This document shows positions 1-64,000 of a stretch of DNA of 64,000 nucleotides, piece by piece. Position numbers and translations under genes: made by a program. Source of the stretch: an uncultured Candidatus Saccharibacteria bacterium (GTDB lineage Bacteria; Patescibacteriota; CAZHWT01). The number at the start of each line of letters is the position of its first letter. Positions within the stretch are counted from its first letter, which is position 1. Under the pieces are notes generated by a model. That model ran no database searches. It had not been told where the DNA came from and saw only the letters and a list, made by a program, of their open reading frames with translations. Location of the stretch: contig CAZKPX010000001.1 in NCBI GenBank assembly GCA_964554805.1, positions 124,818 to 188,817 on the forward strand, read 5' to 3'.

Positions 1-719
1 CCGGCTACTTTTGAGGCATACTGGACTGGAATCGGTCGCTGACCTTCAGTAATATAGACGATTCCGGCAATTACTGCTACGGCAATAATGGCTATGATGA
101 AGAAGGCGCCATAGCCTCCGGTGGCTGCGGCAACAGCATTGCCAATCGTGACCGGGAAGCCTGCCAAGATGCCAGCGAAGATGAGAATAGAGATACCGTT
201 ACCGATACCTCTTTCGGTGATTAATTCACCTAGCCAGACAACTAGCATGGTGCCGGCTGTTAAGGTGATCAGAAGAAGGATAGTATGGGTCAGATCCATG
301 GCATTGACTACGCCGTAATTGCGCAGCAAGGCGAAGATGCTAATACCTTGGAGGATGGCTAGCGGAACCGTTAAGTAGCGGGTGTAGCGGTTGATTTTGT
401 TCTGACCACTCTCCCCTTCTTTGCTCAATTCTTCGAGCTTGGGGATGGCCATGGTCAATAACTGGATAACGATGGAGGCGGTGATAAATGGACCAAGTCC
501 GAGGGCGGCAATAGAAAAGTTGACCAATCCTCCGCCGGAGAATAAGTTCAGCATTCCCAGCAGTGCGTCACCGTTCATAGCTGACTGCAATTGAGCCACA
601 TTGGCTCCAGGCATAGGAACATGAGCCAAGACTCGATATAGCACAACAATGCCGATAGTAAAGAGAAGCTTGGACCGGAGATCCGGGGTACTCCAGACAT
701 TACGCAAGAATTTAATCAT
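1..719 (-). CDS. secY: Preprotein translocase SecY, N-terminal part (gene continues beyond window start)
   Basis: Reverse-complement translation from the ATG at 717-719 gives MIKFLRNVWSTPDLRSKLLFTIGIVVLYRVLAHVPMPG..., a SecY-like N-terminus with TM segments. It sits directly downstream of rplO, as in the spc operon. Confidence 0.85.
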   Translation of the reverse strand, partial: MIKFLRNVWSTPDLRSKLLFTIGIVVLYRVLAHVPMPGANVAQLQSAMNGDALLGMLNLFSGGGLVNFSIAALGLGPFITASIVIQLLTMAIPKLEELSKEGESGQNKINRYTRYLTVPLAILQGISIFALLRNYGVVNAMDLTHTILLLITLTAGTMLVVWLGELITERGIGNGISILIFAGILAGFPVTIGNAVAAATGGYGAFFIIAIIAVAVIAGIVYITEGQRPIPVQYASKVA

Positions 720-771
720 ATGTTCGTTGACCCCTATTAGCAGCTAGCGCTTTGCGTAACTGAAACGTGTC

Positions 772-1188
772 TTATTGCTTAGAGTTTAACTTATCTTGAG
801 CAGCTTTGGTCAGAACTACACCTTCGAACTTGTAGTTCTCTTGGCCGGTAAGGCCAATAATCTTGATTGGACCACGGTATGAAGCTTCGACTAATCCGCG
901 CTGAACAAGAACTTCAGGTGAAATAGTACTACCATCCGGGAAGGCAGTCAATCGAGCAGCATTGATGGCTACTTTTTTGGTGCTGAGAACGGTGTTGCCG
1001 AAACCACGCTTGAATGGAAGTCGCTTGATTAAAGGTAGCTGACCACCTTCAAACCCTGGACGAGTTTTGCCGCGAGCCTTTTGCCCTTTGGTGCCACGAC
1101 CACTGGTCTTAGCTTTGCCGCTTCCGTAACCGCGACCAAGACGCTTCTTTTGCTTTTCGGTTATAGAGGTTAAATTTGTTAAATCCAT
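772..1188 (-). CDS. rplO: 50S ribosomal protein L15
   Basis: ORF translation has a GRGxGSGxGKT-type Gly/Arg-rich N-terminus and the spc-operon position. Confidence 0.9.
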
Positions 1189-1230
1189 AGTAATTCCTTC
1201 GGAATTGGCGGCTAGAACTAGTGACTAGAA

Positions 1231-1767
1231 CTAGCTAGCAGCCTCAACTTCCTTTGCTTTCTTGGCAGGATCAGCCTTCTTGTCAGTGCGTTCAGGGCGA
1301 GCCTTTAGCTGGCGAAGTGCTTCCATAGTAGCATAGACATTGCTGGCTTTGTTGTTGGTACCGAGTACTTTTGATAATACGTCGCGAATACCGGCGGCTT
1401 CTACAACTGCACGAACCGCACCACCGGCAATAACACCGCTACCTTCTGGAGCTGGCTTTAGCATAATACGAGCTGCGCCTAACTTGACTTCAATTTGATG
1501 AGGGATAGTAGCATGAAATAGCGGCACAGTAATCATACTCTTTTTGGCTTTGGAAGATCCTTTACGAATAGCGTCAGCTACTTCTGGAGCCTTGCCCAAA
1601 CCAACGCCAACGCGACCTTTTTTATCACCAACAACCACAACGGCGCTGAATGACATGGTGTTACCACCTTTGGTCTTTTTGGAAGTGCGATTGACTTGAA
1701 CTACAGCTTCGGCGAATTCGCTCTTTGTTTCTTCATTTGTTCTTGATTGACGTGGTTGAAATGCCAT
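1231..1767 (-). CDS. rpsE: 30S ribosomal protein S5
   Basis: S5 core motifs (VVVGDxxGRVGxGxGKA). It abuts rplO directly with no L30 gene between them. Confidence 0.9.
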
Positions 1768-1769
1768 AG

Positions 1770-2120
1770 TTAGAATATCAATCCTTTCTGTCGCAGCTCT
1801 TCTGCAACAGCCTTAATACGACCGTGATATTTGTATCCGCCTCGATCAAAGACGATATGGGTAATCTTCTTTTGCTGAGCTTTGTCAGCCAATAGATCAG
1901 CTACCATGATGGCCTTTTCGGTCTTGGTGCCTTTTTTGTCTTTTGGTAAATCTAGGCCAGAGGCTGCTACTAAGGTGTGACCAGCTTTGTCATCTATAAG
2001 CTGACAAACAACATGCCGGTTAGAGCGGAACATGGACAAGCGGGGCTTGGTGGCTGTTCCACTGACAGTTGATCGAATTTTGGCGTGACGACGAGCGCGT
2101 CCTGTTTTGGTTTGCAACAT
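1770..2120 (-). CDS. rplR: 50S ribosomal protein L18
   Basis: L18-like sequence (ARRHxKIR ... FDRGGYKYHGRIKA). Confidence 0.9.
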   Translation of the reverse strand: MLQTKTGRARRHAKIRSTVSGTATKPRLSMFRSNRHVVCQLIDDKAGHTLVAASGLDLPKDKKGTKTEKAIMVADLLADKAQQKKITHIVFDRGGYKYHGRIKAVAEELRQKGLIF

Positions 2121-2132
2121 AATAATTACCTC

Positions 2133-2687
2133 TTACTTTCCGACTGCCTTGGCTGCTTTACCTGCTTTGCGGCGGATAACTTCACCAGCATAGCGGATAC
2201 CCTTGCCCTTATATGGTTCTGGTGGCTTAACGGCGCGGATCTTGGCGGCTGATTCGCCGACTAATTGCTTGTCGATACCAGAAATACTGATCTTGGTGTT
2301 TTCGGCTACAGCGTAGGTGATTCCTTGTGGAGGAGTCATAAGAACTGGGTGAGAAAAACCAACCGATAATTGGAGCTTTGACCCCTGCATCGAAGCTCGG
2401 TGACCAACACCGGCCATTTCCAGATTCTTGGTGAAGCCTTCTGATACTCCGGCAATCATATTTGCAACAAGAGTTCGTGATAGACCCCACAGAGCTGCGG
2501 TCTGCTTGGTTGGACGTGCGATGGCAACTACAACTTGATTATCTTCAAGTTTAACTGAGATTTCAGGCAGAATCTCTTGAGACAGCTGACCTTTTGGTCC
2601 AGACACCTTAACCAATGTACCTTCGATTTCGACTGATACACCATTAGGTATAGATATAGGCATTTTTCCGATACGTGACATTACCAA
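2133..2687 (-). CDS. rplF: 50S ribosomal protein L6
   Basis: MSRIGKMPISIPNGV... L6 N-terminus with two repeated domains. Confidence 0.9.
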   Translation of the reverse strand: MVMSRIGKMPISIPNGVSVEIEGTLVKVSGPKGQLSQEILPEISVKLEDNQVVVAIARPTKQTAALWGLSRTLVANMIAGVSEGFTKNLEMAGVGHRASMQGSKLQLSVGFSHPVLMTPPQGITYAVAENTKISISGIDKQLVGESAAKIRAVKPPEPYKGKGIRYAGEVIRRKAGKAAKAVGK

Positions 2688-3076
2688 ACCCTCCCTAGGA
2701 ACTCGCCACCGACACCCTTTTGCTTGGCTTCTTTGCCAGTCATGATACCGGATGGAGTGGAGAGGATAGCGATACCCATACCGCCTAAGACGTTTGGAAT
2801 ATCTTTGGCACCGATATACTGGCGACGACCTGGAGTGGAAGCGCGTTCAATGCGAGTGACTGCGGGACGACGACCATCATAGCGCAAGGTAATAACAAAC
2901 ATCTTGCGACCTTTACGGTCTTCGATCTTGGAGTCCTGAATAAAATTGGCTTGCAATAGAACCGCCAGAACAGACTCCTTCATCTTGGAATAAGGAGCTT
3001 CAACCTGTTCGAGGTGGGCCATGTAGCCATTTCGAATTCTTGTAAATAAATCAGCAATTGGATCAAGTGTCATCAT
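2681..3076 (-). CDS. rpsH: 30S ribosomal protein S8
   Basis: DPIADLFTRIRNG motif typical of S8. Confidence 0.9.
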   Translation of the reverse strand: MMTLDPIADLFTRIRNGYMAHLEQVEAPYSKMKESVLAVLLQANFIQDSKIEDRKGRKMFVITLRYDGRRPAVTRIERASTPGRRQYIGAKDIPNVLGGMGIAILSTPSGIMTGKEAKQKGVGGEFLGRVW

Positions 3077-3082
3077 AATAGT

Positions 3083-3268
3083 TTACCAGCTAGATTTTGT
3101 AATACCTGGGATCTGTTCCTTTAGAGCTAGCTCTCTAAAGCAGATACGGCAAATGCCGAAATCGCGCATATAACCACGAGGTCGACCGCAGCGTCGGCAG
3201 CGATTGTGAACTCGAGTGGTGTATTTAGGAGCTTTGAGGCTTTTTTCAATAAGTGCTTTTTTGGCCAT
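3083..3268 (-). CDS. rpsZ: 30S ribosomal protein S14, type Z (zinc-binding, 61 aa)
   Basis: 61-aa protein with CRRCGRPRG...CRICFRE, the CxxC...CxxC zinc form of S14. Confidence 0.9.
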
Positions 3269-3281
3269 ATAGGTAATTCCT

Positions 3282-3845
3282 TTAAGCGGTCTTCTCCAGC
3301 GGTAATCCCAGCTTGGTTAGGAGAGCTTGAGCATGCTGAGGGTCTTGTGACTTAGTAACAAGCGTGATTTGTAAGCTACGAGTCTTGTCGATACGATTAG
3401 GATCAATTTCCAAGAATACGCCCTGCTCGGTAACACCGAAGGTATAGTTACCGCTTCGATCAAAGCCATTTTTGGATAAACCTTGGAAGTCGCGAGTACG
3501 AGGCAAAACAATGCTGAACAGCTTGTCGGTAAAGTCCCACATACGGGCACCGCGAATGGTTACCTTGGCGCCGATCTTGTCGCCCTTGCGGAGCTTGAAG
3601 CCGGCGATAGCCTTTTTGGCTTCGGTAACAATTGGCTTCTGACCAGTAATGATGGTCAAATCTTGAACCGAGCGCTCAATTTCATCCTTATTACCTTGAG
3701 CACGACCGAGGCTCATGTGAACCATGACTTTCTCAAGTCTTGGTGCGGCCATAGGATTGGTAAGCTTGAATTCCTCGATGATGGCAGGAGCTATTTCGTT
3801 GTTATATTTGTCTTGTAATCGTGACATATTGTTTACCTTTTGCAA
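3282..3845 (-). CDS. rplE: 50S ribosomal protein L5 (true start probably the internal MSRLQDKYN near 3827)
   Basis: L5-like sequence and spc-operon order. Confidence 0.9.
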
Positions 3846-3856
3846 TGGTATACCCT

Positions 3857-4180
3857 TTAAAGTGTAGCTCCGCTGGCTTTGCTCTTGCGGACTTTTTTGC
3901 CGTCAATGATGGCGAATGAGACCTTGGTTGGCTTGCCAGTTGATGGATCAACTAGAGCCACGTTGGAGATGGCAATTGGCATGGTCTTGTCGACAATACC
4001 GCCCGGATCGCGCTGATTAACTGGCTTGCGGTGACGCTTGACCATGTTAATACCTTCAACCAGAACTTTGCTATCTGCAGGCATGACTCGGAGAACCTTG
4101 CCTTGCTTGCCTCGGAATTTGCCTGAGGTTACTATGACTGTGTCGTCTTTTTTAATACGTAGAGCTGACATGTTATACAA
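3857..4180 (-). CDS. rplX: 50S ribosomal protein L24
   Basis: KOW-type motif [21 protein letters not shown]. Confidence 0.9.
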
Positions 4181-4541
4181 CCTCCGGAGCGAGAGAAATA
4201 ATTTTCATATAGCCGCCGTCTCGAATTTCACGAGCGATAGGACCGAAGATACGAGTTCCGCGTGGGTTTTTGTCCTTGTCGACAATAACGGCTGCATTTT
4301 CGCTGAAACGAACATAAGAGCCATCATCGCGACGAACTTCTTTACGAGTTCGAACAATCACGGCCTTAACGATTTCGCCATCTTTGACGCTACCGTTTGG
4401 ATTGGCACCTTTAACAACGCCAACGAACTGCTCGCCAAGACGGGCTTTCTTTTTACCGGTTCCGCCCGGGACGTTAATGCACATTAAACGCTTGGCGCCG
4501 GTGTTGTCTGCAACATTTAAGTAAGATCTGTTCTGAATCAT
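4173..4541 (-). CDS. rplN: 50S ribosomal protein L14
   Basis: [17 protein letters not shown]..., an L14 signature N-terminus. Confidence 0.9.
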
Positions 4542-4571
4542 GGCGATTACCTATCTTTGACTTTGCGGTCC

Positions 4572-4916
4572 TTACTTGGCCTTTTTCTTGGCAGCTGCTT
4601 TGGGCTTGGCAGCGCTGGCGGATTTTGCTTTAGTAGCTACTTTGACCTTAGTAGCAGAAGCTTCGCGGATAATTTCGGTAACTACCCAGCGCTTTAGCTT
4701 AGACAAGGGGCGGCTTGATCGAATACGAACAGTGTCGCCAATCTTTGGCTGAACTTCGGCTGAATCGGATAAATACTTGGTGGTCCAGCGGAAGCGCTTG
4801 TGGTAGAGAGGATGTACCTTGAAGGTTGTAACTTCAACGGTAACTGTTTGTTGCATCTTGTCGGATGTAACAATTCCTACCATGGTTTTTTGGGTGGCTG
4901 GTTGCTGTTGGTTCAT
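4572..4916 (-). CDS. rpsQ: 30S ribosomal protein S17 with Lys/Ala-rich C-terminal tail
   Basis: S17 OB-fold core (VGIVTSDKMQQTVTV...HPLYHKR), followed by a KAKSASAAKPKAAAKKKAK tail. Confidence 0.85.
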   Translation of the reverse strand: MNQQQPATQKTMVGIVTSDKMQQTVTVEVTTFKVHPLYHKRFRWTTKYLSDSAEVQPKIGDTVRIRSSRPLSKLKRWVVTEIIREASATKVKVATKAKSASAAKPKAAAKKKAK

Positions 4917-5116
4917 GCTAATTCCTTTACCTGTATCAAAGACTTGAGTTGGGCAATTTGACGACGAAGAAGACCGTGGCTGCGGACATTGTTAATAGTG
5001 CCCTGAGCGCCCTTCATTCGGTTGTCGATCAGCTCATGCTCCAGCTTAGCTACGTCTTGACGTAGTTCAGCAGCAGTTTTTTGTCGAGCTTGATCTAGTT
5101 GTTGTCGCTTCATCAT
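4913..5116 (-). CDS. rpmC: 50S ribosomal protein L29
   Basis: 67-aa helical protein in the conserved position between rplP and rpsQ. Confidence 0.8.
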   Translation of the reverse strand: MMKRQQLDQARQKTAAELRQDVAKLEHELIDNRMKGAQGTINNVRSHGLLRRQIAQLKSLIQVKELA

Positions 5117-5120
5117 ATAA

Positions 5121-5555
5121 TTAATCCTCTTCAGCCTTTACTGGTTCGCTGTCACGAGCGACGATGAGTGTGCCCACAGAAAGTTTGTGAGAAGCGCGTC
5201 GCATGGCTTCGCGAGCCAATTCTGGAGATACTCCAGACATTTCAAATAACATAGTTCCAGGACGGACAACGGCGACGAAGTGATCAACTGATCCCTTACC
5301 GCTACCCATTCGGACTTCGGCTGGTTTTTTGGTGACTGGCTTGTCAGGGAAGACTCGAATCCAAATCTTACCACCACGCTTGGTGTGGTGAGTCATGGCG
5401 CGACGAGCAGCTTCGATCTGACGAGCAGAAATCCAACCGCATTCAGTGGACTTGAGTCCAAATTCACCGAAGTTTAAAGTTGATCCTCGCCAAGCCATGC
5501 CTTTCATACGGCCACGGAAGGTTCGTCGATACTTTTGCTTAGATGGTTCAAGCAT
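5121..5555 (-). CDS. rplP: 50S ribosomal protein L16
   Basis: L16 sequence ([19 protein letters not shown]...). Confidence 0.9.
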
Positions 5556-6237
5556 GGCGAGGTCCTCCTTGTCGACGAGCTGGTTGTGGAGCAGATGAGT
5601 CTACATTCTGAGCCTGATCCTTATCGCGATGGATCCAAACCTTAACACCGATGGTGCCATAGGAGGTCATAGCTGTGTCGGAAGCGAAGTCGATATTGGC
5701 ACGAAGGGTGTGGAGTGGGATAGTGCCGATACTCTTTTTCTCACTTCGAGCAATATCAGCGCCATTGAGACGACCGCTGATCATAATCTTGACTCCCTTG
5801 GCGCCTGCTGACATGGTGCGCTCGGCAGTCATGTTAATAGCACGACGAGGGGACATACGACGCTCAATCATCTCAGCAACATTGCGGGCTACCAACGTAG
5901 CGTACAAATCAGGGCGACGGACTTCAATGATGTTGAGCTTGAGCTTTTCACCATTTAGGCGAGACTGCAATTCAGCCTTAAGAGCTTCGGAGCTAGCACC
6001 GCCTCGACCAATAACCATACCTGGCTTGGCGACGTGGACATTGATAGTAATTTCGTTCACAGAACGCTCGATCTCAACACGCTGACAACCAGCATTCTTG
6101 AGCTTTTTGGTGATGTAATCACGCAATTCCAAATCCTTGTGCAACAACTCAACAAATCGCTTGCTGTCGAACCAGGTTGAACTCCAGTTTTTGGTTAAAG
6201 CTAAGCGAAGGCCTAGCGGGTGTGTTTTATGACCCAT
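5548..6237 (-). CDS. rpsC: 30S ribosomal protein S3
   Basis: [12 protein letters not shown]... KH domain followed by the S3 C-terminal domain. Confidence 0.9.
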
Positions 6238-6719
6238 TATTCTGTACCTTTTTCTGTGCTGCTTTTAGCAGCGGTGACGCGCGACGAGCGACGAGCGACG
6301 GGTTTGGTTTTCTTGTCGCTTGTTGCTTGTTGCTTGTTGCTTGCTTTTGCTTCGGCTAAGGCGGCGCGGCGCTTGCCGAGAATCAGTGGCTCATCTGTCA
6401 ATATGACGCGGACATGAGATGTGCGCTTCATTATAGACATGCCACGACCGCGAGAAGCTGCGCGCATTCTCTTGAGTGTTGGCCCTTCGCCAATTTCAAG
6501 AGTACGGATCCGCAGATTGCTCACAGGTAACTGATGATTGTTAGTAGCGTTTGCAATTGCAGATTGTATCACATCTTGGACAGTTTTGGCAGCCCTCAAA
6601 TTCATGAGGCTCAAAGCGTTGACGGCTTCGGTTGGTGAAAGGTCACGAACTGCAGTGGCTACAAGGCGAACCTTGCGTGGCGACTGACGGACGTACCGAG
6701 CGGAGGCAACAACGTTCAT
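6237..6719 (-). CDS. rplV: 50S ribosomal protein L22 with basic C-terminal extension
   Basis: L22 core. The C-terminal tail is encoded by the GCGACGAG repeat region at 6271-6345. Confidence 0.85.
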   Translation of the reverse strand: MNVVASARYVRQSPRKVRLVATAVRDLSPTEAVNALSLMNLRAAKTVQDVIQSAIANATNNHQLPVSNLRIRTLEIGEGPTLKRMRAASRGRGMSIMKRTSHVRVILTDEPLILGKRRAALAEAKASNKQQATSDKKTKPVARRSSRVTAAKSSTEKGTE

Positions 6720-6721
6720 GG

Positions 6722-7003
6722 TTATCTACCTGCCTTTCCGGCCTGCTTCTTGGCGTGAGTACGGAAGGTGCGAGTTAGGGAGAATTCGCCTAGCTTGTGG
6801 CCGACCATTGACTCCGTGACGAAGACTGGGACATGAATACGGCCATTGTGGACGCCGAAGGTATGTCCGACCATGTCAGGGCTGATAGATGAAGAGCGAG
6901 CCCAAGTCTTGATGACTTCTTTGGTGCCAGCTTGATTCATTTTCTGAACCTTGATTATTAATTTTTCGTCCAAATATGGACCTTTTTTGCTAGATCGAGA
7001 CAT
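6722..7003 (-). CDS. rpsS: 30S ribosomal protein S19
   Basis: [15 protein letters not shown]... S19. Confidence 0.9.
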
Positions 7004-7005
7004 AA

Positions 7006-7833
7006 TTATTTCCTACGACGAATAATAAGTTTATTTGAAGCCTTATTCTTCTTGCGAGTGCGGAGACCCATGGCTTTCTTACCCCAAGGTGTCTTAGGTG
7101 CCATACCGATACCGGACTTACCTTCACCACCACCATGAGGGTGAGCATTGGGGGCCATAGCCACACCGCGAACAGCTGGGCGAATACCTTTGTGGCGATT
7201 GCGACCGGCTTTGCCGATTTTGATCGTACCGTGCTGAGTATTGCTGACGACACCAATTGTAGCACGGCAAGACAAGTTAACCTGACGAACCTCGCCACTT
7301 GGCAATCGAAGCTGAGCTTTGCCGTTGTCTTTTGACATCAATTGGACAGAAGCTCCGGCTGAACGAGCCAGCTGGGCACCCTTGCCTGGAATAAGTTCAA
7401 TGTTGTGAACCACAGTACCGAGTGGAATCTGCTCTAGAGGCAGTGAGTTGCCGTTGGCGATTTCAGACTCTGGACCAGAACTGATTGGTTGACCAACTAC
7501 CATTTTGTCGGTAGCGATGATGTATCGCTTGTCGCCATCAGCATAGGCGACCATGGCGATATGAGCCGATCGGTTTGGATCGTACTCAATAGTCTTGACG
7601 ACGCCTGGCACACCAGTCTTGCGACGAGCGAAGTCAATTTCGCGATAGAGACGCTTGTGACCGCCGCCTTGGTGACGAACAGTGATGCGACCTTGGTTGT
7701 TACGGCCGGCCCGTTCTGACTTACCTTTGGTCTTGCTCTTGAGAGGTTTGACGTTCTTGGTTAGTTCGGGGTGTGTTAGTCCAGTGCGGTGGCGCTGACC
7801 TGGAGTAAGTGGTCGATAAATCTTGATAGCCAT
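7006..7833 (-). CDS. rplB: 50S ribosomal protein L2
   Basis: 275 aa with L2 motifs (GGGHKRLYR..., [10 protein letters not shown]). Confidence 0.9.
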
Positions 7834-7834
7834 A

Positions 7835-8128
7835 TTATTCTTCTACCTCCAATAGGTTAAGACTTTGGCCAGCTTTCAAAGTGACGTAGGCCTTCTTGTG
7901 CAAAACACCTGCATTCTCAACGCGGCGCTTAGTCTGACGACGTGGGCTAGCTGGGAATTGGACGGTTTTGACAGTGACAACGGAAACGTCGTAGAAGCGC
8001 TCTACAGCTTTTTTAATGTCTTCTTTGGAAGCTGCGATATTAACTATAAAAGCATACTTGCTTTGACTAGCTAACTGGACGGCTTTCTCAGAGATGACTG
8101 GTTTTACTAATACATCAATGACTTGCAT
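7835..8128 (-). CDS. rplW: 50S ribosomal protein L23
   Basis: L23-like sequence in its S10-operon position. Confidence 0.85.
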
Positions 8129-8130
8129 AA

Positions 8131-8865
8131 TTACTCCGACTTAGCCTTAGTGGCTGTGGCTGACTTTTTAGTCGCAACAGGTTTTTTTGTCGTCTTTGCA
8201 GCTGGCTTGGCTTGTGGCTCAGCTTTACTTGACTCTGTCTTAGTAACGAATGTGTCTTCAAGAACTGACAGACTGTCCTTGAGGATAATAACGGTTTGAT
8301 AGTGCAAAACCTCGTATGGGTGGAGCACTGGAGCAACCATGACTTTGACATTATCGAGGTTGCGAGCAGCCTTGATTAGTTGCTCATTTTTTGTTGGGGC
8401 GACAATCAAAGCTGAGCGACCGATGGTCAACTTGGCGAGAATGTCTGAAATTAGCTTAGTTTTGGATTGCTTAAGATCGAGGTTGTCTAGGACAATAATC
8501 TTTTCCTGTTGAAGCTTGTCGCTCAGAGAGGAGAACAAGGCAGCGCGACGCATACTGGTAGGCATGGTAGCGTGCGGCTTGTGGAAACGAGGACCAAAGG
8601 TTATACCACCACCGGTCCAAATTGGAGAACGAGTGGAACCGTGACGAGCACGTCCTGTACCCTTTTGACGCCATGGCTTGCGGCCACCACCGGATACTTC
8701 GGCTCGAGTCTTGGTATGAGCAGTACCGGTGCGAGCGTTGATTAAACGAACTCGGATAGCCTGGGCAACTAAGCTTGGATTGATTGGGGCATCAAAGATA
8801 GCAGCATTTAGCTCTACCTGTTCAACTGATTTACCTGTTTGGTCTAGTACGTCGATCTTTTTCAT
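8131..8865 (-). CDS. rplD: 50S ribosomal protein L4 with Lys/Ala/Thr-rich C-terminal tail
   Basis: L4 core plus a low-complexity tail. Confidence 0.85.
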   Translation of the reverse strand: MKKIDVLDQTGKSVEQVELNAAIFDAPINPSLVAQAIRVRLINARTGTAHTKTRAEVSGGGRKPWRQKGTGRARHGSTRSPIWTGGGITFGPRFHKPHATMPTSMRRAALFSSLSDKLQQEKIIVLDNLDLKQSKTKLISDILAKLTIGRSALIVAPTKNEQLIKAARNLDNVKVMVAPVLHPYEVLHYQTVIILKDSLSVLEDTFVTKTESSKAEPQAKPAAKTTKKPVATKKSATATKAKSE

Positions 8866-8869
8866 ACAA

Positions 8870-9526
8870 TTATCCTTGCTTAGACTGCTCTTGCTTCTTA
8901 ATAACTACCCAAGTTGAGCGAGCTCCTGGAACTGCACCTTTGACTGAAATCTTGTTGCCGTCGATAGCGATGACCGTTAGGCCACGAGTGGTGATTTGCT
9001 TATGTCCCATATGACCAGCCATACGAGTACCTTTCCAAACTTTTCCTGGTGAACTACCAGCACCGATACTTCCTGGGGCGCGGTGACGATCTGATTGACC
9101 GTGAGTCTTGGGTCCGCCGGCGAAACCATGTCGCTTAACACCACCTTGGAAGCCTTTACCCTTTGAAACGGCGGTGACTGAGATAGTGTCACCGACACTG
9201 AGGATATCGGAAATAGCAACAGCTTGGCCAACTTCTAGGCCTTCGATGGACTCTAAGCGTTCTTCTTTAAAAATACGAGGCTTGGAATCAAGCTTTTGAA
9301 CCTGACCCGCCACAGGCTTGGTCAGCTTGTTGGCACGAGCGGTGCCGTAGCCTACTTGAACTGCAGAGTAGCCGTCTTTGTCGTTAGTTTTGAGACGAAC
9401 GATAGTGGCAGGTTGGACTTCGACAATGGTAATTGGCAATTGCTTGCCTTCATCGTTGAAGACCTGGGTCATTTCGAGTTTTCGGGCCATGAGTTGCTGC
9501 ATAATGTTATTTCCTAAATTGGGCAA
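8870..9526 (-). CDS. rplC: 50S ribosomal protein L3
   Basis: L3 sequence (MQQLMARKLEMTQVF...). Confidence 0.9.
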   Translation of the reverse strand: MPNLGNNIMQQLMARKLEMTQVFNDEGKQLPITIVEVQPATIVRLKTNDKDGYSAVQVGYGTARANKLTKPVAGQVQKLDSKPRIFKEERLESIEGLEVGQAVAISDILSVGDTISVTAVSKGKGFQGGVKRHGFAGGPKTHGQSDRHRAPGSIGAGSSPGKVWKGTRMAGHMGHKQITTRGLTVIAIDGNKISVKGAVPGARSTWVVIKKQEQSKQG

Positions 9527-9659
9527 ACAAAAACCCGGGGAGTGCTTTACCTTGGTAACTGTCTCCGCCCTGTGGGCGGACTGTGCTACAAAGGCTTCCT
9601 GGTTCCGCCGGTTGGCGGAGGGATTAAAGCAAAGCCCTAAGCTTTCGCTGCTGTTACGT

Positions 9660-9968
9660 TTACATTTTTACTTCAATGTTCACACCAGCCGGAACGGTTA
9701 GGTGCATGAGCGAATCAATAGTCTTAGGAGTTGGTTCTAAAATATCGATCAGGCGCTTATGAGTGCGCATTTCAAAAGCTTCGCGCGAGTCCTTGTCAAT
9801 GTGGGGACCACGGATAACAGTAAAGCGCTGCACTTCGGTAGGAAGTGGTACTGGACCGGCGATTTTGGCGCCAGTACGCAGGGCTGTGTCCAAGATCTCT
9901 TCGGAGGTCTGGTCAAGCACTTTGCTGTCGTATGATTTTAGTCGTACTCGAATTCGTCCTTTAGCCAT
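9660..9968 (-). CDS. rpsJ: 30S ribosomal protein S10
   Basis: [14 protein letters not shown]... S10. Confidence 0.9.
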
Positions 9969-10026
9969 AATGTGATACCTTATACACTATTCTTGCCTGA
10001 AAGGCAAGCCTTAATCTTTGATTAAG

Positions 10027-10096
10027 GCAGAGAGAAGTGAGAAGAAAGAAGTAAAAGTTTTGGTTATATTCTACTTTTCTCTTCTCGCTTCTCTCT
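10027..10096 (-). promoter_or_regulatory. Long GA/CU-rich inverted repeat (about 25-bp arms) in the S10-operon leader, between tuf and rpsJ
   Basis: GCAGAGAGAAGTGAGAAGAAAGAAGTAAAAG ... ACTTTTCTCTTCTCGCTTCTCTCT form an extended stem-loop. It lies about 60 nt upstream of the rpsJ start. Confidence 0.5.
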
Positions 10097-10116
10097 ATTT
10101 ACTAGTCGCTGGCTCA

Positions 10117-10152
10117 ATTCTGGAAGAGAAGATTGCTCGACTCTTCCAGAAT
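10117..10152 (-). terminator. 12-bp perfect-stem hairpin just downstream of the tuf stop (ATTCTGGAAGAG...CTCTTCCAGAAT)
   Basis: Inverted repeat seen directly. It is not followed by a U tract on the minus strand, so it could be a partial terminator or a processing structure. Confidence 0.35.
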
Positions 10153-10179
10153 GGCCTGCAAAATCAGTTATTGAGCGAC

Positions 10180-11379
10180 TTAAGCAATAACCTTGGTGAT
10201 GATACCTGCGCCAACAGTACGTCCCCCTTCGCGAATGGCGAAGCTGAGGTTCTCTTCTAGAGCTACTGGAACGATCAACTTTACTTTTACAGTAACGTCG
10301 TCACCAGGCATGACCATTTCCTTGCCTTCTGGAAGAGTTACTTCACCAGTAACGTCAGTGGTTCGGAGGTAGAATTGAGGACGGTAGCCGTTCAAGAAAG
10401 GAGTGTGGCGTCCGCCTTCGTCCTTCTTAAGAACGTATACTTGGGCTTCGAATTCTACGTGTGGCTTAATGCTGCCTGGCTTGGCCAGAACCTGACCACG
10501 CTCAATGCCTTCGCGGTCAACACCACGAAGTAGAAGACCGACGTTGTCGCCAGCCTGACCTTCGTCAAGCATCTTCTTGAACATTTCAACACCAGTAACA
10601 ACAGTACTCTTGATTTCAGTACCCATACCAACGATTTCAACGCTTTCGTTAACCTTAACAACGCCGCGCTCGATACGACCAGTTGCAACTGTACCACGTC
10701 CGGAGATAGTGAATACGTCTTCAATTGGCATCAAGAAAGGCTGGTCAACTGGACGCTCTGGTACTGGGATGAATTCATCAACAGCTTCCATCAAGTCAAT
10801 GATAGCTTTTACATTAGGGTCTTCGTCAGTCAAAGTAGCAGCTTCTAGAACACCTAGAGCGGATCCACGAAGAACTGGAGCGTTATCGCCGTCAAAACCA
10901 TTCTTGGTCAACAGCTCACGAATTTCCATTTCAACGAGGTCGGCTAGTTCAGGGTCAGAAACCTGGTCCATCTTGTTCATGAACACAACGATCTTAGGAA
11001 CATTAACCTGGTGAGCCAATAGAATGTGCTCACGAGTCTGAGGCATTGGGCCGTCAGCAGCTGATACAACCAAAATTGCACCATCCATCTGAGCAGCACC
11101 AGTAATCATGTTCTTGATATAGTCGGCGTGTCCAGGAGCATCGATGTGAGCGTAGTGGAACTTGTCAGTTTCGTACTCAGTGTGAGAGATGGAAATGGTG
11201 ATACCACGCGCCTTCTCTTCTGGAGCGGCGTCGATAGCGTCGTATGCCTTAAATTTTGCTCCACCCTTGGTTTCCAAGACGCGAGTGATTGCCGCTGTCA
11301 GGGAAGTTTTACCATGGTCAACGTGACCGATGGTGCCCACATTTTTATGTGGCTTGCTTCGTTCAAACTTTTCTGCCAT
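10180..11379 (-). CDS. tuf: Elongation factor Tu
   Basis: [22 protein letters not shown] motifs; 399 aa; AGGAGG-type RBS upstream. Confidence 0.95.
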
Positions 11380-11472
11380 GTGTGGCCTCCTAAAATAATG
11401 TAATCTGCTCGGTCTTTAAGCCCGGAGCTTTATGGCACTTGCCATGATATCTTATACCAGATTTCTAGGTTT

Positions 11473-13554
11473 TTATCTAGCTCGGTTTTCGATAATTGTT
11501 TGGGCTACGTTGCGTGGAACTTCTTGGTAGTGGCTAGGCTCCATAGCGGAGCTAGCACGTCCCTGAGTCATACCACGTAACTGAGTGGTGTAGCCAAACA
11601 TCTCGGAAAGAGGTACTGTGGCGTGGACAACACGGACGTTGCCGCGCTGCTCCATTTCCTGGATCTGACCACGCTTAGCGTTTAAGTCGCCGATGACATC
11701 ACCCATGAACTCTTCGGGGGTGGTGACTTCGACTTTCATAACTGGTTCAAGGAGAGAAGCTTCGGCTTTGCGAGCTCCATCTTTGACTGCCATGGAGGCG
11801 GCTACCTTGAAGGCAACTTCGGATGAGTCGACTTCGTGGTATGAACCATCATAAACGGTAACTTTCATATCTACAACAGGGTAGCCTGCCAAGACACCTG
11901 AATCCCAGGCCTCTATAACACCTTTTTGAACTGCAGGAATAAATTCACGAGGAATGGATCCGCCAACGACTGCGTTCACAAACTCATTGCCTTCGCCTGG
12001 GTTTTTTGGTTCCAAGCGAAGCCAAACGTGACCATACTGGCCACGACCACCAGATTGCTTGACATACTTGCCTTCGATTTCGACCGGCTTGCGGATAGAT
12101 TCTCGATAGGCAACCTGTGGGGCGCCGACATTGGCCTCAACTTTGAATTCACGCTTCATGCGATCGACCAAGATTTCGAGGTGCAACTCACCCATACCGG
12201 CAATCAGAGTCTGAGAAGTCTCAACGTTTGAAGTGACAGCAAAGGTTGGATCTTCTTCGGCCAAGCGACGTAAGGCCAGACCCATCTTTTCCTGGTCACC
12301 CTTAGTTTTAGGCTCTACAGCTACCTGGATAACTGGAGCTGGGAATTTGATGCTTTCTAGTACAACAGTTCCGCCATCAACAGTTAGAGTATCGCCAGTA
12401 ACGGTGTCTTTTAGCCCCACAGCGGCTGCGATATCGCCAGCGTAGCAGGTGTCGATTTCTTCACGGTGGTTAGCATGCATCTGCAGGATACGTCCTACAC
12501 GCTCTTTAGCGCCTTTGGTAGAGTTGGTAATGTATGATCCAGACTTAAGAGAACCTGAGTAAACTCGCAAGTAGGTCAAACGACCAACGAATGGGTCAGA
12601 CATGATCTTGAAAGCTAGGGCGATGAATGGTGCGTCATCCTTGGTTTCAACAACGACTTCTTCCTCGGAGCTAGCACTGATGTGACCGATGATTGGAGGA
12701 ACATCCATTGGAGATGGCAGGTAGTCCAACACTGCATCAAGCAGCAATTGAACCCCTTTGTTTTTTAGGGCGGTACCAGTCAATACTGGGAAAATCTTTA
12801 CATCAATGGTGGCTTGACGAAGGGCCGGGATAAGCTCTTCAACAGTGATTTCTTCACCAGACAGATACTTTTCTAGCAACACATCATCAGTTTCGGCTAC
12901 TTTTTCAACTAGTTCGGCGCGCCACTTGGTGGCTTCTTCGAGCATGTCGGCTGGAACATCAGTGATTTCCATTTCCTTACCCATATCATCTTTCCAGATG
13001 GTAGCTTTCATATCGAGCAGGTGAACTACTCCGGTGAAGCTGGATTCGGAACCGATTGGTAACTGAAGCGGAACTGGATTGGCGCCCAGACGCTGTTTGA
13101 TGGAATCTACACAGTGGTAGAAGTTTGCACCCATGCGGTCCATTTTGTTAATAAAGCAGATACGTGGCACATGATACTTATCAGCTTGGCGCCAGACAGT
13201 TTCTGATTGAGGCTCAACACCAGCTACGCCGTCAAACAAGACTACACCGCCATCAAGAACACGCAAGCTGCGCTCTACTTCAGCGGTGAAGTCAACGTGC
13301 CCTGGGGTGTCGATGATATTGATACGAGTATCTTTCCAGAAACAAGTAGTGGCAGCAGAGGTAATGGTAATACCACGCTCCTGCTCTTGCTCCATCCAGT
13401 CCATGGTGGCAGCACCTTCATGTACTTCACCGATTTTATATGTCTTGCCGGTGTAGTAAAGGATTCGCTCGGTTGTGGTGGTCTTGCCAGCATCAATGTG
13501 AGCAATAATACCGATGTTGCGAATTTTTTGGAGGTTATGTGTCGTACTGTCCAT
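11473..13554 (-). CDS. fusA: Elongation factor G
   Basis: [25 protein letters not shown] motifs; 693 aa. Confidence 0.95.
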
Positions 13555-13607
13555 GGTATTGATCCTAATTGGTAATAGTGGGTCGGGTAGTTAACGGAAC
13601 CGACAAT

Positions 13608-14075
13608 TTAATACTTAAAGTGAGAGAAGGCACGGTTGGCATCTGCCATTTTCTGCATGTCTTCGCGGCGCTTTACAGAAGCACCGGTGTTCTTGGAAGC
13701 ATCCAAAATTTCGCCAGCTAAACGCTCTTTCATAGAACGACCTGGACGCTTTTTGGCGAAGGAGATCATCCAACGAGCGGCCAAAGCTTCTTTGCGATCA
13801 CCGCGAACTTCGATGGGTACTTGGTATGACGAACCGCCAACACGACGAGACTTAACTTCTTGTCGAGGAGCAACGTTCTTCATGGCTAATTCAAAAGTCT
13901 CTAGTGGGTTCTCTTCGCCCATTTCTTTGAGCTGATCAAAAGCGCCGTAGACGATGCCTTGAGCAACAGTCTTCTTGCCGCCAATCATAACTCGATTGAT
14001 AAACTTGGCTACTACACGTGAGTGATAGATAGCATCTGGTTCAATAATTCGTTTTGGTGCTCTTTTACCGCGCAT
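13608..14075 (-). CDS. rpsG: 30S ribosomal protein S7
   Basis: S7 sequence in str-operon order. Confidence 0.9.
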   Translation of the reverse strand: MRGKRAPKRIIEPDAIYHSRVVAKFINRVMIGGKKTVAQGIVYGAFDQLKEMGEENPLETFELAMKNVAPRQEVKSRRVGGSSYQVPIEVRGDRKEALAARWMISFAKKRPGRSMKERLAGEILDASKNTGASVKRREDMQKMADANRAFSHFKY

Positions 14076-14102
14076 AATAAAAATCCTCTAGGGGTAAATC
14101 CC

Positions 14103-14537
14103 TTAGGAAGCCTTGGCTCCCTTTACTACTTCAACCTTCTTGGCGCCATATAGTGAACGAGACTGACGACGCTTTTCAACGCCCTTGGCATCGAGAACAC
14201 CACGAATAATGTGATACTTCACACCTGGCAAATCTTTAACACGACCGCCGCGAACAAGAACGATTGAGTGTTCCTGTAGGTTGTGGCCTTCGCCTGGAAT
14301 GTAGGCAGTAACCTCTTGCTTGTTGGACAAGCGAACACGAGCAACCTTACGCAAAGCTGAGTTAGGCTTTTTTGGAGTCATGGTTTTGACGATGGTGCAG
14401 ACACCGCGCTTTTGGGGGTTGGTGGTAACACTGCTCTTGCGCTTGTTAGAGTTGTAACTACGACGCAGGGCTGCAGCCTTGACTTTGGTATTTTTGCTGG
14501 AACGTCCTTTGCGGACAAGTTGGTTAATTGTTGGCAT
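14103..14537 (-). CDS. rpsL: 30S ribosomal protein S12 (144 aa, with an internal basic insertion)
   Basis: [12 protein letters not shown]... and the [26 protein letters not shown] motifs. Confidence 0.9.
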
Positions 14538-14671
14538 ACATGATTGCTCTTAAATAATTTTATTCTTGCTAATGATATTTTGCTAAAAACTTAATCTAAT
14601 TTCAGTCAACCTCACGATTGGATCGGAGTAAAAATTGCGCCCTGCTTTTAAGTGGGCGCTCAACAGGGGGG

Positions 14672-14700
14672 ATTATATACAAAAATCAGTGACGGGTCAA
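14672..14700 (-). promoter_or_regulatory. Sigma70-like promoter for the rpsL (str) operon: TTGACC, 17-nt spacer, TATAAT
   Basis: On the minus strand: cTTGACCcgtcactgatttttgtaTATAATcc. This is a perfect -35/-10 consensus with 17-bp spacing, about 135 nt upstream of the rpsL ATG. Confidence 0.55.
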
Positions 14701-14718
14701 GCCCCATTCTGCTTTATG

Positions 14719-14750
14719 GAGCGACGAGCGACAGGCTACGGGCGACGGGG
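14719..14750. repeat. Copy of the dispersed GCGACGAGCGACRGG heptad-repeat element
   Basis: GAGCGACGAGCGACAGGCTACGGGCGACGGGG. Related copies lie at 6271-6302, 34489-34520, 50001-50038, 51860-51889 and 60165-60194. Confidence 0.6.
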
Positions 14751-14822
14751 AAGAAATTGCTCAAAACTTAGGCAAATAATACCCCTCCTCTAGACCTCGG
14801 GGTTGTTTGCTAAATGGTGGGG

Positions 14823-14854
14823 AATCAGAGCTGGCTAGGTGGCCAGCTCTGATT
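14823..14854 (-). terminator. 12-bp perfect inverted repeat (AATCAGAGCTGG / CCAGCTCTGATT) overlapping the stop codon of the 229-aa gene
   Basis: Palindrome seen directly. The TAG stop (14835-14837) falls in the loop. There is no strong U tract, so the function is uncertain. Confidence 0.4.
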
Positions 14855-15524
14855 CGGCGTCCTGTCGAACTTTCTCTTCGATCAGCCTGATGGTCTCATC
14901 CTCAGTGTTAGTCATCATGCCATACAGCAACTGCTGTATGGGGAGTCCTGCTTGACGATAGGGGGCGTAAAAGAACCTCTCGAAGTAATCCCGGATTCGC
15001 CAAGTGACGGTTGAATCAGTGTCCGGATTGAGTTGGCGGAACAAGTCTCCTTCAAATACTCGACTATCTATTTGTCGCATAAATTCAAAGATTTGATTGT
15101 CTCCAAATCTCTGAATGAGTAGTTCTGGATGCTGAGTGGCTTCCAGAGACACACTGATTGCAACCCAGCATAGCTCGACTTGATGGCGGTCGTTTAATGA
15201 CCAGACTAGTCGGATAGATAGAAGATCTACTTCTGACTGTCGCAGATTGAGAACCAGACCAAAGCCGGGCAAATAGGTATCTTGGTCACCTACTTTGTCA
15301 TATGTTTCAGGGATGTATGTCTCCAAGCCTACTGCTACCCGGTAGTCGCTATCTGGGTGGAGTATGCACCACTGTCCATAGCTAAAGTCGAGGTGCGGAC
15401 TGCCGTCCTTTGGATCCAAGCGCCTATCCGGATGGATAATGGCTTTTATCATTTCCATCAGATCTTCAAGCTGGACAATACCAGCTTTATAGTCTCGCTC
15501 TTCACTCATTGCCCTGCTCTCCAC
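14835..15524 (-). CDS. Hypothetical protein (229 aa), first gene of the accessory island
   Basis: Long ORF between the rpsL promoter and the island. No recognisable family. Confidence 0.5.
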   Translation of the reverse strand: MESRAMSEERDYKAGIVQLEDLMEMIKAIIHPDRRLDPKDGSPHLDFSYGQWCILHPDSDYRVAVGLETYIPETYDKVGDQDTYLPGFGLVLNLRQSEVDLLSIRLVWSLNDRHQVELCWVAISVSLEATQHPELLIQRFGDNQIFEFMRQIDSRVFEGDLFRQLNPDTDSTVTWRIRDYFERFFYAPYRQAGLPIQQLLYGMMTNTEDETIRLIEEKVRQDAESELAT

Positions 15525-15654
15525 TGGCCGCCTGATTACGGCGTGGCCATTCTATAGCGATTCATTGGTAATGTCAAAAAAGTGACGGACGACGAAGTTT
15601 CAACTAACCTAAAATCATAGCTATAGGCAAAACTACGTCTTAAGCCAATGGTTT

Positions 15655-15688
15655 TTGGCTGAAGGTTGTTAGATGATGTGATACAATG
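15655..15688 (+). promoter_or_regulatory. Candidate extended -10 promoter (TGaTACAAT) for a small plus-strand transcription unit
   Basis: tgtgATACAAT at 15679-15687. The -35 is weak (TTGGCT at non-optimal spacing). Confidence 0.3.
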
Positions 15689-15740
15689 TGGCGGCCTTGA
15701 GGGTCAGGGCGAGACAGATTGGAAGAGTTTGGAGGAGATC

Positions 15741-15938
15741 GTGCTGCTTGAAAAAATTGTAAATGGGACTCCATTTCAATTGCTGGCGACTGCAGTGCTG
15801 GCGGTTGGTGTGGTCAGAGTCATCGCTGCGAATCGTGGGCTACGGCCTCGCCAAACAAATACGGGACGGCCTGGAAGACAGACGGCAGGACCAAGGCGGG
15901 AGCTCGTCCGGTTAAAAATTCATCCGATTGAAATCTAG
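15741..15938 (+). CDS. Small ORF (65 aa, GTG start): hydrophobic helix followed by an Arg/Pro-rich tail
   Basis: GGAGG RBS (15731-15735) sits 5 nt before the GTG. The protein is VLLEKIVNGTPFQLLATAVLAVGVVRVIAANRGLRPRQTNTGRPGRQ.... A strong terminator follows. The ATG at 15666 on the ORF track lies inside the candidate promoter. Confidence 0.35.
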   Translation: MLLEKIVNGTPFQLLATAVLAVGVVRVIAANRGLRPRQTNTGRPGRQTAGPRRELVRLKIHPIEI

Positions 15939-15968
15939 CAGGCTGCTACAGTCATGCGTTTGCAAGTT

Positions 15969-16007
15969 GAGCCCGACCAGACATTTAAACTGGTCGGGCT
16001 ATCTTTT
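15969..16007 (+). terminator. Rho-independent terminator (AGCCCGACCAG-loop-CTGGTCGGGCT plus a T run)
   Basis: 11-bp perfect stem followed by ATCTTTTTG. Confidence 0.6.
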
Positions 16008-16019
16008 TGACCATTAATC

Positions 16020-16046
16020 TTACCTATAGGCTTATTATGGTATAAT
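16020..16046 (+). promoter_or_regulatory. Extended -10 promoter (TGgTATAAT) upstream of the 111-aa gene
   Basis: ttattaTGGTATAATtaat at 16038-16046, about 95 nt upstream of the ATG at 16143. Confidence 0.45.
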
Positions 16047-16142
16047 TAATTTAAGATTGATGAGCTGAGAACTAGTGAGGAGGGTAGCACGGGTCTTGAT
16101 TGTGGATTGGACTGAGTCGATCGATATCGACTGGAGGCGGCC

Positions 16143-16478
16143 ATGTCATGGGTAAAATCCTGGTGGGCGGGGCTCTGCGATTTTTTTGTTAGCCCATTCG
16201 ACTTCAGCATGTCTTTCCCTGATGAGCAGGGAGTAATCCACTCCGTTGTGAGCCGAGACGGCAAAGATTTGTTTGAAGCCGTCGACGCTATCAACCTCAA
16301 ACCGATGGCGGCTTATAGCCCGCTTTTCGATCAGAATGTGGTACGGATACCTTTGGATGAAACCTTAAAACTCCAAGAGGGTTGGAGGGTGGAGTTCGAG
16401 AAGGGCTTTGCTCGTCATGAGCAAGCGCTATTCCAATCGTTTATCAACAACCCTCTGGAGTACGGGCCGGGAGTGTAG
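16143..16478 (+). CDS. Hypothetical protein (111 aa)
   Basis: ORF with a promoter upstream and a terminator downstream. No family recognised. Confidence 0.5.
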   Translation: MSWVKSWWAGLCDFFVSPFDFSMSFPDEQGVIHSVVSRDGKDLFEAVDAINLKPMAAYSPLFDQNVVRIPLDETLKLQEGWRVEFEKGFARHEQALFQSFINNPLEYGPGV

Positions 16479-16549
16479 AGTAGCTGTCGACTTCGCGGAT
16501 GTTTTACGAGAGCTTTTTCCGGAGAGACGTCGCTTGAATGTTAGATGAA

Positions 16550-16589
16550 GGGCCATAGCAAAAAAATGCTATGGCCCTCGTTCATTTTT
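16550..16589 (+). terminator. Rho-independent terminator (GGGCCATAGC-A7T-GCTATGGCCC plus T-rich tail)
   Basis: 10-bp perfect stem followed by TCGTTCATTTTT. Confidence 0.6.
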
Positions 16590-16669
16590 GCACAAGAGAA
16601 TCTTTGCTTTTTGAATTGCTAAGTGGTATATAGAAGTCATAGATTTTGGTTTGAGACAAGGGAGGAACC

Positions 16670-17215
16670 ATGTCGCCGCATGTTGGCCTCTCGTTGCACG
16701 AGGGGCTCAATGACTCAGATGACCTGAAGCGATACACTACTAGTTCGTTTGCATTTAAGAGCAAGGCGGACGGAGTATGGTATCTCATTGAATGCCGGGA
16801 GGATAACTGGGTCTATGACTACCGCGGTAGCAGCTGGCTGCGGAGTATGGTTGGCAAATCCATCCATAAGCACCCCAACCGCCAAGTGGTGGAAGATCTC
16901 CGAAAAATGCGCAATCGGATAACTCAAGACACTTTTGCGGACGACGATGCTAAGATTGATGAGAAAGCCAGACAAGTGGATTTGAGGCCGCTACTACGCT
17001 GGTACTGGAATCCGTGGGATTTGTTTTGGATTGGAGTGTGTATCGTAATTCTCCTGGCTTGGGTGATGGTGAATATGGCCTTTGTGGTCGGTGTTCAGCT
17101 GAAGGAGATATGGCGAGATCCTCGATGGTACTGGGGCTGGTATATGCAGGGTGTCCGTCGGAGAATTCAACCTGTGTGGAGAAAGTGTGCCCAGGCACTG
17201 CGCTTCCACCAATGA
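16670..17215 (+). CDS. Hypothetical membrane-anchored protein (181 aa) with a Trp-rich C-terminal TM region
   Basis: AGGGAGGAA RBS before the ATG. Soluble N-terminal part, then WYWNPWDLFWIGVCIVILLAWVMVNMAFVVGV..WYWGWY. Confidence 0.55.
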   Translation: MSPHVGLSLHEGLNDSDDLKRYTTSSFAFKSKADGVWYLIECREDNWVYDYRGSSWLRSMVGKSIHKHPNRQVVEDLRKMRNRITQDTFADDDAKIDEKARQVDLRPLLRWYWNPWDLFWIGVCIVILLAWVMVNMAFVVGVQLKEIWRDPRWYWGWYMQGVRRRIQPVWRKCAQALRFHQ

Positions 17216-17229
17216 TAGAAATGTCTGCG

Positions 17230-17266
17230 GCCCGTCTCGAAATTCGAGGCGGGCTATTTTGTTATT
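17230..17266 (+). terminator. Rho-independent terminator (GCCCGTCTCG-AAATT-CGAGGCGGGC plus TATTTTGTTATT)
   Basis: 10-bp stem with one G-U pair, followed by a U-rich tail. Confidence 0.55.
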
Positions 17267-17348
17267 AAAAGTAGCAAGCGTCTTGATTATAGACTTATAG
17301 TATGTTATATTTCGTGTAGTCTTTTGGGTTTCTTTCAATGAAGGAGAA

Positions 17349-17786
17349 GTGCTGGTGGCCAGACAGACTATTTTTGCAACTGGGGAGAGGTATGATGCTA
17401 TTCGCCGAGCCGAGGCTCGAGGCGAAATTTCGGCCCAATTGGCCCAATTGGAGCGACGACGGCAAAAAGCGAGCATCAATGGGTCTCAGCCAACGGTAAC
17501 GTCCAAAATCATGGACTACCTTTTTGGCTGGACCATTAGCGATCGGTGCTACATTGGTCACGGCGAAGTGTTGGCTGTTGAATGCCACAAACCCGCCCGA
17601 GGGGGCGACTTGCAGTATCGGTGGCTCGAACACTGGGAGACTGCAGGGGGTGTTCTCAATGACAAACCATGGCAGTCTTTTGGTGAGATGGGGAAATGCT
17701 TGGGCAAGAGCACAGCCCTGAAGGTTCGCCAAGAACTGGCCAGAAAAAGACCGGAGATATTGCAGGTACGGATTCTGAAAGACTAA
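17349..17786 (+). CDS. Hypothetical protein (145 aa, GTG start)
   Basis: AAGGAGA RBS 4 nt upstream and a terminator downstream. A fully overlapping minus-strand ORF (17295-17813) was judged spurious. Confidence 0.45.
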   Translation: MLVARQTIFATGERYDAIRRAEARGEISAQLAQLERRRQKASINGSQPTVTSKIMDYLFGWTISDRCYIGHGEVLAVECHKPARGGDLQYRWLEHWETAGGVLNDKPWQSFGEMGKCLGKSTALKVRQELARKRPEILQVRILKD

Positions 17787-17817
17787 GAATCTGGACCGCT
17801 GCATCCGTAACAACTAT

Positions 17818-17864
17818 GAGGGTTGGTTAGCAATTTGGCTAACCAACCCTCGCATTCGTTTTAA
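17818..17864 (+). terminator. Strong rho-independent terminator (14-bp perfect stem GAGGGTTGGTTAGC / GCTAACCAACCCTC plus GCATTCGTTTTAAAAG)
   Basis: Inverted repeat and U tract seen directly. Confidence 0.65.
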
Positions 17865-18099
17865 AAGCATTATGTGATTGTAAGCACGCTAAGGCAGAGC
17901 TATAAAATCATATTGGCATGACTTGCACCTTAAAGTATGAACATGCAATAACTATTTAAAAGTATAAGATTTGACTCTTTGATCTACCTACTATATGGAG
18001 TATGAATTAGATACACCATACTCATTATATCTTATAGTTATTTACATAATGCTTCTTATATGTTAGTATACTATAGTTCCCTGTTGTTTAAGGCTTTGA

Positions 18100-18516
18100 A
18101 TGAAAGGTTGTCATGTGGGCTTAAACACACAGCTAATAGCTGTTCCTGGCGATATGGCATTGCCTAACCACCTGAGCAGCGAATGGCTTGATGAGCATGA
18201 ATCAGAGATCTGCTATCTAGCAGAATGGAGAAAGGACTATGTCCTACACAGATGGTTCACTGCAAAGGTCGAGCATGCTTCTACCCTAGACCATGAAGGG
18301 TCGGGGTGTCGTATCGTTCGACAAGTTCTCGAGGAGCTTTTGGAAGTAGTGCGAACTATTCGCACCTGCACTAAAACCGAAGCAGAGATACTGTTTCCTG
18401 GTGCTTGGGGTTCGGGTCATCTTCCAGATGAAGATTACCTGGATTCAATCGAAGGCTCTCTGACTGACGCTCTGGCTCACCGAGATATTACAAATTTTTA
18501 CTACATTGCATCCTAG
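18100..18516 (+). CDS. Hypothetical protein (138 aa), preceded by a 220-bp AT-rich segment
   Basis: ORF followed by a terminator. No family recognised. Confidence 0.45.
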   Translation: MKGCHVGLNTQLIAVPGDMALPNHLSSEWLDEHESEICYLAEWRKDYVLHRWFTAKVEHASTLDHEGSGCRIVRQVLEELLEVVRTIRTCTKTEAEILFPGAWGSGHLPDEDYLDSIEGSLTDALAHRDITNFYYIAS

Positions 18517-18540
18517 CTTTGGGAATGCAGTGGAAGATGT

Positions 18541-18581
18541 CCCCGACTTTGGCTTGCTTGAGTCGGGGATCTTTCATTTTT
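18541..18581 (+). terminator. Rho-independent terminator (CCCCGACT...AGTCGGGG plus ATCTTTCATTTTT)
   Basis: 8-bp stem and a T run. Confidence 0.55.
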
Positions 18582-18619
18582 ACTCATTATTAATTATCAA
18601 GATACCAGTTATATACAAC

Positions 18620-18648
18620 AAAACCCCACCTACAATAGGTGGGGTTTT
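18620..18648 (-). terminator. rpoC terminator: perfect hairpin AAAACCCCACCT-ACAAT-AGGTGGGGTTTT (reads as a terminator on either strand)
   Basis: 12-bp perfect stem flanked by A and T runs, 28 nt after the rpoC stop. Confidence 0.6.
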
Positions 18649-18675
18649 GTAATTGATAATTCTTAATCCGCAGAT

Positions 18676-21600
18676 TTACGAATCGATGCGAGCGGAGTCG
18701 CCGGTTGGGATGAGGCGGCCGATGATGACGTTCTCTTTTAGTCCAACCAGACGATCGATCTTGCCCTGGGTAGCGGCATTGGTTAGGACGCCGGTGGTTT
18801 CCTGGAAGGAAGCGGCTGATAACCAAGACTCGGTTAAGAGTGACGAGCGGGTAATACCGAGAATAGTCATCTCAGCAGTAGCCACTTCTCCACCCTCAGC
18901 TAAGATGCGGCCGTTTTCCTCTTCGAACTTGATGCGCTCAATGAGGTCTCCTGGCATCATACTGGAGTCACCGGAAGACATGACACGAACCTTATCGAAC
19001 ATTTTGCGAACGATGATTTCGGCATGCTTGCTCTGGATGTCGATACCTTGGCTCTTATAGACGTTCTGAACTTCTTGCAGCAGATACTGCTGAACAGCTT
19101 TGACGCCGCGGATAGCCAACATTTCTCGGAGGTCGAAGTGACCTTCGGTGAGAGCTTGACCGGCTAGAACAGTTGCGCCATTGGCAACGGCTACTACTGA
19201 TCCAATCGAGATGACGTATTCACGCTCATCACGAAGCTGGTAAGATAGAGTGATGGTAGTCTTCTGGCCGGACTTGGTTGCCACTTCAACAGTAGCATTG
19301 TCGCGGGCTTTGACTTCACCGTCGGCAGTCTTGTAGATAGGTTGACCCTTAACTACTTCAGCGCCGTTCTTAACAAGAGCTTTTTCGTCTTCTTTAAGAG
19401 TAATAGACTCGCTCAAGATTTCGATAGACTCTACCTTGGCGATGGTGCGGCCGTTTTCTTGCTTATCAAGAGTAACAGCACCGCTGATTTCTGACAGAAT
19501 GGCTGGATCTTTAGGTGTGCGAGCTTCGAAAAGCTCTTCAACACGTGGCAGACCCTGAGTAATATCTTTACCAGCAACGCCACCAGTGTGGAAGGTACGC
19601 ATGGTTAGCTGTGTACCAGGCTCACCGATTGACTGAGCGGCGATAACACCAACTGCAGTACCCATCTTAACCAACTGTCGGCTACCGAGATCTCGACCAT
19701 AACAGAGAGCACAGATGCCGTATTTGGCTTGGCATGTCAGGGCGGTGCGGTAGGTGACTTCAGCTACGTCAGCTGCTTCAACAATTTGCTTCATTTCAGC
19801 TTCGCCGATTAAAGTACCGGCTGTCATGACAACCTTATCCTTGGCATCAACGATGTCTCGGGCGATGACACGGCCGAGAGCCTGATCTTGCCAACCATTG
19901 GTTTGGGTGGAGACTGTTAGGCCATCCTTGGTGCGACAGTCGTCGGTACGGATGATGACATCATGAGCAACGTCGACTAAACGACGGGTCAAGTAACCAG
20001 CTTCGGCGGTCATCAAGGCGGTATCGATCAATCCCTTACGGGCGGCACGAGCACCGATGAATCCGTCAAAAGCGGTAGAGCCTTCGATAATATTGGTCTT
20101 GATTGGAGTTTCGATAAGTCGACCCATTGAGTCGTTCATCAATCCTCGCATACCGCTGAGCTGCTTGATGGTATCGCGGTTGGCACGACCAGCCTTGGAG
20201 GCGACGATGAAGGATAGGATGGAATGGGGATCGAGTTGCTCGATAGCCAAGTTTCCAACTTCTTCATTAACGCGGCTCCATAGATCGATGATCAAAGCGC
20301 GACGTTCGCGAGCAGTGGTCAATCCACGTCGGTAGTTCTTTTCGATAACGTCAAGTTCTTTGTTGGCCAAAGCCAGAATCTCGGTACGTTCTACAGGAGT
20401 GTGGAAGTCTCCGACACCAAAACTAGTACCAGCGATGGTGGAATAGTGACGACCAAGTTCCTTGAAGGCGTCGACGAGCAAGACCGTCTGATCGGTTCCG
20501 AACTGATCAAATGACTGAGCCAGAAGGTCGCGCATGGCACGACGATCAACTGCACTGTTGTGGTAGCGCAACTCAACTGGTAGAACCTCGTTGAGATACA
20601 GACGACCAACAGTGGTTTCGACCGGCTGGCCATCCATATAAATGGTGACCGGAGCTTGGATGTGAACAGTCTTGTTTTGCTCAGCCAAAATAGCTTCGGC
20701 GCTGGACAGGAAGGTGCGACCCTTGCCCTTAGCTTGATCGTTGGCGACGGTTAGGTAGTACAGACCAATGGCAAACTCGTTCTTCATGTCGATAACTGGA
20801 GCACCATCAGACAACTTAAGCATGTTGTGAGGAGCCAGCATTAAACGCTCAGCTTCTTCAATAGACTTAGATGACAGTGGAATGTGGACAGCCATCATGT
20901 CTCCGTCGAAGTCAGCATTGAAGGCGTTACAGACTGCAGGGTGCAGCTTGATAGCGTTGCCCTCGATCAGGACTGGATAGAAGCCTTGGATACCAAGACG
21001 GTGAAGGGTAGGGGCACGGTTGAGGAGGATTGGGTGATTTACCGAAACCTGCTCGAGGATGTCCCAGACTTCAGTGCCGCGACGTTCGAGAACGTTTTTG
21101 GCGCTCTTGACGTTAGGGGCGAACCCTTGGGCGATGATTTCTCGGAGAACGAAAGGCTTGAACAATTGGAGAGCCATTTCTTTGGGCAGACCACACTGGT
21201 CAAGACGCAGCTCAGGACCAACGACGATAACTGAACGACCGGAATAGTCGACACGCTTACCAAGTAGGTTTTGGCGGAAACGACCTTGCTTACCCTTAAG
21301 CATTTCGGACAGTGAACGCATCTTCTGCGCGGCTCGACGAGTGGTAGCTCGCTTTTCGCGCTGAGATGAGTCGATCAACGCGTCAACTGCTTCTTGGAGC
21401 ATGCGCTTTTCGTTGCGCAAGATAATCTCAGGAGCACCGAGATCCATCAAACGACGAAGACGGTTGTTGCGGTTGATGACGCGACGATACAGGTCATTCA
21501 GATCTGAAGTGGCGAAACGACCACCGGATAACTGAACCATGGGACGCAACTCTGGTGGAATAACTGGTAAGACCGTGGTGATCATCCAAACCGGATTGAT

Positions 21601-22557
21601 ACGAGCCATCTTGAGGCCTTCAACGACACGCAGACGCTTGGTAGCCTTGGTGCGCTTTGCCAATGAAGGACTCTTGGTTTCCAATTTGAGCTGCTGAGCC
21701 AGTTCGTCCAAGTCAACGACTTCGAGGACGCGCATGATGGCTTCGGCACCCATGCCAACCTTGACAATGCTATCAGCATCCCAGAATGCTAGTTCGGCGT
21801 AATCATTTTCTGACAGAAGATCAAGTGGCTTAAGGGCCTTAATCTTGCTCTCTAGTTCATGGAATGACTTATCGAGCAGGGCTTGTTCTTTGGCAAGATC
21901 TTCGCGAAGAGAGCTGATGCGCTTCTTAAGGTTAAGATGACGCTCTTGCTGACGGATTTCGGTTGATTCGGCTTTGGACTTCTTGCTCTCGGCAGCAACT
22001 TCATCAGCAGCGGCTTCAATTTCTTGAATGCGCTCGTCAGTATCTTGCTGTAATTCTAATTTCTTTTCGGCTAATTTGGTGTGCAACTGGTTAACTAGTT
22101 GTTCACGAGCACCTTCATCGACCTGCTCAATAAGGTATTGGGCGAAGTAGATAACGCTTTCCATGTTGCGAGGACTGATGTCGAGCAACAGAGATAGTTT
22201 GGAAGGAGCGCCGCGGAAGAACCAGACGTGAGCTACAGGGGCGGCCAGGTTGATATGAGCCATACGCTCACGTCGGACCTTGGAATGAGTGACTTCGACA
22301 CCACACTTATCACAGATAACACCCTTATAGCGAATACGCTTGTATTTACCACAGTAGCATTCGAAATCGCGAACCGGGCCAAAAATACGTTCGTCAAATA
22401 GACCGTCTTTTTCTGGCTTGAGGGTGCGATAGTTGATTGTCTCAGGCTTGGCAACTTCACCAAAAGACCATTGCTTAATGTCTTCTGGAGAAGCCAAGGT
22501 GATTTTTAAGGCCTGAAAGTCTTTTAACTCAGTCATATTAGGCATCCTCCTCTTCAT
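18676..22557 (-). CDS. rpoC: DNA-directed RNA polymerase subunit beta'
   Basis: 1293 aa. N-terminal zinc-binding CxxC...CxxC, NADFDGD catalytic motif, and C-terminal cysteines. Confidence 0.95.
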
Positions 22558-25500
22558 CTACAACTTGGGTGACCTCGACTACATGGACGCTGTCGTCGGG
22601 GGTTTCAATGAACTCTTGTTCGCTACCAGCAGCGGCGGCAAAGGCGGCTGCTTCAGCTTCGTCTTCGGCTTCGACGGTTAATTCTTCAACTGAAGCGTCA
22701 ATTTGGCTTTCAACATCGTCGGTAATTTGAGTACCGGCATCTGTTTCGCCAGCCACTACTATTTGTTCTTCTTCGTCAATTTCTACGACTTCGCCGATAA
22801 CATCTACTGCCAATCCGAGAGAGTTGAGCTCTTTGACAAGAACCTTGAATGACTCTGGGATACGGGCTTGAGGAATGTCGATGCCTTTAACAATAGCTTC
22901 AAAAGCCTTGGCACGGCCGACAATATCATCAGACTTAATCGTTAACATTTCCTGCAAGGTGTGAGCGGCACCATACGCTTCGAGAGCCCAGACTTCCATT
23001 TCACCGAGACGCTGACCACCCATTTGAGCCTTACCGCCGAGTGGTTGCTGAGTAATGAGTGAGTATGGTCCGGTTGATCGAGCGTGAACCTTGTCTTCAA
23101 CCAAGTGGATCAGCTTCATAATGTGAGCATGACCGACTGTAACATCCTGATCGAAGGCGTCACCAGTTCGACCATCATAGAGAGTCGCCTTACCGGAAGC
23201 TGGTAAACCAGCTTTTTTGAGTTCTTCAACAACAGAGTTGGTTGAGTTGAGTTCGTAAGCAGGTACAGCGTAGTACTTGTTTTGAGCATGAGCAGCCCAG
23301 CCAAGGTGAGTTTCTACGATCTGACCGACGTTCATACGAGCAATAATAGACAGTGGGTTCAAGATGATGTCGACTGGAGTACCGTCGGCCAGATATGGCA
23401 TATCTTCCTGAGGGAGAACCTTGGCGATAATACCTTTTTCACCGTGACGACCAGAAATCTTGTCACCAACCGAGATCTTGCGACGCTGAGCCACCTTGAC
23501 CTTGATTGACATCAATTCTCCAGGGCCTAACTCATCGCCCTTTTCCTTATCAAGGATTTGGATGTCGATAACGGTTCCCCGATCTCCGTGAGGCATAACC
23601 AATGAGGTATCGCGAACTTCGCGAGCCTTTTCACCGAAGATTGCACGGAGCAAACGCTCTTCAGCAGTTAACTCTGTTTCGCCTTTAGGAGCAATCTTTC
23701 CGACCAAGATATCGCCAGGTCGAACTTCGGCTCCGATATAAACCACACCGGTTTCGTCAAGGTTGGCTAGAGCTTCTTCGCCAACGTTTGGAATATCACG
23801 AGTGATTTCTTCCGGACCCAACTTGGTGTCCATAACGGTGGCTTCGTACTCTTCGATGTGAATCGAGGTTAGTAAGTCTTCGGATAGCAGTCGCTCATTG
23901 ACGACAACTGAGTTTTCGTAAGTGAAACCTTCCCATGGCATGAAGGCGGTGACCATGTCGCGACCAAGTGATAATTCACCACCATCGCTGGATGGGCCAT
24001 CGATCAGAACATCGCCGGCAGCCACCTTTTGGCCGACAACAACAGAAGCTTGCTGGTTATAACAAGTATCGTTGTTAGTACGCTTGAACTTTTCGAGGTA
24101 ATGAGTGGCTTTATCGCCATTGTCGTAGATGACTTCAACACGTCGACCATCTACATAGGCGACAGTACCAGCATCCTTGGCAACAATGGTTCGACCTGAG
24201 TCAACCACCACTGGGCGCTCCATACCTGTACCAACAAGTGGGGCGGCAGGATTGATCAATGGTACAGCTTGGTTTTCCATGTTGGATCCCATCAATGGGA
24301 ACTTACCAACGTCGGAAGAGATGAATGGAATTAAGGCAGCGGAAATGGAAACCATTTCGAATGGAGAGGCATCTACGTAGTCAACGTTTTCAACAACTTC
24401 ACTAGAGAAGTCGCGCAAGTGACGGACGTTAACACGAGAATCAGTCAATCGACCCTTGTCATCAGTGTTAACTGTGGCTTCGGCGATGTGATACTTCTCT
24501 TCTTCCTGAGCATCCATGTAGACAATTTCATCAGTGATATAGCTACCGTCTTGCTTGTGCTCAACCTTACGGTATGGAGCCTCAATAAAGCCGTGCTCGT
24601 TGATCTTGGCAAAGGTAGCCAAGGCTGATAGTAGTCCTACAGAAGCACCTTCCGGAACTTTGATCGGACAAATACGACCGTAATAGGAAGAGTGAACGTC
24701 GCGGACTGAGAAGCCGGCGCGATCGCGGGTCAAACCACCTGGACCGTATACAGATAAACGGCGAAGATGTTCGATTTCGGCTAATGGGTTGATCTGGTCC
24801 ATGAACTGAGATAGCTGAGATGAACCGAAGAATTCATTAAGAGAGGCGACAATTGGACGAGCGTTTACCAACAGAGATGGTGATAGCTTGCGGTCAACCA
24901 TAGCTACACTGAGTCGCTCGCGAACAAGACGCTCAAGACGCAAGACACCGATACGCAGGTTGTGTTGAATCAATTCACCAGCCTGACGAACTCGTCGGTT
25001 GGACAAGTGGTCAATGTCGTCGGTTTGCCCTTGAGTATTGTTTAGGACAATTAACTCTTTGAGAGAAGCGACTACATCTTCAAGAGTTAGTAGCCAATCT
25101 TCTGGGGTGTTAGAACCTTCAAGTCCGAGACGCTTGTTGAGCTTGTAGCGGCCGACTTTACCCATTGAGTAACGACGATCATTAGAGAACAGAGCCTCAA
25201 AGAAGCTGCGGGCGTTTTCCAGAATAGCTGGATCGCCTGGTCGCATCTTGGAATAAATCTCGATAAAAGCTTCGTTTTGATTGGAAGTTGGGTCTTTTTC
25301 TAGAGTAGATTCGATGAACTTGTGCTCGTCGCTGGTGTCAACATCAGCAAAGAGAGCTTTAATTTCGTCATCAGAGCCGGCACCAAAAGCGCGAAGCAAG
25401 GTCGTGGCGGTCATCTTGCGACGACGATCAATCTTAAGAGTTAGCACATCGCTCTTAGCGGTTTCGAATTCGATCCAGCTACCGCGAGTTGGGCGGAGAG

Positions 25501-25999
25501 AAGCAGTGTATAGCTGACGACCACTGGCTGGGTCAGTAATGCTGGAGTAGAAAACACCTGGAGAACGGGTTAACTGGTTAATAACAACACGCTCGTTACC
25601 ATTAATAATAAAGGTACCGTTTGGTGTCATAAGAGGAAGATTACCGAGGTAAACATCCTGCTCGATTACTTCACCGGTTTGCTTGTCGATCAGCTTGGCT
25701 GGAGCCATCATAGCTGTTTCGTAGCTGGCACGCTTGAGAATTGCTTCTTCGACGCTGTGCTTGGGATCTTCGAAACGGACATCGCCGATTTCGAGAGAAA
25801 GGTTTTTGCCAGTGTAGTCATCAATTGGATTTACTTCGCGGACGACTTCATTGACGCCTTCCTGAAGCAACCAGTTGTATGAATCGTGCTGGACTTTGAT
25901 AAGATTTGGCAATTCCAGTCCGGATGCGGAACCACTGAGGTAGGTTCGCTCAACGCGGGTGCTTGGAACAGCTGGAGTATTTTTGACTGTTTTTGCCAT
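22538..25999 (-). CDS. rpoB: DNA-directed RNA polymerase subunit beta
   Basis: 1153 aa with typical beta-subunit motifs and an acidic C-terminal tail. It overlaps the rpoC start by 20 nt. Confidence 0.95.
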   Translation of the reverse strand: MAKTVKNTPAVPSTRVERTYLSGSASGLELPNLIKVQHDSYNWLLQEGVNEVVREVNPIDDYTGKNLSLEIGDVRFEDPKHSVEEAILKRASYETAMMAPAKLIDKQTGEVIEQDVYLGNLPLMTPNGTFIINGNERVVINQLTRSPGVFYSSITDPASGRQLYTASLRPTRGSWIEFETAKSDVLTLKIDRRRKMTATTLLRAFGAGSDDEIKALFADVDTSDEHKFIESTLEKDPTSNQNEAFIEIYSKMRPGDPAILENARSFFEALFSNDRRYSMGKVGRYKLNKRLGLEGSNTPEDWLLTLEDVVASLKELIVLNNTQGQTDDIDHLSNRRVRQAGELIQHNLRIGVLRLERLVRERLSVAMVDRKLSPSLLVNARPIVASLNEFFGSSQLSQFMDQINPLAEIEHLRRLSVYGPGGLTRDRAGFSVRDVHSSYYGRICPIKVPEGASVGLLSALATFAKINEHGFIEAPYRKVEHKQDGSYITDEIVYMDAQEEEKYHIAEATVNTDDKGRLTDSRVNVRHLRDFSSEVVENVDYVDASPFEMVSISAALIPFISSDVGKFPLMGSNMENQAVPLINPAAPLVGTGMERPVVVDSGRTIVAKDAGTVAYVDGRRVEVIYDNGDKATHYLEKFKRTNNDTCYNQQASVVVGQKVAAGDVLIDGPSSDGGELSLGRDMVTAFMPWEGFTYENSVVVNERLLSEDLLTSIHIEEYEATVMDTKLGPEEITRDIPNVGEEALANLDETGVVYIGAEVRPGDILVGKIAPKGETELTAEERLLRAIFGEKAREVRDTSLVMPHGDRGTVIDIQILDKEKGDELGPGELMSIKVKVAQRRKISVGDKISGRHGEKGIIAKVLPQEDMPYLADGTPVDIILNPLSIIARMNVGQIVETHLGWAAHAQNKYYAVPAYELNSTNSVVEELKKAGLPASGKATLYDGRTGDAFDQDVTVGHAHIMKLIHLVEDKVHARSTGPYSLITQQPLGGKAQMGGQRLGEMEVWALEAYGAAHTLQEMLTIKSDDIVGRAKAFEAIVKGIDIPQARIPESFKVLVKELNSLGLAVDVIGEVVEIDEEEQIVVAGETDAGTQITDDVESQIDASVEELTVEAEDEAEAAAFAAAAGSEQEFIETPDDSVHVVEVTQVVDEEEDA

Positions 26000-26483
26000 A
26001 AAATGCTGCCTTCTGGGGTATTGGTTAGTTGTCAGTTGGACTAGCTGACTAATAAACAGATAATCTGTAGAGATCGTGTCGCCGCCGTACCGCAGTAAAC
26101 GCTCTGCCGGCTAGACGCACGCTCCGTATTATCCAATCTATTGTCTGGACTAGAAAAACTGGAACTATCTAAGAAGTTGACCGTGCTTCTTAGGGGTGAT
26201 GCTAAGGTTTTAGTTTTTTGTTTTTAAACTGATTCGTTGGTGCGTTTATGTAGTTCAATCGAGCAAACTAGGTAATTTTGGAGCTTGCTTGATCGTCTAA
26301 ACAACGAAAATTAGACGCATGTACCGACTGTCCCCGGAGGAACCCAATGCGTCTTCTGAAAGAAGTGTAAGTTTTATTGTTGTGTTACTAATCTCAGAGT
26401 AATTACCCAAACTAAATTTAGTGGAGTCACTGTACCACAATAAGCCTCGACCGTCAAGGTGCAGGCATGGCATGATTCGATAG

Positions 26484-26511
26484 TTGATTTGTGGAATATA
26501 TGCCCTATAAT
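26484..26511 (+). promoter_or_regulatory. Sigma70-like promoter (TTGATT, 16-nt spacer, TATAAT) for the 26534 gene
   Basis: agTTGATTtgtggaatatatgcccTATAATagg. The ATG at 26534 follows about 22 nt downstream. Confidence 0.45.
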
Positions 26512-26533
26512 AGGCGACGAAGTGGCGAGTCGA

Positions 26534-27073
26534 ATGCAGAAGGAGAAGATCGTGGACAAGTGGCTTGTTTTCAGTGTAGTAGCCGTTCTGGGCTTGGCGG
26601 TGATTTGGTTTATCGTGAGAAGATGCTGGCCGAATAAGGTCAAGCCTGAATTGAGTGCTGGTAAAGATACAAAGCAGGAGACTGCAGAAGCTCCGGTGGA
26701 GATCGTACCGTACCGTGAGCCGACTGTTAACAAAGTCAGTAGTTGCACAATTTCAGTTCAACCAACCATCGCTGCGGCCAATCCCTACTTCAAGGTACGA
26801 CGCGATATGAAATCACTGTTGTTTGAGCTTTCAAAGGAAGTGAGCCTTCACCAGCAAAGATCTATTCGCAACAAGCTGACTAATGAGCTGACCATTAAGG
26901 CGACTCACATACACTGGGTCAACTCGAATGAGCTGCTCGTTGTTCGCCCCCACCAAAAGCGGAAAGATAGTAGCTGGCAAGCACAGACGATCAGTGCTGT
27001 ACAAAGCTGTTTGAAGAGAGAGTTTCCCTGGTGGGAGATTGACTTGGTCTCGAATGGTATTCAGAAGCAATGA
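26534..27073 (+). CDS. Hypothetical membrane-anchored protein (about 180 aa; N-terminal TM, then a soluble domain)
   Basis: MQKEKIVDKWLVFSVVAVLGLAVIWFIV... The ORF-track start at 26459 lies inside the promoter. Confidence 0.5.
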   Translation: MQKEKIVDKWLVFSVVAVLGLAVIWFIVRRCWPNKVKPELSAGKDTKQETAEAPVEIVPYREPTVNKVSSCTISVQPTIAAANPYFKVRRDMKSLLFELSKEVSLHQQRSIRNKLTNELTIKATHIHWVNSNELLVVRPHQKRKDSSWQAQTISAVQSCLKREFPWWEIDLVSNGIQKQ

Positions 27074-27082
27074 TGCTAGCAG

Positions 27083-27120
27083 ATGGCGCTCCCTATGTTG
27101 GGGGGCGCCATTCCTTTTTT
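27083..27120 (+). terminator. Rho-independent terminator (ATGGCGCTCCC-loop-GGGGGCGCCAT plus TTCCTTTTTT)
   Basis: 11-bp stem and a T run. Confidence 0.65.
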
Positions 27121-27179
27121 AAAAAATATAAACTGACAGTAGCATTCCCAAAGTTTGACTATTAAGGCATACTTAACAT

Positions 27180-27677
27180 ATGCAAGAACCACTTCACCCT
27201 GAAACTAAGATTGGTCATATTCATTTGAAAGTGTCGGATGTGGCGAAGTCTATTGAGTTTTATCAGGATGTGTTGGGGTTTGAACTGGTGGATGACTTTG
27301 GGCATGCGGCTTTTTTGTCGGCTGGTGGGTATCACCATCATATTGGCTTGAATACTTGGGAGAGCCATAAGGGGCGTCCGGCTGATGGGCATACCGGTTT
27401 GTATCATGCAGCCATTTTGTATCCGAGTCGCAAGGAATTGGGTAAGGCTTTGGAACGGCTGATGAAACATAAATACCCAATCATTGGGGCTTCTGATCAT
27501 GGGGTGAGTGAGGCTATATATTTGGAAGACCCGGATGGTAATGGTTTGGAATTGTACTGGGATAGGCCGCGCGAAGATTGGCCAATGAAGGCTAATGGTA
27601 AGCCTGAAATGTTCACTAAACCACTTGATTTGGACGACTTATTAGCTCAAGCTCATCGACGAGCTCATTTGGACTAG
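27180..27677 (+). CDS. VOC-family protein (glyoxalase / extradiol-dioxygenase-like fold)
   Basis: IGHIHLKVSDVAKSIEFYQDVLGFELV ... GYHHHIGLNTWES ... AIYLEDPDGNGLELYWDR. These are typical paired beta-alpha-beta-beta-beta modules with metal-binding His/Glu residues. Confidence 0.7.
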   Translation: MQEPLHPETKIGHIHLKVSDVAKSIEFYQDVLGFELVDDFGHAAFLSAGGYHHHIGLNTWESHKGRPADGHTGLYHAAILYPSRKELGKALERLMKHKYPIIGASDHGVSEAIYLEDPDGNGLELYWDRPREDWPMKANGKPEMFTKPLDLDDLLAQAHRRAHLD

Positions 27678-27807
27678 TTTTCCATGGAGTGCTAGTTGAT
27701 TATCAGAGACAATAGTGCATGGAAAGGGCTAGAGTGCTAACCATAATTAAGCCATGAGGGCGTGGAAATTGACTGGTTTGCAGACTCAAGACGACCACTC
27801 CTCTAGC

Positions 27808-29334
27808 CTAGTCTACTAACTGGAGAGTGTAATTGGATGTTTGCTGAATGACTGGCAGGTCGGGATTGAAGGGTTTGTCGGCTTGGCGTTTGTTGAGGTC
27901 TTGGATGTAGAGGGTCAGATAGCCTGGCTGACAGTCTTGAATGAAACGAATGTCCTGACGCTTAGTGATATAAACATTAAGATAATCTAGGTCAGTATAG
28001 TCTTGGCCATAGTATGAGCAGATGGTGGTATTTGAAGGAAGTTCGTTTATAATGTCTCTTTTTTGAACAACTGAAATCCTGTGGTCAGTAGTTAGGTCGG
28101 TTTTGATGGCTTTGGCGGTGTAAAAAGTGTTGAGGGTAAGTGATCCAACGAGTAATAAAGCCAATGAGGTAACAACAATATTGCGGATTGGTGGATTATT
28201 TTTAGAAACTATAAATGAGTAACCAATGAGGGAAACGAGTAAAAGGGTTGGTAGCCAATAGCCGATCAGGATGTAGTGATGATGAATGGTGTCCTGGTAG
28301 CCTGAGCCAAAGATGATGAATAGTAGCCAGGGTGCAATAATGAGGATGGCTAGCGTTTTATTTAGTTTGAAGAAAGCATATCCGCCTGCTAGCAAAAGTA
28401 GGGTCGCCAATAAACCTATGATGGCTGGTTGGGTTAGTTGAGGCATTAGCGCGGCTTGAATAAGGGTGAAATTGTAGTCGATGGCCCTGCCTAGTCGCTC
28501 CAGCAAAGTACTGGATGAGGATTGACCAAGGTAGCTGATGATGGCTGAAGTGTTTTGCCAGTTGGAAGTGAATTGGCCGATGAGATATGGGATATGAATG
28601 ATAATCGCAGTGAGGGCAAGGATGGCTGGGCCTGGCCACTGGGATATTTTGTTTTTATAGAGCCAGTAGCCACAGAATAGCATTGCCCAGAGTGGTAAGA
28701 CAAATAGAGCTGTGGAATGAAGCCCCATGCTGAAACCGAGACATATGCCGGCTATGGCCCACCATGATAATTGAGATAGCTGGCGATTCTTTATTTTTAA
28801 TGGCAGGTCTTTTTGAATGGCGTAAAAGCTACAAGTTAGACCTAATACTGCCAGAGGTAATGGATTGGGATTCCAGACGCCGATCGATAGGCCGAAATAC
28901 CAATAACCGACAGCTATGAATAGGCTGGCTAAAAGTGCTAGCAGCTGGCGCGACCGCCGACTTAGTGATTGTAAAAGCCAGTGATAGCAAACCAGATAGA
29001 TGAGGCCGATGCCGAATAGACAGGCTAGCGTATTAACTAACAAATGGAGCTGCGGCCATGGGCCGAGGGCTGCGAATGGCAGCATGGCGTAATAATATTG
29101 TGGTGGCAAGGAGAAAGCGCTGACTGAGGCTGATGGTCCGAGAGTCGGCCAGTTTCCAGCCAAAGCTTGTTGGAGGACAAAAGCATCACGAGCTTGGTCG
29201 TAGTAAAATTCGACGTAGTGAAATAAGGGGAATGCTCGAAGGCTAATAGCCAGAACAATGATTGTCAGGACTAATCCGCCATAGAGTAATGGCCAGAATT
29301 GATTAGAAAATTGGAACCGACTGTTTGAGTTCAT
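27808..29334 (-). CDS. GT-C-fold glycosyltransferase (ArnT/PMT-like, about 12 TM)
   Basis: 508-aa polytopic membrane protein. The first loop carries a YYDQARDAF motif resembling the DE-motif loop of GT39/GT83 enzymes. Confidence 0.55.
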   Translation of the reverse strand: MNSNSRFQFSNQFWPLLYGGLVLTIIVLAISLRAFPLFHYVEFYYDQARDAFVLQQALAGNWPTLGPSASVSAFSLPPQYYYAMLPFAALGPWPQLHLLVNTLACLFGIGLIYLVCYHWLLQSLSRRSRQLLALLASLFIAVGYWYFGLSIGVWNPNPLPLAVLGLTCSFYAIQKDLPLKIKNRQLSQLSWWAIAGICLGFSMGLHSTALFVLPLWAMLFCGYWLYKNKISQWPGPAILALTAIIIHIPYLIGQFTSNWQNTSAIISYLGQSSSSTLLERLGRAIDYNFTLIQAALMPQLTQPAIIGLLATLLLLAGGYAFFKLNKTLAILIIAPWLLFIIFGSGYQDTIHHHYILIGYWLPTLLLVSLIGYSFIVSKNNPPIRNIVVTSLALLLVGSLTLNTFYTAKAIKTDLTTDHRISVVQKRDIINELPSNTTICSYYGQDYTDLDYLNVYITKRQDIRFIQDCQPGYLTLYIQDLNKRQADKPFNPDLPVIQQTSNYTLQLVD

Positions 29335-29450
29335 GTTTTTTAAGATTAGCAGACAATTGTTGTAAGTACAAAGGATATTTGAATTTTATAATGGAAATGG
29401 TAAAGGCTGCCCGACAAATGATATCGGACAGCCTGTTTTGATGGTGCTAG

Positions 29451-30020
29451 CTAGTGAGACCAGTCACGCTCCACTTGGTCTATCCAGTACCATTCGATAT
29501 GGCAGTCGGAACAGCGCGACATAAAACATTGACCGGGCTCAGTATCAAGCCTTAGGACACCCGTAACCCCCGATTCATCCAAGCGCTCGATCCGCTCGCC
29601 GATTGAGATTGTATTCTCAAAGCGACCAGCAAAAACAATGGGGTCTTGGTATCTCTCTTGATGCTTGCCGCATGACGGGCAACAGATGACGGCCGCTCCG
29701 CAGTCGAGACATAGACCAACAGACTCTCCCAGGTAGCAGTTTTCCTGGGCGGTTGTCAGGAGCTGTGGCAGCTTTGATTGGAGCAGTGTGGTTTGCTGGT
29801 GACGACAAGCTCGCTGCACTGCCAATGCCTCGCGATTGCATACTTCGATATTCTGATTCTGATGATCAATCCGTGACTGCAGAGCCTTAATCTGTTCTTG
29901 AGCCAGGCTTATTAGCAAGGCTCGCGGATGAAGACCATCTATGTCTTGCTTAGCAAGATCCTGAACCGCCGTTGACTGGGCCAGATCGTTAGCTGGACGA
30001 TTCGTTTCAGTCTGACTCAC
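29451..30020 (-). CDS. Cys-rich zinc-ribbon protein with coiled-coil N-terminal half (COG1579-like)
   Basis: CLDCG...CPSCG and CFMSRCSDCH cysteine clusters after a predicted helical region. Confidence 0.35.
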   Translation of the reverse strand: MSQTETNRPANDLAQSTAVQDLAKQDIDGLHPRALLISLAQEQIKALQSRIDHQNQNIEVCNREALAVQRACRHQQTTLLQSKLPQLLTTAQENCYLGESVGLCLDCGAAVICCPSCGKHQERYQDPIVFAGRFENTISIGERIERLDESGVTGVLRLDTEPGQCFMSRCSDCHIEWYWIDQVERDWSH

Positions 30021-30140
30021 TTTGTACTCCCTACTCTACCAGGTCGCACCTTTGACCTACTGCCTGACATTATAGTTTAAAAAGGCAGCTAGTCAAGCAA
30101 AGATTTTCTGAGATGGAAAATGCGAAGAGGTGAAGAATTT

Positions 30141-30407
30141 TTAAATTCGTTTTAACTTTGCAAGTAGACCACCAATAAGCCCAGCTATTGGTAGTACTGA
30201 CAACCATATTACGGTTAATATATCCAACAATCCAAGAACTAAATACACAACCATAGCGATTGCTGCTCCGTAGACGAACATCATTTGACTGCTAGGCAGG
30301 CTTTTATTGCATTCTTTTACACTCAGACAACTAACTGCTAACGTCACTACAATGACCGCTAGCCCATATAGTAGACCATCTAGAATCACATAATTTAATA
30401 AAGCCAA
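30141..30407 (-). CDS. Small membrane protein (88 aa, 2-3 TM)
   Basis: Strongly hydrophobic ORF with no homology assessed. Confidence 0.3.
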   Translation of the reverse strand: MALLNYVILDGLLYGLAVIVVTLAVSCLSVKECNKSLPSSQMMFVYGAAIAMVVYLVLGLLDILTVIWLSVLPIAGLIGGLLAKLKRI

Positions 30408-30574
30408 GATAACGGCACTAGCACCGCCATATAAGAGAAAATTTTAAGTTGGATTAATTTATGTTTATCCATAAGGTTTTCAGCCTGCCCAGGTGAGTAT
30501 TATATTATATTAAGCATTTGGCTCATGATATGGAGGAGGTGTTCTGAGATGCACACCCGGAAGGGGTGAGACTT

Positions 30575-30991
30575 TTAGTCGTCTTTGATGAGGTGCTTGT
30601 CTACTACAGATAGGAGATAGTCGACGTCGAAGGGTTTCATGATGAAGTCGTCGACTTGGAGGTCGCGGGCGATTTGGGGGGTGGACATGTTGGCGGAGAC
30701 GAAAATGACGGGGATGGTTTGGCCGACGGGGTGTTGGCGGAGTTGTTTGAAGACATCGCGGCCGTCTCCCCCACCGACCCAGATATCCAGGAGGATGAGC
30801 TGCGGAGGATCTTTTTCAATCAGTGGCATAACCTGATCGGCAGAATCAATAGCTAAGACTTGATAACCCTTTGTTCCAAGGATGGCAGTGAGTGCATCGA
30901 GAATGTCTTGGTCGTCTTCGACTACCATAACCGTGCTATTGTTTGAACTGGCTGGGGCTAATTCTAATTCAAGGGCGACTGATGAGTCCAT
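30575..30991 (-). CDS. Stand-alone response-regulator receiver domain (CheY-like)
   Basis: VMVVEDDQDILDAL ... LILLDIWVGGGDG ... FVSANMS ... K at the expected positions (phospho-acceptor Asp, Thr/Ser, Lys). Confidence 0.7.
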   Translation of the reverse strand: MDSSVALELELAPASSNNSTVMVVEDDQDILDALTAILGTKGYQVLAIDSADQVMPLIEKDPPQLILLDIWVGGGDGRDVFKQLRQHPVGQTIPVIFVSANMSTPQIARDLQVDDFIMKPFDVDYLLSVVDKHLIKDD

Positions 30992-31012
30992 ATGTTAGTC
31001 TGCTTGGCAGTG

Positions 31013-32203
31013 TTAAAGGTATTTGGCTACATTTGCATAGTGCTCACTCAGAGTCTCAGCATAATACACATTTCCATCACTATCATGCAAGTAGTAAAGG
31101 TATGGTGTGTCTTTTGGCATGGCTACTGCCTTGATGGCTTCGAGGCTGGGATTGGCAATTGGAGCGGGCGGAAGACCCACATTTCGACGGGTATTATAGG
31201 GTGATGGGGTGGCCAGATCCACCTCGGTGATAGCATGTCTCCACCAGGTCTTTTCGGCATTTGAATAGCCGAGGAAATACTGAATGGCTGCATCAGCCCC
31301 AAGTATTTCTCCGGTACGTAGGCGGGTTAGCATGATATCGCCGATAATTGGTCGTTCGTCTCCTGAATATGATTCTCGCTCAATAATAGCAGCTAGGATC
31401 AACGCTTGGTACTCAGTCAGATTCTGCTTGGCAAAGCCGGCTTGAACATCTGGGGTAACCTTTTTAAGGTAATTGTCTAGCATTTTGACAATAAGCTCTT
31501 GGGCGGTGGCGTCACTGTCGATGTGATAGGTATCAGGAAACAAGTAACCCTGGAGGCTGGAGGCTGGAGGCAGTCGATTGCCTAGTTTTTGGCGGAGGGC
31601 GGCGTTTGGGGTAAGGGCAAGATCCGAAAATTCCTTGCCGGTAAAGCTGATTTTGCCTTGCTGATACTGTTTATCTATTTCTTCGGCTAATTCTTCTCGT
31701 CGCCAGCCTTCCGGGAAGGTGATGATGGCTTGTTGTCGTTCAGCAAGCGATAGTCGGTCGGTTAAATCTTTCATTGAAATATTTTGAGGGATGGAAAAGT
31801 TGCCGGCTTGAATGGCGCTCTTGGGATTGAGGCGCAGATACATCTTAAAATACTCAATATTGGCAATTAATCTGGCTTGCAGCAATTGCTGCGATATCTG
31901 ATCGGCAGTTACGCCGGGCTCAATAGTCAAGGCAACCGGCTGGCCGGACGGCTGAGCAGGAGTGTAGGCAGCTTGGTAATACTGATAGCCGAACCAACCA
32001 GCGATGGCTATAGCTAGGATAGCTACGGCGGCGATTGCTAGGCCAATCCATTTGAAGAGCGCGCGTCTAGGTTTGGAGACTGGAGGCTGGAGGCTGGAGG
32101 CTGGGTTGGAAAATTCTAGTGATGGCATACTTGATGACTCTGATGGTGATTGGATGGGGTCTGGATTGGTTGGGGTATTTGGTTCGAGGTTACTATTATT
32201 CAT
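31013..32203 (-). CDS. mltG: YceG/MltG-like endolytic transglycosylase with a Pro/Ser-rich N-terminus and TM anchor
   Basis: Single TM anchor, then a C-terminal YceG-like domain (ITFPEGWRREE..., GLPPAPIANPS). Adjacent to ruvX, as commonly seen. Confidence 0.55.
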   Translation of the reverse strand: MNNSNLEPNTPTNPDPIQSPSESSSMPSLEFSNPASSLQPPVSKPRRALFKWIGLAIAAVAILAIAIAGWFGYQYYQAAYTPAQPSGQPVALTIEPGVTADQISQQLLQARLIANIEYFKMYLRLNPKSAIQAGNFSIPQNISMKDLTDRLSLAERQQAIITFPEGWRREELAEEIDKQYQQGKISFTGKEFSDLALTPNAALRQKLGNRLPPASSLQGYLFPDTYHIDSDATAQELIVKMLDNYLKKVTPDVQAGFAKQNLTEYQALILAAIIERESYSGDERPIIGDIMLTRLRTGEILGADAAIQYFLGYSNAEKTWWRHAITEVDLATPSPYNTRRNVGLPPAPIANPSLEAIKAVAMPKDTPYLYYLHDSDGNVYYAETLSEHYANVAKYL

Positions 32204-32609
32204 ATGATTCTAAGTAGTGGTTAAGAATGGCAGCGGCGGCATAGCTGTCTTCGAGCAGGCGGCGGCGTTTTTGCGATAGACCTGAGGCGATCATCATGGC
32301 CATGGCTTGTTTGGTAGTCATTATTTCGGAGTGGAAATGGCTGGGTAGGCTGGTTTGCCGACTGACGAGCTCAGCTAGTTTGGCGATAGTCTGGGTGGCT
32401 GGGGTATTGGTTTGCAGATTGTCGGCTGGCCAACCCCATAACAAGGCTTCTGGTCGCTCTTGGTCGACAACTGTCACGATGCGACTGATTAGCTCAACCT
32501 GCGAGTTGTAGCGAATAACTTCGAGCGGACGAGACGGAGTCATACTGCCAATGGCTAGGCCGACCTTGGAAGTACCATAATCAAGACATAAAAAAACTGG
32601 CTGATCCAT
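32196..32609 (-). CDS. ruvX: Putative Holliday-junction resolvase / pre-16S rRNA nuclease RuvX (YqgF)
   Basis: Starts at the internal MDQPVFLCLDYGTSKVGLAIG (RNase H-like DxGxxxxGxA motif). The ORF-track N-terminal extension (PHLPPPTSY) is encoded by a CCTCC repeat and is probably not translated. Confidence 0.65.
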   Translation of the reverse strand: MDQPVFLCLDYGTSKVGLAIGSMTPSRPLEVIRYNSQVELISRIVTVVDQERPEALLWGWPADNLQTNTPATQTIAKLAELVSRQTSLPSHFHSEIMTTKQAMAMMIASGLSQKRRRLLEDSYAAAAILNHYLESYE

Positions 32610-32828
32610 TACCTGTATTGTACAACACTCTTGGGATTGAAGGTAGGAGGTGGGAGGTGGGAGGTGGGGCGAACTGGTACGGGTGACGAGCACGGGTAAA
32701 GAATCACTATCCATGTATTGACGCGTACTCGTCCTTGTTGCTCGCCCTACAACAACCTCCTACCTTCCACCTTCTGATCTGGGTTATTGCAGCTGGACTA
32801 ATTGTGGATAAAGGGCTAAAATGCGCCC

Positions 32829-34484
32829 ATGTCACAATCAGTGGGGCTAGGCAAGCCTGGCCAAAAACATGGGCTGCCTGAATCTAGCTTTACCCTCGGT
32901 CATACCGGATCTTCTGGGCAGATTTCTCCTGTTATTCAACAATTTATAGATTTACGCCAAACCTTGATTGGTCAGGCCGGATCCAAACAGCCGATGGTCG
33001 AGGTTAATGAGGCAGTAGGCATGTGGGCGTTTGCCTATGAGAAACTGCGCAATAGTGTTGAATATCGCGAAGAGACGGTATTGCTTCGAGCAGCTATTAA
33101 ACGTATTTTGAAACGACGACTGAGCCCTTTATGGAACTATGAATCTACTGCCAGCGCGCTGGTAAGAGAATTGATCTGGGCTCGATATTTGAAGAATGAT
33201 GCCGTGCCTCAGTCTAAAGTCGAAGAGATTGAGAAGTTGTTGGCCAAATATAGCGTATTGCGGCAAGCTATGGTGGGCAACAAAGAGGCGGAGGAATGGG
33301 AAGATTGGATATTGGGTATTGCGGCTTGTGATATTGAGCAGGTGTTGCTGAGTCGACAAGCTAGTTATGCCCTGGCAGAAGTGATGTTGCTGTGGTTGAA
33401 AGATAACATGGTGGTCAAGGGGATGCCGGCTGGAGATGTCGAGTTGCAATTGTATCTGGCGGTACACCGAACATTGCTCAAATCTGATCGCAGTCTATTA
33501 AACTATCATTTATTTTTGATAAATGTAGCTGGCTGGCATCAAGCTGACGAGAAAAAGGCTTTGGAGGTTGCTAAACAGCTGGCCTCAATACGCAAGAGAT
33601 TGGATGAGCAGCTTAACTACGAACATGGCCAGGCTTTGGCTAGAGCGGTTAAGAAGCAGACCCCACCTTTTATTGTACTGGATGATATAGTCAGCGCTAA
33701 TCTGGAGATGGCTACTGCGAATGTAGGAGATGCCGACACTCTTGATAAGAAGGTTGAAACGGTTTGCCAAAGCCGCTATCGGCAAATTGGCCAGCGTATC
33801 AGGACGGCTATTTTCCGAAGTATTATTTATATCTTTATTACCAAAGTTGGCTTGGCGCTATTGCTTGAAGTGCCGTTTGATAATTATTTTTATGGTGAGA
33901 TCCATTGGCCTCAACTGGCTTTTAATATTGCCTTTCCCCCACTGTTTATGGCTATTCTAGGTCTGAGCATCAAGACGCCGAGCGATAAAAATACAGAGGT
34001 CATAGGGCAAAAATTGCTGCGAATTGTGCAAGGGCTGCCTGATAAAGAGGTAATTAATCTGGATAATGGCTCATCACGGGCATCCGCTTGGTCGTGGATT
34101 TTCTTTGTAATATCTGCCGCGACATTTATTGGCGTATCGCTGCTGCTGTGGCAGTTCGACTTTACCATCATGGGCATTGGCTTATTCTTGTTCTTCTTCT
34201 GCGTGGTGGTGTTCTTTACCTATCGGGTGAGGCAGATTGCCCGCGAGATGAGCGTTATTCGGGAGAAGGAAAACTTTATAGAAAGTTGGATTACGATTAT
34301 TACTTTGCCATTTTTGGCACTTGGTTATCGATTATCAACCGAGTTCGGCAAGATCAATGTGACAACCTTTATTCTGGATGTATTGTTGGAAGCACCGTTT
34401 AAATTTATTCTGGATATGGCTGAAAGCTGGGTGAGTTTTGTTCGAACTAAACGGGATGAAGTGATTGATCGGCATGATTACTGA
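32829..34484 (+). CDS. Hypothetical protein (551 aa): soluble N-terminal domain of about 330 aa plus a C-terminal multi-TM domain
   Basis: Long ORF with no family recognised. It is followed by a GCGACGAG repeat and a hairpin. Confidence 0.5.
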   Translation: MSQSVGLGKPGQKHGLPESSFTLGHTGSSGQISPVIQQFIDLRQTLIGQAGSKQPMVEVNEAVGMWAFAYEKLRNSVEYREETVLLRAAIKRILKRRLSPLWNYESTASALVRELIWARYLKNDAVPQSKVEEIEKLLAKYSVLRQAMVGNKEAEEWEDWILGIAACDIEQVLLSRQASYALAEVMLLWLKDNMVVKGMPAGDVELQLYLAVHRTLLKSDRSLLNYHLFLINVAGWHQADEKKALEVAKQLASIRKRLDEQLNYEHGQALARAVKKQTPPFIVLDDIVSANLEMATANVGDADTLDKKVETVCQSRYRQIGQRIRTAIFRSIIYIFITKVGLALLLEVPFDNYFYGEIHWPQLAFNIAFPPLFMAILGLSIKTPSDKNTEVIGQKLLRIVQGLPDKEVINLDNGSSRASAWSWIFFVISAATFIGVSLLLWQFDFTIMGIGLFLFFFCVVVFFTYRVRQIAREMSVIREKENFIESWITIITLPFLALGYRLSTEFGKINVTTFILDVLLEAPFKFILDMAESWVSFVRTKRDEVIDRHDY

Positions 34485-34488
34485 TTGC

Positions 34489-34520
34489 AAGCGACGAGCG
34501 ACGTGCGACAGGCGACGAGG
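34489..34520. repeat. Copy of the GCGACGAGCGACGTG... heptad-repeat element
   Basis: GCGACGAGCGACGTGCGACAGGCGACGAGG, immediately after the stop of the 551-aa gene. Confidence 0.6.
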
Positions 34521-34545
34521 TTGAGTTTGAAATATTTTGATGTGG

Positions 34546-34579
34546 TACGAAAAAGCGCTTGGATTGGTATCCAAGCGCT
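34546..34579 (-). terminator. Terminator of the tRNA cluster: 9-bp perfect hairpin AGCGCTTGG-loop-CCAAGCGCT followed by TTTTTCG on the minus strand
   Basis: Inverted repeat seen directly. It may also terminate the convergent 551-aa gene. Confidence 0.55.
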
Positions 34580-34610
34580 GTGGCCGAAATGGCCGGTGTC
34601 TCTGACCTTG

Positions 34611-34681
34611 AGCGGATGAGAGGATTCGAACCTCCAGCCTTCCCAGGAGTCGGGATGCTCTGCCTTTTGAGCTTCATCCGC
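34611..34681 (-). tRNA. tRNA-like gene with a non-canonical anticodon arm (4-bp stem, loop GACUCCU); isotype unassigned, possibly a pseudo-tRNA
   Basis: Perfect 7-bp acceptor stem (GCGGATG/CATCCGC). D arm GCTC-AAAAGGCA-GAGC. T arm GGAGG-TTCGAAT-CCTCT. The anticodon region is 2 nt short and lacks U33 and R37. Confidence 0.5.
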
Positions 34682-34697
34682 ACTTCCTCATGAAGGG

Positions 34698-34773
34698 CGC
34701 CCGCAGAGGGATTTGAACCCCCGATCTGCTCTTTACGAAAGAGCTGCTCTAGTCCAGGCTGAGCCACACGGGC
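34698..34773 (-). tRNA. tRNA-Thr (anticodon CGU)
   Basis: 76-nt cloverleaf. Acceptor GCCCGTG/TGCGGGC, anticodon stem GCTCT/AGAGC, loop TTCGTAA, T loop TTCAAAT. No encoded CCA. Confidence 0.8.
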
Positions 34774-34817
34774 GATATGCCGACTTGCTTTATGCTCTGG
34801 CGAAACCTGAGCAGTAG

Positions 34818-34891
34818 TGGGCGAGAAAGGATTCGAACCTCTGACCTCAGAACTGTCAGTCCTGCGCTCTTACCATCTGAGCTACACGCCC
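34818..34891 (-). tRNA. tRNA-Val (anticodon GAC)
   Basis: 74-nt cloverleaf. Acceptor GGGCGTG/CTCGCCC, D arm GCTC-AGATGGTAA-GAGC, anticodon loop CTGACAG, T loop TTCGAAT. Confidence 0.85.
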
Positions 34892-35211
34892 GTCTCCGTT
34901 TTGCCTTGGCTATATTGGCCTGGGCACATTTTCTTAGGGGAGGTAGTTGAGGAATACTCCTCAACTCCTCCTGCATTTACGCTCAACGATAACAGATAGC
35001 ATCGTGCATCAACAAACGATTTTCTCGGGGAAGACCTCGTTGGATGCTGGACCTATCTGCTGCTTCCGCTGTTCCGAGACGGCGCGCGAGCGTGTCTGAA
35101 TCTTATATCATGTTTATAAAATAGCTGTCAACAAGATGTTTGCACTACAATTAGTTGCATCGCATTGGTGACGAGGACGAGGAATGCCAATTTAAAAGCA
35201 CTTACGAGCCA

Positions 35212-36774
35212 TTAGTCCGATTTGATTTCGACTTTGATTTGGATGGCTGAGTCTCGGCTAGGGAGATTGTCGAATGGTGCAGGGAGTTTGGGGCTGAGTT
35301 TGATGTCGTAACCGCTGAAGTTGGGTTGCCCCTTGAGATACTCTTCGACAATACTAGGATTTTTGCCTTTGACTTGGCTGATAAGGGAGGCCGTGTCGAT
35401 GTCAGGGATTATCTGGGCGCGGAAAGTTGAGGTTATTTGCATTACGCCATCATCCTCCACTTCGGTTACGGCGGTTTCAATAGCCGGCTCCTGATCAGTT
35501 AGTTTGTAGCCTTCAGGTACTTTGCCCTCAATAGTCTCACTGAGTAGTGAATTTAGATCTGTCTTGCTAACCACAGGAGAGGAGGCAGTCATAGTCAGAT
35601 TGAGAGTAAAGTTTTCTGCTTCTTCGTTAGTGGCTTTGCTGAAATCGGCGGTGGTAACTTTTATTTCAATAGCGTCATCGAGTAGAAGCTGGTCTGAGGT
35701 GATTTTGGCTTGGAGATCCTTGATGGCTTGCTTCTCTACTTCATCGGTTAATGACTGCAGTGCCTCTTGCCTGTCTTGGGAGGTGACTACGGTGACATTC
35801 TTTTTGGTTCCGCCAGTAAAAGCTGCATCATTACGGCCGGTCATGGAAGAGCTGCCAAAATTGCCGATGCTGAAGGTGCTCTTGGCGGCTACATTATATT
35901 CAGGACCAATTTGAGTAGCGGTCACTGCAGCATCGATCTTGCCGGGGGTGGTCTTGTTGATGGTTTCGAGAGTGTCGGGATCAATGGCTACTTCGGTCGT
36001 TGCGGCAGGTGCGGTAACTGAGCGGTTTAAGGCAAAGCTGACGTTGTCGGTTTTGACGATGGTGCCCTGTGGCAAAGTGCGGGGCTGCGTGGTTTGATTG
36101 AAAATAGTGATGGTGCCAGTGGCTTTTTCACCAACATCTTTTTTGCCAGTGGCGGCAAAGGATTTTTGCTGACTCGTTTCAACGGATACAACAGTTGCTG
36201 GCACCACCATATCTTGTTGATTGACAGAGGTGGCATCTGGGTTGGCGGTTAATTGAACATCACGATCAATGGTTCGCTCCTGAGTGTAAATGGTAATAGT
36301 GGCTTGTGGTAGGAAATAGAGGGCCATCATGATGCCGCCAATACCAACTGCCAGGAAGATAGCAACGAGGCTGACGGCTACCTTATGGCCGGCTAGCCAG
36401 GCCTTGATGGACTGTAGTTTGGAGGTGGGAGCTTGGGGGCTGGAGGTAGTGGGGGGCGCTACTTCTGCTGGTTCAGCGAGAGCGGCTGAGGGGTCGACGA
36501 TGGGGGCAGGGCTGTCAGTCTTGAGACCGGCTCGGGCGGCTAGGGCGGCTGTTTGGTGGCTGGCGGTGCTGATAGTAATAGATTTGCCAAGTTGAGCGGC
36601 GCGGTCGGCTAAAACTCGAAAGGCAATATCTCCTTGAGCAATACTGGCTCGGGCCGGCACGTCAATGGTAACTGAGGCAGCTGGCTCATCTATCAGCTTT
36701 TGAATAAGTTGACCCAGCTCTTCTTGAGGGCTGAGGTGAATAGTGGCAGAGGTGAGGGTGTTTGATTGATCCAT
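35212..36774 (-). CDS. Hypothetical bitopic membrane protein (520 aa): cytoplasmic N-terminal domain of about 135 aa, one TM, large Thr-rich extracytoplasmic domain
   Basis: ORF immediately downstream of the FtsA-like gene (13-nt gap). Confidence 0.5.
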   Translation of the reverse strand: MDQSNTLTSATIHLSPQEELGQLIQKLIDEPAASVTIDVPARASIAQGDIAFRVLADRAAQLGKSITISTASHQTAALAARAGLKTDSPAPIVDPSAALAEPAEVAPPTTSSPQAPTSKLQSIKAWLAGHKVAVSLVAIFLAVGIGGIMMALYFLPQATITIYTQERTIDRDVQLTANPDATSVNQQDMVVPATVVSVETSQQKSFAATGKKDVGEKATGTITIFNQTTQPRTLPQGTIVKTDNVSFALNRSVTAPAATTEVAIDPDTLETINKTTPGKIDAAVTATQIGPEYNVAAKSTFSIGNFGSSSMTGRNDAAFTGGTKKNVTVVTSQDRQEALQSLTDEVEKQAIKDLQAKITSDQLLLDDAIEIKVTTADFSKATNEEAENFTLNLTMTASSPVVSKTDLNSLLSETIEGKVPEGYKLTDQEPAIETAVTEVEDDGVMQITSTFRAQIIPDIDTASLISQVKGKNPSIVEEYLKGQPNFSGYDIKLSPKLPAPFDNLPSRDSAIQIKVEIKSD

Positions 36775-36786
36775 GATTTGTCCTGT

Positions 36787-38079
36787 TTAGCTCATTTGCT
36801 TGACGATATCCTGAAAGGCAGAGGCTACTTCGGTGTCTTCTTGTTGTCGTTGCAACCAGAATAAGGAAAGGGCGGCTAGAGACATATCGGCGGCGGATAA
36901 AGATTTGGTCTGATCAAATAACTTGGGCAAGATATCTATGTGCAAAATTTCTATAGTTGGCTGCTGGCTAAAGCCAAGAGCTTTGGTCCATTTTTCTTTG
37001 CCCAAGGTGCTCACTAAGTCTTCTAGCTGACTACCCCCACCGGAAAGATATACTTGGTTGGGTAAGGCATTTTCGTTATCTAGTTGTGACAAGGCAATAC
37101 TTAGGCCATGTAGCCAGATATCAACTTCTTCTTTGATAATTGGTTTAATTGTTTTTTCTTGGGTGGCGGAGATAGCTTTTTGGTTGTAGTCTATCTTTAG
37201 TTTTTCAGCTTCATCCATGGTCATGGAATATTGTTTGGCGAGACGCGTGGTGATGGCGCGGCCAGCAATAGGGAAAGTGCGAGTATTGGTGACCGAGCCG
37301 CTCTCAACAAGCGTAACTGTGGTTGTGCCGGAACCAATATCAATGACGATGGCGTTGGCTTGCTGAGGTTTAGATACGACTGAAATAGCTGCTTCGGCCA
37401 ATGCATAGGCTTCTGAAGTGAGAGAGGACAGGTCTACATTGAGCTGATTAAGAATTTGTTGTAAGGCTACTACTGTTTGGTCGGCAACGTAGGCTGTAAA
37501 GAGACTGACTTCGACTTCTTTGCCGGCGAAATTAATCGGCGAGGTTACGGTGTAGCCGTCCAAGCTAAATCGAGTTACACCGGCATTGACCAGACGGACT
37601 TGATCGGCCGTAATGGCCATATCTTTGGCAACAGTTTCCTGATTGTCAGCTAGGACATTTTGAGTGACTCTTTCCAGGATTAGCTTGAGTTCTTTGTGGT
37701 CGATTTTGTCTTTGGCATTGGGACGGTTGAGACGAGCCAGAGTGCTGACTCCGGAGACAAGGGCTCCGCCGAGGCCCAAAATGAGTTGTTCGGATAATAC
37801 GCCAGCTTGGTCAATGGCTTTGGAAGATGCTTGGTCCATGGTCTCGACCAGAACATCGAGATTGGCAATTAGACCAGCATTCATAGTGGATGGCTGTTGC
37901 GGTACATAGCCATATCCTAGGATGTGAATACCGTCTGGCTGGGCTTCAATAATGGCAGCGCGTACTGCAGAAGCACCGACATCGATGACTGTGAAGTACT
38001 GGGATTCAGAGGGTTGATCAGATTTTTTGGGCTTTAAAGCGGGAACCGAGGGCAGTTTGGGCAATTTCATAAGCAACAA
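36787..38079 (-). CDS. Actin-fold ATPase of the FtsA/PilM family
   Basis: VIDVGASAVRAAI (phosphate-1-like), ...DIGSGTTTVTL, SGGGSQLEDL (adenosine/phosphate-2-like), and a C-terminal amphipathic segment. Confidence 0.6.
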   Translation of the reverse strand: MLLMKLPKLPSVPALKPKKSDQPSESQYFTVIDVGASAVRAAIIEAQPDGIHILGYGYVPQQPSTMNAGLIANLDVLVETMDQASSKAIDQAGVLSEQLILGLGGALVSGVSTLARLNRPNAKDKIDHKELKLILERVTQNVLADNQETVAKDMAITADQVRLVNAGVTRFSLDGYTVTSPINFAGKEVEVSLFTAYVADQTVVALQQILNQLNVDLSSLTSEAYALAEAAISVVSKPQQANAIVIDIGSGTTTVTLVESGSVTNTRTFPIAGRAITTRLAKQYSMTMDEAEKLKIDYNQKAISATQEKTIKPIIKEEVDIWLHGLSIALSQLDNENALPNQVYLSGGGSQLEDLVSTLGKEKWTKALGFSQQPTIEILHIDILPKLFDQTKSLSAADMSLAALSLFWLQRQQEDTEVASAFQDIVKQMS

Positions 38080-38284
38080 ATGAGTATCGCAATTGATACT
38101 GTTGTTTATATATTAAAGCATTTTTGGGGGGTAAGGGGCAAGGTGAAGGATTTGGAGTGGTGATGAGGATGGGTGACGAGGACGAGTTTGTATAGTTAAA
38201 TTTGACAGAGTACTGGTTTGTAAAAGCGAGACACCCCCGGCGACAGTGTTGTCGACGGGGGTGGAAGTTTTAGCAATGACCCTG

Positions 38285-38593
38285 CTACCTTTCTGAGCTG
38301 AGGTGTATATTGACCACCTCTACTGGAAGTTGTTTTATTTGATCGCGGGCTACTAGCCCCATTGTGTACAAACCGCGTAGATCTACAGTTTGGAAAGCTA
38401 AGTCAAAGTTTTCGAATCCTTCTCCAGACCATTTTTCCTCAACTTGCCGGACTACCTCCTGGCGTACTTGCTCTGTAATGAGATCGCGAGGTGCAATAAG
38501 GGTTATTACCCCGCTCTTTCCCCCAGGCAAGCTGAAAGGTAGCTGTTCACTGTAGGGCTGATCAACAGTCTGAGATGCATCCTGGCCAGTCAT
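38285..38593 (-). CDS. Hypothetical protein (102 aa)
   Basis: ORF only. Confidence 0.4.
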   Translation of the reverse strand: MTGQDASQTVDQPYSEQLPFSLPGGKSGVITLIAPRDLITEQVRQEVVRQVEEKWSGEGFENFDLAFQTVDLRGLYTMGLVARDQIKQLPVEVVNIHLSSER

Positions 38594-38789
38594 GTCTCAA
38601 CCTTTCACCTAAATCTCGTCCGGTCTCCTCTATAACTATCTCCTTTTAACTCTTGGACGAGGTAATGTCAAGCATTTTCTTCCTGCCTAATTATTTAAGA
38701 CGGTTAACGCATTTGATATGAGAATGAATGAATAAAAACAGAAGCGATCTACTTCTTGTAGGATTATTTGTTTTGTTATAGCAATTTGT

Positions 38790-38833
38790 TTTTAAATAAA
38801 AACGAAGAACCCCGCCTGGTAGACCGGACGGGG
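38790..38833 (-). terminator. GC-rich hairpin followed by a U tract (terminator of the 125-aa gene)
   Basis: CCCCGCC...GGACGGGG stem, with TTCTTCGTTTTTATTT on the minus strand. Confidence 0.5.
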
Positions 38834-38859
38834 TTGTATTCCTCGAGACGAGGTGTGTC

Positions 38860-39237
38860 CTAGCCGAAGCTGAGGACCGGAGCGGGCAGATAGAAGGTCT
38901 CGACGACCTCCTTGGCGCCCGCGATGATGACGCCGCGCTGCTTGAGCTCGATAACCTCTTCTACGGCGTGATGATCACGCTGAGAAAAAGGCACTGAGAG
39001 CCAGTGGTCGACGACATCGACATCGCCGGCATCTTCGATGAACTTGCGCATGTCGGCAATGGTGCCAGTGGCAAGTGGCAAGTTCGGACTTCCCTCCTCC
39101 ATGAAAAGGAAGACCGGGCCTACCGCCTCAGCCTGGCCGAAGAGGCTGTCTCCTTGGAGCTCCCGGATTGCGGTCACGCCATTGTTCGAAAACTGTCCAA
39201 AAGTGCGACGCATTATATTCTCCAATGCGCTATCCAT
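38860..39237 (-). CDS. Hypothetical protein (125 aa), encoded in a compositionally atypical GC-rich segment (about 58% GC)
   Basis: ORF with strongly GC3-biased codons, unlike neighbouring genes. Confidence 0.5.
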   Translation of the reverse strand: MDSALENIMRRTFGQFSNNGVTAIRELQGDSLFGQAEAVGPVFLFMEEGSPNLPLATGTIADMRKFIEDAGDVDVVDHWLSVPFSQRDHHAVEEVIELKQRGVIIAGAKEVVETFYLPAPVLSFG

Positions 39238-39611
39238 AAGCTTCCACTCTGCACCTGCAGGGATTACTTATGTACATTTTTATTATATCAACCATTGAGC
39301 TGTTTGTCAGGTACTATAGGTCTTATCTGTATAAATTAATGGTCTGTCTTCGCTGTCATCCTGAACTTGTTGGCTTCGCTTTCAAAATGCGCAGGATCCG
39401 TAGATAGTGGCGATATAGAATGATTCTAAACGAGAACTGCAGCGAGCTGCGAATAAATCCAAACAGGACGGACATGACATGGTTAGATTGCCGCGCTTCG
39501 TTCGCAATGACGGCAGAACAAAATGCAGCTGGATTGCCGCGCTGCGCTCGCAATGACACTTATAAATGGTGCCTGCTCTCTATTCTCTGCTCTCTGCTCT
39601 CTGTTCTCTGC

Positions 39612-41555
39612 TTACTGCAAAACCGCTTTGATGCGGACGACGTCTCGGGAGATTTTTTCGTCTTTTTGGATGGTAAACTTGCCTTCGATAAGGTTGGTAT
39701 TAGCTATGTGAGGGCCGCCGCAGAATTCTCGGGAATAAACTTGTTCGCGGGGGTCAATAGACTCAACTTGAGTGGCTTGATTGTTCTCGTTTGTAGTTGA
39801 CTTCTGTGATCCACCGATTGAGTAGACTTTAACTGTATCGCCGTATTTTTCGCCGAAGAGGCCGATGGAGCCGGATTTTTGGGCTTCTTGTAGCGGCAGG
39901 ATGGCATAGGAAACTGGTAAGGCTTCGGTTATTTTTTGATTGACGATGTCTTCTACTTGTTGCTTTTGCTCCGGAGTTAAGCGGTTTTCGGAAGTGAAAT
40001 CGAAGCGGAGTCGTTCAGGTGTAATATTGGACCCGCGCTGGGCAATGGTGTCCCCTACTACGTCTCGCAAAGCCTGTTGAAGGAGATGGGTTGCAGTATG
40101 ATACTGAACTTCTTTGAAACTGTCTCCGCCGAGTCCACCTTTGAACATGCCGGCTGAACCTTGGCGAGATAGTTCTTGGTGCTTAGTAAATAGTTCCTGG
40201 TATTTGTCTTGGATTTCCAAGCGATCATCGATTGAATATTGGTGAACATTTTCATTTAGTTCATCAATAAAGATGTCAGCTGGGAGACCGAAGGTTTGGA
40301 AGAAGTCAAAAGCCTTGGCTGCTACTTCATCTAATGTGGGTGTTTGACCGCTTAGATTTTTAGTGTATTTTTCAACTTCTTTTAATCCCCTATCGAGAGT
40401 TTGCAAGAATTTCTGCTCTTCTTCGACAAGCTGGTTGAGAATATTGTCACCCACTACTTGAGGATAGGCTTCGGCATATATATTTTGAATAGCCTTGCCG
40501 ACTTCATGTAAAAATGGCTTGTCTATACCGAGTTTCCGACCTTGTCCGATGGCACGTCGTATAACGCGGCGGAGAACATAGCCTTGAGTTTTGTTTGAAG
40601 GCGTTACGCCGTCAGACAATAACCAGATGGCGGCCTTAAGATGGTCTGCGATGACTCTGTAGGAGTATTCATTGCCCTGGTATGCTCCCAGATTGGCAAC
40701 GTTTTCTACGGCTTCAATGATGGGCCAGAATAGGTCGGTTTTAAATACATCCGGAGTATTCTGCTGGGCCGCAAGCATGCGCTCCAAGCCTCCACCAAAA
40801 TCAATATTCTTTTGAGGAAGTTGTTTAAAGCTGCCATCAGCTTGTTTTTGGTATTGCATGAAGACGTTATTGCCGATTTCGAGGTAGCGACCACAGTCGC
40901 AGTTGGGGTGACAATGAGGACCAAATTCTGGGGTATGCTCCACGTCTTCAAATTCATAGAATATTTCTGAGTCTGGGCCACCTGGCTCACCGACTGGCAT
41001 CTTGTCTGGAGTACCAGAGCGGGACCACCAATTCTTTTTGGCACCATAACTAAAGATTCGACCACCTTGCATGCCTTGCTGTTCAGCATTGTCGATGACT
41101 TTGGCATCTATGCCAACCGAAGCGTATAAATCTTCCCAAAGCATAATAGCTTCTTGATCTCGGTCAATGCCATTCGATCCGGCGAAGACGCTGACATATA
41201 ATTTGTGAGTATCTAGGCCGACTTCTTGAGTTAAAAATTCAAACATCCACTGCAACTGCTCTGTCTTGAAATAATCGCCGAGACTCCAGTTGCCCAACAT
41301 CTCGAAGACAGTGGTGTGGCGATTGTCGCCGACTTCTTCAATATCCTGGACGCGAAAACATCGCTGACTGTCGGCGATGCGGGTTCCTTGAGGATGAGCT
41401 TCGCCCAGTAGATATGGCAACATGGGCTGCATTCCGGATCCAGTAAAAAGGGTAGTCGGATCGTTGTCTGGCACTAATGGTGCCGATGGGACAATGGCGT
41501 GCTGCTTTGATTTATAAAAATCTAGATATTTTTGGCGAAGTTCATTTCCGGTCAT
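39612..41555 (-). CDS. alaS: Alanine--tRNA ligase (short form without C-Ala domain); start at the internal MTGNELRQKY
   Basis: N-terminal class-II catalytic domain (FTGSGMQPM, RCFRVQDIEEVG, WSLGDYFK) and an editing domain with HxxxH...CGGPH. Confidence 0.9.
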   Translation of the reverse strand: MTGNELRQKYLDFYKSKQHAIVPSAPLVPDNDPTTLFTGSGMQPMLPYLLGEAHPQGTRIADSQRCFRVQDIEEVGDNRHTTVFEMLGNWSLGDYFKTEQLQWMFEFLTQEVGLDTHKLYVSVFAGSNGIDRDQEAIMLWEDLYASVGIDAKVIDNAEQQGMQGGRIFSYGAKKNWWSRSGTPDKMPVGEPGGPDSEIFYEFEDVEHTPEFGPHCHPNCDCGRYLEIGNNVFMQYQKQADGSFKQLPQKNIDFGGGLERMLAAQQNTPDVFKTDLFWPIIEAVENVANLGAYQGNEYSYRVIADHLKAAIWLLSDGVTPSNKTQGYVLRRVIRRAIGQGRKLGIDKPFLHEVGKAIQNIYAEAYPQVVGDNILNQLVEEEQKFLQTLDRGLKEVEKYTKNLSGQTPTLDEVAAKAFDFFQTFGLPADIFIDELNENVHQYSIDDRLEIQDKYQELFTKHQELSRQGSAGMFKGGLGGDSFKEVQYHTATHLLQQALRDVVGDTIAQRGSNITPERLRFDFTSENRLTPEQKQQVEDIVNQKITEALPVSYAILPLQEAQKSGSIGLFGEKYGDTVKVYSIGGSQKSTTNENNQATQVESIDPREQVYSREFCGGPHIANTNLIEGKFTIQKDEKISRDVVRIKAVLQ

Positions 41556-41641
41556 AGTGATATCCTTGTAGGTTTGGATTATAAAGGTTACTTGGCTAGG
41601 ATACAAGCTTGATGATTTAAAGCTTATAGTTTGCATGCTTG

Positions 41642-41650
41642 TGGTATAAT
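41642..41650 (+). promoter_or_regulatory. Extended -10 element TGgTATAAT upstream of the 122-aa gene (divergent from alaS)
   Basis: gcttgTGGTATAATccgg, about 40 nt upstream of an AAGGAGAA RBS and the ATG at 41689. Confidence 0.4.
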
Positions 41651-41688
41651 CCGGCAGTAGGGCTTTAGGTTTATTCAAGGAGAAGACA

Positions 41689-42057
41689 ATGCCCAAACCG
41701 GTTGATCAGATATTACTGCTGGACGAACTGAGCACCTCTCAGATCGAATTCGTAAAATCTTTTGTAGATCAGTCCTCTCATGCAATTGAGGTGAGAAATG
41801 ACTCATCTGCTATAGGTGGATTACCGTTGATGGCTATTCACTGGGCCATGATTGAGACAATCGAGAATACCGGCTCGGCCTTACTATCTCACGCTCAACT
41901 GACCGGATTGGTTGCGCAGGCAATCGTAGACCACGGCTTGAGTGCTCGGAATGGCGAGACTGCCGAGCAATACGGTCTGAGAGCACTTGCTGCGCTGCAG
42001 CAAGATATAGACGACATGGAAAGGCTTCGTTGTTCGTCTTTATCGAAGCACAAGTAA
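41689..42057 (+). CDS. Hypothetical protein (122 aa)
   Basis: Strong RBS, ORF, and a terminator downstream. Confidence 0.45.
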   Translation: MPKPVDQILLLDELSTSQIEFVKSFVDQSSHAIEVRNDSSAIGGLPLMAIHWAMIETIENTGSALLSHAQLTGLVAQAIVDHGLSARNGETAEQYGLRALAALQQDIDDMERLRCSSLSKHK

Positions 42058-42074
42058 ATCTATTGTCACAAAAT

Positions 42075-42112
42075 AGGCGGCCCTCGAAAGAAGGCCGCCT
42101 GTTGAATTTTTT
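42075..42112. terminator. Bidirectional rho-independent terminator (AGGCGGCC-loop-GGCCGCCT flanked by A and T runs)
   Basis: 8-bp GC stem sitting between convergent genes. Confidence 0.65.
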
Positions 42113-42830
42113 AGTACTGGTCAGCGGTGTAGTAGTGGTGTTTTTCTTTGAAGCTGATATCTGTTTGATGCTGCCATTCAAGGATGGGGTTTTCGATGCC
42201 TTCAAAGGCTCGGTCCAATTGCTGGATTTCTTCGACAGTCATAAAGGCATTTTTGCCACCTTCGATATCTTCGATAAGCTGGCCTTGAGGATTTATACCC
42301 AGTAGACCAAAAAAGATTTTATCTTCCAGAAGTGACTGATCTTCCTGATTAACATCGATTTTGTGATAAATGTTAATAACTTTTAAGTCGCAGGTTAAAC
42401 CTGTTTCTTCTAGTAATTCTCGTTGGCCAGCCTGGATGATGGTTTCGCCCCAGCGTAATTTACCGCCTGGTGTGCACCAATAACCAAAGAAAGGCTGCTT
42501 GAGTCGTTGTTGAACCAGCACTTTGTCGGGCTGACCTTCATGCTGTTGGACGATGCCGATAATGACGCTGACTTTTGGTTGGCGCTCGATGGTGTTGTTG
42601 TCGGTATCGATTTTGTTGGCATGCTCTTTGCCGACGGCGGTCAGGGTGTATTTTGATTGATCATTTTTGATGATGTAGCCTAGCTCAATCAACTTTTTGA
42701 GATGAAAGTTGAAGTGGTCGCTATCGAGGCCAGATTGCTTCTGAATATGAGCGTAACCAGCATATGGTGTGAAGAGCAGGACCTTCAGAATGTGGATTTG
42801 GACAGGATGAATTTTGGTTTGATGAGACAC
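42111..42830 (-). CDS. Winged-HTH + NUDIX hydrolase fusion protein (GTG start)
   Basis: NUDIX box GGKLRWGETIIQAGQRELLEETGL. N-terminal HTH-like segment (LKKLIELGYIIK). GGAGGT RBS. Confidence 0.7.
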   Translation of the reverse strand: MSHQTKIHPVQIHILKVLLFTPYAGYAHIQKQSGLDSDHFNFHLKKLIELGYIIKNDQSKYTLTAVGKEHANKIDTDNNTIERQPKVSVIIGIVQQHEGQPDKVLVQQRLKQPFFGYWCTPGGKLRWGETIIQAGQRELLEETGLTCDLKVINIYHKIDVNQEDQSLLEDKIFFGLLGINPQGQLIEDIEGGKNAFMTVEEIQQLDRAFEGIENPILEWQHQTDISFKEKHHYYTADQY

Positions 42831-42838
42831 TGCTTACC

Positions 42839-42854
42839 TCCGGTGGCTCGTTTA
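42839..42854. promoter_or_regulatory. Perfect 16-bp palindrome GCTCGTTTAAACGAGC immediately upstream of the HTH-NUDIX gene RBS (candidate operator)
   Basis: Seen directly. A related GCTCGGTTTAAAACGAG occurs at 63741-63757. Confidence 0.3.
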
Positions 42855-43084
42855 ACGAGCGAATATTGAATATGGGATATGGGATATGGGGTATGAAAGT
42901 TTATATCTAGAGACTTTTTAACACGCGTTTAGAGAAAATGCTAGTGAAGTAGGGTTTAGTGGTGATTTAAAACTTATACCGTAAAGGTCAAAACTGCAAC
43001 TTAAAACTAAAAACTCTGAGATTCGAGTTAGAAATTTTTGGTTGCAGTTTTGCCTTTTTCATCTTGAGTTTTACGTTTTAAGAC

Positions 43085-44053
43085 TTAAGATCCGCGGCGG
43101 AAGAAAAGTTTCTTGGTCGACTTGGCGTCTTTGTCTTCTTTGCGACCTTTGTCTTCTGCGTCAGCAGCCTTTGGCTTTGACTTGGCTTCTGCCTTGGTTT
43201 CTTTATCTTTGGCTTTGTCCGAGAAATGCTTGGTGGATTTATCAGAATCTTGGGCATCCATCTTGTCTTCCTTCACAACAGGAGTGGCTTCTTCTAAAAT
43301 TCGGGTGGTGTAATGAGCAGTGACTGGTGCTTTAGGCGCTTCGGCGATTTCTTCTGAAGCTAGCATTGGTCGAGCAGTTGATTCCTCCTGGGGCTCCTCT
43401 TTGGCTACCTCTTCAATAGCCTCTTCGGTGGCAGTTTGACTGTGCATAGCGTAATGATGGCTGTGAGATCGACGACGGGTTGAATGAACTGAGACAGGCG
43501 CAGGCCTATGGTCCTCTGGGCTATCTTCCTCGTCTTCAATTTCTCTAATCATGAGGACATCTGGTACTTCAAGTTTGCTGGAGTCTAATTTATTAGAATC
43601 TAATTTATTTGAATCGGCCTTGGCTTCCAGCTGGTTGGCCGGGACTATTTCTTCGCCATACTCTTCCCAGCCACTGCGGAAAGCTTCGGCTATTTCGGAG
43701 ACGGTTTCGCGAGCGGTTTCGATGTGTTGCTCGATAGTTGAGGCTAGATGTTGAGCCTGGTGAGTAGCTTCGCCAATTTTTTGCGGAGCAGCCTCTACCA
43801 AACCGGCTGCACCTTCATTTAACGCTTGGTGCAGGGATTTGCTGACACCTTTGGCTTCCTTGGCTAGTTGGTAGGCTTCGGTCTCCCACTCTTTGGCGTA
43901 TTGCTTGACTAAATGACGCATTTCCTGGCCGTTTTTGGGGGTTAATAATAGGGCAGCAGCAGCTCCGGCCATAGCACCAACTACGGCACCGACGATGAAT
44001 TCGGCTTGTTTTGGATCTACTGGTTGGTGTTCTTGATTAGTCTGATGATCCAT
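43085..44053 (-). CDS. YtxH-like protein with a long acidic/basic low-complexity C-terminal region
   Basis: FIVGAVVGAMAGAAAALLLTPKNGQEMR matches the YtxH/DUF948-type N-terminal helix. Contains KLDSNKLDSSKL tandem repeats. Confidence 0.55.
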   Translation of the reverse strand: MDHQTNQEHQPVDPKQAEFIVGAVVGAMAGAAAALLLTPKNGQEMRHLVKQYAKEWETEAYQLAKEAKGVSKSLHQALNEGAAGLVEAAPQKIGEATHQAQHLASTIEQHIETARETVSEIAEAFRSGWEEYGEEIVPANQLEAKADSNKLDSNKLDSSKLEVPDVLMIREIEDEEDSPEDHRPAPVSVHSTRRRSHSHHYAMHSQTATEEAIEEVAKEEPQEESTARPMLASEEIAEAPKAPVTAHYTTRILEEATPVVKEDKMDAQDSDKSTKHFSDKAKDKETKAEAKSKPKAADAEDKGRKEDKDAKSTKKLFFRRGS

Positions 44054-44423
44054 GGCGATGTTGATCCTCCTTGGATTGTTCTTGTTGTTTAGCAATGATG
44101 CGCGAGACAGTCTGGAAGGCGGTCAGGCCAACTGAAGCAGGGCCTAAGAATTTGGTGGTGAGGTGAGAAACGGAAGAGGTGGCACTGGAAACTGAGCTGA
44201 CCATGGTACGAAGACCTTGGAGAACTTCGTCTGCGTATTGCTGCTGAATCACGGCCTTGGCTGAGACTTTTTCAACATCAGCCAGGATACGCTCGGTGCG
44301 AGCCAAGCTCTTGCGAAGATCTTTGAGTACGAAGAATAATTGAATACCAATAACAATCAGTGTTACACCAAGCAACACGATCATAATAGAGAGCAGAATC
44401 TGAGTTCCGGTTAATGAAAACAT
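44037..44423 (-). CDS. DUF948-like small membrane protein (N-terminal TM, then coiled coil)
   Basis: 128 aa. ILLSIMIVLLGVTLIVIGIQLFFVL followed by a helical region. Upstream of the YtxH-like gene, as in ytxG-ytxH arrangements. Confidence 0.45.
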   Translation of the reverse strand: MFSLTGTQILLSIMIVLLGVTLIVIGIQLFFVLKDLRKSLARTERILADVEKVSAKAVIQQQYADEVLQGLRTMVSSVSSATSSVSHLTTKFLGPASVGLTAFQTVSRIIAKQQEQSKEDQHRHGSSD

Positions 44424-44464
44424 GGGCAGTGTCCTTTTTATGTGGTTATATCTATGATACTAAA

Positions 44465-44640
44465 TCATGAGTCAAAGGGCAAAGGTCAAATCTAGCAAGC
44501 ATGGGAGAGTTAAGGCAAAAATCAAAAGGCAAAGGGCAAAAGTTAAGCTTTGAAAGTTAAATGTTTAACCACGACATAAAATAAACTTTATACTTTTGAT
44601 TTTTATTTTTGCCTTTTGACTTTGGACCTTTGACCTTACT
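44465..44640. repeat. Imperfect inverted repeat built from AAAGGCAAAGGGCAAAAG / CTTTTGCCTTTTGACTTT units (5' region of the DUF948 gene)
   Basis: Left arm 44469-44542 and right arm 44593-44637 are reverse-complementary with G/T substitutions. The same unit occurs at 55672-55763. Confidence 0.4.
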
Positions 44641-45652
44641 TAACATATTCTTTCTCGATAACTTGGTTGGGTTGACCGAGTAGGCCTTGGTCTATGCCGT
44701 GAAGTAAAACGCGAGTAGAGCCGGCGTTGCCGGATTTGAGCCGAATTTTGGTATTGGCGCTAAATGATTGGCTGGATGAAGGGAGCAGTAAACCGCTGAA
44801 TAACTGTTTGTCATCACCACTAACCTCTATCCAGGCTGGTGAGGCACCGATGACTACCTCGATGTTGACATTGGATAAGGTGGCTGAAGCAGTAGACTGA
44901 GTGGGCGTTGGACGTCCAGCAGATGATGAAGCTTGGATAGTAGCCTGGCTGGCAAGTTTGACAGGTCCGACCACGGTTCTTTCGACGACAGTTGATTTGC
45001 CTAGCTTGTTGACTGCTTCAAAGCGAAGAGTGTTGCTGCCAGTAGCCAGGCCTACGGTAAATTTAAATTTGCCATCTGGATCCAATTGCACTGATTGGCC
45101 ATTGAGAGTTAGGGTGGAGTCAGGATTGGTTTGGCCCTCAACTTGGAGCTGGCCATTGGTTGAGGTAGAGTTTGATTGCGGTTGAGATAAAGATAAATCG
45201 GGATTTAGGGCTACAGAAACATACTGATTGTAGCTGTAGCCGATGACTACCAAAATTGCCAGGGTTAAAAATCCTACGACCACCCATCCGGGAGTAATTT
45301 TTGATTTCTTTGGCTCAATGGGAGAAAGTGGTTGACTAAGCTGTTGCTGTTCGCGCTGTTCATCATACTCACGTCGGAAAAAAGGCAGTACTTCATGCTC
45401 GTCTAGGCCAACATATAAGGCATAGGCTTTGATGAAACCTTTTAAATAAAGTGGATCGGTTAGGCCAAAAAACTTGCCCTGCTCAATGGATTGAAGCATG
45501 GGAACTCTGACTTTAATGGCTTTGGATACGTCTTCGAGCGATCTGCCTTTAGCTTCACGAGCAGCTCTCAAAATATCACCCGTACGTTTGGTGTTGAGGG
45601 TCGAGGGGTTATTTTTCTTAGTTTTAGAGGGAATGCGAGTCTGAGTGGGCAT
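44636..45652 (-). CDS. rodZ: RodZ-like cytoskeleton protein (N-terminal XRE-type HTH, TM, C-terminal beta-rich domain)
   Basis: ILRAAREAKGRSLEDVSKAIKVRVPMLQSIEQGKF..., then a single TM and a Ser/Thr-rich periplasmic region. Confidence 0.6.
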   Translation of the reverse strand: MPTQTRIPSKTKKNNPSTLNTKRTGDILRAAREAKGRSLEDVSKAIKVRVPMLQSIEQGKFFGLTDPLYLKGFIKAYALYVGLDEHEVLPFFRREYDEQREQQQLSQPLSPIEPKKSKITPGWVVVGFLTLAILVVIGYSYNQYVSVALNPDLSLSQPQSNSTSTNGQLQVEGQTNPDSTLTLNGQSVQLDPDGKFKFTVGLATGSNTLRFEAVNKLGKSTVVERTVVGPVKLASQATIQASSSAGRPTPTQSTASATLSNVNIEVVIGASPAWIEVSGDDKQLFSGLLLPSSSQSFSANTKIRLKSGNAGSTRVLLHGIDQGLLGQPNQVIEKEYVK

Positions 45653-45854
45653 GACAATGAGCTGTTAAGCCTATGATAGCATCGATGTTGCCTTGGGGGA
45701 ACAGGCAGGCTGCTGCACTGGCCGCCTTTGGCGGCGAGACGCGAGACACGGATATGGAGACAAGACATTACAAAATATAAACTCAGCTCTATCCCTTGTT
45801 GCCGGGCCGTGTCTCGATATCCATGTCTCAATATTCTCCACCACAGGTGGCTGC

Positions 45855-48044
45855 TTAGAATTCTTCTGCGGAGGCTTGGTTGCTGCTGCCGCCAAGGATG
45901 CCGTCAACATCTCGACGGAGAACTTCTCGAGGCTTGGAGCCTTCACCTGGACCCACGACGCCTGCTTCTTCTAATTGATCAAGAATTCTGGCCGCCCGGG
46001 CGTAACCGACTGACAAACGACGTTGCATGAGTGAGGATGAGGCTTTTTCGCTGGCGCAGATAAGCTTGACGGCTTCGCCAAAGAGCGGATCTCTATCCTG
46101 GCTATTGCCGCCTCCCCCACCAACTCCAGTACCAATGTTGGTGGTTGTGGTCAACACTTCTTCTGTGTAATCGGCTTGAACACCCTGGCCGCGGATATGA
46201 TCGAGCATCTTTTTGATTTCTTCATCGCGAACCCAGTTGCCTTGAATACGCATTGGTTTGGCAGCATCGGGTGGCATAAACAGCATGTCCCCCTTGCCGA
46301 GCAGTTTTTCTGCGCCAGGATGATCCATAATAACGCGGGAATCAGTGTTGCTGGAGACGTTAAAGGCGATTCGGGCAGGGATGTTAGCCTTGATTAAACC
46401 GGTAATAATATCGGAAGATGGCCTCTGGGTAGCCAAGATAAGGTGGATACCGACCGCACGAGCTTTTTGAGCAATACGAACGATAGCGTCCTCTACTTCG
46501 GCCGGGGCGGTCATCATCAAATCGGACAACTCATCAATGATAATAACGATGTAGGGCAAGGCTTGGAAGCCAGACATCTCGTTGAAGCCTTCGATATTAC
46601 GCGCGCCAACTTCGGCCAATTTTTTGTAGCGACGATCCATTTCGCCAGTGGCCCACTTGAGAGCTGATACGACCTTGTCGTTTTCAGTGATAACGGGGGC
46701 CAAGAGGTGGGGGATGCCATTGTAGCCAGTTAATTCGACAAACTTAGGGTCGACTAAGATTAACTTTAATTCTGAAGGACTGTTGTTGAACAACAACGAA
46801 CTAATAAAGGCGTTGATGGCTACTGACTTACCAGAGCCGGTTGAACCGGCAACCAGTAAATGCGGCATGCGAGTCAAGTCGGCGATAACGGCATGGCCAG
46901 AGACACTTTGGCCTAGTGGCAATAAAAGTCGTGATTTAACTTCTTTGGCTTCTGGGGATTCAAGGATTGATCGGAGACCGACCACGGCGGCTTTGTTGTT
47001 AGGTATTTCAATACCAACTAAACTCTTGCCGGGGATTGGGGCTTCGACGCGAACAGCACCACTCTTAGCAGCTACAGCCAAAGCCAGGTCATTGGATAAG
47101 GTGGTAATTTTGGAAATCTTGGTTCCGCTGGCTAATTCAAGAGCATATTGAGTGACGGTCGGACCAATATTCACCTCAACCACTTTGGCTTGAATGCCGA
47201 ATGACTCTAGGGTTCGCTCGATAATTGCGGCTGTGCCCTTGATGTCGCCGGGCTCGCCTTTGCTATTTTGATTGCTCAATAAGGTTAAGGGTGGGTAGTC
47301 CCAAACAACACTTTCACCGGCAGCATTGGACAGTACTTGGGTTGAGTTGAGCGGAGTGGCGGCTGGTTTTGGCTCAATAGGTGCGGCGGCGGCAACTGCT
47401 CGAGTCCCAACCTCATTAACCGCAAAGGCAGCTCCGGTGTATGAGGGGGTGGGCTGAGAACTTTCTTTATCTTTTTTGGCTAGGGCTTTTTTGCTGGCCC
47501 TGGCAGCAGATTCTGAAGCTTGGAAGAAGAAGCTGAGTGAGGTATTGAGTAGGACTAAGAAGCCGGCTATTATCCATAGCATGAGTAAGAACCAGGCCCC
47601 AAAGGGTGTGACGAACCTGGATACGCCATCGAAAATAACATAGCCCACTGCTCCACCGCCAATGCCTAATTCAGCACGCTGGAGCGCGCTAAATGGAGAG
47701 AACATGGATGATATGGGGTGCAGCAGAGCGGCCAGACCGACAGTGATGATGGTTAGGCCGAGTAGTACATTGGGCTTGCCTAGCCCCCATCCGACATGGC
47801 TCAGCAAAAGAGCCAAGGCTAACAGAATGACGGGCACCATGAATGAAGCCCAGCCCACCAGGCCATTGAGCCAGGCTTGAAGAGTGTTGCCGGCTCCAGC
47901 TGCTTGTCCAATAAAGGCTAACAGCGTTAACCCGGCAAGCGCAAAACATACCAAGGCGATCAGAGACTGGATGCTCTCGGCTTTTAGCTTAAATTTTTGC
48001 TTCTTCTTATATTTGGTGGGTCTTTTGGCTTTTTTGGCAGGCAT
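45855..48044 (-). CDS. ftsK: DNA translocase FtsK/SpoIIIE
   Basis: 4 N-terminal TM helices. Motor domain with GSTGSGKS Walker A, LLFNNSPSELKLILVDPK, and a C-terminal gamma-like wHTH. Confidence 0.9.
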   Translation of the reverse strand: MPAKKAKRPTKYKKKQKFKLKAESIQSLIALVCFALAGLTLLAFIGQAAGAGNTLQAWLNGLVGWASFMVPVILLALALLLSHVGWGLGKPNVLLGLTIITVGLAALLHPISSMFSPFSALQRAELGIGGGAVGYVIFDGVSRFVTPFGAWFLLMLWIIAGFLVLLNTSLSFFFQASESAARASKKALAKKDKESSQPTPSYTGAAFAVNEVGTRAVAAAAPIEPKPAATPLNSTQVLSNAAGESVVWDYPPLTLLSNQNSKGEPGDIKGTAAIIERTLESFGIQAKVVEVNIGPTVTQYALELASGTKISKITTLSNDLALAVAAKSGAVRVEAPIPGKSLVGIEIPNNKAAVVGLRSILESPEAKEVKSRLLLPLGQSVSGHAVIADLTRMPHLLVAGSTGSGKSVAINAFISSLLFNNSPSELKLILVDPKFVELTGYNGIPHLLAPVITENDKVVSALKWATGEMDRRYKKLAEVGARNIEGFNEMSGFQALPYIVIIIDELSDLMMTAPAEVEDAIVRIAQKARAVGIHLILATQRPSSDIITGLIKANIPARIAFNVSSNTDSRVIMDHPGAEKLLGKGDMLFMPPDAAKPMRIQGNWVRDEEIKKMLDHIRGQGVQADYTEEVLTTTTNIGTGVGGGGGNSQDRDPLFGEAVKLICASEKASSSLMQRRLSVGYARAARILDQLEEAGVVGPGEGSKPREVLRRDVDGILGGSSNQASAEEF

Positions 48045-48050
48045 TTTTTT

Positions 48051-48100
48051 AAAGTGAGCAGAGAGAAGAGAACAGAGAGAAGTCTTTCTGCTCTCACTGC
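48051..48100 (-). promoter_or_regulatory. GA/CU-rich inverted-repeat element immediately 5' of ftsK (the mRNA leader is CU-rich, with no Shine-Dalgarno)
   Basis: AAAGTGAGCAGAGAGAAGAGAACAGAGAGAAG...CTTTCTGCTCTCACT. A second copy lies at 48170-48200. Confidence 0.4.
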
Positions 48101-48255
48101 AGTACGATTATTAATTGTACGGGTTTGGCAGCCTTAATGGCTGGTCGATATTTAGTATAACACTTTATATTTAAGTGAGAAGAGAGAAGCAGAAGCGATG
48201 AGGTGTTTGAGCTTCTGACGAGAAACACCCCTGCCATCCAGACAGGGGTGTATGA

Positions 48256-48807
48256 CTAATCAAAGCCAGGTCCATGCAAATCGATGCTTCGATTGCCGAG
48301 CAGGGTGTTGATACATGCGCTGCCAGCGCGTCGCACAACTGACTTAAGTCCAGACCAGCAGACTCTCATCCCTTGCATAATCAGGAGCCCGGTCAGGTGG
48401 AGACTGATGATGCAGACTGTGACAAAAGCCCCTTTTACAACTTCGACCAACAACTGCTGGAGTTGGTAGTAGTTGAGATGGCCCACTAAGGGCAGATAGG
48501 GCGAGGGCTGACTGACAGTGCTCGGCGCAGCTTTGTAGTCTAGCCAGCCGAGCCATCTGTACCCTAGATATAGCCAAGACGCGACTAAGCACCCGATGAA
48601 ACTTAGCCATAGTACAGCTACAACAATTCGTCCCAACAGGCTCAGCCGATAGACGAATGACCAGGAAATCATTTCAACGATCAAGGCTGCAGCTAAAATG
48701 ACCGCAACTGACCAAATGGTCAAGAGGTTGGCATCCGACACGAACCGGGTCAAGAATTGATCCAGACTGCCAGACAGGAGATTGATCGGAGTTCTTTCCG
48801 TTTCCAT
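48256..48807 (-). CDS. Hypothetical membrane protein (183 aa, about 4 TM)
   Basis: Hydrophobic ORF. A terminator hairpin (ACACCCCTG...CAGGGGTGT) follows at 48200-48240. Confidence 0.4.
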   Translation of the reverse strand: METERTPINLLSGSLDQFLTRFVSDANLLTIWSVAVILAAALIVEMISWSFVYRLSLLGRIVVAVLWLSFIGCLVASWLYLGYRWLGWLDYKAAPSTVSQPSPYLPLVGHLNYYQLQQLLVEVVKGAFVTVCIISLHLTGLLIMQGMRVCWSGLKSVVRRAGSACINTLLGNRSIDLHGPGFD

Positions 48808-48992
48808 GTGCTCTCTCCTTGGCGAGGCAGCAAATTAAGCTTGTCTAGGCAAAGTATAGCACAGACTTGGGTTAAGATTAGCTTGCTGAAGCTAAGGCAA
48901 AGTGTATACCTGAGTTGCTTCCAGGAGGAGCAATACGACATTGTACGAACCGAGAATAAGCTAAGCCATTGGACAAGGGAGGCAAATCTGCA

Positions 48993-49055
48993 CCGTACAA
49001 GATTTAATCCCGCGCGGCGCGTTGGGATTAAATCTTAACATGGTGCGTTGGGATT
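48993..49055. repeat. Palindrome plus direct repeat of GGGATTAAATCTT in a 470-bp non-coding gap
   Basis: AAGATTTAATCCC-GCGCGGCGCGTT-GGGATTAAATCTT-N13-GGGATTAAATCTT. Confidence 0.5.
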
Positions 49056-49274
49056 AAATCTTAACCTCACTTGCTGGTTCTTGCTTTCTTGGATATCTAC
49101 ATATAGCAAACTCTACGGGCCCCGCCTGTAGAGTTTCGGTTTTAGTAATAAAAAACAGCCCTGAGAGCCGTCATTCAAGGCTAATGATTAATCTTTTTGA
49201 CGACTAAATAGCCTAGCCCAGCGACTCGGTCTCTGAGCAATATCTTCAATGGCGGCTGATTCAGGTGGACTGGT

Positions 49275-49790
49275 CTACTGCTCATCTATTTCTGGCCGAT
49301 CTTCAAGAGCAAGGGGCTCATCCTCTAAAACACTTGGATCTTCATAGCTAGAAACGGTGAGATTGTGCTCGCCGGCCCACTTATGTTCCCCAAGTAATCC
49401 AACTTGAATAGTGCCACTACCATAAAACCTTACGCCAATAACCGTACCACTAGAAAGTCGATGAGAGAACTCACTATAGGATCCGCTTCTTTCCTTTTGA
49501 GCTTCGTTCCACTGATTGCAGAGTTGTGTGGCCTCTTGTGTATCACCACCTAATTGATCAATGGCGGCTACTAGTTGAGCAAACTCTGGGCTCAACTCTT
49601 GGAGTGTGTCTAAGTTACTCTGGGCGTTTTCTGCGAATTCTAGTCTGGCATGTTGGCCGTCGGGGCGCACCTTATTATTAGATGTTGCCTGCTGATAAAA
49701 ATCACCATCTTTGGTTGTGTCTGACTCCGGGCTTGGCATTTTGAAACCCTGTGGAGCTTCTGAACCTGGATTCTCAGCACTCATATACAT
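49275..49790 (-). CDS. Hypothetical protein (171 aa)
   Basis: ORF only. Confidence 0.4.
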   Translation of the reverse strand: MYMSAENPGSEAPQGFKMPSPESDTTKDGDFYQQATSNNKVRPDGQHARLEFAENAQSNLDTLQELSPEFAQLVAAIDQLGGDTQEATQLCNQWNEAQKERSGSYSEFSHRLSSGTVIGVRFYGSGTIQVGLLGEHKWAGEHNLTVSSYEDPSVLEDEPLALEDRPEIDEQ

Positions 49791-49903
49791 TCTCCTTGAT
49801 GATAAATAATTGTTTTAAGTATAGCAAATAAGATACTGGTTATCACCCAATAATACAAAAAGACGACTCAGTGAGTCGTCTTTTTGTTACCTATCGGCCG
49901 AAT

Positions 49904-52081
49904 TTATTCAGCCTGAGGTTGAGTGTCTGTTGGGGCGTCGGATGAGTCGACTGAATCAGGGGCGATGGCGGCTGATTTGGGGGCCTTGGTCGCTTCGGTG
50001 GCGGAGCGACGAGCGACAGGCGACGAGCGACGAGCGGGTGCTGGCTTGGCGGCTGCGCTGGCTGGGGCGGTGATTGGGCGGCGAGGAGTCGAGGTGCCGG
50101 TGCCGCGCATTTCGATGAGAACTGGCAGAACAATTGGGGTTCGGTCGGTTTCTTGCTTGAAGTACTTGCCGAGACGATCTTGAATGCGAGAGCGGATAGT
50201 TCCCCACTCTTGGTTCTTGGTTTGCGGATCGGTGATAACAGAGCGAGCAATAGAACGAGCTTCAGCCATTAACTTTTCGTTGAGACGAGCGTAAACAAAG
50301 CCGCGAGTTTGGACTTCGACTTCGCCAATCAGTTCTTTATCTTTGTTGAGTGTCGCACCGACGATGAAGACACCGGAATCGGCTAGCTGTTTGCGATCGG
50401 CAATGACAACTTCGCCAATGTCCCCTACTCCCAGACCATCGACCATGACGGAGGTATATGGGTGCTCTTCGCCCAGCTTGGCGTTGCCTTGGTTATCAAA
50501 GAGGACTTCCTGACCCGCGACAACCGTGAAAATGTGACCTTCAGGGTATCCCATTTTTTGGGCCATCTGCTTGTAGGCCTTGAGTTGACGCATCTGACCA
50601 GAGATAGGTACTAGGTATTTGGCTTTGACTAAAGCAATAGTTGTTTTGAGTTCTTCGGCGGCGGCATGTCCGGATACGTGAAGATTGTTCATAATATCGG
50701 AATAAGCGATGGTGGCGCCCAGGTCGGTCAGCTCGTCAATGATATCGTTGATGCCGCTTTCGCTACCAGGAATTGGATCGGCGGAGAAAATGACTTTGTC
50801 TTCCGTCTTAATGGTAAAGAGCTTGTGTTGACCTGATGTCAGTCGGGCTAAGGCCGAACCTTCTTGGCCATACGCACCAGTTAGAATGATTAATTGCTGA
50901 TCATCTGGGTAATCAGAGATAGCAGTATCGCGAACGACAACGCCGTCAGGGATTTGAGCATAGCCCAAACGTGTGGCGATGCCCATGACGTTATCAATGC
51001 TTCGACCAGCAAAGGCAACCTTGCGGTTGTAGCGCATGGCCACATTGATGGCTTGCTGCATACGGGTAACGTTGGAAGAGATGGTTGTTAGGAAGACGCG
51101 GCCTTTGGCGTTGCGCATTTCGGTATCCAGGCGATCTTCTACAACTGCTTCGGATGGGGTGTAGCCGGGTTTTTCGACACGTAGACAGTCGGACATGAGG
51201 GCCAGAACGCCTTCGCCACCGGCGCGAGCCAATTTGTCGACTTCGATAATAGTACCGTCAACGCTAGTCCAGTCATACTTGTAGTCACCGGTGTGGATAG
51301 TTGATCCAATTGGCGTCTTGATGACATAGCCAAAGGTGTCTGGGATGGAGTGGTTGACGCGGAATGGATTGAGGGTGAAATGACCGAAGGTGTATTCTTG
51401 GTCTGGCTCTATTTCGTGTAAGTCTAATTTGGCTCGGAACTCTGATAGTTTGCCTTTGATTAATTCAAGGGCAAAGCGAGGAGCGTAGATTGGAACATTC
51501 ATTTTGGGTGCTAAATAAGGGACAGCACCGATATGATCCTCGTGACCATGGGTGATAACGAGGGCCTTGATGCGATGTAGTTTATCCTTTAGATAGGTCA
51601 TATCTGGGATAACAATATCGATACCAAGCATGTCGCTAGAAGGGAAGCCCATGCCGCAGTCAACAACAATAATGTCGTTGCCATACTCGTAGACAAACAT
51701 GTTTTGGGTGACAAAACCATTACCTCCTAATGGTAAGACTTTTAGGACTGGGGCGCCTTCAGGATTGAAGGACCCTTGCTCGTTGAGAGACTGTTGTGCC
51801 ATACGAGCACGATTGATTGGCTGATGGCGATTGCGTCGGACTGGAGCGCCGCTGTTGGCGGGAGCGACAGGCGACGTGCGACGAGTAGGAGCAGCACCTG
51901 TACTACCTACGGCTTTGGGGGCTGCAGGTCGAGCAGTTGGGCTGGTAGCACCTGTTGGGGTGGTTGGAGTCGAAGCTGAAGTAGGAGCGCTTGGCTTTGA
52001 GCCGGCGCTGGCATTGATGCCATTGTTGGTCCGAGGACGGCCGCCTGATCTATTTGGGTTTGGTCGGAAATATTCTGACAT
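49904..52081 (-). CDS. rnj: Ribonuclease J (beta-CASP metallo-beta-lactamase) with low-complexity N- and C-terminal extensions
   Basis: VITHGHEDHIGAVPYL motif and a beta-CASP region. Ser/Pro/Ala/Arg-rich tails of about 130 aa (N) and about 90 aa (C) contain GCGACGAG repeats at 51860-51889 and 50001-50038. Confidence 0.85.
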   Translation of the reverse strand: MSEYFRPNPNRSGGRPRTNNGINASAGSKPSAPTSASTPTTPTGATSPTARPAAPKAVGSTGAAPTRRTSPVAPANSGAPVRRNRHQPINRARMAQQSLNEQGSFNPEGAPVLKVLPLGGNGFVTQNMFVYEYGNDIIVVDCGMGFPSSDMLGIDIVIPDMTYLKDKLHRIKALVITHGHEDHIGAVPYLAPKMNVPIYAPRFALELIKGKLSEFRAKLDLHEIEPDQEYTFGHFTLNPFRVNHSIPDTFGYVIKTPIGSTIHTGDYKYDWTSVDGTIIEVDKLARAGGEGVLALMSDCLRVEKPGYTPSEAVVEDRLDTEMRNAKGRVFLTTISSNVTRMQQAINVAMRYNRKVAFAGRSIDNVMGIATRLGYAQIPDGVVVRDTAISDYPDDQQLIILTGAYGQEGSALARLTSGQHKLFTIKTEDKVIFSADPIPGSESGINDIIDELTDLGATIAYSDIMNNLHVSGHAAAEELKTTIALVKAKYLVPISGQMRQLKAYKQMAQKMGYPEGHIFTVVAGQEVLFDNQGNAKLGEEHPYTSVMVDGLGVGDIGEVVIADRKQLADSGVFIVGATLNKDKELIGEVEVQTRGFVYARLNEKLMAEARSIARSVITDPQTKNQEWGTIRSRIQDRLGKYFKQETDRTPIVLPVLIEMRGTGTSTPRRPITAPASAAAKPAPARRSSPVARRSATEATKAPKSAAIAPDSVDSSDAPTDTQPQAE

Positions 52082-52084
52082 ACT

Positions 52085-52180
52085 ACTTTGAAGGAGAAAG
52101 GAGAGGGATCCGCCAGTTGGCGGAGTGAGAAGTTCTTTTTAACTTCTTTTTCTGTTATCTCTTTTCTCTTATTATTCTTT
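52085..52180 (-). promoter_or_regulatory. GA/CU-rich leader element with two short hairpins immediately 5' of rnj
   Basis: GGAGAAAGGAGAGGG, CCGCCAGTTGGCGG hairpin, and GAGTGAGAAGTTCTTTTTAACTTCTTTTTCTG. Confidence 0.35.
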
Positions 52181-52313
52181 CTGGCCGAAAATCGGCCTAT
52201 TACTTACGATACGCCATGAAGCGCCTGTGGCGCGGATATTGGATATGGGGCATAGACAGATATGTTAGTCTATGTCCAGGTTGTGGCGTAAGGTTATTCA
52301 AAGGGGCACTGAG

Positions 52314-53435
52314 TTACCAGTTGGGCAAGAACTGCTTGATGTTCTGGGGCGTTATATAAAACTGCTGAGCCTGACCGCTGACCATTTGCAGAGCGATTTT
52401 TCGAACAAGGCCATTAATAATACGCTCCATAGTACGAATGCCTGCGTCAAAACCGAGCGGACGGACTAGCATGGGCCAGACCGCATCGTCCATAACGACG
52501 GAACCTTGAGGAATATTAGCAAATCCCAACTGCCGTGGAAAGAGGTACTCTCTGGCAATATGGATCTTTTCCTCATCAGTATAGCCCGGCATTTGAATGA
52601 CTTCGAGACGATCAAGAACTGCATTGGCAATGCCGTTGGTATTGTTGGCAGAAGCAATAAACAGCACCTCTGACAAATCGAAGGGATGATCGATATAGTT
52701 ATCGCTAAAGGCGTTATTTTGCTCGGGATCCAAGAGCTCGAGTAGCACACCCATGATTTCGGCTCGAGCACTTTCAGCTGTTCGGTCAATTTCATCGAGC
52801 AGAATGACGGGGTTTCTGACACCGACTCGACGCAGGGACTTTATAATTTGGCCCGGTTCGGCAGATGGAAGACTCCGACCCTGACCGCGCAATTGCTGAG
52901 CGGTGCCCATACCACCCATGGGGATACGAATGAAGGGACGGCCCAAGCTTTCAGCCACCGAGGCAGCAATAGAGGTTTTACCAATACCGGGCAGACCGAC
53001 AAAACATAGGATGGGTGATCGAGCGATGCCTGAGGCTTGACCACGAGATTGCATGATAAGGACGGATAAATGCTCCAAAATGCGCTGTTTGATCGGCAAT
53101 AAACCGTAGTGATGCTGATTTAGAACATCTTGAGCATACCGTAAGTCTAATATATCCTGATTCCTCTTGGACCATGGTAGGGCTGTTACCCATTCCACGT
53201 AGGCGTAGACCTCCTCATAGAGGTTGAGATACCCAGTAACGCCGGCTGAGCGATTGAGGCGGCCGACTGTGCCTTCGAGACGAGCTTGTAGCTCGGGCGG
53301 CAGGTCGGCTCCACTGATTGCCTGGAGCATGCTTTGCAATTCTTGAGTTAAAGGTGCGTCAACAGTAGGAACCGTACTGAGCTGCGGCTCAGTTGGTGCA
53401 GCGGTTGACCCTTGGGGCAGCTGGGCAGAATTCAT
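52314..53435 (-). CDS. Lon-like AAA+ ATPase lacking both the N-terminal LON domain and the C-terminal S16 protease domain
   Basis: YVEWVTALPWSK...LDLRYAQDVLNQHHYGLLPIKQRILEHLSV, Walker A GLPGIGKTS, ILLDEID Walker B, LELLDPEQNNAFSDNYIDHPFDLSEVLFIASANN, LDRLEVIQMPGYTDEEK. All are collinear with Lon. The protein ends at the AAA/protease boundary. Confidence 0.7.
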   Translation of the reverse strand: MNSAQLPQGSTAAPTEPQLSTVPTVDAPLTQELQSMLQAISGADLPPELQARLEGTVGRLNRSAGVTGYLNLYEEVYAYVEWVTALPWSKRNQDILDLRYAQDVLNQHHYGLLPIKQRILEHLSVLIMQSRGQASGIARSPILCFVGLPGIGKTSIAASVAESLGRPFIRIPMGGMGTAQQLRGQGRSLPSAEPGQIIKSLRRVGVRNPVILLDEIDRTAESARAEIMGVLLELLDPEQNNAFSDNYIDHPFDLSEVLFIASANNTNGIANAVLDRLEVIQMPGYTDEEKIHIAREYLFPRQLGFANIPQGSVVMDDAVWPMLVRPLGFDAGIRTMERIINGLVRKIALQMVSGQAQQFYITPQNIKQFLPNW

Positions 53436-53446
53436 ACAAGCTTAGT

Positions 53447-53491
53447 ATACATGATTTTGCTTAGCAAAATCATGTATACTAAGCGCGACTC
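53447..53491. promoter_or_regulatory. Perfect 21-bp inverted repeat GCTTAGTATACATGATTTTGC-TTA-GCAAAATCATGTATACTAAGC between pnp and the Lon-like gene
   Basis: Seen directly. It lies 12 nt upstream of the Lon-like start codon and about 70 nt downstream of the pnp stop. Confidence 0.5.
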
Positions 53492-53561
53492 GAATATAGA
53501 ATACGGAATATAGTTTGATGAATTTGACTACAACCGATATTCTATATTCACTATTCTCCGG

Positions 53562-55655
53562 CTAGGCTTGCTCCGGCTTCGGCAAGAGGGCTTTGCGGGA
53601 TAGATTGATTCGGCCTTGATCGTCAATCTTAACGACTTTGACGTTGACCATATCGCCTTCATTGACGACATCAGTCACGTTGTCGACTCGAGCATGCTCT
53701 AGTTCTGAGATATGAATCAGTCCGTCTTTGCCTGGAACTAGTTCGACAAAGGCACCGAAGTCCATAACTTTGACAACTTTACCAATATATTCTTCATCTA
53801 CCTTAATTTCCTTGGTGAGATTCTGGATCCATTCGATAGCTCGCTGCAAACCTTGAGGATTGTCGCTAGCAATAGTGACCGAGCCATCGTCTTCGATGTC
53901 GATTTGAGCGCCGGTTTCATCAATGATTTGGTTGATCATTTTGCCACCCGGTCCGATAACAATACCGATCAGTTTGGGATTGATCTTGATCATCTGAACG
54001 CGTGGTGCGTATTGTGACAATTCAGGGCGAACATCAGTGATGGTCTTCATCATTTCGTTGAGGATATGAGCTCGACCAACCTTGGCTTGAGCCAAAGCTT
54101 CTTGGAGAATCTTCTGGCTAATACCGGTTAATTTCATGTCTAGCTGGAGAGCGGTAATACCTTTGGAGGTACCGGCTACTTTGAAGTCCATATCGCCCAT
54201 GAAGTCTTCGAGACCTTGAATGTCGGACAGGATGGCATACTGATCACCGTCAGTGATAAGCCCCATGGCAATACCTGATACAGGAGCTGTGATTGGCACA
54301 CCGGCGTCCATGAGGGACATGGTTGAGCCACAGACAGAACCCATGGATGAGGAGCCATTGGAAGAGAGGGTTTCTGATACAACACGAATGGTGTAGGGGA
54401 ATGACTCTTCTGAAGGGATAACTGGCACTAAGGCGCGTTCAGCCAAGGCGCCGTGACCGATTTCGCGTCGGCTAACCGAACCAATGCGACGGACTTCGCC
54501 AACTGAGTAAGGAGGGAAGTTGTAGTGGTGGAGATACTTTTTGCTTGATTCGCCTTCCATGCCATCAATGATTTGGGCTAAGGAGGTTGAACCTAATGTG
54601 ACGACTGACAGGACCTGAGTTTGTCCGCGAGTAAAGAGAGCTGAGCCATGGGTTCGAGGCAACACACCAACCTGTGTCCAGATATCACGAACCTGATCGA
54701 GGCTGCGACCGTCTACGCGCTTCTTTTCGGTCAAGACGAGCTGGCGGACAACTTGCTTGACAGCCTTTTCGACAGCACCGGACATTTCCTTTTTAGTAGC
54801 GCGATCTTCAAACTTGGCCAGCACTTCGGCTTTGAACTCACCGACCGCATCTTCGCGAGAAGTTTTGTCTGGAGTCAGAAGACTGGTGGCTACATGTTCC
54901 TGAACATACTGATTAATTTCTTTTTCAAGTTCAGGGTCAATCTTGATGGCTTCAAAGGCATACTTTGTTTTACCTGCCTGAGACTTAAAGTCTTCGATGA
55001 GACTGACTATTTCAGAGATTTGTTCATGACCAGCCTGCATGGCGGTCAACATCTGTTCTTCAGTTACCTGATTGGCACCTGCTTCAACCATGGCAATGGC
55101 CTGATTGGTTCCGGATAAGGTCAAATCGAGATTGGTGGCTTGGCGATCAGCAGCTTGAGGATTGGTAACATAGTTGTCTTGACCTAACAGACCCATTCGA
55201 ACTGCACCGACAGGACCTGCCCATGGAATAGAAGAGATACTTAAAGCTGCTGAGGCTGCAATAACACTTAGGATATCTGGCTCGTTGTCGCCATCAATCG
55301 ACAGGACGGTAATGATTACCTGAACCTCGTTATAGAAGTCTTTGGGGAAGAGAGGGCGGATTGAACGATCGATGATACGAGCAGTTAAGGTGGCGTGATC
55401 GGTTGGACGGCCTTCGCGCTTGATGAAGCGTGAAGTGTGAATTCGTCCACCAGCGTATAGACGCTCAGCATATTCAACTGTTAAAGGGAAGAAATCCATG
55501 TCTTCTCTGGCTGTGGCGCTACAGACACTGGCTAGAACCATGGTGTCACCATACCGAGCTACTACAGCTCCATCGGCTTGTTCAGCCATGCGGCCAGTCT
55601 CTAATGACAGGGTTCGACCGGCAATTTGACGTTCGACTTTTATTGTTTTATTCAT
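53562..55655 (-). CDS. pnp: Polyribonucleotide nucleotidyltransferase (PNPase); start at the internal MNKTIKVE
   Basis: Two RNase PH-like domains, KH domain (IGPGGKMINQI), and S1 domain (GKVVKVMDFGAFVEL). Confidence 0.9.
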   Translation of the reverse strand: MNKTIKVERQIAGRTLSLETGRMAEQADGAVVARYGDTMVLASVCSATAREDMDFFPLTVEYAERLYAGGRIHTSRFIKREGRPTDHATLTARIIDRSIRPLFPKDFYNEVQVIITVLSIDGDNEPDILSVIAASAALSISSIPWAGPVGAVRMGLLGQDNYVTNPQAADRQATNLDLTLSGTNQAIAMVEAGANQVTEEQMLTAMQAGHEQISEIVSLIEDFKSQAGKTKYAFEAIKIDPELEKEINQYVQEHVATSLLTPDKTSREDAVGEFKAEVLAKFEDRATKKEMSGAVEKAVKQVVRQLVLTEKKRVDGRSLDQVRDIWTQVGVLPRTHGSALFTRGQTQVLSVVTLGSTSLAQIIDGMEGESSKKYLHHYNFPPYSVGEVRRIGSVSRREIGHGALAERALVPVIPSEESFPYTIRVVSETLSSNGSSSMGSVCGSTMSLMDAGVPITAPVSGIAMGLITDGDQYAILSDIQGLEDFMGDMDFKVAGTSKGITALQLDMKLTGISQKILQEALAQAKVGRAHILNEMMKTITDVRPELSQYAPRVQMIKINPKLIGIVIGPGGKMINQIIDETGAQIDIEDDGSVTIASDNPQGLQRAIEWIQNLTKEIKVDEEYIGKVVKVMDFGAFVELVPGKDGLIHISELEHARVDNVTDVVNEGDMVNVKVVKIDDQGRINLSRKALLPKPEQA

Positions 55656-55671
55656 ACTTGGTTGTGGGGCA

Positions 55672-55763
55672 GAAATCAAAGGGCAAAAGGCAAAGGGCAA
55701 AAATGTGTCAAGTTATATTTTTGACTTTCATTTTTGACTTTTGCTTTTTGACTTTTGACTTTC
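55672..55763. repeat. AAAGGGCAAAAGGCAAAGGGCAAAAA / TTTTTGACTTTTGCTTTTTGACTTTTGACTTT inverted-repeat element in the pnp 5' leader
   Basis: Arms at 55672-55705 and 55716-55763. Same unit family as 44465-44640. Confidence 0.4.
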
Positions 55764-55880
55764 TAAGCCCCTTCTCCTTTAGGATAATGGATTTAATTCT
55801 GGATTAGCTAGAATATAGGTTAATTGCTCTTAGAATGACACAGCCTGCAGTTGAAGGCAGGCTGAGCAAGAAATTTTGAT

Positions 55881-56150
55881 TTACTGCTTGAGACCGAGCT
55901 TGTCGACGATAGCCTTGTATCGCTCGGCATCTTTTTGAGTCAAATAGCGAAGTAAACGACGACGCTTGCCAACCATCTGTAATAGACCACGGCGAGAGTG
56001 ATCGTCGCCTGCGTGCTCTTTAAGGTGATCGGTTAGCTTCTTGATCTTCTCGGTTAGCAGAGCGATTTGCACCTCAGGAGAACCCGTGTCTTGCTCGTGA
56101 GTCTTGTAAGAAGTAATGATTTCGGTTTTATGGTTCTTATTTAATGCCAT
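55881..56150 (-). CDS. rpsO: 30S ribosomal protein S15
   Basis: [46 protein letters not shown]... S15. Upstream of pnp as in the classic rpsO-pnp arrangement. Confidence 0.9.
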
Positions 56151-56275
56151 AGGTTTATTATTGTTCTGCGCTGAGGCGCTGCTTTGTCTATTGTAGCCCA
56201 CAAAAATATATGTGACAAGCCACTAACATGCTGCCGTATCTTACCAGATATAGCATATAGAATGCAACTATTTGG

Positions 56276-57517
56276 TTATTGGGCTTGATTGACTGCTGAC
56301 AAATCAGGCTGTTCGGGCGCATCCTCCTGTTGTTGTGCTGGAATTGGTGATGATGTAGGTTGGGCAGATACTTGTGCTTGTATCTCTGCTTGCACTACTT
56401 GAAGCACTTTTTGGCGGGCTTCGGCCAGTGTAATATCGGTAAGCCTAAATCCGGAGGCCAAGATATGACCGCCACCATTGAGCTGGCGGGCCATAGCTTG
56501 AACATTGATAGTAGGATCGATGGAGCGCAAGCTACCGCTCACTTCTCTATCTTCCTTTTCTTTAATTACGATGCCTACTTTGGCGCCTGGGACTGACGTG
56601 ATGTAGCCATTAACCAAGTTGCCCAATGTATCTTGATCGGCTTCAGAAGCGCCGGTTTCGGCTATATCTGCCAGCTGAACATCGGTGATAATAATGTCGT
56701 CGCTAATTGTTTCTATGCGACCCAAGACAAGTGCCCATAGTTTAAGGGCTGGAACTGACATGGTTCGGAATAAGCTCTGCATAAGACCGGCCAAATTGGC
56801 GCCACCATCTACAAGATCAGCTGCCTGTCGGAGACTGGCTGAGGTGGTGTTGCGATTCATAAAGGCAGAAGTATCGGATAGGAGGCCAGCTAAGAGGTTG
56901 GTAGCCATATCAGGGGTGGCTGGCTGCTCTAGTTCTGCAATAACATCAGCGACAACATGAGAGGCTGAGGCGTAATTCGGATTAATTACATTAAGCGTGC
57001 CAAAATTGTTATTATCGGCATGATGGTCAATATTTACCACAGGGATACGGCTGATCTGGCTGGCAAAGGTGATATACCATTGGCCGAGCAACTTGGGGTC
57101 AGCAGTATCGACGACAAAAATAGCGTCAAAATCTAGGCCAGTTTGAGAATAGCTGATTTGATCGGCGGTAATTTCGCCAGTGGCAGGGGTGAGAATCAAA
57201 TTAAATTTTGAATCTTCGGCGTTATAATTGATTTTTTCAATGGGGTTGGTGCCGAGGTTGATAGAGATAATAAGGCTCTTCTGTCCGACGGCGCTGCCGA
57301 CCTGATCAATGCCCGGCAAAAAAGACATTGCGCCTTGATCGAAGTCTTCGATAGCGACAACTACTTGCTTGCCGGCATTCTTTAGGGCTGAGGCTAATGC
57401 CAGAGCAGATCCGACGGCGTCAGGGTCAACATTAGTTCCGGAGGTGACGAGAACCCGCTCAATGGCAGGGTTATCGACCAGTTCTTTGATTTGTTGGATA
57501 GTTGTGTCTATCTGCAT
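56276..57517 (-). CDS. nrnA: DHH-family phosphoesterase (NrnA-like oligoribonuclease / pAp phosphatase)
   Basis: DHH motif (NIDHHADNN), DHHA1-like C-terminal region (GGGH), and a Gln/Pro-rich tail. Confidence 0.7.
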   Translation of the reverse strand: MQIDTTIQQIKELVDNPAIERVLVTSGTNVDPDAVGSALALASALKNAGKQVVVAIEDFDQGAMSFLPGIDQVGSAVGQKSLIISINLGTNPIEKINYNAEDSKFNLILTPATGEITADQISYSQTGLDFDAIFVVDTADPKLLGQWYITFASQISRIPVVNIDHHADNNNFGTLNVINPNYASASHVVADVIAELEQPATPDMATNLLAGLLSDTSAFMNRNTTSASLRQAADLVDGGANLAGLMQSLFRTMSVPALKLWALVLGRIETISDDIIITDVQLADIAETGASEADQDTLGNLVNGYITSVPGAKVGIVIKEKEDREVSGSLRSIDPTINVQAMARQLNGGGHILASGFRLTDITLAEARQKVLQVVQAEIQAQVSAQPTSSPIPAQQQEDAPEQPDLSAVNQAQ

Positions 57518-57535
57518 AAGATTTAAAAATAATGA

Positions 57536-57595
57536 AAAGTGAGAAGGAGAAGTGAGAAGTTTTTGATTTCTTCTGGCTTCTTCTTTTTACTTCTA
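57536..57595 (-). promoter_or_regulatory. GA/CU-rich imperfect inverted repeat immediately 5' of nrnA
   Basis: AAAAGTGAGAAGGAGAAGTGAGAAG...CTTCTGGCTTCTTCTTTTTACTTCT. Confidence 0.35.
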
Positions 57596-57757
57596 GCTTA
57601 TATGTATCACCTATATGTACAGTCTTTACTCTGTAGACAAGTGCGATAACAGTTTATATCACTTATCCTATAGGTATGTCAAGTATTTGATATAAGCGGT
57701 TCTATTGAGGTGATGTATTGATTATAAAGGTAGTGTCAACAGACAGGCTAAATTCAA

Positions 57758-57805
57758 TAATTTATTCAAATTTAACGCGAAAGGCGACCCCGCTTGGGGT
57801 CGCCT
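57758..57805 (-). terminator. Terminator: 10-bp perfect hairpin AGGCGACCCC-GCTT-GGGGTCGCCT plus a U-rich tail
   Basis: Seen directly, downstream of the 146-aa gene. Confidence 0.5.
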
Positions 57806-57847
57806 GTGATCTTGAGTCTTGGAGTAAAATCCCTCCATATACGCTCA

Positions 57848-58288
57848 CTAAACGTAGCGAGCGTACTGATTACCATCTCGGGGTTTTGGCAGACCCTTGA
57901 AGTTCGGCAACTCGCCGGTTTTAAAGAACTTTTGAAGATCTGAGTAGAACCGCTCTGCTTGGCCATTGGATCCGGTTGACCACTGCGGTTCCATAACGAG
58001 GGACAATACCATTATTCCGCATTTGGATTTTTGCGGCATTTCCCCGTAGAGAGTCTTCGATCCATTGACCACAGAGTTCCAGACTTGGGTGAGCTGGAAT
58101 CTCAGATGGATCTCATCCTTTGGTGCATCCCCACCATTATTATTGACCGTGCTGAGCAAGGTTGCGTATTTATCTCGCAGCTCTTGCACAGCCGCTGCTT
58201 CTTTCTTGAAACTTTCAATGTTCAACATCACATCCTCCATCCTATCTACCTTGTCGGAAAGTTCCGACAGGTTGGAATTCTTGTCCAA
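57848..58288 (-). CDS. Hypothetical protein (146 aa) in an AT-rich segment between nrnA and infB
   Basis: ORF only. It occupies the position where rbfA/truB usually lie, and is not RbfA-like. Confidence 0.4.
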   Translation of the reverse strand: MDKNSNLSELSDKVDRMEDVMLNIESFKKEAAAVQELRDKYATLLSTVNNNGGDAPKDEIHLRFQLTQVWNSVVNGSKTLYGEMPQKSKCGIMVLSLVMEPQWSTGSNGQAERFYSDLQKFFKTGELPNFKGLPKPRDGNQYARYV

Positions 58289-58561
58289 TCAGAGCGCAGT
58301 CTAAAAAAGTGCTGTGCCCTAGTTGGACAAGATGAGGAACGAATTGTTAATTATGCTACAAGCCCCGCTTCTTATGTACTTAATAATCACAAAAAGCGGT
58401 TTTTAGGTTGGCCTTTTTGCAAGGCTTGCGCATAGTTCACTACTATTGAAGTAGTTCTTCAATAGTGCTTCCTCACTCTAATGACCTTTTGGCAATAGTG
58501 TCGAGTGAATGCACCAACAGTTAGTCATTGAGGATTAGCAGCCGCTACTCAGATGTAGGTA

Positions 58562-58596
58562 CAAAAAAGACGGCCATTGAGGGTCGTCTTTTTTGT
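58562..58596 (-). terminator. infB terminator (AAGACGGCC-ATTGAG-GGTCGTCTT flanked by A6 and T6)
   Basis: 9-bp stem with one G-U pair. Reads as a terminator on either strand. Confidence 0.55.
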
Positions 58597-58618
58597 TGTA
58601 TTTAAGAATGGACTAAGT

Positions 58619-60145
58619 TTACAGTGCTTCGATGATGTCGCCGGATTGGAATTCGAAGCCTGGTTTGAGGAGAATACCGCATTCGGTATTTTTCTTGGCT
58701 TCACCAACCTTTTCGACGCCGTGGCGGATTTCACTGATCACGCCTTCTTCAAGCACGACTTCATCGCCGCGAGTGACATTTACTTTCCAGTTGCGACGCA
58801 TCAGGCCGTCGGTAATGCGACAACCAGCCACGATATCTCCAGAGCGTAGTTCGAAGGTTTGCAGGACTTCGGCGCGACCTTTGATAGGGACTTCTTTTTC
58901 GGGTATGCCGCCGGCCAAAACGTCTTCGATATCTTCGAGGAGCTGGTAGATGATTTCGTATTCCTGAACCATGACTTTTTCGAAGTCGATGGCCCGCTTG
59001 GCTGCTGGGTCTACTTTGACTCTAAAGGCCAGCAATAGTGATCCGGATGTGGCGGCCAGCATAACATCTGACTCTGATACGCTACCGGTGCCAGCAAGAA
59101 TAAATCGCGGACGATCACCTGCTTCAGACTGGATTTGTTCAATGCTGCTGACTATAGCTTCCAAGGAGCCTTGGGTGTCAGCCTTGAGGATGAGTTTGAG
59201 TTCGCGGACTTCGCCGGTATTGGCAAAGAGGGCTGTCAGATCGGTTGGATCATAGGCAGCTGCTTCGATGGCATCTTGATCTTTGACTTCCTGTTCTTGG
59301 CGGGTCTTAGCAAGAGCCATAGCTTCTTTTTCACTAGCTACAACTTCAATAACTGCTCCGACGGACGGTACTGTCTTGAGACCTAAGATTTCTACGGGAG
59401 TAGATGGTCCTGCTTGACGAATTGATTGGTTTTGATCGCTAGTTAAGGCTCGGACCTTGCCAAACGATGTGCCTGAAATAATAACATCGCCCACTTTTAA
59501 GATGCCTTTTTGGACAATTACGTCGGCAATGGCGCCGCGCTTGGCATCTTGATTGCTTTCGACAACTATTGCCTGAGCAGGGCTGGTGGTGTCTGCTTGC
59601 AGCTCTTGTAATTCGGCCAGCAAGACTACCATTTCAAGTAATTCATCGATGCCGATGTTTTGGGTAGCAGAAGTTTGGACTAAGGGTACATTTCCGCCGT
59701 AGCCTTCTACTAGAACATTTTCTCGAGCTAGTTGCTCTTTGACGCGTTCAGGTTGAGCACCGACGGCATCTATTTTGTTCATAGCGACGATGATTGGTGC
59801 TTCGGCAGCTTGCGCATGGGAGATAGCTTCTTTGGTTTGAGGCATAACGCCGTCGTCAGCAGCCACTACCAAAATGACGATGTCGGTTAGCTTGGCACCG
59901 CGAGCGCGCATTTGAGTAAAGGCGGCGTGACCAGGAGTATCAATGAAAGTGATCGGATGACCATTCTTGGTGACTTGGTAGGCGCCGATGTGCTGTGTGA
60001 TACCGCCGGACTCACCGGCTGCTTGTTGAGTGCTGCGAATTGCATCGAGCAGGCTGGTTTTGCCATGATCGACGTGACCCATGATGGTGACGATGGGTGG
60101 GCGGGTTGAGGATTGGGTTGTAACTGTTTTGTCTTTTTTAGCCAT
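58619..60145 (-). CDS. infB: Translation initiation factor IF-2 (short form, 508 aa, lacking the N-terminal domains)
   Basis: G domain ([21 protein letters not shown]) followed by the beta-barrel and C-terminal domains. Confidence 0.9.
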   Translation of the reverse strand: MAKKDKTVTTQSSTRPPIVTIMGHVDHGKTSLLDAIRSTQQAAGESGGITQHIGAYQVTKNGHPITFIDTPGHAAFTQMRARGAKLTDIVILVVAADDGVMPQTKEAISHAQAAEAPIIVAMNKIDAVGAQPERVKEQLARENVLVEGYGGNVPLVQTSATQNIGIDELLEMVVLLAELQELQADTTSPAQAIVVESNQDAKRGAIADVIVQKGILKVGDVIISGTSFGKVRALTSDQNQSIRQAGPSTPVEILGLKTVPSVGAVIEVVASEKEAMALAKTRQEQEVKDQDAIEAAAYDPTDLTALFANTGEVRELKLILKADTQGSLEAIVSSIEQIQSEAGDRPRFILAGTGSVSESDVMLAATSGSLLLAFRVKVDPAAKRAIDFEKVMVQEYEIIYQLLEDIEDVLAGGIPEKEVPIKGRAEVLQTFELRSGDIVAGCRITDGLMRRNWKVNVTRGDEVVLEEGVISEIRHGVEKVGEAKKNTECGILLKPGFEFQSGDIIEAL

Positions 60146-60164
60146 AGATGTAACCTTTGGTTAT

Positions 60165-60194
60165 AGCGACGAGCGACGAGAACGAGCGACGAGG
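60165..60194. repeat. Copy of the GCGACGAGCGACGAG heptad-repeat element in the infB-nusA spacer
   Basis: AGCGACGAGCGACGAGAACGAGCGACGAGG. Confidence 0.6.
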
Positions 60195-60245
60195 AATTTA
60201 AACCTACCAAGATTGCTCACTTCCCTGCTGGCCGACCATACTTGT

Positions 60246-61442
60246 TTAGCTTTGTTCGTTTTCTTCAGTAGATTCTTCGGTTGCTTGTTCGATATCATCG
60301 GCCAATTCTTCAACTACTTCTTCAGTAATGGTTGGTTCTTCTTCAGCGGCTTCGATGATGGCTTCGTCTAGTTCCTGGTCAGGATCTGGTTGAGTGGCTT
60401 GGGCTTCGACAGTGGCTTCGATGGAGGTTTCGTCGGAGACTCGGGTATCCTGGGCGTCTTGGGTATCCTGGTCATCTTGGGGGGCTGCAGAAACATCGGC
60501 GGCAGCGGTTTCGCCGCTGATGTCGATGCGGAAACCGGTTAGTTTGGCAGCCAGACGAACGTTTTGGCCTTCTTTGCCGATAGCCAGAGATAGCTGATCG
60601 TCCATGACGACAACTTTGGCTTCTTTGCCTTCGGTATCAACCTTGATGTCAATAGCTTTGGCTGGAGACAGGGCGGCTACGATGAAACGCTCTACATCTG
60701 GACTCCACAGAATAAGATCGAGCTTTTCACCGTTCAGTTCATTGGTGATAGCCTGGACGCGAACGCCTTTTTGACCAACACATGAACCGACTGGGTCGAC
60801 GCCTTCTTGGTTGGAGGTGACTGCTACCTTAGAGCGATTACCTGCTTCGCGGGCAATGGCTTTGATTTCAACTGCACCGGAGGCTACTTCTGGGACTTCT
60901 AGCTCAAATAGAGCAGCTAGCAGATTAGGATGTGAGCGGGATAGGATGATTTCCTGACCACGTGGACCATCTTTGATTTCTGAGACATAGACCTTTAAGC
61001 GCTGGTTGAGACGATAGTTTTCGCCTTGAGCTTGCTCTTGCGGAGGCATAATACCGATGGTACGACCGATGTCGAGCATCCAGTTTGGGCCTTCTTTGCG
61101 CTGGATCATGGCAGAGATAACGGTGCCGATTTTTTTGCCGTAGTCGTCCATGATGGCTTCTTTTTCGGCTTCACGGATGCGCTGGAGAATAACTTGCTTG
61201 GCGGTCTGGGCAGCAATGCGGCCAAACCCAGCAGGAGTTACATCTTTGCCATCGAGAAGAATGCGAACTTCGCCGGTGTCTGGATCGACATCAGCAATCA
61301 GTTCTTGTTCTTCGGTAATCTCGCCAAAATCGCGGCGATAGGCTGCTAACAAAGCATGACGAAGTGATTCTAAAATAATATTTGGATCGATGCCGCGCTC
61401 GGAAGCTACTTGATTGAGGGCGGCCATAAATTCTGTACGCAT
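60246..61442 (-). CDS. nusA: Transcription termination/antitermination factor NusA (no AR1/AR2; acidic C-terminal tail)
   Basis: N-terminal domain, S1, and two KH domains. The C-terminus is Glu/Asp-rich. Confidence 0.9.
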   Translation of the reverse strand: MRTEFMAALNQVASERGIDPNIILESLRHALLAAYRRDFGEITEEQELIADVDPDTGEVRILLDGKDVTPAGFGRIAAQTAKQVILQRIREAEKEAIMDDYGKKIGTVISAMIQRKEGPNWMLDIGRTIGIMPPQEQAQGENYRLNQRLKVYVSEIKDGPRGQEIILSRSHPNLLAALFELEVPEVASGAVEIKAIAREAGNRSKVAVTSNQEGVDPVGSCVGQKGVRVQAITNELNGEKLDLILWSPDVERFIVAALSPAKAIDIKVDTEGKEAKVVVMDDQLSLAIGKEGQNVRLAAKLTGFRIDISGETAAADVSAAPQDDQDTQDAQDTRVSDETSIEATVEAQATQPDPDQELDEAIIEAAEEEPTITEEVVEELADDIEQATEESTEENEQS

Positions 61443-61570
61443 ATTTAATTTTCCTTTCGGTATTCTATTGTTTGTCTGGAGTAGTCTCGCTTATTTGTAA
61501 AAATGAAAAAAGGCGGTCTGCTTGCGCCCGCCAACTAAAGATACTACATCAGACTGGTTATTTCTGGGTG

Positions 61571-61599
61571 ATTATAGCACAGAAAGCGACTGGAGACAA
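61571..61599 (-). promoter_or_regulatory. Sigma70-like promoter for nusA (TTGTCT, 17-nt spacer, TGcTATAAT)
   Basis: Minus strand: cTTGTCTccagtcgctttctgTGCTATAATcacc, about 130 nt upstream of the nusA ATG. Confidence 0.5.
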
Positions 61600-61654
61600 G
61601 CTGCAGGAGACTAAATCTTTTCAGTGATTTAGTTTTGAGTTTTGAAAAATTAGG

Positions 61655-61740
61655 CGGTTTTAATAAGGTGCTCGGAAATGAGACCAAAGTCGTCTTTGGA
61701 AATGCCGATCAGGCCGTGACGGAGGGTGAATTGCCAGCCC
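61655..61740 (-). pseudogene. Duplicated 3' fragment of the EVE-domain gene (about 88% identical to 62775-62870)
   Basis: The reverse complement translates in frame to WQFTLRHGLIGISKDDFGLISEHLI, matching the C-terminus of the 62770-63204 gene. There is no start codon and no upstream similarity. Confidence 0.45.
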
Positions 61741-61880
61741 TTCCAACATAATAGTGTCTCTCTGAGGATGACTGGCATATTTAAGTTATGCTATTTTGTC
61801 AATTACAATACATCAGCGCAGCTTCAGTTTCAACCCAGTGTGTAACTTTTTATAGGATAGAAATTGACGAGGAAGTGGGA

Positions 61881-62723
61881 TTAAAATTTGATGGCGCTGA
61901 AGATAGTTTGGCCAATTGTGGAGTCTTGGGGCTGACCGTCGATCTGCTTGAGCTGAATGACATAGTTGCGCTGATTGGCCGCAACTACATAAACATCTTC
62001 GGTTATATAGCTATCTGTGTCTGAATTATAGGAGGTTTGAGTCAGACTGATGGCTTGCTGATTGCCCAGTTTGAAAGAGTGCTGATTGGTGATTTTGTTA
62101 GGCTGTGGGTTGAATGTAGCTCCATCGCGCCATACTCCAACTGGAGCCTCCTGCCAGGATTTAGTATATATCTGAGCGAGTTGGTCTAGACTCAATGAAT
62201 CAACTAGAGGGCTGCTACAAATGACTCGAATAGAGGTGCCTTGACTACTATCGGATAGCTTGTAGCTAACTGAGGCAGTAGCGACTAGACCGAGACCCTT
62301 ATATTCAATGCCGGGCGTAAAAATATTAGACTTCCCCTCATAACTCCACCCCCCTTCTCTTTGATTGATAACAGGAGGAATAGCCAGGCTGACTTGACAG
62401 GAATTAGTGTCTGGTCCTTGATAGGTCCAGCCTTGAGGCAAGGCTGCTGTCTGCGAGGCAGATGTGGTTGTTTGCTGAGAGTTGGGTGTGGGGGTTGGTG
62501 CTGAAGGTATTACTTTGGGTTGTGAATTAATTTGATAAAACGCGGCTACCGCAACAGCTCCGGCGACAGCGAGTGTGATAATGGCAATTAGACTGATGAT
62601 AGGCCATTTGCTGGTGGACTTGGTTGATGGCTTTGGTGATATTTGAGTCTGCGATTGTGCTGATTGAAGCGGCACGATGGATGCTTGGCTTTGGTCGTCG
62701 AGCGAAGATTGAGGATCGTCCAT
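61881..62723 (-). CDS. Hypothetical membrane-anchored/secreted protein (280 aa; N-terminal TM, Ser/Thr/Gln-rich linker)
   Basis: ORF with IISLIAIITLAVAGAVAVAAF TM. Flanked by about 90-bp direct repeats. Confidence 0.5.
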   Translation of the reverse strand: MDDPQSSLDDQSQASIVPLQSAQSQTQISPKPSTKSTSKWPIISLIAIITLAVAGAVAVAAFYQINSQPKVIPSAPTPTPNSQQTTTSASQTAALPQGWTYQGPDTNSCQVSLAIPPVINQREGGWSYEGKSNIFTPGIEYKGLGLVATASVSYKLSDSSQGTSIRVICSSPLVDSLSLDQLAQIYTKSWQEAPVGVWRDGATFNPQPNKITNQHSFKLGNQQAISLTQTSYNSDTDSYITEDVYVVAANQRNYVIQLKQIDGQPQDSTIGQTIFSAIKF

Positions 62724-62769
62724 ATGTTAATTAGAACAGAAGCTGCAATATGAAGCAAACACGTAAGGG

Positions 62770-63204
62770 TTATTTTGCCAATAAGGCTTCGGATATCAGA
62801 CCAAAGTCGTCCTTGGAGATGCCGATGAGGCCGTGGCGGAGGGTGAATTGCCAGTTTTTCTTGTCAGGAATGAACTTGAGCTGATCGATGAGGGGTTTGA
62901 TATCAGTTGGGTTGGAGGAAAGATAGTGGAATGGCCGGCGATAAGGCTGGTAGTGTTCGTTGACAGTTACTTTGGTGATTTTACCTTCTTCGACTTGACC
63001 GATAGAAATGAAGGCCTCGACAGGCGTTTTGTCATTGAGTGAGACTTTGGGAGCGTAAAAAATGACCCAGTCATCTTTTTTGATTCGGGCTAAGGGTGCA
63101 CGTTTGCCATGGCCGATTTGTAAAAATTCGCCGGCTTGGCCTCTTTGGGTATGTTCTTGGGTGGCGACGGAGATCCAGTATTTCATAGAGATACATTGTC
63201 TCAT
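62770..63204 (-). CDS. Putative EVE (PUA-like) domain protein; probable start at MKYWIS (63186)
   Basis: About 138-aa protein with MKYWISVATQEH...WVIFY...pattern suggestive of an EVE/PUA-like fold. Assigned by resemblance only. Confidence 0.4.
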   Translation of the reverse strand: MRQCISMKYWISVATQEHTQRGQAGEFLQIGHGKRAPLARIKKDDWVIFYAPKVSLNDKTPVEAFISIGQVEEGKITKVTVNEHYQPYRRPFHYLSSNPTDIKPLIDQLKFIPDKKNWQFTLRHGLIGISKDDFGLISEALLAK

Positions 63205-63279
63205 GGATGGGCAAGAGGGTCGCCGGCTGGCGGATTAAGGAGGCGTGAGGAGGAGGAGGAGAAGGAGGAGTTTATTAAT

Positions 63280-63316
63280 GTAGAAATGCGAAAGCGCCGG
63301 GGGGGTTCCCCGGCGC
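63280..63316 (-). terminator. Terminator (GCGCCGGGG-GGGTT-CCCCGGCGC plus U tract) downstream of the 80-aa coiled-coil gene; copy 1 of a duplicated module
   Basis: 9-bp GC stem. The minus strand continues TTTCGCATTTCTAC. Confidence 0.5.
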
Positions 63317-63358
63317 CGTGATGGTGGCTTGGTTAGGCAGCTGATGACTATCAGGGAT

Positions 63359-63601
63359 TCAGGACTTTGTGTCCATTGGCTGCACGGTCTCGGCCATAAG
63401 AGCTATGCCTTGCTGGAGCAGTGCTTTGACCTCTGCGATTTCCATCCGAAGTCGCGCCACCTCGTCAGTGAGGATTTTCGCCTCTTTGACTTCCCGCTGA
63501 AGCAGCCCAACCTGATCGGCGAGTCTTTCCGTTCCGCCCCTCAGCTCTCGGACTGCGCCAACGACGAGGTCGACATCAGTCGAATCGATAGTTTTTGCCA
63601 T
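63359..63601 (-). CDS. Hypothetical small coiled-coil protein (80 aa from MAKTIDSTDV)
   Basis: ORF with heptad-like charged repeats (EVKEAKILTDEVARLRMEIAEVKALLQQ). Confidence 0.4.
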   Translation of the reverse strand: MAKTIDSTDVDLVVGAVRELRGGTERLADQVGLLQREVKEAKILTDEVARLRMEIAEVKALLQQGIALMAETVQPMDTKS

Positions 63602-63744
63602 CTTAAAATCTTTCACGAAGGCCTCAGTCATAAGCACGATGCTTAAGACATACATCTGTTATTCTATGCTACTATGGGTTATTTGTCAATTTAATTCTTT
63701 GAGGTTTTACATTCTTAGCTTTTTGCAAACACAAGCAGATGCTC

Positions 63745-63785
63745 GGTTTAAAACGAGAAAGCGCCGGGGAGATTTCCCCGGCGCT
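63745..63785 (-). terminator. Terminator (GCGCCGGGG-AGATTT-CCCCGGCGC plus U tract); copy 2 of the duplicated module, downstream of the partial gene
   Basis: The same stem sequence and flanks (GTGATGGTG..TTGGTT) as at 63280-63330. Confidence 0.5.
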
Positions 63786-63817
63786 GTGATGGTGTTTGGT
63801 TTGTGTCCAATGATGGA

Positions 63818-64000
63818 CTATTCCTCTGAGATGAGGTCGATAATCTGCTCCATGCGAGGGAGCGGGTTGTCGGGAGTGATGGCCAGATGCTGCAGCCAAG
63901 TGCTCGGCGCAGAAATCCTGGTCGCCCGACCGATCGTCATCACCCTGACGGTCTTGTTTTCAGCTTCAGTTTCTTCAGAAGCACCAAGCTGAATCAGGTT
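63818..64000 (-). CDS. C-terminal 60 codons of a gene that extends beyond the window end (hypothetical)
   Basis: Reverse-complement frame from 64000 reads NLIQLGASEETEAENKTVRVMTIGRATRISAPSTWLQHLAITPDNPLPRMEQIIDLISEE and ends at a stop at 63818-63820. Confidence 0.4.
   Translation of the reverse strand, partial: NLIQLGASEETEAENKTVRVMTIGRATRISAPSTWLQHLAITPDNPLPRMEQIIDLISEE

What the first reader, a model, noticed from the sequence alone, without database searches (positions are those of the whole stretch)
48045..48200. Family of GA-rich (CU-rich in the mRNA) palindromic elements in 5' leaders; ftsK lacks a Shine-Dalgarno
AAGTGAGAAG(A)GAGAAG-type purine tracts with a partner pyrimidine arm occur at 10027-10096 (the S10 leader), 48051-48100 and 48170-48200 (5' of ftsK), 52085-52180 (5' of rnj) and 57536-57595 (5' of nrnA). 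In reverse orientation they also occur at 39565-39610 (3' of alaS). All the host genes are on the minus strand, so the mRNA leaders are CU-rich hairpins. ftsK, rnj and pnp have no recognisable SD, whereas tuf has AGGAGG. This suggests an alternative translation-initiation or regulatory element, for example a ribosomal protein S1-dependent CU-rich enhancer or a binding site for a global RNA-binding protein.
Basis: seen in the sequence. Interest (0 to 1): 0.5.

Follow-up and report, generated by a model that had tools for sequence, protein, structure and literature searches.

The report
Seven-base repeat arrays before SD-less genes
The GA-rich "palindromes" are real, but they are one genome's version of fast-evolving seven-base microsatellites that this group of ultra-small (CPR) bacteria accumulates between genes, often right before start codons of genes that never had a ribosome-binding site; a dedicated function is possible but unproven.

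Summary
The purine tracts exist at every stated coordinate and exceed chance. Exact AAGTGAGAAG occurs 4 times at 3 intergenic sites. They are not a distinct element family. They are the GA/CU-flavoured members of a clade-wide habit of heptamer (7-nt) tandem arrays. Lag-7 self-similarity gives 7 arrays against 0 in shuffles, and period 7 accounts for 45 of about 117 TRF arrays in 207 kb of this Microgenomates-like clade.

Arrays often occur as inverted pairs, always purine arm first. The unit sequence is genome-specific and turns over completely between relatives at the same intergenic region. At nrnA, rnj and tuf|rpsJ the window carries 70-100 extra bases that relatives lack.

ftsK, rnj, pnp and nrnA do lack an SD, with start codons confirmed by N-terminal alignment. 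So do about 40% of window genes, and so do the orthologues without the element. ftsK looks leaderless (TATAAT, 6-9 nt, ATG) in 11 of 21 distant relatives.

Arrays do cluster next to start codons: 12 of 25 lie within 25 nt, against 3.9 expected. Start-proximal arrays are pyrimidine-rich on the mRNA. This mirrors the published TAACTGA repeats of Beggiatoaceae. A translation role is therefore plausible but unproven.

Verdict: a new member of a known kind, of moderate interest.

The parts
48051..48100 (-). Flagged element: 3' part of the ftsK 5' leader. On the mRNA, a short purine arm (AGUGAGAGCAGAAAG, 48100-48086) is followed by a 33-nt C/U-rich, G-poor heptamer-like tract (CUUCUCU CUGUUCU CUUCUCU CUGCUCA CUU, 48083-48051) that ends 6 nt before the ATG.
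   Evidence: Sequence. Fold -16.4 kcal/mol, z -2.2. No counterpart in L161-L166, L170 or L171, whose leaders carry other repeat units.
48042..48044 (-). ftsK start codon (gene 45855-48044); no SD core within 4-13 nt upstream.
   Evidence: Pfam FtsK_alpha, FtsK_SpoIIIE and FtsK_gamma. ATG column invariant in 6 genomes. SD scan.
48154..48181 (-). Promoter-like site TTCTCA-16-TATACT with a TG extension. The AAAGTG(T/C)TATACT / GTGTATAAT box is conserved upstream of ftsK in all close relatives.
   Evidence: Consensus scan; alignment A4. The transcription start site is not mapped (inference).
48173..48198 (-). Second GA-rich tract (C/U-rich on the gene strand: CGCUUCUGCUUCUCUCUUCUCACUU). It overlaps the -35 hexamer and the region upstream of it, so it is not part of the predicted leader.
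   Evidence: Only a small CAGAAGC/GCUUCUG stem forms (-8.5 kcal/mol).
48222..48250 (-). Canonical GC-rich stem-loop followed by UUUCU: likely terminator of the upstream gene (48256-48807), separate from the GA elements.
   Evidence: fold; sequence.
10027..10098 (-). Best palindrome of the GA family (28-nt arms, 86% complementary), in the tuf-rpsJ spacer. It starts 82 nt after the tuf stop and ends 59 nt before the rpsJ ATG.
   Evidence: Fold -33.2 kcal/mol, z -6.6. Absent from the 85-120 nt tuf|rpsJ spacers of L167-L169 (EF-Tu 89-91% identical).
52088..52182 (-). rnj leader element: purine-rich tract (52182-52133), two small stem-loops, then CCCUCUCCUUUCUCCUUC (52110-52090) 8 nt before the ATG at 52081.
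   Evidence: z -3.4. About 85-90 extra nt relative to five relatives, whose leader ends AGAAAGAAAAAAU AUG (A6). Start confirmed (A1).
57520..57597 (-). nrnA leader element: TGAGAAG-type inverted arrays (57533-57560 and 57567-57592) within an insert of about 70 nt between a conserved AUAUAAG and the ATG at 57517.
   Evidence: Pairwise alignment with L162 shows the insert (A5). The sense fold is weak (-13.2, z -1.4; antisense -28.7).
39573..39612 (-). Unpaired heptamer array (AGAGCAG x5.7 on the gene strand) directly after the alaS stop; no inverted partner.
   Evidence: TRF; no fold. L161 has a different repeat (ACTCGT) in the same spacer.
55666..55771 (-). A-rich member of the same build: pnp leader hairpin. 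The 5' arm is AAAAGUC-type heptamers, the 3' arm UUUUGCC-type, and the base is GGGGC/GCCCC. It ends 10 nt before the true pnp ATG (55655).
   Evidence: -38.2 kcal/mol, z -5.5. A hairpin at the same position in L162, L163, L164 and L170.
55774..55780 (-). SD-like AAAGGAG 2 nt 5' of the pnp hairpin base. It is conserved as AAAGGAG(G) or GAAGGAAG in five genomes.
44512..44622 (-). A-rich heptamer hairpin (AAGGCAA / ACUUUUG units) starting about 10 nt after the rodZ stop, in a terminator-like position. L161 has a counterpart with a different sequence.
42968..43073 (-). A-rich/U-rich 49-nt-arm hairpin starting 12 nt after the stop of the YtxH-like gene (43085-44095).

Best explanation
The flagged tracts are lineage-specific heptamer microsatellites. 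In this Microgenomates-like CPR clade, 7-nt units are copied in tandem far more often than any other period, most simply by replication slippage. The arrays persist mainly between genes. Arrays frequently end up as inverted pairs with the purine-rich arm 5' and the pyrimidine-rich arm 3'. This is the same polarity as the clade's ordinary A-tract/stem/U-tract terminators, so some hairpins look like stretched terminators or stretched leader stems.

The GA/CU unit (GAAGWGA / NNAGAGA) is simply this genome's flavour. Relatives carry CCTAAAT, TATTTTC, TTTCGAA, GCATCCA or AAAAGTC-type units at the same positions.

At ftsK, a conserved TG-TATACT promoter (shown as sequence; the start site is inferred) now drives a leader of about 110 nt. 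Its last 45 nt is the G-poor C/U tract. The gene has no SD because its ancestors had no leader or only a very short one. Translation therefore starts SD-independently on an almost G-free, weakly structured leader (inferred). The array is tolerated there, and may help as an unstructured landing site. It is not a conserved, sequence-specific regulatory element.
For: - Period-7 excess: 22 of 48 TRF rows in the window. Lag-7 self-match gives 7 arrays against 0 in shuffles, and 5 in 82 kb of close relatives with other lags near 0. Period 7 accounts for 45 of about 117 arrays in 207 kb of the clade, in intergenic regions and also inside CDS.
- Genome-specific unit: GAGAAGNGAGAAG has 0 matches in 171 loci.
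- Turnover at orthologous spacers: ftsK leader, rnj, tuf|rpsJ and the region upstream of rpsL.
- Inserts of 70-100 nt relative to relatives: nrnA, rnj, tuf|rpsJ.
- Purine-first polarity: 12 against 3 in the clade, about 1:1 in shuffles. Canonical terminators have the same polarity.
- No sense-strand RNA signature.
- ftsK carries TATAAT-N6-9-ATG in 11 of 21 distant relatives, and TATACT-N10-ATG in L162.
- 19 of 47 window genes lack an SD.
- No Rfam family matches.
- Literature: heptamer SSRs are over-represented in many bacteria, are intergenic, vary between close relatives and sometimes occur inverted. Polymerase slippage has been proposed as the cause (PMC4692102).
Against: - Arrays are strongly enriched next to start codons: 12 of 25 within 25 nt, against 3.85 expected.
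- All start-proximal arrays are pyrimidine-rich on the mRNA.
- Within one genome, the same unit sits in front of different SD-less genes. L161 has a 29-nt stretch 93% identical before rnj and ftsK. L171 has the same array before ftsK and rodZ.
- Together these points suggest either selection by a trans-acting factor or a copying mechanism, not pure local slippage.
- Inserting 70-100 nt between a promoter and the start codon of genes such as ftsK is unlikely to be neutral.
- Only 64 kb of the source genome and about 145 kb of close relatives were available.
Confidence: 0.55

Rival explanations
1. Functional SD substitute or regulator. The pyrimidine-rich heptamer arrays directly 5' of start codons are binding sites for a single-strand RNA-binding protein with a footprint of about 7 nt (ribosomal protein S1 or a cold-shock-domain protein). 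This protein recruits or blocks the 30S subunit on SD-less mRNAs. The purine arm, where present, masks the site and makes initiation conditional.
For: Start-codon proximity. Pyrimidine-rich on the mRNA in all 12 start-proximal arrays. Downstream genes lack an SD. The same unit is shared by different genes within a genome but differs between genomes. The 5'-UTR hairpins are weaker in sense than in antisense, as expected if strong structure is selected against. A published parallel exists for TAACTGA repeats, with S1, Csp and Csr proposed, and with CspB reported to bind heptamer repeats one protein per heptamer (PMC4679880).
Against: No sequence conservation between relatives. L162 does without arrays at ftsK, rnj and nrnA. 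Arrays also occur far from starts, upstream of promoters, after stops and in CDS. The presence of rpsA or csp genes could not be checked, and there is no expression data.
Confidence: 0.27
2. Transcript-end hairpins. The purine-first inverted arrays act as intrinsic terminators or attenuators, or as 3'/5' stabilisers against PNPase and RNase J. In the leaders of rnj, pnp and nrnA they would give feedback control of RNA-decay genes.
For: Three hairpins start 10-12 nt after a stop codon where no other terminator is seen: 42968-43073, 44512-44622 and L161 8312-8440. The polarity (A-rich arm, U-rich arm) equals that of bidirectional terminators. The pnp hairpin position is conserved in 5 genomes, with changes on both sides of the stem base. 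Downstream genes include rnj, pnp and nrnA.
Against: The terminator scan does not call the flagged GA hairpins. None is followed by a clean U-run. ftsK, nrnA and rnj already have separate terminators or stems upstream. The GA hairpins are absent from relatives. The sense folds of ftsK5 and nrnA5 are weak.
Confidence: 0.12
3. Dispersed mobile element (MITE- or REP-like) or DNA-level structure (cruciform, or polypurine H-DNA) with a role in the chromosome rather than in the RNA.
For: Exact 10-13-mers are shared between distant loci. Near-identical arrays occur at two loci in L161 and in L171. The palindromes fold as well or better on the non-coding strand. Inserts are present relative to relatives.
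Against: Alignment of the four GA hairpins shows no conserved ends, loop or length, only low-complexity similarity (A3). No terminal inverted repeats or target duplications are visible at the nrnA insert. The arms differ by periodic mismatches, as expected from independent slippage in each arm.
Confidence: 0.06

Closest known systems
TAACTGA heptamer direct repeats of marine Beggiatoaceae, some cyanobacteria and Bacteroidetes (MacGregor 2015, PMC4679880)
   Same: Tandem 7-nt units of 2-6+ copies, intergenic, mostly within a few nt upstream of start codons. The downstream ORFs mostly lack a canonical RBS. The units are G-poor. Indels come in 7-nt steps between strains. S1, Csp or Csr binding has been proposed but not tested.
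   Different: The unit sequence differs: TAACTGATAACTGA has no match in the window. Here the unit changes from genome to genome. Many arrays are paired with an inverted copy to form hairpins. The host is a CPR bacterium.
[quoted passage not shown]
   Same: Period 7, intergenic enrichment, and extensive length and sequence variation between close relatives at the same spacer. Occasional inverted arrangement with stem-loop potential. Polymerase slippage is the suggested origin.
   Different: Those repeats are G-rich and can form quadruplexes. Here the units are GA/CU- or A/U-rich, and no start-codon association was reported for them.
S1-dependent, SD-independent initiation on pyrimidine- or A/U-rich unstructured leaders, and leaderless initiation (general knowledge, not tested here)
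   Same: SD-less start codons preceded by G-poor tracts. Orthologues have a TATAAT box 6-10 nt from the ATG.
   Different: No evidence for S1 binding or for mapped transcription starts. The tracts are repeats and are partly sequestered in hairpins.
Split ribosome-binding sites in which a hairpin brings SD and AUG together (phage T4 genes 38 and 25), and the E. coli rpsO-terminator / pnp-leader RNase III hairpin (from memory)
   Same: Applies to the pnp member only. The layout is an rpsO terminator-like stem, then AAAGGAG(G), then a long hairpin, then 10-14 nt, then ATG, in five genomes.
   Different: The intervening hairpin is 80-105 nt rather than about 20 nt. In E. coli the SD lies downstream of the hairpin. 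No cleavage or translation data exist. The flagged GA/CU sites at ftsK, rnj and nrnA have no SD 5' of the stem.

Membership tests
Heptameric intergenic simple-sequence repeats (STRR / TAACTGA-type) | Tandem copies of a 7-nt unit, far more frequent than other periods | tested here: met
   TRF: 22 of 48 rows in the window and 45 of about 117 in the clade. Lag-7 gives 7 arrays against 0 in shuffles.
Heptameric intergenic simple-sequence repeats (STRR / TAACTGA-type) | Mainly intergenic location | tested here: met
   About 60% of period-7 arrays lie in intergenic regions, which make up a minority of the sequence. The rest lie in low-complexity coding stretches.
Heptameric intergenic simple-sequence repeats (STRR / TAACTGA-type) | Rapid change of copy number or unit between close relatives at the same spacer | tested here: met
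   ftsK, rnj, pnp, rodZ-3', alaS-3', tuf|rpsJ and rpsL-upstream spacers compared in 6-10 genomes.
Heptameric intergenic simple-sequence repeats (STRR / TAACTGA-type) | Same unit sequence as a described family (TAACTGA; STRR1-3) | tested here: not met
   No TAACTGA dimer with up to 2 mismatches. The units here are GAAGWGA, NNAGAGA and AAAAGKC. The STRR units were not searched separately.
TAACTGA-type start-codon-proximal repeats | Arrays lie within a few nt upstream of start codons of ORFs without an RBS | tested here: met
   12 of 25 arrays lie within 25 nt of a start, against 3.85 expected. ftsK, rnj, pnp and nrnA lack an SD. The list was hand-curated and orthologous sites are not independent.
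Intrinsic (rho-independent) terminator | G+C-rich stem of 5-20 bp with a short loop, followed directly by a U-run | tested here: not met
   The consensus scan calls 58561-58596, 57777-57793 and others, but none of the GA hairpins. No U-run follows 10027-10098 or 48051-48100.
Curated cis-regulatory RNA (S10 leader, r-protein leaders, any Rfam family) | Match to the family covariance model at gathering score | tested here: not met
   Only 3 tRNAs pass gathering. At E<=1 the hairpins hit only miRNA-precursor models, far below threshold.
REP/BIME or MITE-type dispersed palindromic element | Copies share a defined consensus with conserved ends (TIRs), similar length, and often target-site duplication | tested here: not met
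   Alignment A3 of four GA hairpins in both orientations shows 59% mean identity from low complexity only, with no common ends. No duplication is seen at the nrnA insert. Only 64 kb was examined.
S1- or CSD-protein-dependent translational enhancer | Single-stranded pyrimidine-rich tract 5' of the start that binds the protein and raises initiation | not testable with these tools
   The tract is present. Binding, the presence of rpsA or csp in the genome, and any effect on translation could not be examined.
Split SD-hairpin-AUG ribosome-binding site (pnp member only) | SD 5' of a stable hairpin whose base places it about 5-15 nt from the AUG; anatomy conserved | tested here: inconclusive
   AAAGGAG(G) lies 2-6 nt before the stem, and 10-14 nt separate the stem from the ATG, in window, L162, L163, L164 and L170. 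The effective spacing is 12-20 nt. Function was not tested.

The most novel reading that the evidence does not exclude
In this CPR clade, genome-specific heptamer arrays placed directly before start codons would form a 'programmable' SD-independent initiation or regulation code. A 7-nt-footprint RNA-binding protein (S1 or a cold-shock-domain protein) would read the array and co-evolve with the unit sequence. This would explain why different SD-less genes in one genome share a unit while orthologous sites in sister genomes carry another. Inverted purine arms would act as built-in masks, and the pnp member would use the hairpin to join a distant SD to its AUG.
Probability: 0.12. Interest if true: 0.75.

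Novelty: new member of a known kind. Interest (0 to 1): 0.4.

Why it matters
Heptamer microsatellites upstream of RBS-less genes have been noted in cyanobacteria, Beggiatoaceae and Bacteroidetes, and remain unexplained. Two full-text searches found no paper describing them in Patescibacteria (one search found none; one search returned three papers, and the two read said nothing relevant).

The same pattern in a Microgenomates-like CPR lineage has three useful properties:
- complete unit turnover between sister genomes;
- clear insertion polarity relative to conserved promoters;
- orthologues that look leaderless.

Together these give a compact comparative system for asking whether such arrays are mutational debris in unconstrained leaders or real SD substitutes.

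There is also a practical point. Gene callers that expect an SD may misplace starts here. The first in-frame start of the pnp ORF is 45 nt too far upstream.

Tried and rejected
- **Rfam.** Searches at gathering score and at E<=1 found no known leader or sRNA. The only hits were sub-threshold miRNA-precursor look-alikes for the long hairpins.
- **Retrieving the source genome.** The exact FtsK and EF-Tu sequences exist on an NCBI contig of 446,789 bp (P0001, P0121). The contig look-up has no record of the gene, so no genome-wide test was possible.
- **Collection scans with FtsK.** The genome contigs and metagenome-contig scans gave only relatives of about 50-63% identity. These were useful for the leaderless-ftsK observation but too distant for the elements.
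- **MITE/REP idea.** Alignment A3 shows no defined element.
- **Terminator idea for the GA hairpins.** They are not called by the consensus scan and have no U-run.
- **RNA-level selection test.** Comparing sense and antisense folding energy and G.U pairs showed no sense-strand advantage.
- **'SD then hairpin then AUG' as a general rule.** It holds only for pnp. ftsK, rnj and nrnA have no usable SD 5' of the stem. At nrnA, the AGGUGAU box would lie about 30 nt or more from the AUG.
- **A cryptic -10 box next to the ftsK ATG that would keep it leaderless.** None was found for ftsK or rnj. For nrnA only a weak TATTTT lies 8 nt upstream.
- **Literature on SD use or leaderless mRNAs in CPR**. Nothing relevant was found.

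Full report
**Context.** The window is a gene-dense stretch of a Candidate Phyla Radiation (Patescibacteria) genome.
- It carries the S10/spc ribosomal cluster, tuf-fusA-rpsG-rpsL, rpoBC, a short alaS, rodZ, ftsK, rnj, a Lon-like AAA+ gene, pnp, rpsO and nrnA, almost all on the minus strand.
- FtsK relatives in reference genomes are Blackburnbacteria, Woesebacteria, Amesbacteria, Levybacteria and similar (Microgenomates) at about 50-63% identity.
- The exact protein sits on an NCBI contig of 446,789 bp that could not be fetched.
- A protein search plus contig look-ups gave a small clade of syntenic relatives. L161 has FtsK 85% identical, L162 76%, L166 74%, L163 71%, L164/L165 70%, L171 71% and L170 69%. 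L167-L169 have EF-Tu 89-91% identical.

- Exact AAGTGAGAAG occurs four times at three intergenic loci.
- A 13-mer consensus with up to 2 mismatches gives 24 hits against 13 +/- 3.8 in shuffles, and the excess is concentrated in the six loci.
- A palindrome reads purine arm then pyrimidine arm on both strands. The mRNAs therefore carry a 5' GA arm and a 3' CU arm.
- Sense-strand folding is strong for tuf|rpsJ (-33.2 kcal/mol, z -6.6), moderate for rnj (z -3.4) and for the flagged ftsK site (-16.4, z -2.2), not significant for nrnA (z -1.4) and absent for the alaS 3' tract.
- The second ftsK tract (48173-48198) is not in the leader. It overlaps the -35 of a promoter-like TTCTCA-16-TG-TATACT, whose -10 box is conserved in every close relative.

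**What the elements belong to.** The tandem-repeat scan shows that period 7 dominates the window, with 22 of 48 rows.
- A lag analysis finds 7 arrays at lag 7 and essentially none at other lags or in shuffles. The close relatives show the same pattern, and distant Microgenomates show it only weakly.
- In 207 kb of the clade, period 7 accounts for 45 of about 117 arrays. Most are intergenic, but several lie in low-complexity coding stretches such as CCTCCAG runs.
- The GA tracts are heptamer arrays too: TGAGAAG at 57533, GAAGWGA at 10029, NNAGAGA at 48051 and 39573.
- Hairpins of the same construction but with A-rich units (AAAAGTC, AAAGGCA) lie 5' of pnp (55666-55771), after rodZ (44512-44622) and after the YtxH-like gene (42968-43073).
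- Every one of these low-complexity hairpins is 'purine arm first'. In the clade set the count is 12 purine-first to 3 pyrimidine-first, against about 1:1 in shuffles.
- The clade's ordinary terminators have the same polarity (AAAAAGNC...GNCTTTTT). The A-rich units look like iterated terminator half-sites; this is an inference.

**Comparative anatomy.** The unit sequence is genome-specific.
- GAGAAGNGAGAAG has no match in any of the 171 fetched loci.
- Relatives carry other repeats at the same spacers. Before ftsK, L161 has CTAAATC x3.6, L171 has TATTTTC/TAGATTC and L166 has TTTCGAA-type repeats. L163, L164 and L170 have non-repetitive but G-poor leaders. L162 has only 10 nt between TATACT and the ATG.
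- At nrnA, the window aligns with L162 through the promoter (TTGACA-17/18-TATAA), the leader and the first codons. It carries about 70 extra nt, the GA/CU hairpin, between a conserved ATATAAG and the ATG.
- At rnj, five relatives end their leader with AGAAAGAAAAAAT ATG. The window and L161 have 85-90 extra nt of unrelated repeat there.
- The tuf|rpsJ spacer is 85-120 nt with one GC stem in L167-L169 and 211 nt in the window. The GA hairpin is the surplus.
- The elements are therefore recent, fast-changing insertions or expansions, not conserved motifs.
- Their arms differ by periodic mismatches, as if each arm slipped on its own.
- They fold as well or better as antisense RNA (nrnA -13 against -29, pnp -37 against -50, rnj -26 against -33). 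There is thus no G.U signature of selection for the sense RNA structure.
- No Rfam family matches, and no MITE-like consensus emerges.

**The missing Shine-Dalgarno.** Start codons were checked first.
- The RNase J N-terminus MSEYF is conserved.
- The true pnp start is ATG 55655 (MNKTIKVERQ), not the upstream TTG.
- The ftsK ATG column is invariant.
- I counted an SD as four consecutive bases of AGGAGGU ending 4-13 nt upstream. By this criterion 28 of 47 window genes have an SD, including nearly all ribosomal protein genes and tuf. The other 19 lack one, among them ftsK, rnj, pnp, nrnA, the Lon-like gene, rodZ, rpoB, rpoC and rpsL.
- Being SD-less is therefore common here and is not tied to the element.
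- It also pre-dates the element. In 11 of 21 distant Microgenomates loci, ftsK has a near-perfect TATAAT 6-9 nt before its ATG, the sequence signature of a leaderless mRNA. L162 has TATACT-N10-ATG.
- The Lon-like gene looks leaderless in the window and in most close relatives.
- The simplest reading is that these genes never relied on an SD, and that in the window's lineage repeats grew between promoter and start codon.

**Evidence that keeps a functional reading alive.** Four observations point this way.
- Across the window and close relatives, 12 of 25 intergenic arrays end within 25 nt of the downstream start codon, against 3.85 expected if placed uniformly within their own spacers (P about 2.5e-5). 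The list was hand-curated and orthologous sites are not independent.
- All 12 are pyrimidine-rich on the mRNA.
- Within a genome, different SD-less genes share the same unit. In L161 a 29-nt stretch is 93% identical before rnj and ftsK. In L171 the same array lies before ftsK and rodZ. In the window CUCACUUU-type tracts lie before ftsK and nrnA.
- This is the pattern MacGregor described for TAACTGA repeats in Beggiatoaceae, cyanobacteria and Bacteroidetes, with S1, Csp or Csr proposed as readers (PMC4679880). Heptamer SSR over-representation, intergenic location, turnover between close relatives, occasional inverted arrangement and a slippage origin are also in the literature (PMC4692102).

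**Weighing.** I put 0.55 on 'heptamer slippage products that accumulate in unconstrained, SD-independent leaders and on pre-existing stems'. On this reading the C/U tract before ftsK is at most a generic unstructured landing region. I put 0.27 on a real SD-substitute or regulatory site read by an S1- or CSD-type protein. I put 0.12 on terminator, attenuator or stabiliser roles, which are plausible for the stop-proximal A-rich hairpins but less so for the flagged site. I put 0.06 on a mobile or DNA-level element.

**A by-product worth noting: the pnp leader.** Window, L162, L163, L164 and L170 all share one layout: an rpsO terminator-like stem, then AAAGGAG(G) (GAAGGAAG in L163), then 2-6 nt, then a hairpin of 80-105 nt, then 10-14 nt, then the ATG. 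No SD lies between the hairpin and the start.
- L163, L164 and L170 share a non-repetitive stem with changes on both sides at its base.
- In the window and L162 the stem has been 'heptamerised', but its GGGG/CCCC base, polarity and spacing are kept.
- This suggests that structure, not sequence, is under selection there.
- It raises a split-RBS or RNase III-type autoregulation hypothesis for pnp. That hypothesis was not tested.

**Novelty and score.** This is a new member of a known kind (intergenic heptamer SSRs, TAACTGA/STRR-like) in a phylum where two full-text searches found no description of it. Interest is 0.4. The flagged motif itself is ordinary repeat DNA. The start-codon clustering, the genome-specific units and the conserved pnp layout are unexplained and testable.

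Noticed in passing
window 55666-55780 (also L162 3185-3299, L163 3482-3599, L164 4110-4215, L170 4272-4381): The pnp leader has an SD-like AAAGGAG(G) immediately 5' of a long hairpin, and only 10-14 nt with no SD between the hairpin base and the ATG. This holds in five genomes. It is a possible split ribosome-binding site or an RNase III-type autoregulatory stem downstream of an rpsO terminator-like stem (55838-55863).
   Followed up: partly
window 53436-53484: A perfect 22-nt-arm palindrome (GCTTAGTATACATGATTTTGCT / AGCAAAATCATGTATACTAAGC) lies directly upstream of the Lon-like AAA+ gene. Its 3' arm contains TATACT 8 nt before the ATG (a leaderless-like layout), so the -10 box is mirrored in both orientations. 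Most close relatives also show TATACT-N6-9-ATG for this gene.
   Followed up: partly
L002-L027, L077 (ftsK starts); L162 9985-10003: In 11 of 21 distant Microgenomates-like genomes, ftsK has a near-perfect TATAAT 6-9 nt upstream of its ATG. This suggests leaderless ftsK mRNAs are widespread in this class.
   Followed up: partly
window 39486-39511 and 39532-39557; L162 5408-5433 (minus): Two copies of a 26-nt internally palindromic motif, GATTGCCGCGCT-N-CG-N-TCGCAATGAC, lie in the spacer 3' of alaS. One copy lies in a different spacer (5' of the Lon-like gene) in L162. This is a separate dispersed repeat family, with 0 matches expected by chance.
   Followed up: partly
window 6276-6343, 31550-31571, 32074-32104, 32641-32668, 50004-50036; L161 3912-3936, 11625-11653, 13626-13651: Period-7 arrays (GACGAGC, CTTGTTG, CCTCCAG-type, GAGCGAC) also lie inside coding sequences, including the C-terminal part of rnj. 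They give 7-residue-periodic low-complexity protein segments.
   Followed up: no
window 51745-52081 (RNase J residues 1-112): RNase J carries a Pro/Ala/Thr/Ser-rich N-terminal extension of about 110 residues ahead of the metallo-beta-lactamase domain. Its length varies between relatives (proteins of 630-725 aa) while the first residues (MSEYF / MPQFF) are conserved.
   Followed up: partly
window 9527-9659; L167 11630-11910: The spacer between rpsJ and rplC is unusually long (133-281 nt) and structured. It has a conserved stem followed by a U-run (CCCGGGTTTTTGTTTGCC in the window, CCCAGGTCTTTTGTTTGCC in L167) just before rplC, which may be an attenuator inside the S10 operon.
   Followed up: no
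window 1-64000: GC skew is positive on the + strand throughout, while nearly all genes, including the ribosomal and rpoBC operons, are on the minus strand. The coding strand is therefore C-rich and A-rich.
   Followed up: no
window 14538-14834; L167 6340-6391: A near-consensus promoter (TTGACC-17-TATAAT with TGT) lies upstream of rpsL. Further upstream is a heptamer array whose unit differs between genomes: a CCGTCGC-type unit in the window, and GCATCCA x7.4, perfect, in L167.
   Followed up: no

Follow-up and report, generated by a model that had tools for sequence, protein, structure and literature searches.

What does a Lon-type ATPase do when it is encoded without a protease? The question is raised by a coding sequence at positions 52314..53435 of the minus strand of the window, which here means the whole 64-kb stretch of DNA that was analysed. 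The CDS begins with ATG and encodes 373 amino acids followed by a stop codon. All features located below are likewise on the minus strand. An earlier note on this DNA had described the product as a stand-alone Lon-derived AAA+ ATPase with neither a protease nor a LON N-domain, and had quoted a series of motifs from it. The ORF exists exactly as described, and the motifs (LPWSK, HHYGLLPIKQRILEHL, GLPGIGKTS, VILLDEID, LDPEQNNAFSDNYIDHPFDLSEVLFIASANN, and LDRLEVIQMPGYT) are all found in the translation.

The description of the protein was correct, as judged by Pfam, TIGR00763, and PDB matches. Pfam identifies an AAA domain (E = 1e-18) and a Lon_lid match that is sub-threshold (23.7 bits; gathering score 27). 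No Pfam match to Lon_C or to the Lon N-domain was obtained in the 373-aa protein. TIGR00763 (lon) aligns over profile positions 260-571 of 795 only, with a score of 319.6 bits that is below the curated equivalog cutoff of 608.05, and NF008053 scores 248.5 bits against a cutoff of 891. Among solved structures, Lon proteases give the top matches (3m6a, for instance, at E = 2.6e-73 over query residues 30-370), and identity to E. coli Lon is 37% across 338 residues. The AF2 model has a pLDDT of 89.6, and its Foldseek TM is 0.82/0.90 against the E. coli Lon AAA+ fragment 6n2i and 0.72-0.82 against LonA structures. The protein is predicted to fold as a Lon ATPase module, and the Pfam, PDB sequence, and fold matches all identify a Lon-type AAA+ module with a Lon lid.

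The protein had also been said to be collinear with Lon and to stop where the S16 protease domain would begin, and the alignment agrees on both points. It spans E. coli Lon residues ~250-584, which comprise the three-helix bundle, the AAA+ large domain, and the Lon lid. The C-terminal residue is the equivalent of E. coli Lon F584, within the AAA-to-protease linker. Residues 1-29 (53349..53435) are a low-complexity tail, MNSAQLPQGSTAAPTEPQLSTVPTVDAPL, which is predicted to be disordered (pLDDT 49-65) and is missing or variable in most relatives. Longer Q/P/S/T-rich N-terminal tails occur in variants P0139, P0140, P0143, and P0149. A Lon N-domain was considered for these longer variants and rejected, as the extensions are low-complexity tails only. 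Residues 30-90 (53166..53348) are helical. When aligned with the Lon proteins of E. coli and B. subtilis, they match the homologous stretch Lon 250-305, the NTD three-helix bundle that precedes the AAA domain. The model places helices at residues 31-42, 47-62, and 69-85, and the family conserves Y79 (Lon Y294) and W82 (Lon W297).

The Walker A motif, GLPGIGKTS (52971..52997), contains G147, G150, G152, K153, and T154, which are invariant in 120 of 120 family members. The Walker B motif, VILLDEID (52785..52808), contains D214 and E215. The sensor-1 asparagine is N264 (52644..52646), the arginine finger is R276 (52608..52610; Lon R484), and the sensor-2 arginine is R334 (52434-52436), located in the lid. 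K153, T154, D214, E215, N264, R276, and R334 are invariant in both sets of family members (120/120 and 70/70). The pre-sensor-1 beta-hairpin region, QNNAFSDNYIDHPFDLS (52671..52721), is the hallmark insert of the HCLR clade and was placed by alignment and model; short beta strands lie in this region of the AF2 model, ahead of the sensor-1 strand. The role of this hairpin in Lon is treated in PMC7239648. Family-wide, Y247 (Lon Y456) is Y or F, and D249 (Lon E458) is D. The sequence features that mark an HCLR-clade AAA+ protein are present, namely Walker A and B, sensor-1, arginine finger, sensor-2, and pre-sensor-1 hairpin.

The Lon-type lid, or alpha subdomain, is formed by residues 285-373 (52317..52583). 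It contains a family-specific loop, R-P-L-G-[FY]-D-A-G-I-R, whose P326, L327, and G328 are invariant and take the place of Y-Y-T in canonical Lon. The C-terminus, [FY]-L-P-x-[WY], is also conserved, and its terminal W/Y is aligned to Lon F584. Because the trans-acting arginine finger R276 is conserved, assembly into a ring is implied, and the protein would probably form a hexameric ring with ATP hydrolysis.

The earlier note had raised recent truncation, decay, or assembly error as explanations. The gene would then be a non-functional remnant (a lon gene truncated recently, a pseudogene, or an artefact of assembly), and the unusual architecture itself is the one point in favor of this. The architecture is, however, widely kept. 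The best 120 database matches are all 298-405 aa in length and all without Lon_C, and 120 database clusters share the architecture at identities down to 38%. The gene ends 0-8 codons past the ATPase in 66 loci. A scan of GTDB species gave 80 loci, with the stop codon 0-8 codons after the AAA end in 59; the other 21 are canonical Lons, all with N and P domains. An independent assembly carries an identical sequence for the ATPase. The dN/dS value is 0.05 versus the closest relative, the catalytic residues are invariant, and the AF2 model is confident. Because of these conservation data the remnant explanation is refuted, and we give it practically no credence.

The short family is separated from canonical Lon in 100 of 100 NJ bootstraps, and the named records among its members are Patescibacteria lineages. 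A full-text literature search returned no description of a protease-less Lon family, nor of Lon in CPR/Patescibacteria. As judged from sequence comparison, the ATPase gene is a member of a conserved, undescribed, monophyletic family in the ultra-small Patescibacteria (CPR) and is not a broken gene. An ATPase of a defence system was also considered. PADLOC, which covers anti-phage ATPases such as BrxL or IetA, gave matches to the protein at the P-loop level only (E values of at least 7.6e-6, ~55 residues), and this candidate was rejected.

The missing domains were sought in the surrounding DNA. Profile HMMs for S16 and LonN gave zero matches at E<=1 in the 64-kb window and in the loci of 63 relatives (1.04 Mb, with ~10 kb searched around the ATPase gene in each). 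The same profiles detect 19 of 19 canonical Lon loci used as positive controls. Searches by tblastn with the E. coli Lon domains found no protease or N-domain remnant anywhere in the 64-kb window. The claim that no protease remnant lies in the gap before rnj was borne out by both methods for this 232-bp spacer. A detached Lon domain was also looked for upstream of the gene in relatives. The 344-aa ORF in locus L002 has no Pfam match, and a 615-aa ORF in locus L009 was rejected because it encodes a DUF2207 membrane protein.

The pore loops are where the family departs from canonical Lon. The pore-loop 1 region, RGQGRSLPSAEPG (52851..52889), was aligned to canonical Lon, where the pattern is R-R-T-Y-[VI]-G-[AS]-[ML]-P-G. 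In the family the pattern is [S]-R-x-x-P-[DE]-A-E-P-G. Canonical Lons (n = 90) have T397 in 90, Y398 in 89, V/I399 in 87, and G400 in 86. Family members (n = 70) have at position 398 F (14), H (11), S (10), Y (9), or others, followed by P399 in 40, E/D400 in 59, and E402 in 68. R395 of canonical Lon is replaced by S, and the window protein carries L189-P190 at the Y398-I/V399 pair. Y398 and I399 of Lon grip the substrate (PMC7239648). The pore-loop 2 region, RTAESARAEIMG (52749..52784), has lost the canonical [FYW]432-R-G434-D-P436 signature. Position 432 in canonical Lon (n = 90) is F (41), Y (21), or W (5), with G434 in 89 and P436 in 88. In the family (n = 70), position 432 is A in 41, position 434 is variable, and position 436 is I in 57. 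The alignment shows that neither of the two pore loops with which canonical Lon grips and threads polypeptides has been kept; a different sequence stands in their place, which is conserved and acidic and contains proline. No other feature of the protein is as informative as the loss of the pore-loop tyrosine, on which the earlier note is silent. This loss is no proof of lost translocation, since about one third of the GTDB sample retains F or Y at position 398.

These results bear on the split Lon that had been proposed, with the protease half encoded elsewhere. The ATPase ring would dock on a separate peptidase, either an orphan S16 or another self-compartmentalised protease, and deliver unfolded substrates to it, as ClpX does to ClpP and HslU to HslV. 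The ATPase ends precisely at the AAA-to-protease linker with its conserved C-terminus, and the invariant P-L-G-[FY]-D loop before sensor-2 superficially resembles the docking tripeptides of Clp ATPases, IGF/LGF. Both elements nevertheless align with structural positions of canonical Lon, the terminal aromatic with F584 and the L-G-F loop with the structured Y-T-R loop, and they may be inherited structural positions. Clustering of the neighbors of 66 loci gave no recurrent peptidase gene, no S16 domain was found in the window or within ~10 kb in the 63 relatives' loci, and both threading loops are replaced. We also know of no naturally split LonA. The proposal of a split Lon finds no support in the window or in the relatives' loci, and a two-component protease of any kind is considered quite improbable.

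The gene had been described as sandwiched between pnp and rnj, and Pfam annotation of the flanks is in agreement. The upstream neighbor (53562..55700) is pnp, encoding polynucleotide phosphorylase (RNase_PH twice, PNPase, KH, and S1). Its translation probably starts at the ATG at 55655, and the gene call is 697 aa. The downstream neighbor (49904..52081) is rnj, encoding RNase J, with Lactamase_B, RNase_J_b_CASP, RMMBL, and RNase_J_C over residues 122-657 of 725 and low-complexity extensions at both the N- and C-terminus. The spacers are 126 bp to pnp and 232 bp to rnj.

The spacer between pnp and the ATPase gene contains a TATACT box (53444..53449), a candidate -10 element 8 nt upstream of the ATG. 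In the window and in loci L092, L005, and L006, TATACTAA precedes the start codon by 6-8 nt, and TGn stands before the box in L092 and L005. This candidate promoter would give a leaderless or near-leaderless mRNA for the ATPase gene. The same spacer has two strong hairpins (53440..53549; RNA fold of -54 kcal/mol, z = -8.6). The first is a perfect 22+22 palindrome at 53440-53484 that overlaps the TATACT box, and the second is imperfect, with 23-bp arms, at 53492-53549. The hairpins are identical in the independent assembly and unique within the window. They are not a family feature because they are absent in the nearest relatives. No known RNA element was found in the spacers; the Rfam gathering search gave only three tRNAs located elsewhere. 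Heat-shock regulation by CIRCE was rejected, as a search allowing up to 3-4 mismatches found no operator close to a family gene or at any place in the window.

The order pnp..gene..rnj, with both genes within 6 kb, is present in 31 of the 49 loci that have both flanks, including named Ames-, Shapiro-, Levy-, Davies-, Woese-, and Gottesmanbacteria, WWE3, and one Saccharibacteria locus. Directly adjacent genes are pnp upstream in 27 of 55 loci and rnj downstream in 24 of 56. The site lies in a ~20-kb syntenic housekeeping block, nusA-infB-nrnA-like-rpsO-pnp-X-rnj-ftsK-rodZ-alaS. Neither pnp nor rnj is nearby in ~11 loci. In about five species (L021, L025, L026, L049, and L057), which are five of these loci, groES-groEL is found instead, divergent from the ATPase gene. 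Among the variable inserted neighbors (UDG, Nudix, metallophosphoesterase, DUF2207, PfkB, and others) no consistent partner was found.

The protein could accordingly be a dedicated RNA-metabolism factor that works with PNPase and/or RNase J and is co-expressed with these nucleases, either as a degradosome-like assembly factor, a nuclease regulator, or a remodeller of ribonucleoproteins or basic RNA-binding proteins. Conservation of the pnp/rnj position is consistent with this, as are the ATPase and rnj ORFs of several species, which overlap or nearly abut (gap of -7 to +7 nt), and the Nudix gene present between the ATPase gene and rnj in WWE3 and Saccharibacteria. An acidic pore would suit basic clients, although it argues against direct threading of RNA. 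Against this explanation, synteny extends over the entire block from nusA to alaS, and the adjacency may be inherited gene order. Bacillus subtilis also has the order pnp...rnjB...ftsK, with no such ATPase gene known there. In locus L007 rnj is not adjacent, the ~11 loci noted above lack both nucleases nearby, and in the window the gene is set apart by its two spacers and its own promoter-like box. Because the whole housekeeping block is syntenic, the pnp/rnj adjacency may say nothing about function. The dedicated RNA-metabolism factor is regarded as possible but unlikely. Of the earlier idea of an unfoldase or chaperone repurposed for RNA metabolism, the conserved position in most relatives stands in its favor, while the long housekeeping block and the groES-groEL setting of another subgroup do not.

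The reading we prefer, with somewhat more than even confidence, is that of an active remodeller of Lon ancestry that forms rings and carries out no proteolysis. Its LonA ancestor would have lost the substrate-recognition domain at the N-terminus as well as the S16 protease at the C-terminus. A Lon-like hexameric ring would assemble and hydrolyse ATP, with no proteolytic chamber fed by it. The ring would remodel or chaperone its client without degrading it, and contact would be made either in the rebuilt pore, with its negative charge, or at the top face. Genomic context suggests that the client may be a component of RNA turnover or translation (pnp and rnj) or of general proteostasis (groES-groEL). 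A bolder form of this proposal is speculative, and we think it rather unlikely. Much of Patescibacteria/CPR would have turned Lon into a purely mechanical, non-degradative AAA+ machine with an acidic, proline-containing pore. Its clients might be basic (ribosomal or RNA-binding proteins) or might be PNPase or RNase J, and these organisms may have no Lon-type proteolysis at all.

Lon is regarded as a fused ATPase-protease, and to our knowledge the natural Lon variants (LonB, LonC, LonBA, and Lon-like-Ms) retain the protease domain. In the present family the Lon motor alone is retained, across a bacterial radiation that is large, deep, and marked by minimal genomes. This motor is under strong purifying selection, with the catalytic site intact and the substrate-gripping loops rewritten. 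If the ring is active, the family is a natural experiment on a Lon motor without proteolysis and on an AAA+ pore without aromatic paddles. If the conversion of Lon outlined above is true, it would be a new functional class, a Lon-derived motor with non-aromatic substrate engagement. In JGI, NCBI, and UniRef, many family genes carry the name 'ATP-dependent Lon protease' or 'Lon protease'. Metabolic and proteostasis reconstructions that rely on such labels would wrongly attribute Lon proteolysis to Patescibacteria.

The closest known system is LonA (endopeptidase La; MEROPS S16; TIGR00763), represented by E. coli, Y. pestis, and B. subtilis Lon and human LONP1. Homology extends over the three-helix bundle, the lid, and the AAA+ large domain, including the pre-sensor-1 hairpin, and every ATPase catalytic residue is common to both. 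The family differs from LonA in lacking the N-terminal substrate-binding domain, the long coiled coil, and the S16 Ser-Lys protease domain. It also differs in the replacement of pore-loop 1 T-Y-[VI]-G and pore-loop 2 [FY]-R-G-D-P, in the changes R395 to S and Y535-T536 to L-G, in forming its own clade, and in scoring under the TIGR00763 cutoff. The recombinant E. coli Lon AAA+ fragment (PDB 6N2I) has near-identical boundaries, with the query on chain residues 9-335 of 344 at a target-normalised TM of 0.90. That fragment is an engineered piece of a full-length protease, whereas the protein described here is a natural, conserved product with altered pore loops.

ClpX and HslU, of the HCLR clade, are likewise stand-alone AAA+ proteins without a protease in the same chain. 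Unlike the family, they keep aromatic pore loops and defined docking elements and usually have adjacent peptidase genes; no partner peptidase gene was found for the family among the neighbors of 66 loci or with S16 profiles in the window and 63 loci, and no docking element could be identified with certainty. An active-site mutant of yeast Pim1 reportedly promotes complex assembly, a chaperone-like, proteolysis-independent activity of Lon. This is a precedent for useful work by a Lon ATPase without proteolysis, although in Pim1 it is a secondary activity of a full-length protease, and here the protease is wholly absent. Other natural departures from the LonA plan (PMC9569914 and PMC4864567) are LonC or Lon-like proteases without ATPase activity, LonB, and Lon-like-Ms. 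These retain the protease and alter or lose the ATPase or the N-domain, and the Patescibacteria family is the opposite case.

The AAA gene occupies positions 52314–53435 on the minus strand, begins with ATG, and encodes 373 amino acids, exactly as the earlier note placed it. Pfam reports an AAA domain (E = 1e-18) and a Lon-specific lid match of 23.7 bits, under the gathering score of 27, but neither the Lon protease domain (Lon_C, S16) nor the Lon N-domain. The NCBIfam Lon equivalog TIGR00763 aligns over profile positions 260–571 of 795 only, and its score of 319.6 bits is far under the cutoff of 608. The solved structures closest to the protein are all Lon proteases, including B. subtilis Lon 3m6a (E = 2.6e-73, query residues 30–370); the engineered E. 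coli “Lon AAA+ domain” 6n2i matches with E = 1.5e-72. An AlphaFold2 model made from a family alignment of 61 sequences is confident (mean pLDDT 89.6, pTM 0.83), with disorder limited to the first ~30 residues. Foldseek places this model on Lon and LONP1 ATPase modules (TM 0.82/0.90 to 6n2i). Profile matches, related structures, and predicted fold agree: the protein corresponds to E. coli Lon ~250–584, with the three-helix bundle that precedes the ATPase, then the large AAA+ domain, and finally the lid. In the alignment, its last residue is the equivalent of Lon F584, in the linker toward the protease. Its description as a stand-alone Lon-derived ATPase that lacks the N-domain and stops at the S16 boundary therefore holds.

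Genes for PNPase (pnp, upstream) and RNase J (rnj, downstream) flank the AAA gene, as had been noted; both lie on its strand, with spacers of 126 bp and 232 bp, respectively. The gap before rnj was said to hold no protease remnant, and the same is true of the whole 64-kb window, where tblastn with the E. coli Lon domains found no Lon-domain remnant and profile HMMs found none of the protease or N-domain.

Searching 5.8 billion proteins gave 7,968 matches. The best 120 of these share 52–100% identity and are 298–405 amino acids long; all carry AAA and Lon_lid and none carries Lon_C. Those with a named source come from Shapiro-, Davies-, and Amesbacteria, Microgenomates, and “Patescibacteria group”. 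A locus scan that took one genome for each GTDB species gave 80 loci. In 59 of them (38–56% identity) the ORF ends 0–8 codons past the ATPase module, and the ±10 kb around the gene is free of Lon N and P domains in these 59; one further family locus (L064) is cut by a contig end. The named family loci include Ames-, Shapiro-, Levy-, Roizman-, Davies-, Woese-, and Gottesmanbacteria, WWE3, and Dojkabacteria, with one Saccharibacteria and one Nomurabacteria record. The other 20 loci are canonical Lons from other phyla, with both domains in one ORF unless the contig ends, and served as positive controls for domain detection. Profile HMMs for the Lon protease and N-domain had zero matches at E ≤ 1 across the window and 1.04 Mb of family loci; on the canonical loci they detected 19 of 19 at E ≤ 1e-30 for each domain. 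The family gene thus has no protease in cis or nearby, in the window or the family loci.

Neighbor-joining sets the family apart from 90 canonical Lons in 100 of 100 bootstraps, and mean identity is 52% inside the family and 38% between family and canonical Lon. Strong purifying selection is evident from a dN/dS of 0.05 against the closest relative (87% amino-acid identity), and an identical gene is present in an independent assembly of a sequencing run. Recent truncation or decay, which the earlier note had raised, is refuted by the shared short architecture of the best 120 matches and 59 loci, the dN/dS, and the bootstrap split. Assembly error, also raised there, falls to the independent assembly and the same architecture across relatives. 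That the gene is a dead remnant has next to no probability.

Many of the family MAGs (L012–L063) are titled “uncultured Gammaproteobacteria” or “uncultured Pseudomonadales”, and one “Candidatus Methanoperedens sp.” These titles are probably wrong, since the loci share the nusA...pnp-AAA-rnj-ftsK gene order with named Patescibacteria.

The catalytic site is intact. Walker A (G-x-x-G-x-G-K-T), Walker B D214-E215, sensor-1 N264, arginine finger R276, and sensor-2 R334 are invariant in 120 of 120 aligned family members. Also kept is the scaffold by which the pre-sensor-1 hairpin is coupled to the three-helix bundle: Y79, W82, Y/F247, and D249, the equivalents of Lon Y294, W297, Y456, and E458 (roles in PMC7239648). 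The pore loops, compared between 70 family members and 90 canonical Lons (Lon numbering), have been replaced. In the substrate-bound Lon structure, the translocating chain is held in a pincer-like grasp by the intercalating Y398 and I399 (PMC7239648). Canonical pore-loop 1 has H394 (87/90), R395 (89/90), T397 (90/90), Y398 (89/90), V/I399 (87/90), G400 (86/90), and M/L402 (83/90), whereas the family has Q/x394, S395 (59/70), a variable 397, P399 (40/70), E/D400 (59/70), and E402 (68/70). Position 398 is variable in the 70 family members (F14, H11, S10, Y9, R5, L4, and others). Where E. coli Lon has R-T-Y-I-G-S-M-P-G, the sequence of the window protein is R-S-L-P-S-A-E-P-G. In pore-loop 2, canonical Lon has F/Y/W at 432, G434 (89/90), and P436 (88/90), whereas the family has A at 432, a variable 434, and I at 436, so that the aromatic and G-D-P are gone. 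Other fixed family differences include P357L in the P-loop, K427R, and L-G-x-D in place of Lon Y535-T536-x-E538 in the loop before sensor-2. At the level of sequence, the pattern is that of neofunctionalization, with an intact motor and inter-subunit communication and a substrate-contacting surface first rewritten and afterwards conserved.

Because the trans-acting arginine finger is invariant, the protein would be expected to form a ring, most simply a Lon-like hexamer, and hydrolyze ATP. With no proteolytic chamber below the ring and the tyrosine/aliphatic pincer missing, its work would most likely be non-degradative and mechanical, such as remodeling or holding a client, or assembling or disassembling it. 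Client contact would go through the acidic, proline-stiffened pore or the three-helix-bundle face. A Lon-derived, ring-forming, non-degradative mechanical ATPase is the most likely reading of sequence and model, held with moderate confidence. A split Lon, in which this ATPase docks on a peptidase encoded elsewhere, is rather improbable, given the rewritten pore and the lack of an S16 match in the window and the family loci.

Neighbors were clustered for 66 family loci, with counts taken only over loci with enough flank. Of 55 loci, 27 have pnp immediately upstream and 38 have it no more than 6 kb away; of 56, rnj is the immediate downstream neighbor in 24 and lies no more than 6 kb away in 43. 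Both are present in 31 of 49. At seven loci (L051, L041, L052, L029, L015, L060, and L073), the AAA ORF overlaps the rnj ORF or is 1–7 nucleotides away from it, which fits co-transcription with rnj. The order nusA-infB-DHH phosphoesterase-rpsO-pnp-[AAA]-rnj-ftsK-rodZ-like-alaS, however, is syntenic as one stretch. A dedicated partner of PNPase and RNase J, as this arrangement might suggest, is a minor possibility; it overlaps with the preferred mechanical ATPase, whose clients these enzymes could be. The pnp/rnj placement noted earlier extends to many relatives, but a separate subgroup, not near pnp/rnj, has groES-groEL divergent from the AAA gene instead (L021, L025, L026, which is from Roizmanbacteria, L049, and L057; partly L031), and at L007 no rnj lies beside the gene. 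No CIRCE operator was found near the groES-groEL-divergent AAA genes. Context hints at RNA turnover/translation on one side and at chaperones on the other, and decides for neither.

A TTGTCAAG motif recurs in the spacer shared with groES-groEL, which is 58–156 bp long. Two of these loci, L021 and L025, also have a convergent RNaseH-like gene (PF04308) that overlaps the 3’ end of the AAA gene. The genes at times inserted beside the AAA gene are mixed (UDG, Nudix, metallophosphoesterase, DUF2207, EamA/Gmk, and a PfkB/rpe/rpiB set). The AAA-rnj slot is a hotspot of small insertions (e.g., L002 11056–11694, L055 11073–11621, and L017 1955–2452), with a UDG-family glycosylase in 20 loci, a metallophosphoesterase in two, and a Nudix hydrolase in WWE3 and Saccharibacteria.

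A TATACTAA box lies 6–8 nucleotides upstream of the ATG in four related genomes, the window (53444–53449, minus strand) and its nearest relatives (including L092 ~470–480 and L005 ~9985–9995), and is preceded by TGn in two of the four. It looks like an extended −10 promoter, which would yield a leaderless or near-leaderless mRNA. A perfect 22+22-nucleotide palindrome (53440–53484, minus strand) overlaps the box and ends 5 nucleotides before the start codon; a second, imperfect hairpin with 23-bp arms lies at 53492–53549 (minus strand). The RNA of this pnp-AAA spacer (53440–53549) folds with −54 kcal/mol (z = −8.6). Both hairpins are very stable, are the same in the independent assembly, occur once in the window, and have no counterpart in the nearest relatives. 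Candidate explanations are a promoter-overlapping operator, a site where pnp transcripts terminate or are processed, and a recently inserted element. A perfect hairpin with 16-bp arms (49855–49887), just downstream of the rnj stop codon, is probably the transcription terminator closing the unit.

The RNase J encoded by rnj (49904–52081, minus strand) is 725 amino acids long, with Pfam domains at residues 122–657 and low-complexity, P/A/S/T/R-rich extensions of ~100 (N-terminal) and ~65 (C-terminal) residues; in relatives its length is 548–712. Five ORFs of 171–551 amino acids have no Pfam family: 32829–34484 (plus), 35212–36774, 61881–62723, 48256–48807, and 49275–49790 (all minus). Nearly everything else in the window is coded on the minus strand; the 551-residue ORF is one of its few long ORFs on the plus strand. 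A three-tRNA cluster (34611–34891, minus strand) is the sole Rfam match.

No curated family in Pfam or NCBIfam covers the protein, and no published description of the family was found in the full-text literature, of which the coverage searched was incomplete. The family is clear and well supported, with a mechanistically provocative change, and is apparently undescribed. Several of the best 120 matches are annotated “Lon protease” or “ATP-dependent Lon protease”. This name should not be used for the window protein, since it lacks four of five defining LonA features (N-domain, S16 domain, a score above the curated cutoff, and pore-loop tyrosine). By sequence it qualifies as an HCLR-clade AAA+ ATPase; it descends from the LonA ATPase module and would work like it. 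Three database proteins outside the window (P0121, P0123, and P0126; top-scoring 50%-cluster representatives of 1,075–1,379 amino acids) are unusual multi-AAA Lons, in which two or three Lon-type AAA modules in tandem precede a single Lon_C. Known natural Lon variants (LonB, LonC, LonBA, and Lon-like-Ms) retain the protease and vary in other parts. The family described here is the reverse, with the ATPase kept and the protease gone, and what resembles it most is the artificial E. coli fragment 6n2i.

Follow-up and report, generated by a model that had tools for sequence, protein, structure and literature searches.

The pnp-AAA+ locus and its palindrome

The window examined in this study, that is, the whole stretch of DNA that was analyzed, is 64,000 nucleotides long. 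The genes at the locus of interest are all found on its minus strand. Upstream is pnp, the gene for polynucleotide phosphorylase (53562..55700, minus strand, with a TAG stop codon at 53562-53564), whose product carries RNase_PH, KH and S1 domains. Downstream lies a gene encoding a Lon-like AAA+ ATPase of 373 amino acids (52314..53435, minus strand), which contains AAA and Lon lid domains and lacks a protease domain; the gene for RNase J (rnj) comes next. The domains detected confirm the identities that an earlier note on this DNA had given to pnp and to the gene downstream. The ATG of the AAA+ gene is at 53433..53435 (minus strand), and this position can be considered fixed because an in-frame TAA is present 9 nt upstream and because the N-terminus of the protein, M-[N/D]-x-A, is conserved. 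Other genes of the neighborhood are nusA, infB, a DHH phosphoesterase gene, rpsO and ftsK.

Homologs of the AAA+ protein belong to the Patescibacteria (candidate phyla radiation), and those that bear a name are assigned to Shapirobacteria, Daviesbacteria, Amesbacteria and Microgenomates. The exact protein is encoded by one Logan contig and by one NCBI contig (446,789 nt), and the protein cluster defined at 90% identity contains a single member. For comparative analysis we used seven distinct orthologous loci with 72-87% identity in the AAA+ protein: L002 (87%), L090 (79%), L003 (76%, as L004 and L005), L006 (76%, as L007), L091 (73%), L092 (72%, as L093) and L008 (72%). The gene order DHH phosphoesterase, rpsO, pnp, AAA+, rnj, ftsK is found in all loci, as far as the contigs reach. 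Both in the window and in the seven distinct related loci of Patescibacteria, a Lon-like AAA+ protein devoid of a protease domain is encoded between pnp and RNase J; the fixed place of this gene in a cluster for RNA decay suggests that its role is tied to RNA metabolism. When metagenomes were scanned with the AAA+ protein, only distant relatives were detected (L009-L016), the best of them with 54% identity.

The spacer between pnp and the AAA+ gene harbors a perfect 45-bp palindrome, GCTTAGTATACATGATTTTGC-TTA-GCAAAATCATGTATACTAAGC. The earlier note had recognized this sequence as perfectly self-complementary, which is correct, but had placed it at 53447-53491; the palindrome is actually located at 53440..53484, 7 bases to the left. 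Its description as two 21-bp arms separated by a TTA loop is valid, and an alternative is to consider a single central nucleotide, 53462, flanked by arms of 22 nt (53440-53461 and 53463-53484). The gap between the palindrome and the ATG of the AAA+ gene, at 53435, is 4 nt and not 12 nt as previously reported.

A palindrome of this length is indeed rare by chance, as the earlier note had assumed. No other perfect inverted repeat in the window is as long. First-order Markov replicas of the window (n = 30) had longest arms of 9.4 nt on average and of 12 nt at most, compared with 22 nt in the palindrome, and shuffling did not yield any match to the half-site. The next-longest perfect inverted repeats of the window, with arms of 16 and 15 nt, are both canonical terminators.

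Perfect palindromes that exceed the k-mer size are difficult for de Bruijn assemblers, and inverted chimeras can arise during amplification. A perfect palindrome might on these grounds be a product of assembly or amplification, an explanation that we consider extremely improbable. The same sequence is found in a Logan contig of a sequencing run and in the NCBI contig, although both may derive from the same reads. Furthermore, the palindrome is flanked by different, intact genes in syntenic order, which is not the configuration of a folded-back contig, and the length of the spacer matches that found in the relatives.

The gene-proximal arm contains the predicted promoter of the AAA+ gene

When the pnp-to-AAA+ spacers of the window and of the seven relatives were compared, they turned out to be unalignable except for one block, whose invariant columns are TATA-T and ATG. 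In the relatives, without exception (7/7), the block consists of TGn-TATA(C/A)T, a gap of 6-9 nt and the ATG. The individual sequences are TGT TATACT AACCAAGT ATG in L002, TGC TATAAT AAAACAGT ATG in L090, TGC TATACT AACTTT ATG in L003, TGT TATACT TGATAAGAT ATG in L006, TGG TATACT AAAAAT ATG in L091, TGG TATACT AAGCTA ATG in L092 and TGG TATACT ACACAT ATG in L008. The window reads ATG TATACT AAGCTTGT ATG, with a -10 box (TATACT, 53444..53449, minus strand) 8 nt upstream of the start codon.

This conserved -10 box is contained in the gene-proximal arm of the palindrome (53440..53461, minus strand), which reads AGCAAAATCATGTATACTAAGC and includes TATACT together with the 13 nt upstream of it. The outer part of the arm, GTATACTAAGCT, is common to the window and L092. 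Hence, the gene-proximal arm appears to be the AAA+ gene's own core promoter, with the -10 box located 8 nt from the ATG, a circumstance that had been missed in the earlier note. One peculiarity of the window is that the TG of the extended -10 element is displaced by 1 nt and abuts the hexamer (ATG-TATACT), whereas the seven relatives have the TGn-TATACT arrangement.

The extended -10 element appears to be of general use in this genome. In the window, TGnTATA[AC]T occurs at seven sites, compared with 2.7 expected; all seven are found between genes and face a gene whose start is 28-129 nt away, and because of such locations TGnTATA[AC]T can be viewed as the working promoter type of the genome. 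The AAA+ gene is exceptional in having its -10 box only 8 nt from the ATG. As to translation signals, most genes of the source genome have leaders and Shine-Dalgarno sequences, and a Shine-Dalgarno sequence is found in 34 of the 59 genes of the window, while none precedes the AAA+ ATG in any locus, be it that of the window or those of the relatives. Leaderless translation needs unstructured mRNA downstream of the -10 box, and the RNA just downstream of the AAA+ -10 box is unstructured (z = +1.0).

The combination of a -10 box 8 nt from the ATG (6-9 nt in the relatives), lack of a Shine-Dalgarno sequence and a conserved start codon constitutes the signature of a leaderless mRNA transcribed from an extended -10 promoter, with a start site that we infer from sequence. 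The AAA+ gene resembles known genes of this class in the presence of TGnTATA(C/A)T 6-9 nt from a conserved ATG, in the lack of a Shine-Dalgarno sequence and in the unstructured 5' coding region, and the layout is kept across the window and the seven distinct related loci. It differs in the window by the one-base shift of the TG and in that its start site is a predicted one. Among the distant loci L009-L016, the layout is visible in L013, L011 and L016, and ambiguous in the others. A sigma-70 -35/-10 scan around the site detected nothing, and direct reading of the sequence did not reveal an acceptable -35 hexamer 16-18 nt from TATACT. The strength of the AAA+ promoter in the window is uncertain, as it lacks the correctly spaced TG found in every relative.

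The distal arm of the palindrome (53463..53484, minus strand) is the exact reverse complement of the promoter arm, and it has no counterpart in any of the seven relatives. As a consequence of symmetry, a mirror-image TATACT is found at 53475..53480 on the plus strand. It would be a divergent -10 box, oriented toward an imperfect hairpin and the 3' end of pnp, and a transcript initiated from it would be antisense to pnp.

The palindrome might also be a switch acting at the DNA level, either as a bidirectional promoter or as a promoter gated by a cruciform. Antisense RNA would be made across the 3' end of pnp in the first case, and cruciform extrusion driven by supercoiling would hide the -10 box and silence the AAA+ gene in the second. 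Exact mirroring covers the -10 hexamer with 13 nt on its upstream side and 5 nt on its downstream side, so any promoter activity residing in this segment would be expected in both directions. In addition, the centre of the palindrome is AT-rich and the predicted DNA hairpin has a free energy of -20.7 kcal/mol. An engineered Escherichia coli promoter controlled by cruciform extrusion was reportedly described by Horwitz and Loeb in 1988. However, neither -10 box has the correctly spaced TG that characterizes the clearly identifiable promoters of the genome, the arrangement lacks a counterpart in the relatives, and the plus-strand product would have no canonical terminator. We thus regard a switch of this kind as quite improbable. 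A more elaborate version is hardly easier to accept: RNA polymerase would choose between a leaderless ATPase mRNA and a pnp antisense RNA, and the balance would be set by cruciform extrusion under supercoiling or by a lineage-specific dimeric protein. If it were true, a protein-remodelling ATPase would be coupled to PNPase control in a bacterium with a minimal genome.

A miniature version of mirrored -10 boxes was observed elsewhere in the window. The 8-bp palindrome AGTATACT (18065-18072), located in the divergent intergenic region 17814-18099, contains TATACT back to back on both strands. Judging from its arrangement, AGTATACT can be described as a compact, natural bidirectional -10 box and as a small analogue of the mirrored -10 boxes of the 45-bp palindrome.

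The palindrome is unique in the window and absent from orthologous loci

The earlier note had suggested that the palindrome might be the operator of a dimeric repressor, for instance a heat-shock regulator. The perfect dyad symmetry is that which a dimeric DNA-binding protein would select, and the palindrome overlaps the -10 box, a common target of repressors. Expansion of inverted repeats at promoters can alter gene expression and its regulation, with a precedent in yeast (PMC13100816). A lineage-specific repressor might thus cover the -10 box and switch the Lon-like ATPase gene, for instance under stress.

Several observations argue against such a view. The palindrome is absent from the seven distinct orthologous loci (7/7) in spite of the conservation of the promoter. 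A search for additional copies of the half-site, as the earlier note had advised, yielded none in the 64-kb window, within which the palindrome is unique: neither a second nor a partial half-site was found, the best other match having 7 mismatches in 22 positions, the same as in random replicas. Furthermore, none of the 8-12-mers of the half-site recurs in the 64-kb window together with an inverted partner. No gene for a transcription factor lies beside the locus; helix-turn-helix proteins encoded in the window are limited to one RodZ-like and one NUDIX-wHTH protein, at a distance of 8-11 kb, and the window also encodes a receiver-only response regulator. Usual operators are much shorter and less perfect than a flawless repeat of 45 bp. 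Altogether, the existence of a heat-shock-type operator finds no support, and a lineage-specific operator seems unlikely.

Comparison with the CIRCE element, the target of HrcA, deserves mention, as in both cases a gene with a link to protein quality control is preceded by an inverted repeat. The differences are, however, substantial. CIRCE has 9-bp arms and a 9-bp spacer, while the repeat found here is perfect, spans 45 bp and is not conserved upstream of orthologs. The palindrome is unrelated to TTAGCACTC-N9-GAGTGCTAA, in agreement with the earlier note, and a CIRCE scan of the whole window allowing up to 3 mismatches did not yield any match.

The search was also extended to genome collections. 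An 18-mer of the half-site gave 14 single matches, all in unrelated organisms, among 185,579 species genomes, and a rough estimate predicts about 17 by chance. Both arms together were not found in any of the 185,579 genomes, a collection to which the source genome does not belong. Other candidates were examined and discarded. An origin in a mobile element or phage was rejected because a viral 16-mer scan and BLAST against phages gave either single matches at chance level or none. The possibility of a dispersed palindromic repeat of the REP or MITE type was discarded as well: the window contains the palindrome only once, matches in the collections of genomes and viruses are single and at chance level, and phages contain none. 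Comparison with consensus sequences alone led us to reject also a dif/Xer site, an integron attC site, a Fur box and a CodY box, which have the wrong consensus or the wrong spacing. In Rfam searches of the window only tRNAs passed the gathering threshold, and a permissive local search gave generic microRNA-precursor hairpins as best matches, with 14-23 bits against thresholds of 62-100.

RNA structures in the pnp-to-AAA+ spacer

The RNA of the whole pnp-to-AAA+ spacer is predicted to fold into two adjacent stem-loops (z = -7.4 to -9.9). One is formed by the palindrome, whose RNA hairpin has a perfect 21-bp stem and a free energy of -29.5 kcal/mol (z = -11.9) and accounts for 95% of the ensemble. 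The other is an imperfect, AT-rich stem-loop directly after the stop codon of pnp (53492..53556, minus strand), made of 13 bp, a 1-nt bulge, 3 bp and an inner 6-bp stem, with a free energy of -21 kcal/mol (z = -6.1). An imperfect inverted repeat close to the palindrome had been pointed out before and it is real, but what separates it from the palindrome is 7 nt and not about 30 bp. Its arms show a 7-nt periodicity, with (GAATAnn) three times on one arm and (TATTCnn) three times on the other.

Stem-loops after pnp are also found in the spacers of the relatives. They are significant in 5 of the 7 loci (z between -3.4 and -5.7), their sequences are unrelated, and none is accompanied by a U-tract. 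The hairpin of L002 spans the pnp stop codon and is therefore partly outside the spacer that was scored; L003 is the only locus without a clear hairpin. The imperfect repeat of the window sits where the stem-loops of the relatives sit, and the perfect palindrome must therefore be viewed as an additional element. We also noticed that the post-pnp hairpin of L092 contains GAATATCG...CGGTATTC; hence, part of the imperfect stem may be ancestral.

The proposal that the palindrome is a strong bidirectional terminator did not stand. Its stem has around 33% G+C and is followed by CUUGUAUG, without a U-tract, and a terminator scan of 52800-54200 gave no hit, either at the palindrome or as a canonical terminator after pnp. 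Canonical terminators, with a G+C core and A and U tracts, do exist in the window at 49855-49887, after the gene for RNase J, and at 58561-58596, after infB. Read-through from pnp into the spacer is likely because a canonical terminator is not found after pnp even though the genome uses terminators of this kind elsewhere. A conserved operator and a canonical terminator can both be discarded as identities of the palindrome.

A third possibility contemplated in the earlier note, a site of RNA processing, remains plausible in view of the predicted 21-bp hairpin. A duplex of around 20 bp or more is expected of an RNase III substrate, and the palindrome would provide an uninterrupted duplex of 21 bp if the stem is transcribed, as read-through from pnp would permit. 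The perfect duplex of 21-22 bp attains the length preferred by RNase III, and most relatives have a stem-loop in the same spacer. Likeness to the protective and processing stem-loops found at 3' ends in bacteria, as in the rpsO-pnp operon of E. coli, lies in the long, stable stem, in the location in a spacer of the pnp operon and in the lack of a U-tract. There are differences too: the RNase III hairpin of E. coli precedes the coding sequence, in the 5' leader of pnp, while the hairpin described here follows pnp and its sequence is not conserved. An RNA thermometer was discarded for two reasons: the stem does not include the AUG, and physiological temperatures would not suffice to open 21 bp with a free energy of -29.5 kcal/mol.

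Origin of the palindrome

Template switching during replication has been documented in bacteria as a process that enlarges inverted repeats and makes them perfect (PMC5941160), and it can create RNA stems in one event (PMC8794818). We therefore considered that the palindrome might have been formed by a single switch of this type, in which DNA polymerase would briefly copy the opposite strand or the nascent strand. A template-switch origin is proposed because a perfect reverse-complement copy adjoins its template, because the copy is absent from orthologs and because the length of the spacer is unchanged. As read from the sequences, the post-pnp hairpin and the -10 box are separated by 42 nt in the window and by 38 nt in L092, and for this reason conversion of existing sequence fits better than insertion.

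The palindrome shares relevant traits with inverted repeats attributed to template switching (quasipalindrome correction; the Ripley model). It is perfect and short, with a near-absent spacer; one arm is the original sequence and the other its reverse complement, and orthologous loci lack the repeat; moreover, spacer length is unchanged when compared with that of L092. On the other hand, arms of 22 nt are among the longest that are usually reported, the host is an uncultured Patescibacterium, and the relatives available here are distant. We rate the palindrome as a probable template-switch-type perfect inverted repeat at a promoter or operon spacer, which is a known kind of element.

Traces of a precursor were sought in the relatives. 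In L092, a hint of an ancestral quasi-palindrome (ATTTTGC...GCAtAAT) is found at the same offset from the -10 box; with p = 0.06 against shuffles before correction for seven comparisons, it is not significant and at most suggestive. The same alignment test gave p values above 0.5 in the other relatives, whose sequences upstream of the -10 box are very diverged; even the nearest relative, with 87% protein identity, is unalignable upstream of the -10 box. The sequence that preceded the event is thus beyond reconstruction from relatives this diverged.

Duplication of a different kind was observed in L091. At around 2973-2995 of this locus, the -10 region is duplicated in direct, not inverted, orientation (CATACTAAA ttgg TATACTAAA). 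The direct duplication may be another sign that this promoter segment is prone to local duplication.

Predicted consequences of the palindrome

Taking these observations together, we interpret the palindrome, with moderate confidence, as a lineage-specific inverted duplication of the AAA+ core promoter, probably made by template switching and acting mainly as RNA. Its most probable working effect would be the addition of an extra, very stable stem-loop to transcripts that read through pnp. Such transcripts would carry two adjacent stem-loops, an older one (53492-53556) and a newer one formed by the 21-bp hairpin of the palindrome, which would end 4 nt before the AUG. Both stems would block 3'-to-5' exonucleases, and that of the palindrome would be long enough to serve as RNase III substrate. 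Owing to the stem-loops, the mRNA of pnp would have a defined and more stable 3' end. Translation of the AAA+ protein would proceed from its own leaderless transcript, which would start just downstream of the gene-proximal arm and would not contain the hairpin. As a side effect at the DNA level, the mirror -10 box could give rise to antisense RNA that runs into pnp from its 3' end. In this scheme we infer not only the start site of the AAA+ gene but also read-through of pnp and the 3' ends.

The main rival explanation accepts the same inverted duplication and denies it any selected function, either as DNA or as RNA. The palindrome would then be a neutral relic, perfect because it is recent, and bound to decay. 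A single recent event is expected to yield perfect arms (PMC8794818), and the palindrome is unique to one genome, in agreement with the lack of other members in the 90% protein cluster. Since the relatives do without the palindrome, and a post-pnp stem-loop is present in the window anyway, the new hairpin may indeed lack a selected function. However, a hairpin of -29.5 kcal/mol placed 4 nt from a start codon and accompanied by a mirrored -10 box inside a housekeeping operon for RNA decay is unlikely to be without effect, and the presence of stem-loops in the spacers of most relatives (L003 lacks a clear one) suggests selection for structure. Hence, a neutral relic is a possible but somewhat doubtful explanation, and an inverted duplication acting mainly as RNA is the interpretation we favor.

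Whatever its effect, the palindrome is a peculiarity of one genome, built from the AAA+ gene's own promoter, and it is both real and statistically striking. If the favored interpretation is correct, the locus would provide a natural example of a single template switch that turns a core promoter into a perfect hairpin, yielding in one step a stem-loop in RNA, a mirrored -10 box and a site prone to cruciform formation, all within a housekeeping operon for RNA decay. Its relevance is modest and concerns the ways in which regulatory structure arises in very small genomes; a new regulatory system is not revealed. A more durable by-product of the analysis is the conserved promoter layout, which implies a leaderless AAA+ mRNA between pnp and RNase J in this clade of Patescibacteria. 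Together with the post-pnp stem-loop without a U-tract (L003 excepted), the leaderless layout can be useful to annotate promoters and operon punctuation in uncultured bacteria of the candidate phyla.

Additional features of the window

Other sequence features were detected near the locus and elsewhere in the window. In the 5' leader of pnp (55719-55762, minus strand), just upstream of the start of the gene, the 7-nt sequence GTCAAAA is repeated in tandem in approximately 6 copies (AAAGTCAAAAGTCAAAAAGCAAAAGTCAAAAATGAAAGTCAAAAAT). A speculation is that the repeat could be bound by ribosomal protein S1, or else by PNPase, which would then regulate its own gene.

The spacer between the AAA+ gene and the RNase J gene (52082-52313, minus strand) is 232 nt long and strongly structured (z = -6.4). 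The structure includes pairing between a long polypurine run and a polypyrimidine run that directly precedes the RNase J ATG, and this ATG lacks a Shine-Dalgarno sequence. The spacer may thus be a regulatory leader for RNase J.

At 42968-43073, between the genes for the NUDIX-wHTH protein and a YtxH-like protein, there is an imperfect inverted repeat with 49-nt arms that are 71% complementary and separated by 8 nt. Finally, Rfam identifies three consecutive tRNA genes in the region 34611-34891, while ARAGORN identifies two (Thr-CGT and Val-GAC); the third Rfam tRNA (34611-34681, 50.6 bits) may be an atypical tRNA.

Follow-up and report, generated by a model that had tools for sequence, protein, structure and literature searches.

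The window, i.e., the whole 64-kb stretch of DNA that was analyzed, carried rpsO and pnp on the minus strand (ORF listing and Pfam), and the element under study was located in the 225-nt spacer between the two genes. The genes and features of this locus, given in the direction of transcription, were as follows.

55881-56150, minus strand: rpsO coding sequence (ribosomal protein S15; Pfam Ribosomal_S15)
55841-55864, minus strand: G+C-rich stem-loop just after rpsO, CAGCCUGCC...GGCAGGCUG (fold)
55812-55841, minus strand: promoter-like GTGTCA-18-TATATT, candidate pnp promoter (consensus match only)
55774-55780, minus strand: Shine-Dalgarno-like AAAGGAG (from the sequence; position kept in nine of nine leaders)
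55666-55771, minus strand: full imperfect pnp-leader hairpin of about 40 pairs, closed by GGGGC/GCCCC (folds, inverted repeat)
55726-55771, minus strand: 5' arm of the hairpin on the mRNA, GGGGC-UU-AGAAAGU, then CAAAAGU/CAAAAAG units (TRF, sequence)
55707-55725, no strand assigned: apical mini-stem GTCAAG / TTTGAC with a 7-nt loop (fold)
55666-55705, minus strand: 3' arm of the hairpin on the mRNA, UUUUUGCCC/UUUGCCU/UUUGCCC/UUUGAUUUCU-GCCCC (TRF at 55677-55702, sequence)
55653-55665, minus strand: 10-nt spacer ACAACCAAGU and the pnp AUG, with no Shine-Dalgarno-like motif
53562-55655, minus strand: pnp coding sequence (PNPase; Pfam RNase_PH, PNPase, KH and S1 domains)

The original prediction had described a palindrome in the pnp leader at 55672-55763. 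We confirmed this palindrome with the sequence given there, and the hairpin was found to be slightly wider, extending over 55666-55771; it was an imperfect palindrome of 106 bases with approximately 40 pairs, the GGGGC/GCCCC base included. The placement in the pnp leader was right and the strand as written was not, the pnp mRNA being the reverse complement of the sequence reported. The repeat search detected inverted-repeat arms at 55673-55705 and 55729-55761, which were 33 nt each, 82% complementary, and separated by 23 nt. The TRF results revealed that both arms were period-7 arrays, with 3.7 copies of CAAAAGG at 55677-55702 and 6.4 copies of TTTTGAC at 55719-55762 on the plus strand; the 3' arm of the mRNA (55666-55705) corresponded to the CAAAAGG/CAAAGGG array of 3.7 copies and the 5' arm (55726-55771) to the TTTTGAC array of 6.4 copies. 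On the sense strand, each arm contained about five tandem heptamers, which were of the GUCAAAA type in the 5' arm and of the UUUGCCC/UUUUGCC type in the 3' arm. With 7-nt units arranged head to tail in at least three copies, the hairpin belongs among the heptanucleotide simple sequence repeats. When a 113-nt segment was folded, the free energy was -50.1 kcal/mol (z -8.2) for the plus strand and -37.2 kcal/mol (z -6.4) for the minus strand, which is the sense strand of pnp, and none of 200 shuffles matched the native fold on either strand. In independent Logan assemblies of two further runs, the spacer was base-for-base identical (L001, L163, and L164), indicating that the palindrome was not an assembly artefact, and no copy-number polymorphism of the pnp heptamers was seen among the assemblies from the three sequencing runs.

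The pnp leader of the window was ordered as AAAGGAG, 2 nt, the 106-nt hairpin, 10 nt, and the AUG. The Shine-Dalgarno-like motif was therefore placed 2 nt 5' of the hairpin base and, in linear terms, 118 nt before the start codon; for comparison, a Shine-Dalgarno-like tetramer was present at -20 to -6 in 33 of the 59 genes of the window. The stem-loop at 55841-55864 looks like a terminator, and it was conserved in the nearest relative, L165. The heptamer hairpin itself was considered as the rpsO terminator and rejected, since the separate G+C-rich stem at 55841-55864 fits this role and no U-tract follows the hairpin. Upstream of rpsO, a promoter-like TTGTCA-17-TACAAT at 56190-56218 (minus strand) was conserved across the relatives, as was the leader around this site, TCTGGTAAGATAC...GCTACAAT. 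Elsewhere in the window, a cluster of three tRNA genes was located at 34611-34891 (minus strand).

We compared nine orthologous pnp leaders (the window, L165, L167, L172, L169, L170, L173, L171, and L005), the PNPases of which were 73-88% identical. The closest PNPases, with 73-84% identity, came from MAGs labelled Saccharibacteria or Sumerlaeota, and the closest Logan match reached 88%; the next-closest belonged to Patescibacteria (57%), followed by Chloroflexota and Bacillota. A cyanobacterium with STRR repeats, which the abundance of heptamers had first brought to mind, was rejected as the source on the basis of these PNPase matches. A metagenome scan with the PNPase returned only relatives of 54% identity or less. 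The gene order was kept in the relatives, running through nusA, infB, a DHH-family gene, rpsO, pnp, an AAA ATPase, RNase J, FtsK, and a RodZ-like gene. In all nine leaders, an AGGAG(G)-like motif was found 97-132 nt before the AUG, and the predicted folds filled the intervening stretch with one hairpin (83-123 nt, 31-44 pairs), which was separated from the motif by 0-6 nt and from the AUG by 7-13 nt. When the region close to the start codon (about -23 to -8) was scanned, none of the nine had a Shine-Dalgarno-like tetramer there. The large leader hairpin that had been proposed for pnp was thus borne out, with a hairpin at the equivalent position in every leader compared. Because these nine leaders are homologous and not independent, their common layout amounts to few events.

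The hairpins of the relatives differed in their content. Five relatives shared a nearly invariant, non-repetitive hairpin core, GGTAA(A/C)GTTTGGYAGAAAAT-loop-ATTTTCTTTCAAYCMTTAC, at L167 5823-5885, L169 2204-2266, L170 5800-5863, L171 9843-9908, and L005 2000-2069; L172 (about 1430-1500) also has the invariant core, and L173 has a variant of it. A covariance model (R1) was built from the leaders of five relatives, with L003 and L167 carrying one shared leader. In the cmsearch analysis, the core model scored 78-85 bits in L003/L167, L169, L170, L171, and L005, which are the loci of the model itself, and neither the window nor L165 nor any of 77 distant loci yielded a match to the core motif GGTAAAGTTTGGYAGAAAAT-loop-ATTTTCTTTCAAYCCTTAC. 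No Rfam match was obtained for the core, and we consider it a candidate new cis-regulatory RNA motif. The idea that the window hairpin is a recognizable copy of this core was rejected, as the covariance model found no match in the window. A leader peptide, MVKFGRK, in the core of the relatives was likewise rejected; the conserved bases fell in different frames, and the stop positions varied.

The flanks found in the window (AAAGGAG, GGGG...CCCC, and CAGAAA/TTTCTG) recurred in the nearest relative, L165, and its hairpin consisted of heptamers of a similar type, with approximately three units per arm vs. five in the window and an unrelated apical part. The copy number had therefore changed between relatives at an orthologous site. 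So a hairpin at the pnp-leader site is old and conserved, and the heptamer filling appears to be a recent replacement in one branch, in which the copy number has changed since. The earlier view that the element is a shared or mobile motif "rather than a pnp-specific structure" was unsupported, given that the position of the hairpin was pnp-specific and conserved and that only the heptamer filling was generic.

The heptamer units had also been noted upstream of a DUF948 gene, and we confirmed them at the following second locus.

44465-44645, minus strand: second copy of the heptamer hairpin family (pattern, repeat, fold, and alignment evidence)

Its arrays were located at 44470-44490, 44512-44542, and 44592-44637. 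The second copy started at the stop codon of a RodZ-like gene (44636-45652) and ended about 80 nt before the DUF948-like ORF (44037-44423). A search for CAAAGGGCAAAAGGCAAAG with up to 3 mismatches gave 5 matches in the 64-kb window against 0.05 expected, all at the 55.6-kb and 44.5-kb loci. The two copies had an identical 19-mer in common and were alignable over the whole hairpin, with a 50-nt ungapped stretch of 80% identity and a score of 55. Shuffling in 7-nt blocks yielded scores of 26 +/- 5 (maximum 48), and none of the 500 shuffles attained the observed score. The score beyond the block shuffles indicated that the copies shared the order of unit variants and not merely the units, suggesting that they are probably related by descent. 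The downstream gene of the second copy had its own Shine-Dalgarno motif, so the contexts of the two loci differed; together with the start of the second copy at the RodZ-like stop codon and its distance from the next start codon, this spoke against the "shared regulatory motif" that had been suggested for them. In the 80% relative (L003 20470-20710 and L167 16398-16628), the spacer that follows the RodZ-like gene, which corresponds in position to the second locus of the window, contained a large hairpin made of other heptamers (GTAGTTA / ACTAACT).

The survey of tandem repeats in the 64-kb window showed an excess of period 7 with an intergenic bias. With one scoring scheme, 8 period-7 arrays were found vs. 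0-1 for each other period from 4 to 12, and 13 of 21 arrays fell within non-coding DNA, which makes up 15% of the window (p = 1.5e-6). The density of period-7 arrays per 10 kb was 1.25 in the window and 1.49 in the close relatives vs. 0.06 in 77 distant pnp loci (1.39 Mb), i.e., these arrays were approximately 20 times commoner in the window and its close relatives, and the other periods were close to zero. The repeat units recognized in the original prediction were real; what it had missed was that they are heptanucleotide tandem repeats and part of a genome-wide period-7 habit. Several spacers contained hairpins in which both arms were heptamer arrays of other units.

57537-57593, no strand assigned: hairpin of GAGAAGU-type units, ending 20 nt ahead of the start codon of the DHH/DHHA1 (NrnA-like) gene
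52092-52170, no strand assigned: heptamer-array hairpin, ending 11 nt ahead of the start codon of RNase J
48058-48100, no strand assigned: heptamer-array hairpin, ending about 11 nt ahead of the start codon of FtsK
42990-43051, no strand assigned: heptamer-array hairpin in a spacer
10029-10096, no strand assigned: hairpin of GAGAAGN units in the spacer upstream of ORF 9660-9968

The DHH/NrnA-like, RNase J, and FtsK genes had no Shine-Dalgarno motif at -20 to -6. The hairpins in front of them were absent at the equivalent sites in the relatives, indicating that such heptamer hairpins come and go and that they can arise without a conserved function. The 3' arms of these three hairpins were CU-rich (anti-Shine-Dalgarno-like), and the 5' arms were GA-rich. 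In L165, a promoter-like TTGATT-16-TATACT upstream of FtsK (9964-10011) was partly made from a heptamer array. Other arrays in the window were of different kinds. ORF 6237-6719, in the ribosomal-protein operon, contained inverted (GCGACGA)n and (GCTTGTT)n arrays at 6273-6345, within its low-complexity C-terminal tail; they formed 10 G:U pairs on the plus strand and none on the sense strand (-47.8 vs. -22.6 kcal/mol). Direct (GCGACGA)n arrays with no inverted partner were located at 14721-14749, 34490-34519, 50004-36, and 60165-93, the one at 50004 lying within the RNase J ORF, at its 3' end. Two spacers (42870-42895 and 52236-52255) contained (ATATGGG)n-type units, which form a second, small family of heptamers.

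Collectively, we favor, with moderate confidence, the explanation that a conserved pnp-leader hairpin has been rebuilt by heptamer slippage and that it bridges a split ribosome-binding site, serves as a target of a double-strand-specific RNase, or both. A rival explanation, which we judge unlikely, holds that the palindrome is a dispersed selfish or neutral element, either REP/REPIN/MITE-like or a by-product of slippage, which landed or grew in two spacers and plays no role specific to pnp. The shared unit order and overall alignment of the two copies (80% over 50 nt, 0/500 block shuffles) are in keeping with it, as are the many other spacers that contain heptamer hairpins with other units, the absence of those hairpins in the relatives, and the presence of the heptamer family upstream of FtsK in L165. 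However, only 2 copies were found in 64 kb, and the similarity between them was limited to the arrays and their near surroundings. The "small mobile palindromic element" of the original prediction fared poorly as well: no ends, terminal inverted repeats, or target-site duplications could be defined beyond the arrays, and the nearest relative had a shorter version with an identical site and flanks. The pnp site had a hairpin before the heptamers, its flanks were unchanged in L165, and the differences in copy number were consistent with in-place slippage, all of which count against this rival.

Two further explanations place the function elsewhere than in the pnp mRNA. A functional RNA on the plus strand, antisense to pnp/rpsO, could take the form of a small RNA like SraG or of an antisense hairpin, and we regard this as very improbable. 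The hairpin that had been proposed was real, and the better pairing of its antisense strand had been missed: the plus strand folded at -50.1 vs. -37.2 kcal/mol for the sense strand, and 4 plus-strand G:U pairs corresponded to A.C mismatches on the sense strand. In E. coli, the antisense RNA SraG spans the equivalent spacer and forms the mirror hairpin (PMC5029454). However, no plus-strand promoter-like site was found within 55500-56300, and Rfam yielded nothing at the gathering or E-value thresholds for the pnp hairpin, only sub-threshold look-alikes of generic microRNA precursors. Moreover, the excess of plus-strand G:U pairs was general (32 vs. 9 on the minus strand over seven hairpins) and matched the window-wide skew of the plus strand (G>C and T>A), which we read as mutational bias or skew acting on weakly constrained pairs. 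Nearly all genes of the window are on the minus strand, yet the plus strand is the one with G>C (skew +0.03 to +0.16) and T>A, and the spacers of the window generally folded better on the plus strand. We give the least credence to a role at the DNA level, in which phased -35-like boxes, an A/T-rich upstream element, or a cruciform would affect transcription or replication. The units TTTTGAC and TTTGCC contain TTGAC or TTGCC and resemble -35 boxes; a promoter-like TTGCCC-17-TATCAT at the second locus (44454-44482, minus strand) was partly made from its array, and TTGACA occurred on the sense strand in the apical loop region of the pnp hairpin (55707-55725). Against such a role, no -10 partner followed any box at the pnp locus on either strand, the AUG 10 nt past the hairpin leaves no room for a promoter, and the counts of promoter-like sites were not above the shuffled expectation.

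For the favored explanation, a rebuilt hairpin within the pnp leader, we infer from predictions the following course of transcription, processing, and translation. The lineage, an uncultured one related to Patescibacteria/Saccharibacteria, keeps one long hairpin between the Shine-Dalgarno-like AGGAG(G) and the pnp AUG. On the branch leading to the window genome and L165, the ancestral non-repetitive core would have been replaced by tandem heptanucleotide repeats in both arms, and these heptamers would grow and shrink via replication slippage, giving five units per arm in the window and three in L165. Transcription of pnp probably begins at the promoter-like GTGTCA-18-TATATT just past the rpsO stem, and the mRNA would then include AAAGGAG and the hairpin. 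Closing of the hairpin would leave about 12 nt between the distal Shine-Dalgarno motif and the AUG, creating a split ribosome-binding site from which pnp could be translated. With about 40 pairs, the helix would also be a likely target of a double-strand-specific RNase, and a cut in it would separate the start codon from its Shine-Dalgarno motif, resulting in a control loop for PNPase. Such a loop would parallel those that depend on RNase III in E. coli and Streptomyces, being alike in outcome and not in wiring. The heptamer sequence itself is probably not read, and the helix may be what matters.

The layout of the leader was consistent with a split site: the 118 nt of linear distance was reduced to 2 + 10 nt with the helix closed, and folding predictions gave the same arrangement in all nine leaders. 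Several observations counted against the scheme. The sense helix had periodic mismatches, four of them A.C, and its fold was 13 kcal/mol weaker than that of the antisense strand, which argues against strong selection for perfect pairing on the sense strand. With the helix closed, the AUG would be 8-19 nt from the Shine-Dalgarno motif across the leaders (12 nt in the window), which in several relatives is more than the optimum. A search of the 64-kb window and the loci of the relatives for an RNase III gene or its signature motif found neither, which is uninformative given that the window covers only 64 kb of this genome. A fuller scheme, which we put forward as speculation and consider doubtful, would have pnp translated via a split ribosome-binding site held together only by a helix of about 100 nt; a double-strand-specific RNase, followed by PNPase, would switch the gene off by severing the Shine-Dalgarno motif from the start codon, and slippage in both arms would quickly retune the length and stability of the helix; RNase J, the NrnA-like gene, and FtsK might be controlled in the same way.

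If the favored explanation is true, the control of PNPase by a leader hairpin would extend well past Proteobacteria and Actinobacteria to a poorly known CPR-related lineage, and the wiring would differ in that the hairpin would lie inside the ribosome-binding site. It would also be a natural case of simple-sequence repeats replacing a conserved RNA helix while the geometry is kept, which would bear on the evolution of structured leaders. Function aside, a strong period-7 habit outside cyanobacteria, Xanthomonas, and Beggiatoaceae matters for genome assembly, annotation, and typing.

Among the known repeat families, REP/REPIN and MITE-type palindromic repeats (PMC3116915) resemble the pnp element in being short intergenic palindromes present in more than one copy. 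The pnp element differs in that it has no conserved core with defined ends and that its copies are built of tandem sub-repeats; in place of many dispersed, bounded copies, only two related copies with no boundaries beyond the arrays were found in 64 kb, and no associated transposase was noted in an unsystematic look at the window. A closer likeness was found with the over-represented heptanucleotide repeats known as STRR in Calothrix and Nostoc, GGGAATC in Xanthomonas, and TAACTGA in Beggiatoaceae and Microcystis (PMC4692102, PMC4679880), which are intergenic, sometimes form inverted pairs, and often adjoin start codons (PMC4692102, PMC4679880). As in those genomes, period 7 was specifically enriched in the window, the arrays were mostly intergenic and often just 5' of start codons, some were inverted pairs, and the copy number varied between relatives. 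The differences are that the lineage is another one, with Saccharibacteria in the MAG titles and the next-closest PNPases in Patescibacteria, that the unit sequences are different and vary by locus, and that the inverted-pair (hairpin) arrangement is frequent. In Haemophilus influenzae hmw1A, a 5'-UTR hairpin with heptamer repeats, (ATCTTTC)n, has been demonstrated to be cut by RNase III (PMC12721329). Both cases involve transcribed heptanucleotide repeats in a 5' UTR that form an arm of a long hairpin, which controls expression in hmw1A. However, both arms are heptamer arrays in the pnp leader vs. one arm in hmw1A, the copy number was constant across the assemblies of the three runs, and the gene is pnp rather than a phase-variable adhesin.

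With regard to pnp itself, both E. coli and S. coelicolor have hairpins between rpsO and pnp that are cut by RNase III (PMC5029454, PMC10126417). The original prediction had invoked the E. coli case as a precedent, and its positional part held: the window hairpin is at the equivalent position and fits the E. coli and Streptomyces hairpins. The order is also alike, with rpsO, a terminator-like stem (55841-55864), a promoter-like site (a consensus match only), a long leader stem-loop in the spacer, and pnp, and the window helix is long enough to be a substrate of a double-strand-specific RNase. The window hairpin has no sequence or Rfam relationship to those hairpins, its arms are heptamer repeats, and it is located between the Shine-Dalgarno-like motif and the AUG, whereas the E. 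coli/Streptomyces hairpin is upstream of the Shine-Dalgarno motif; cleavage and autoregulation would apply here by analogy. For the hairpin inside the ribosome-binding site, the nearest likeness is provided by the split ribosome-binding sites of the T4 genes 25 and 38, the former with a spacing of 11 nt with its hairpin (PMC3014915). In both systems, the Shine-Dalgarno motif is too distant in linear terms, and a hairpin shortens the distance, to 5-11 nt in T4 and to a predicted 12 nt or so in the window and 8-19 nt in the relatives. The bridging hairpin of the window lineage spans 83-123 nt, whereas the T4 structure shortens just 22-27 nt, and the T4 genes are phage genes, whereas pnp is a cellular housekeeping gene with a split site predicted from folding. 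Taken together, the pnp element is a variant that combines known kinds, namely the pnp-leader hairpin, heptanucleotide repeats, and a split ribosome-binding site, rather than a new class.
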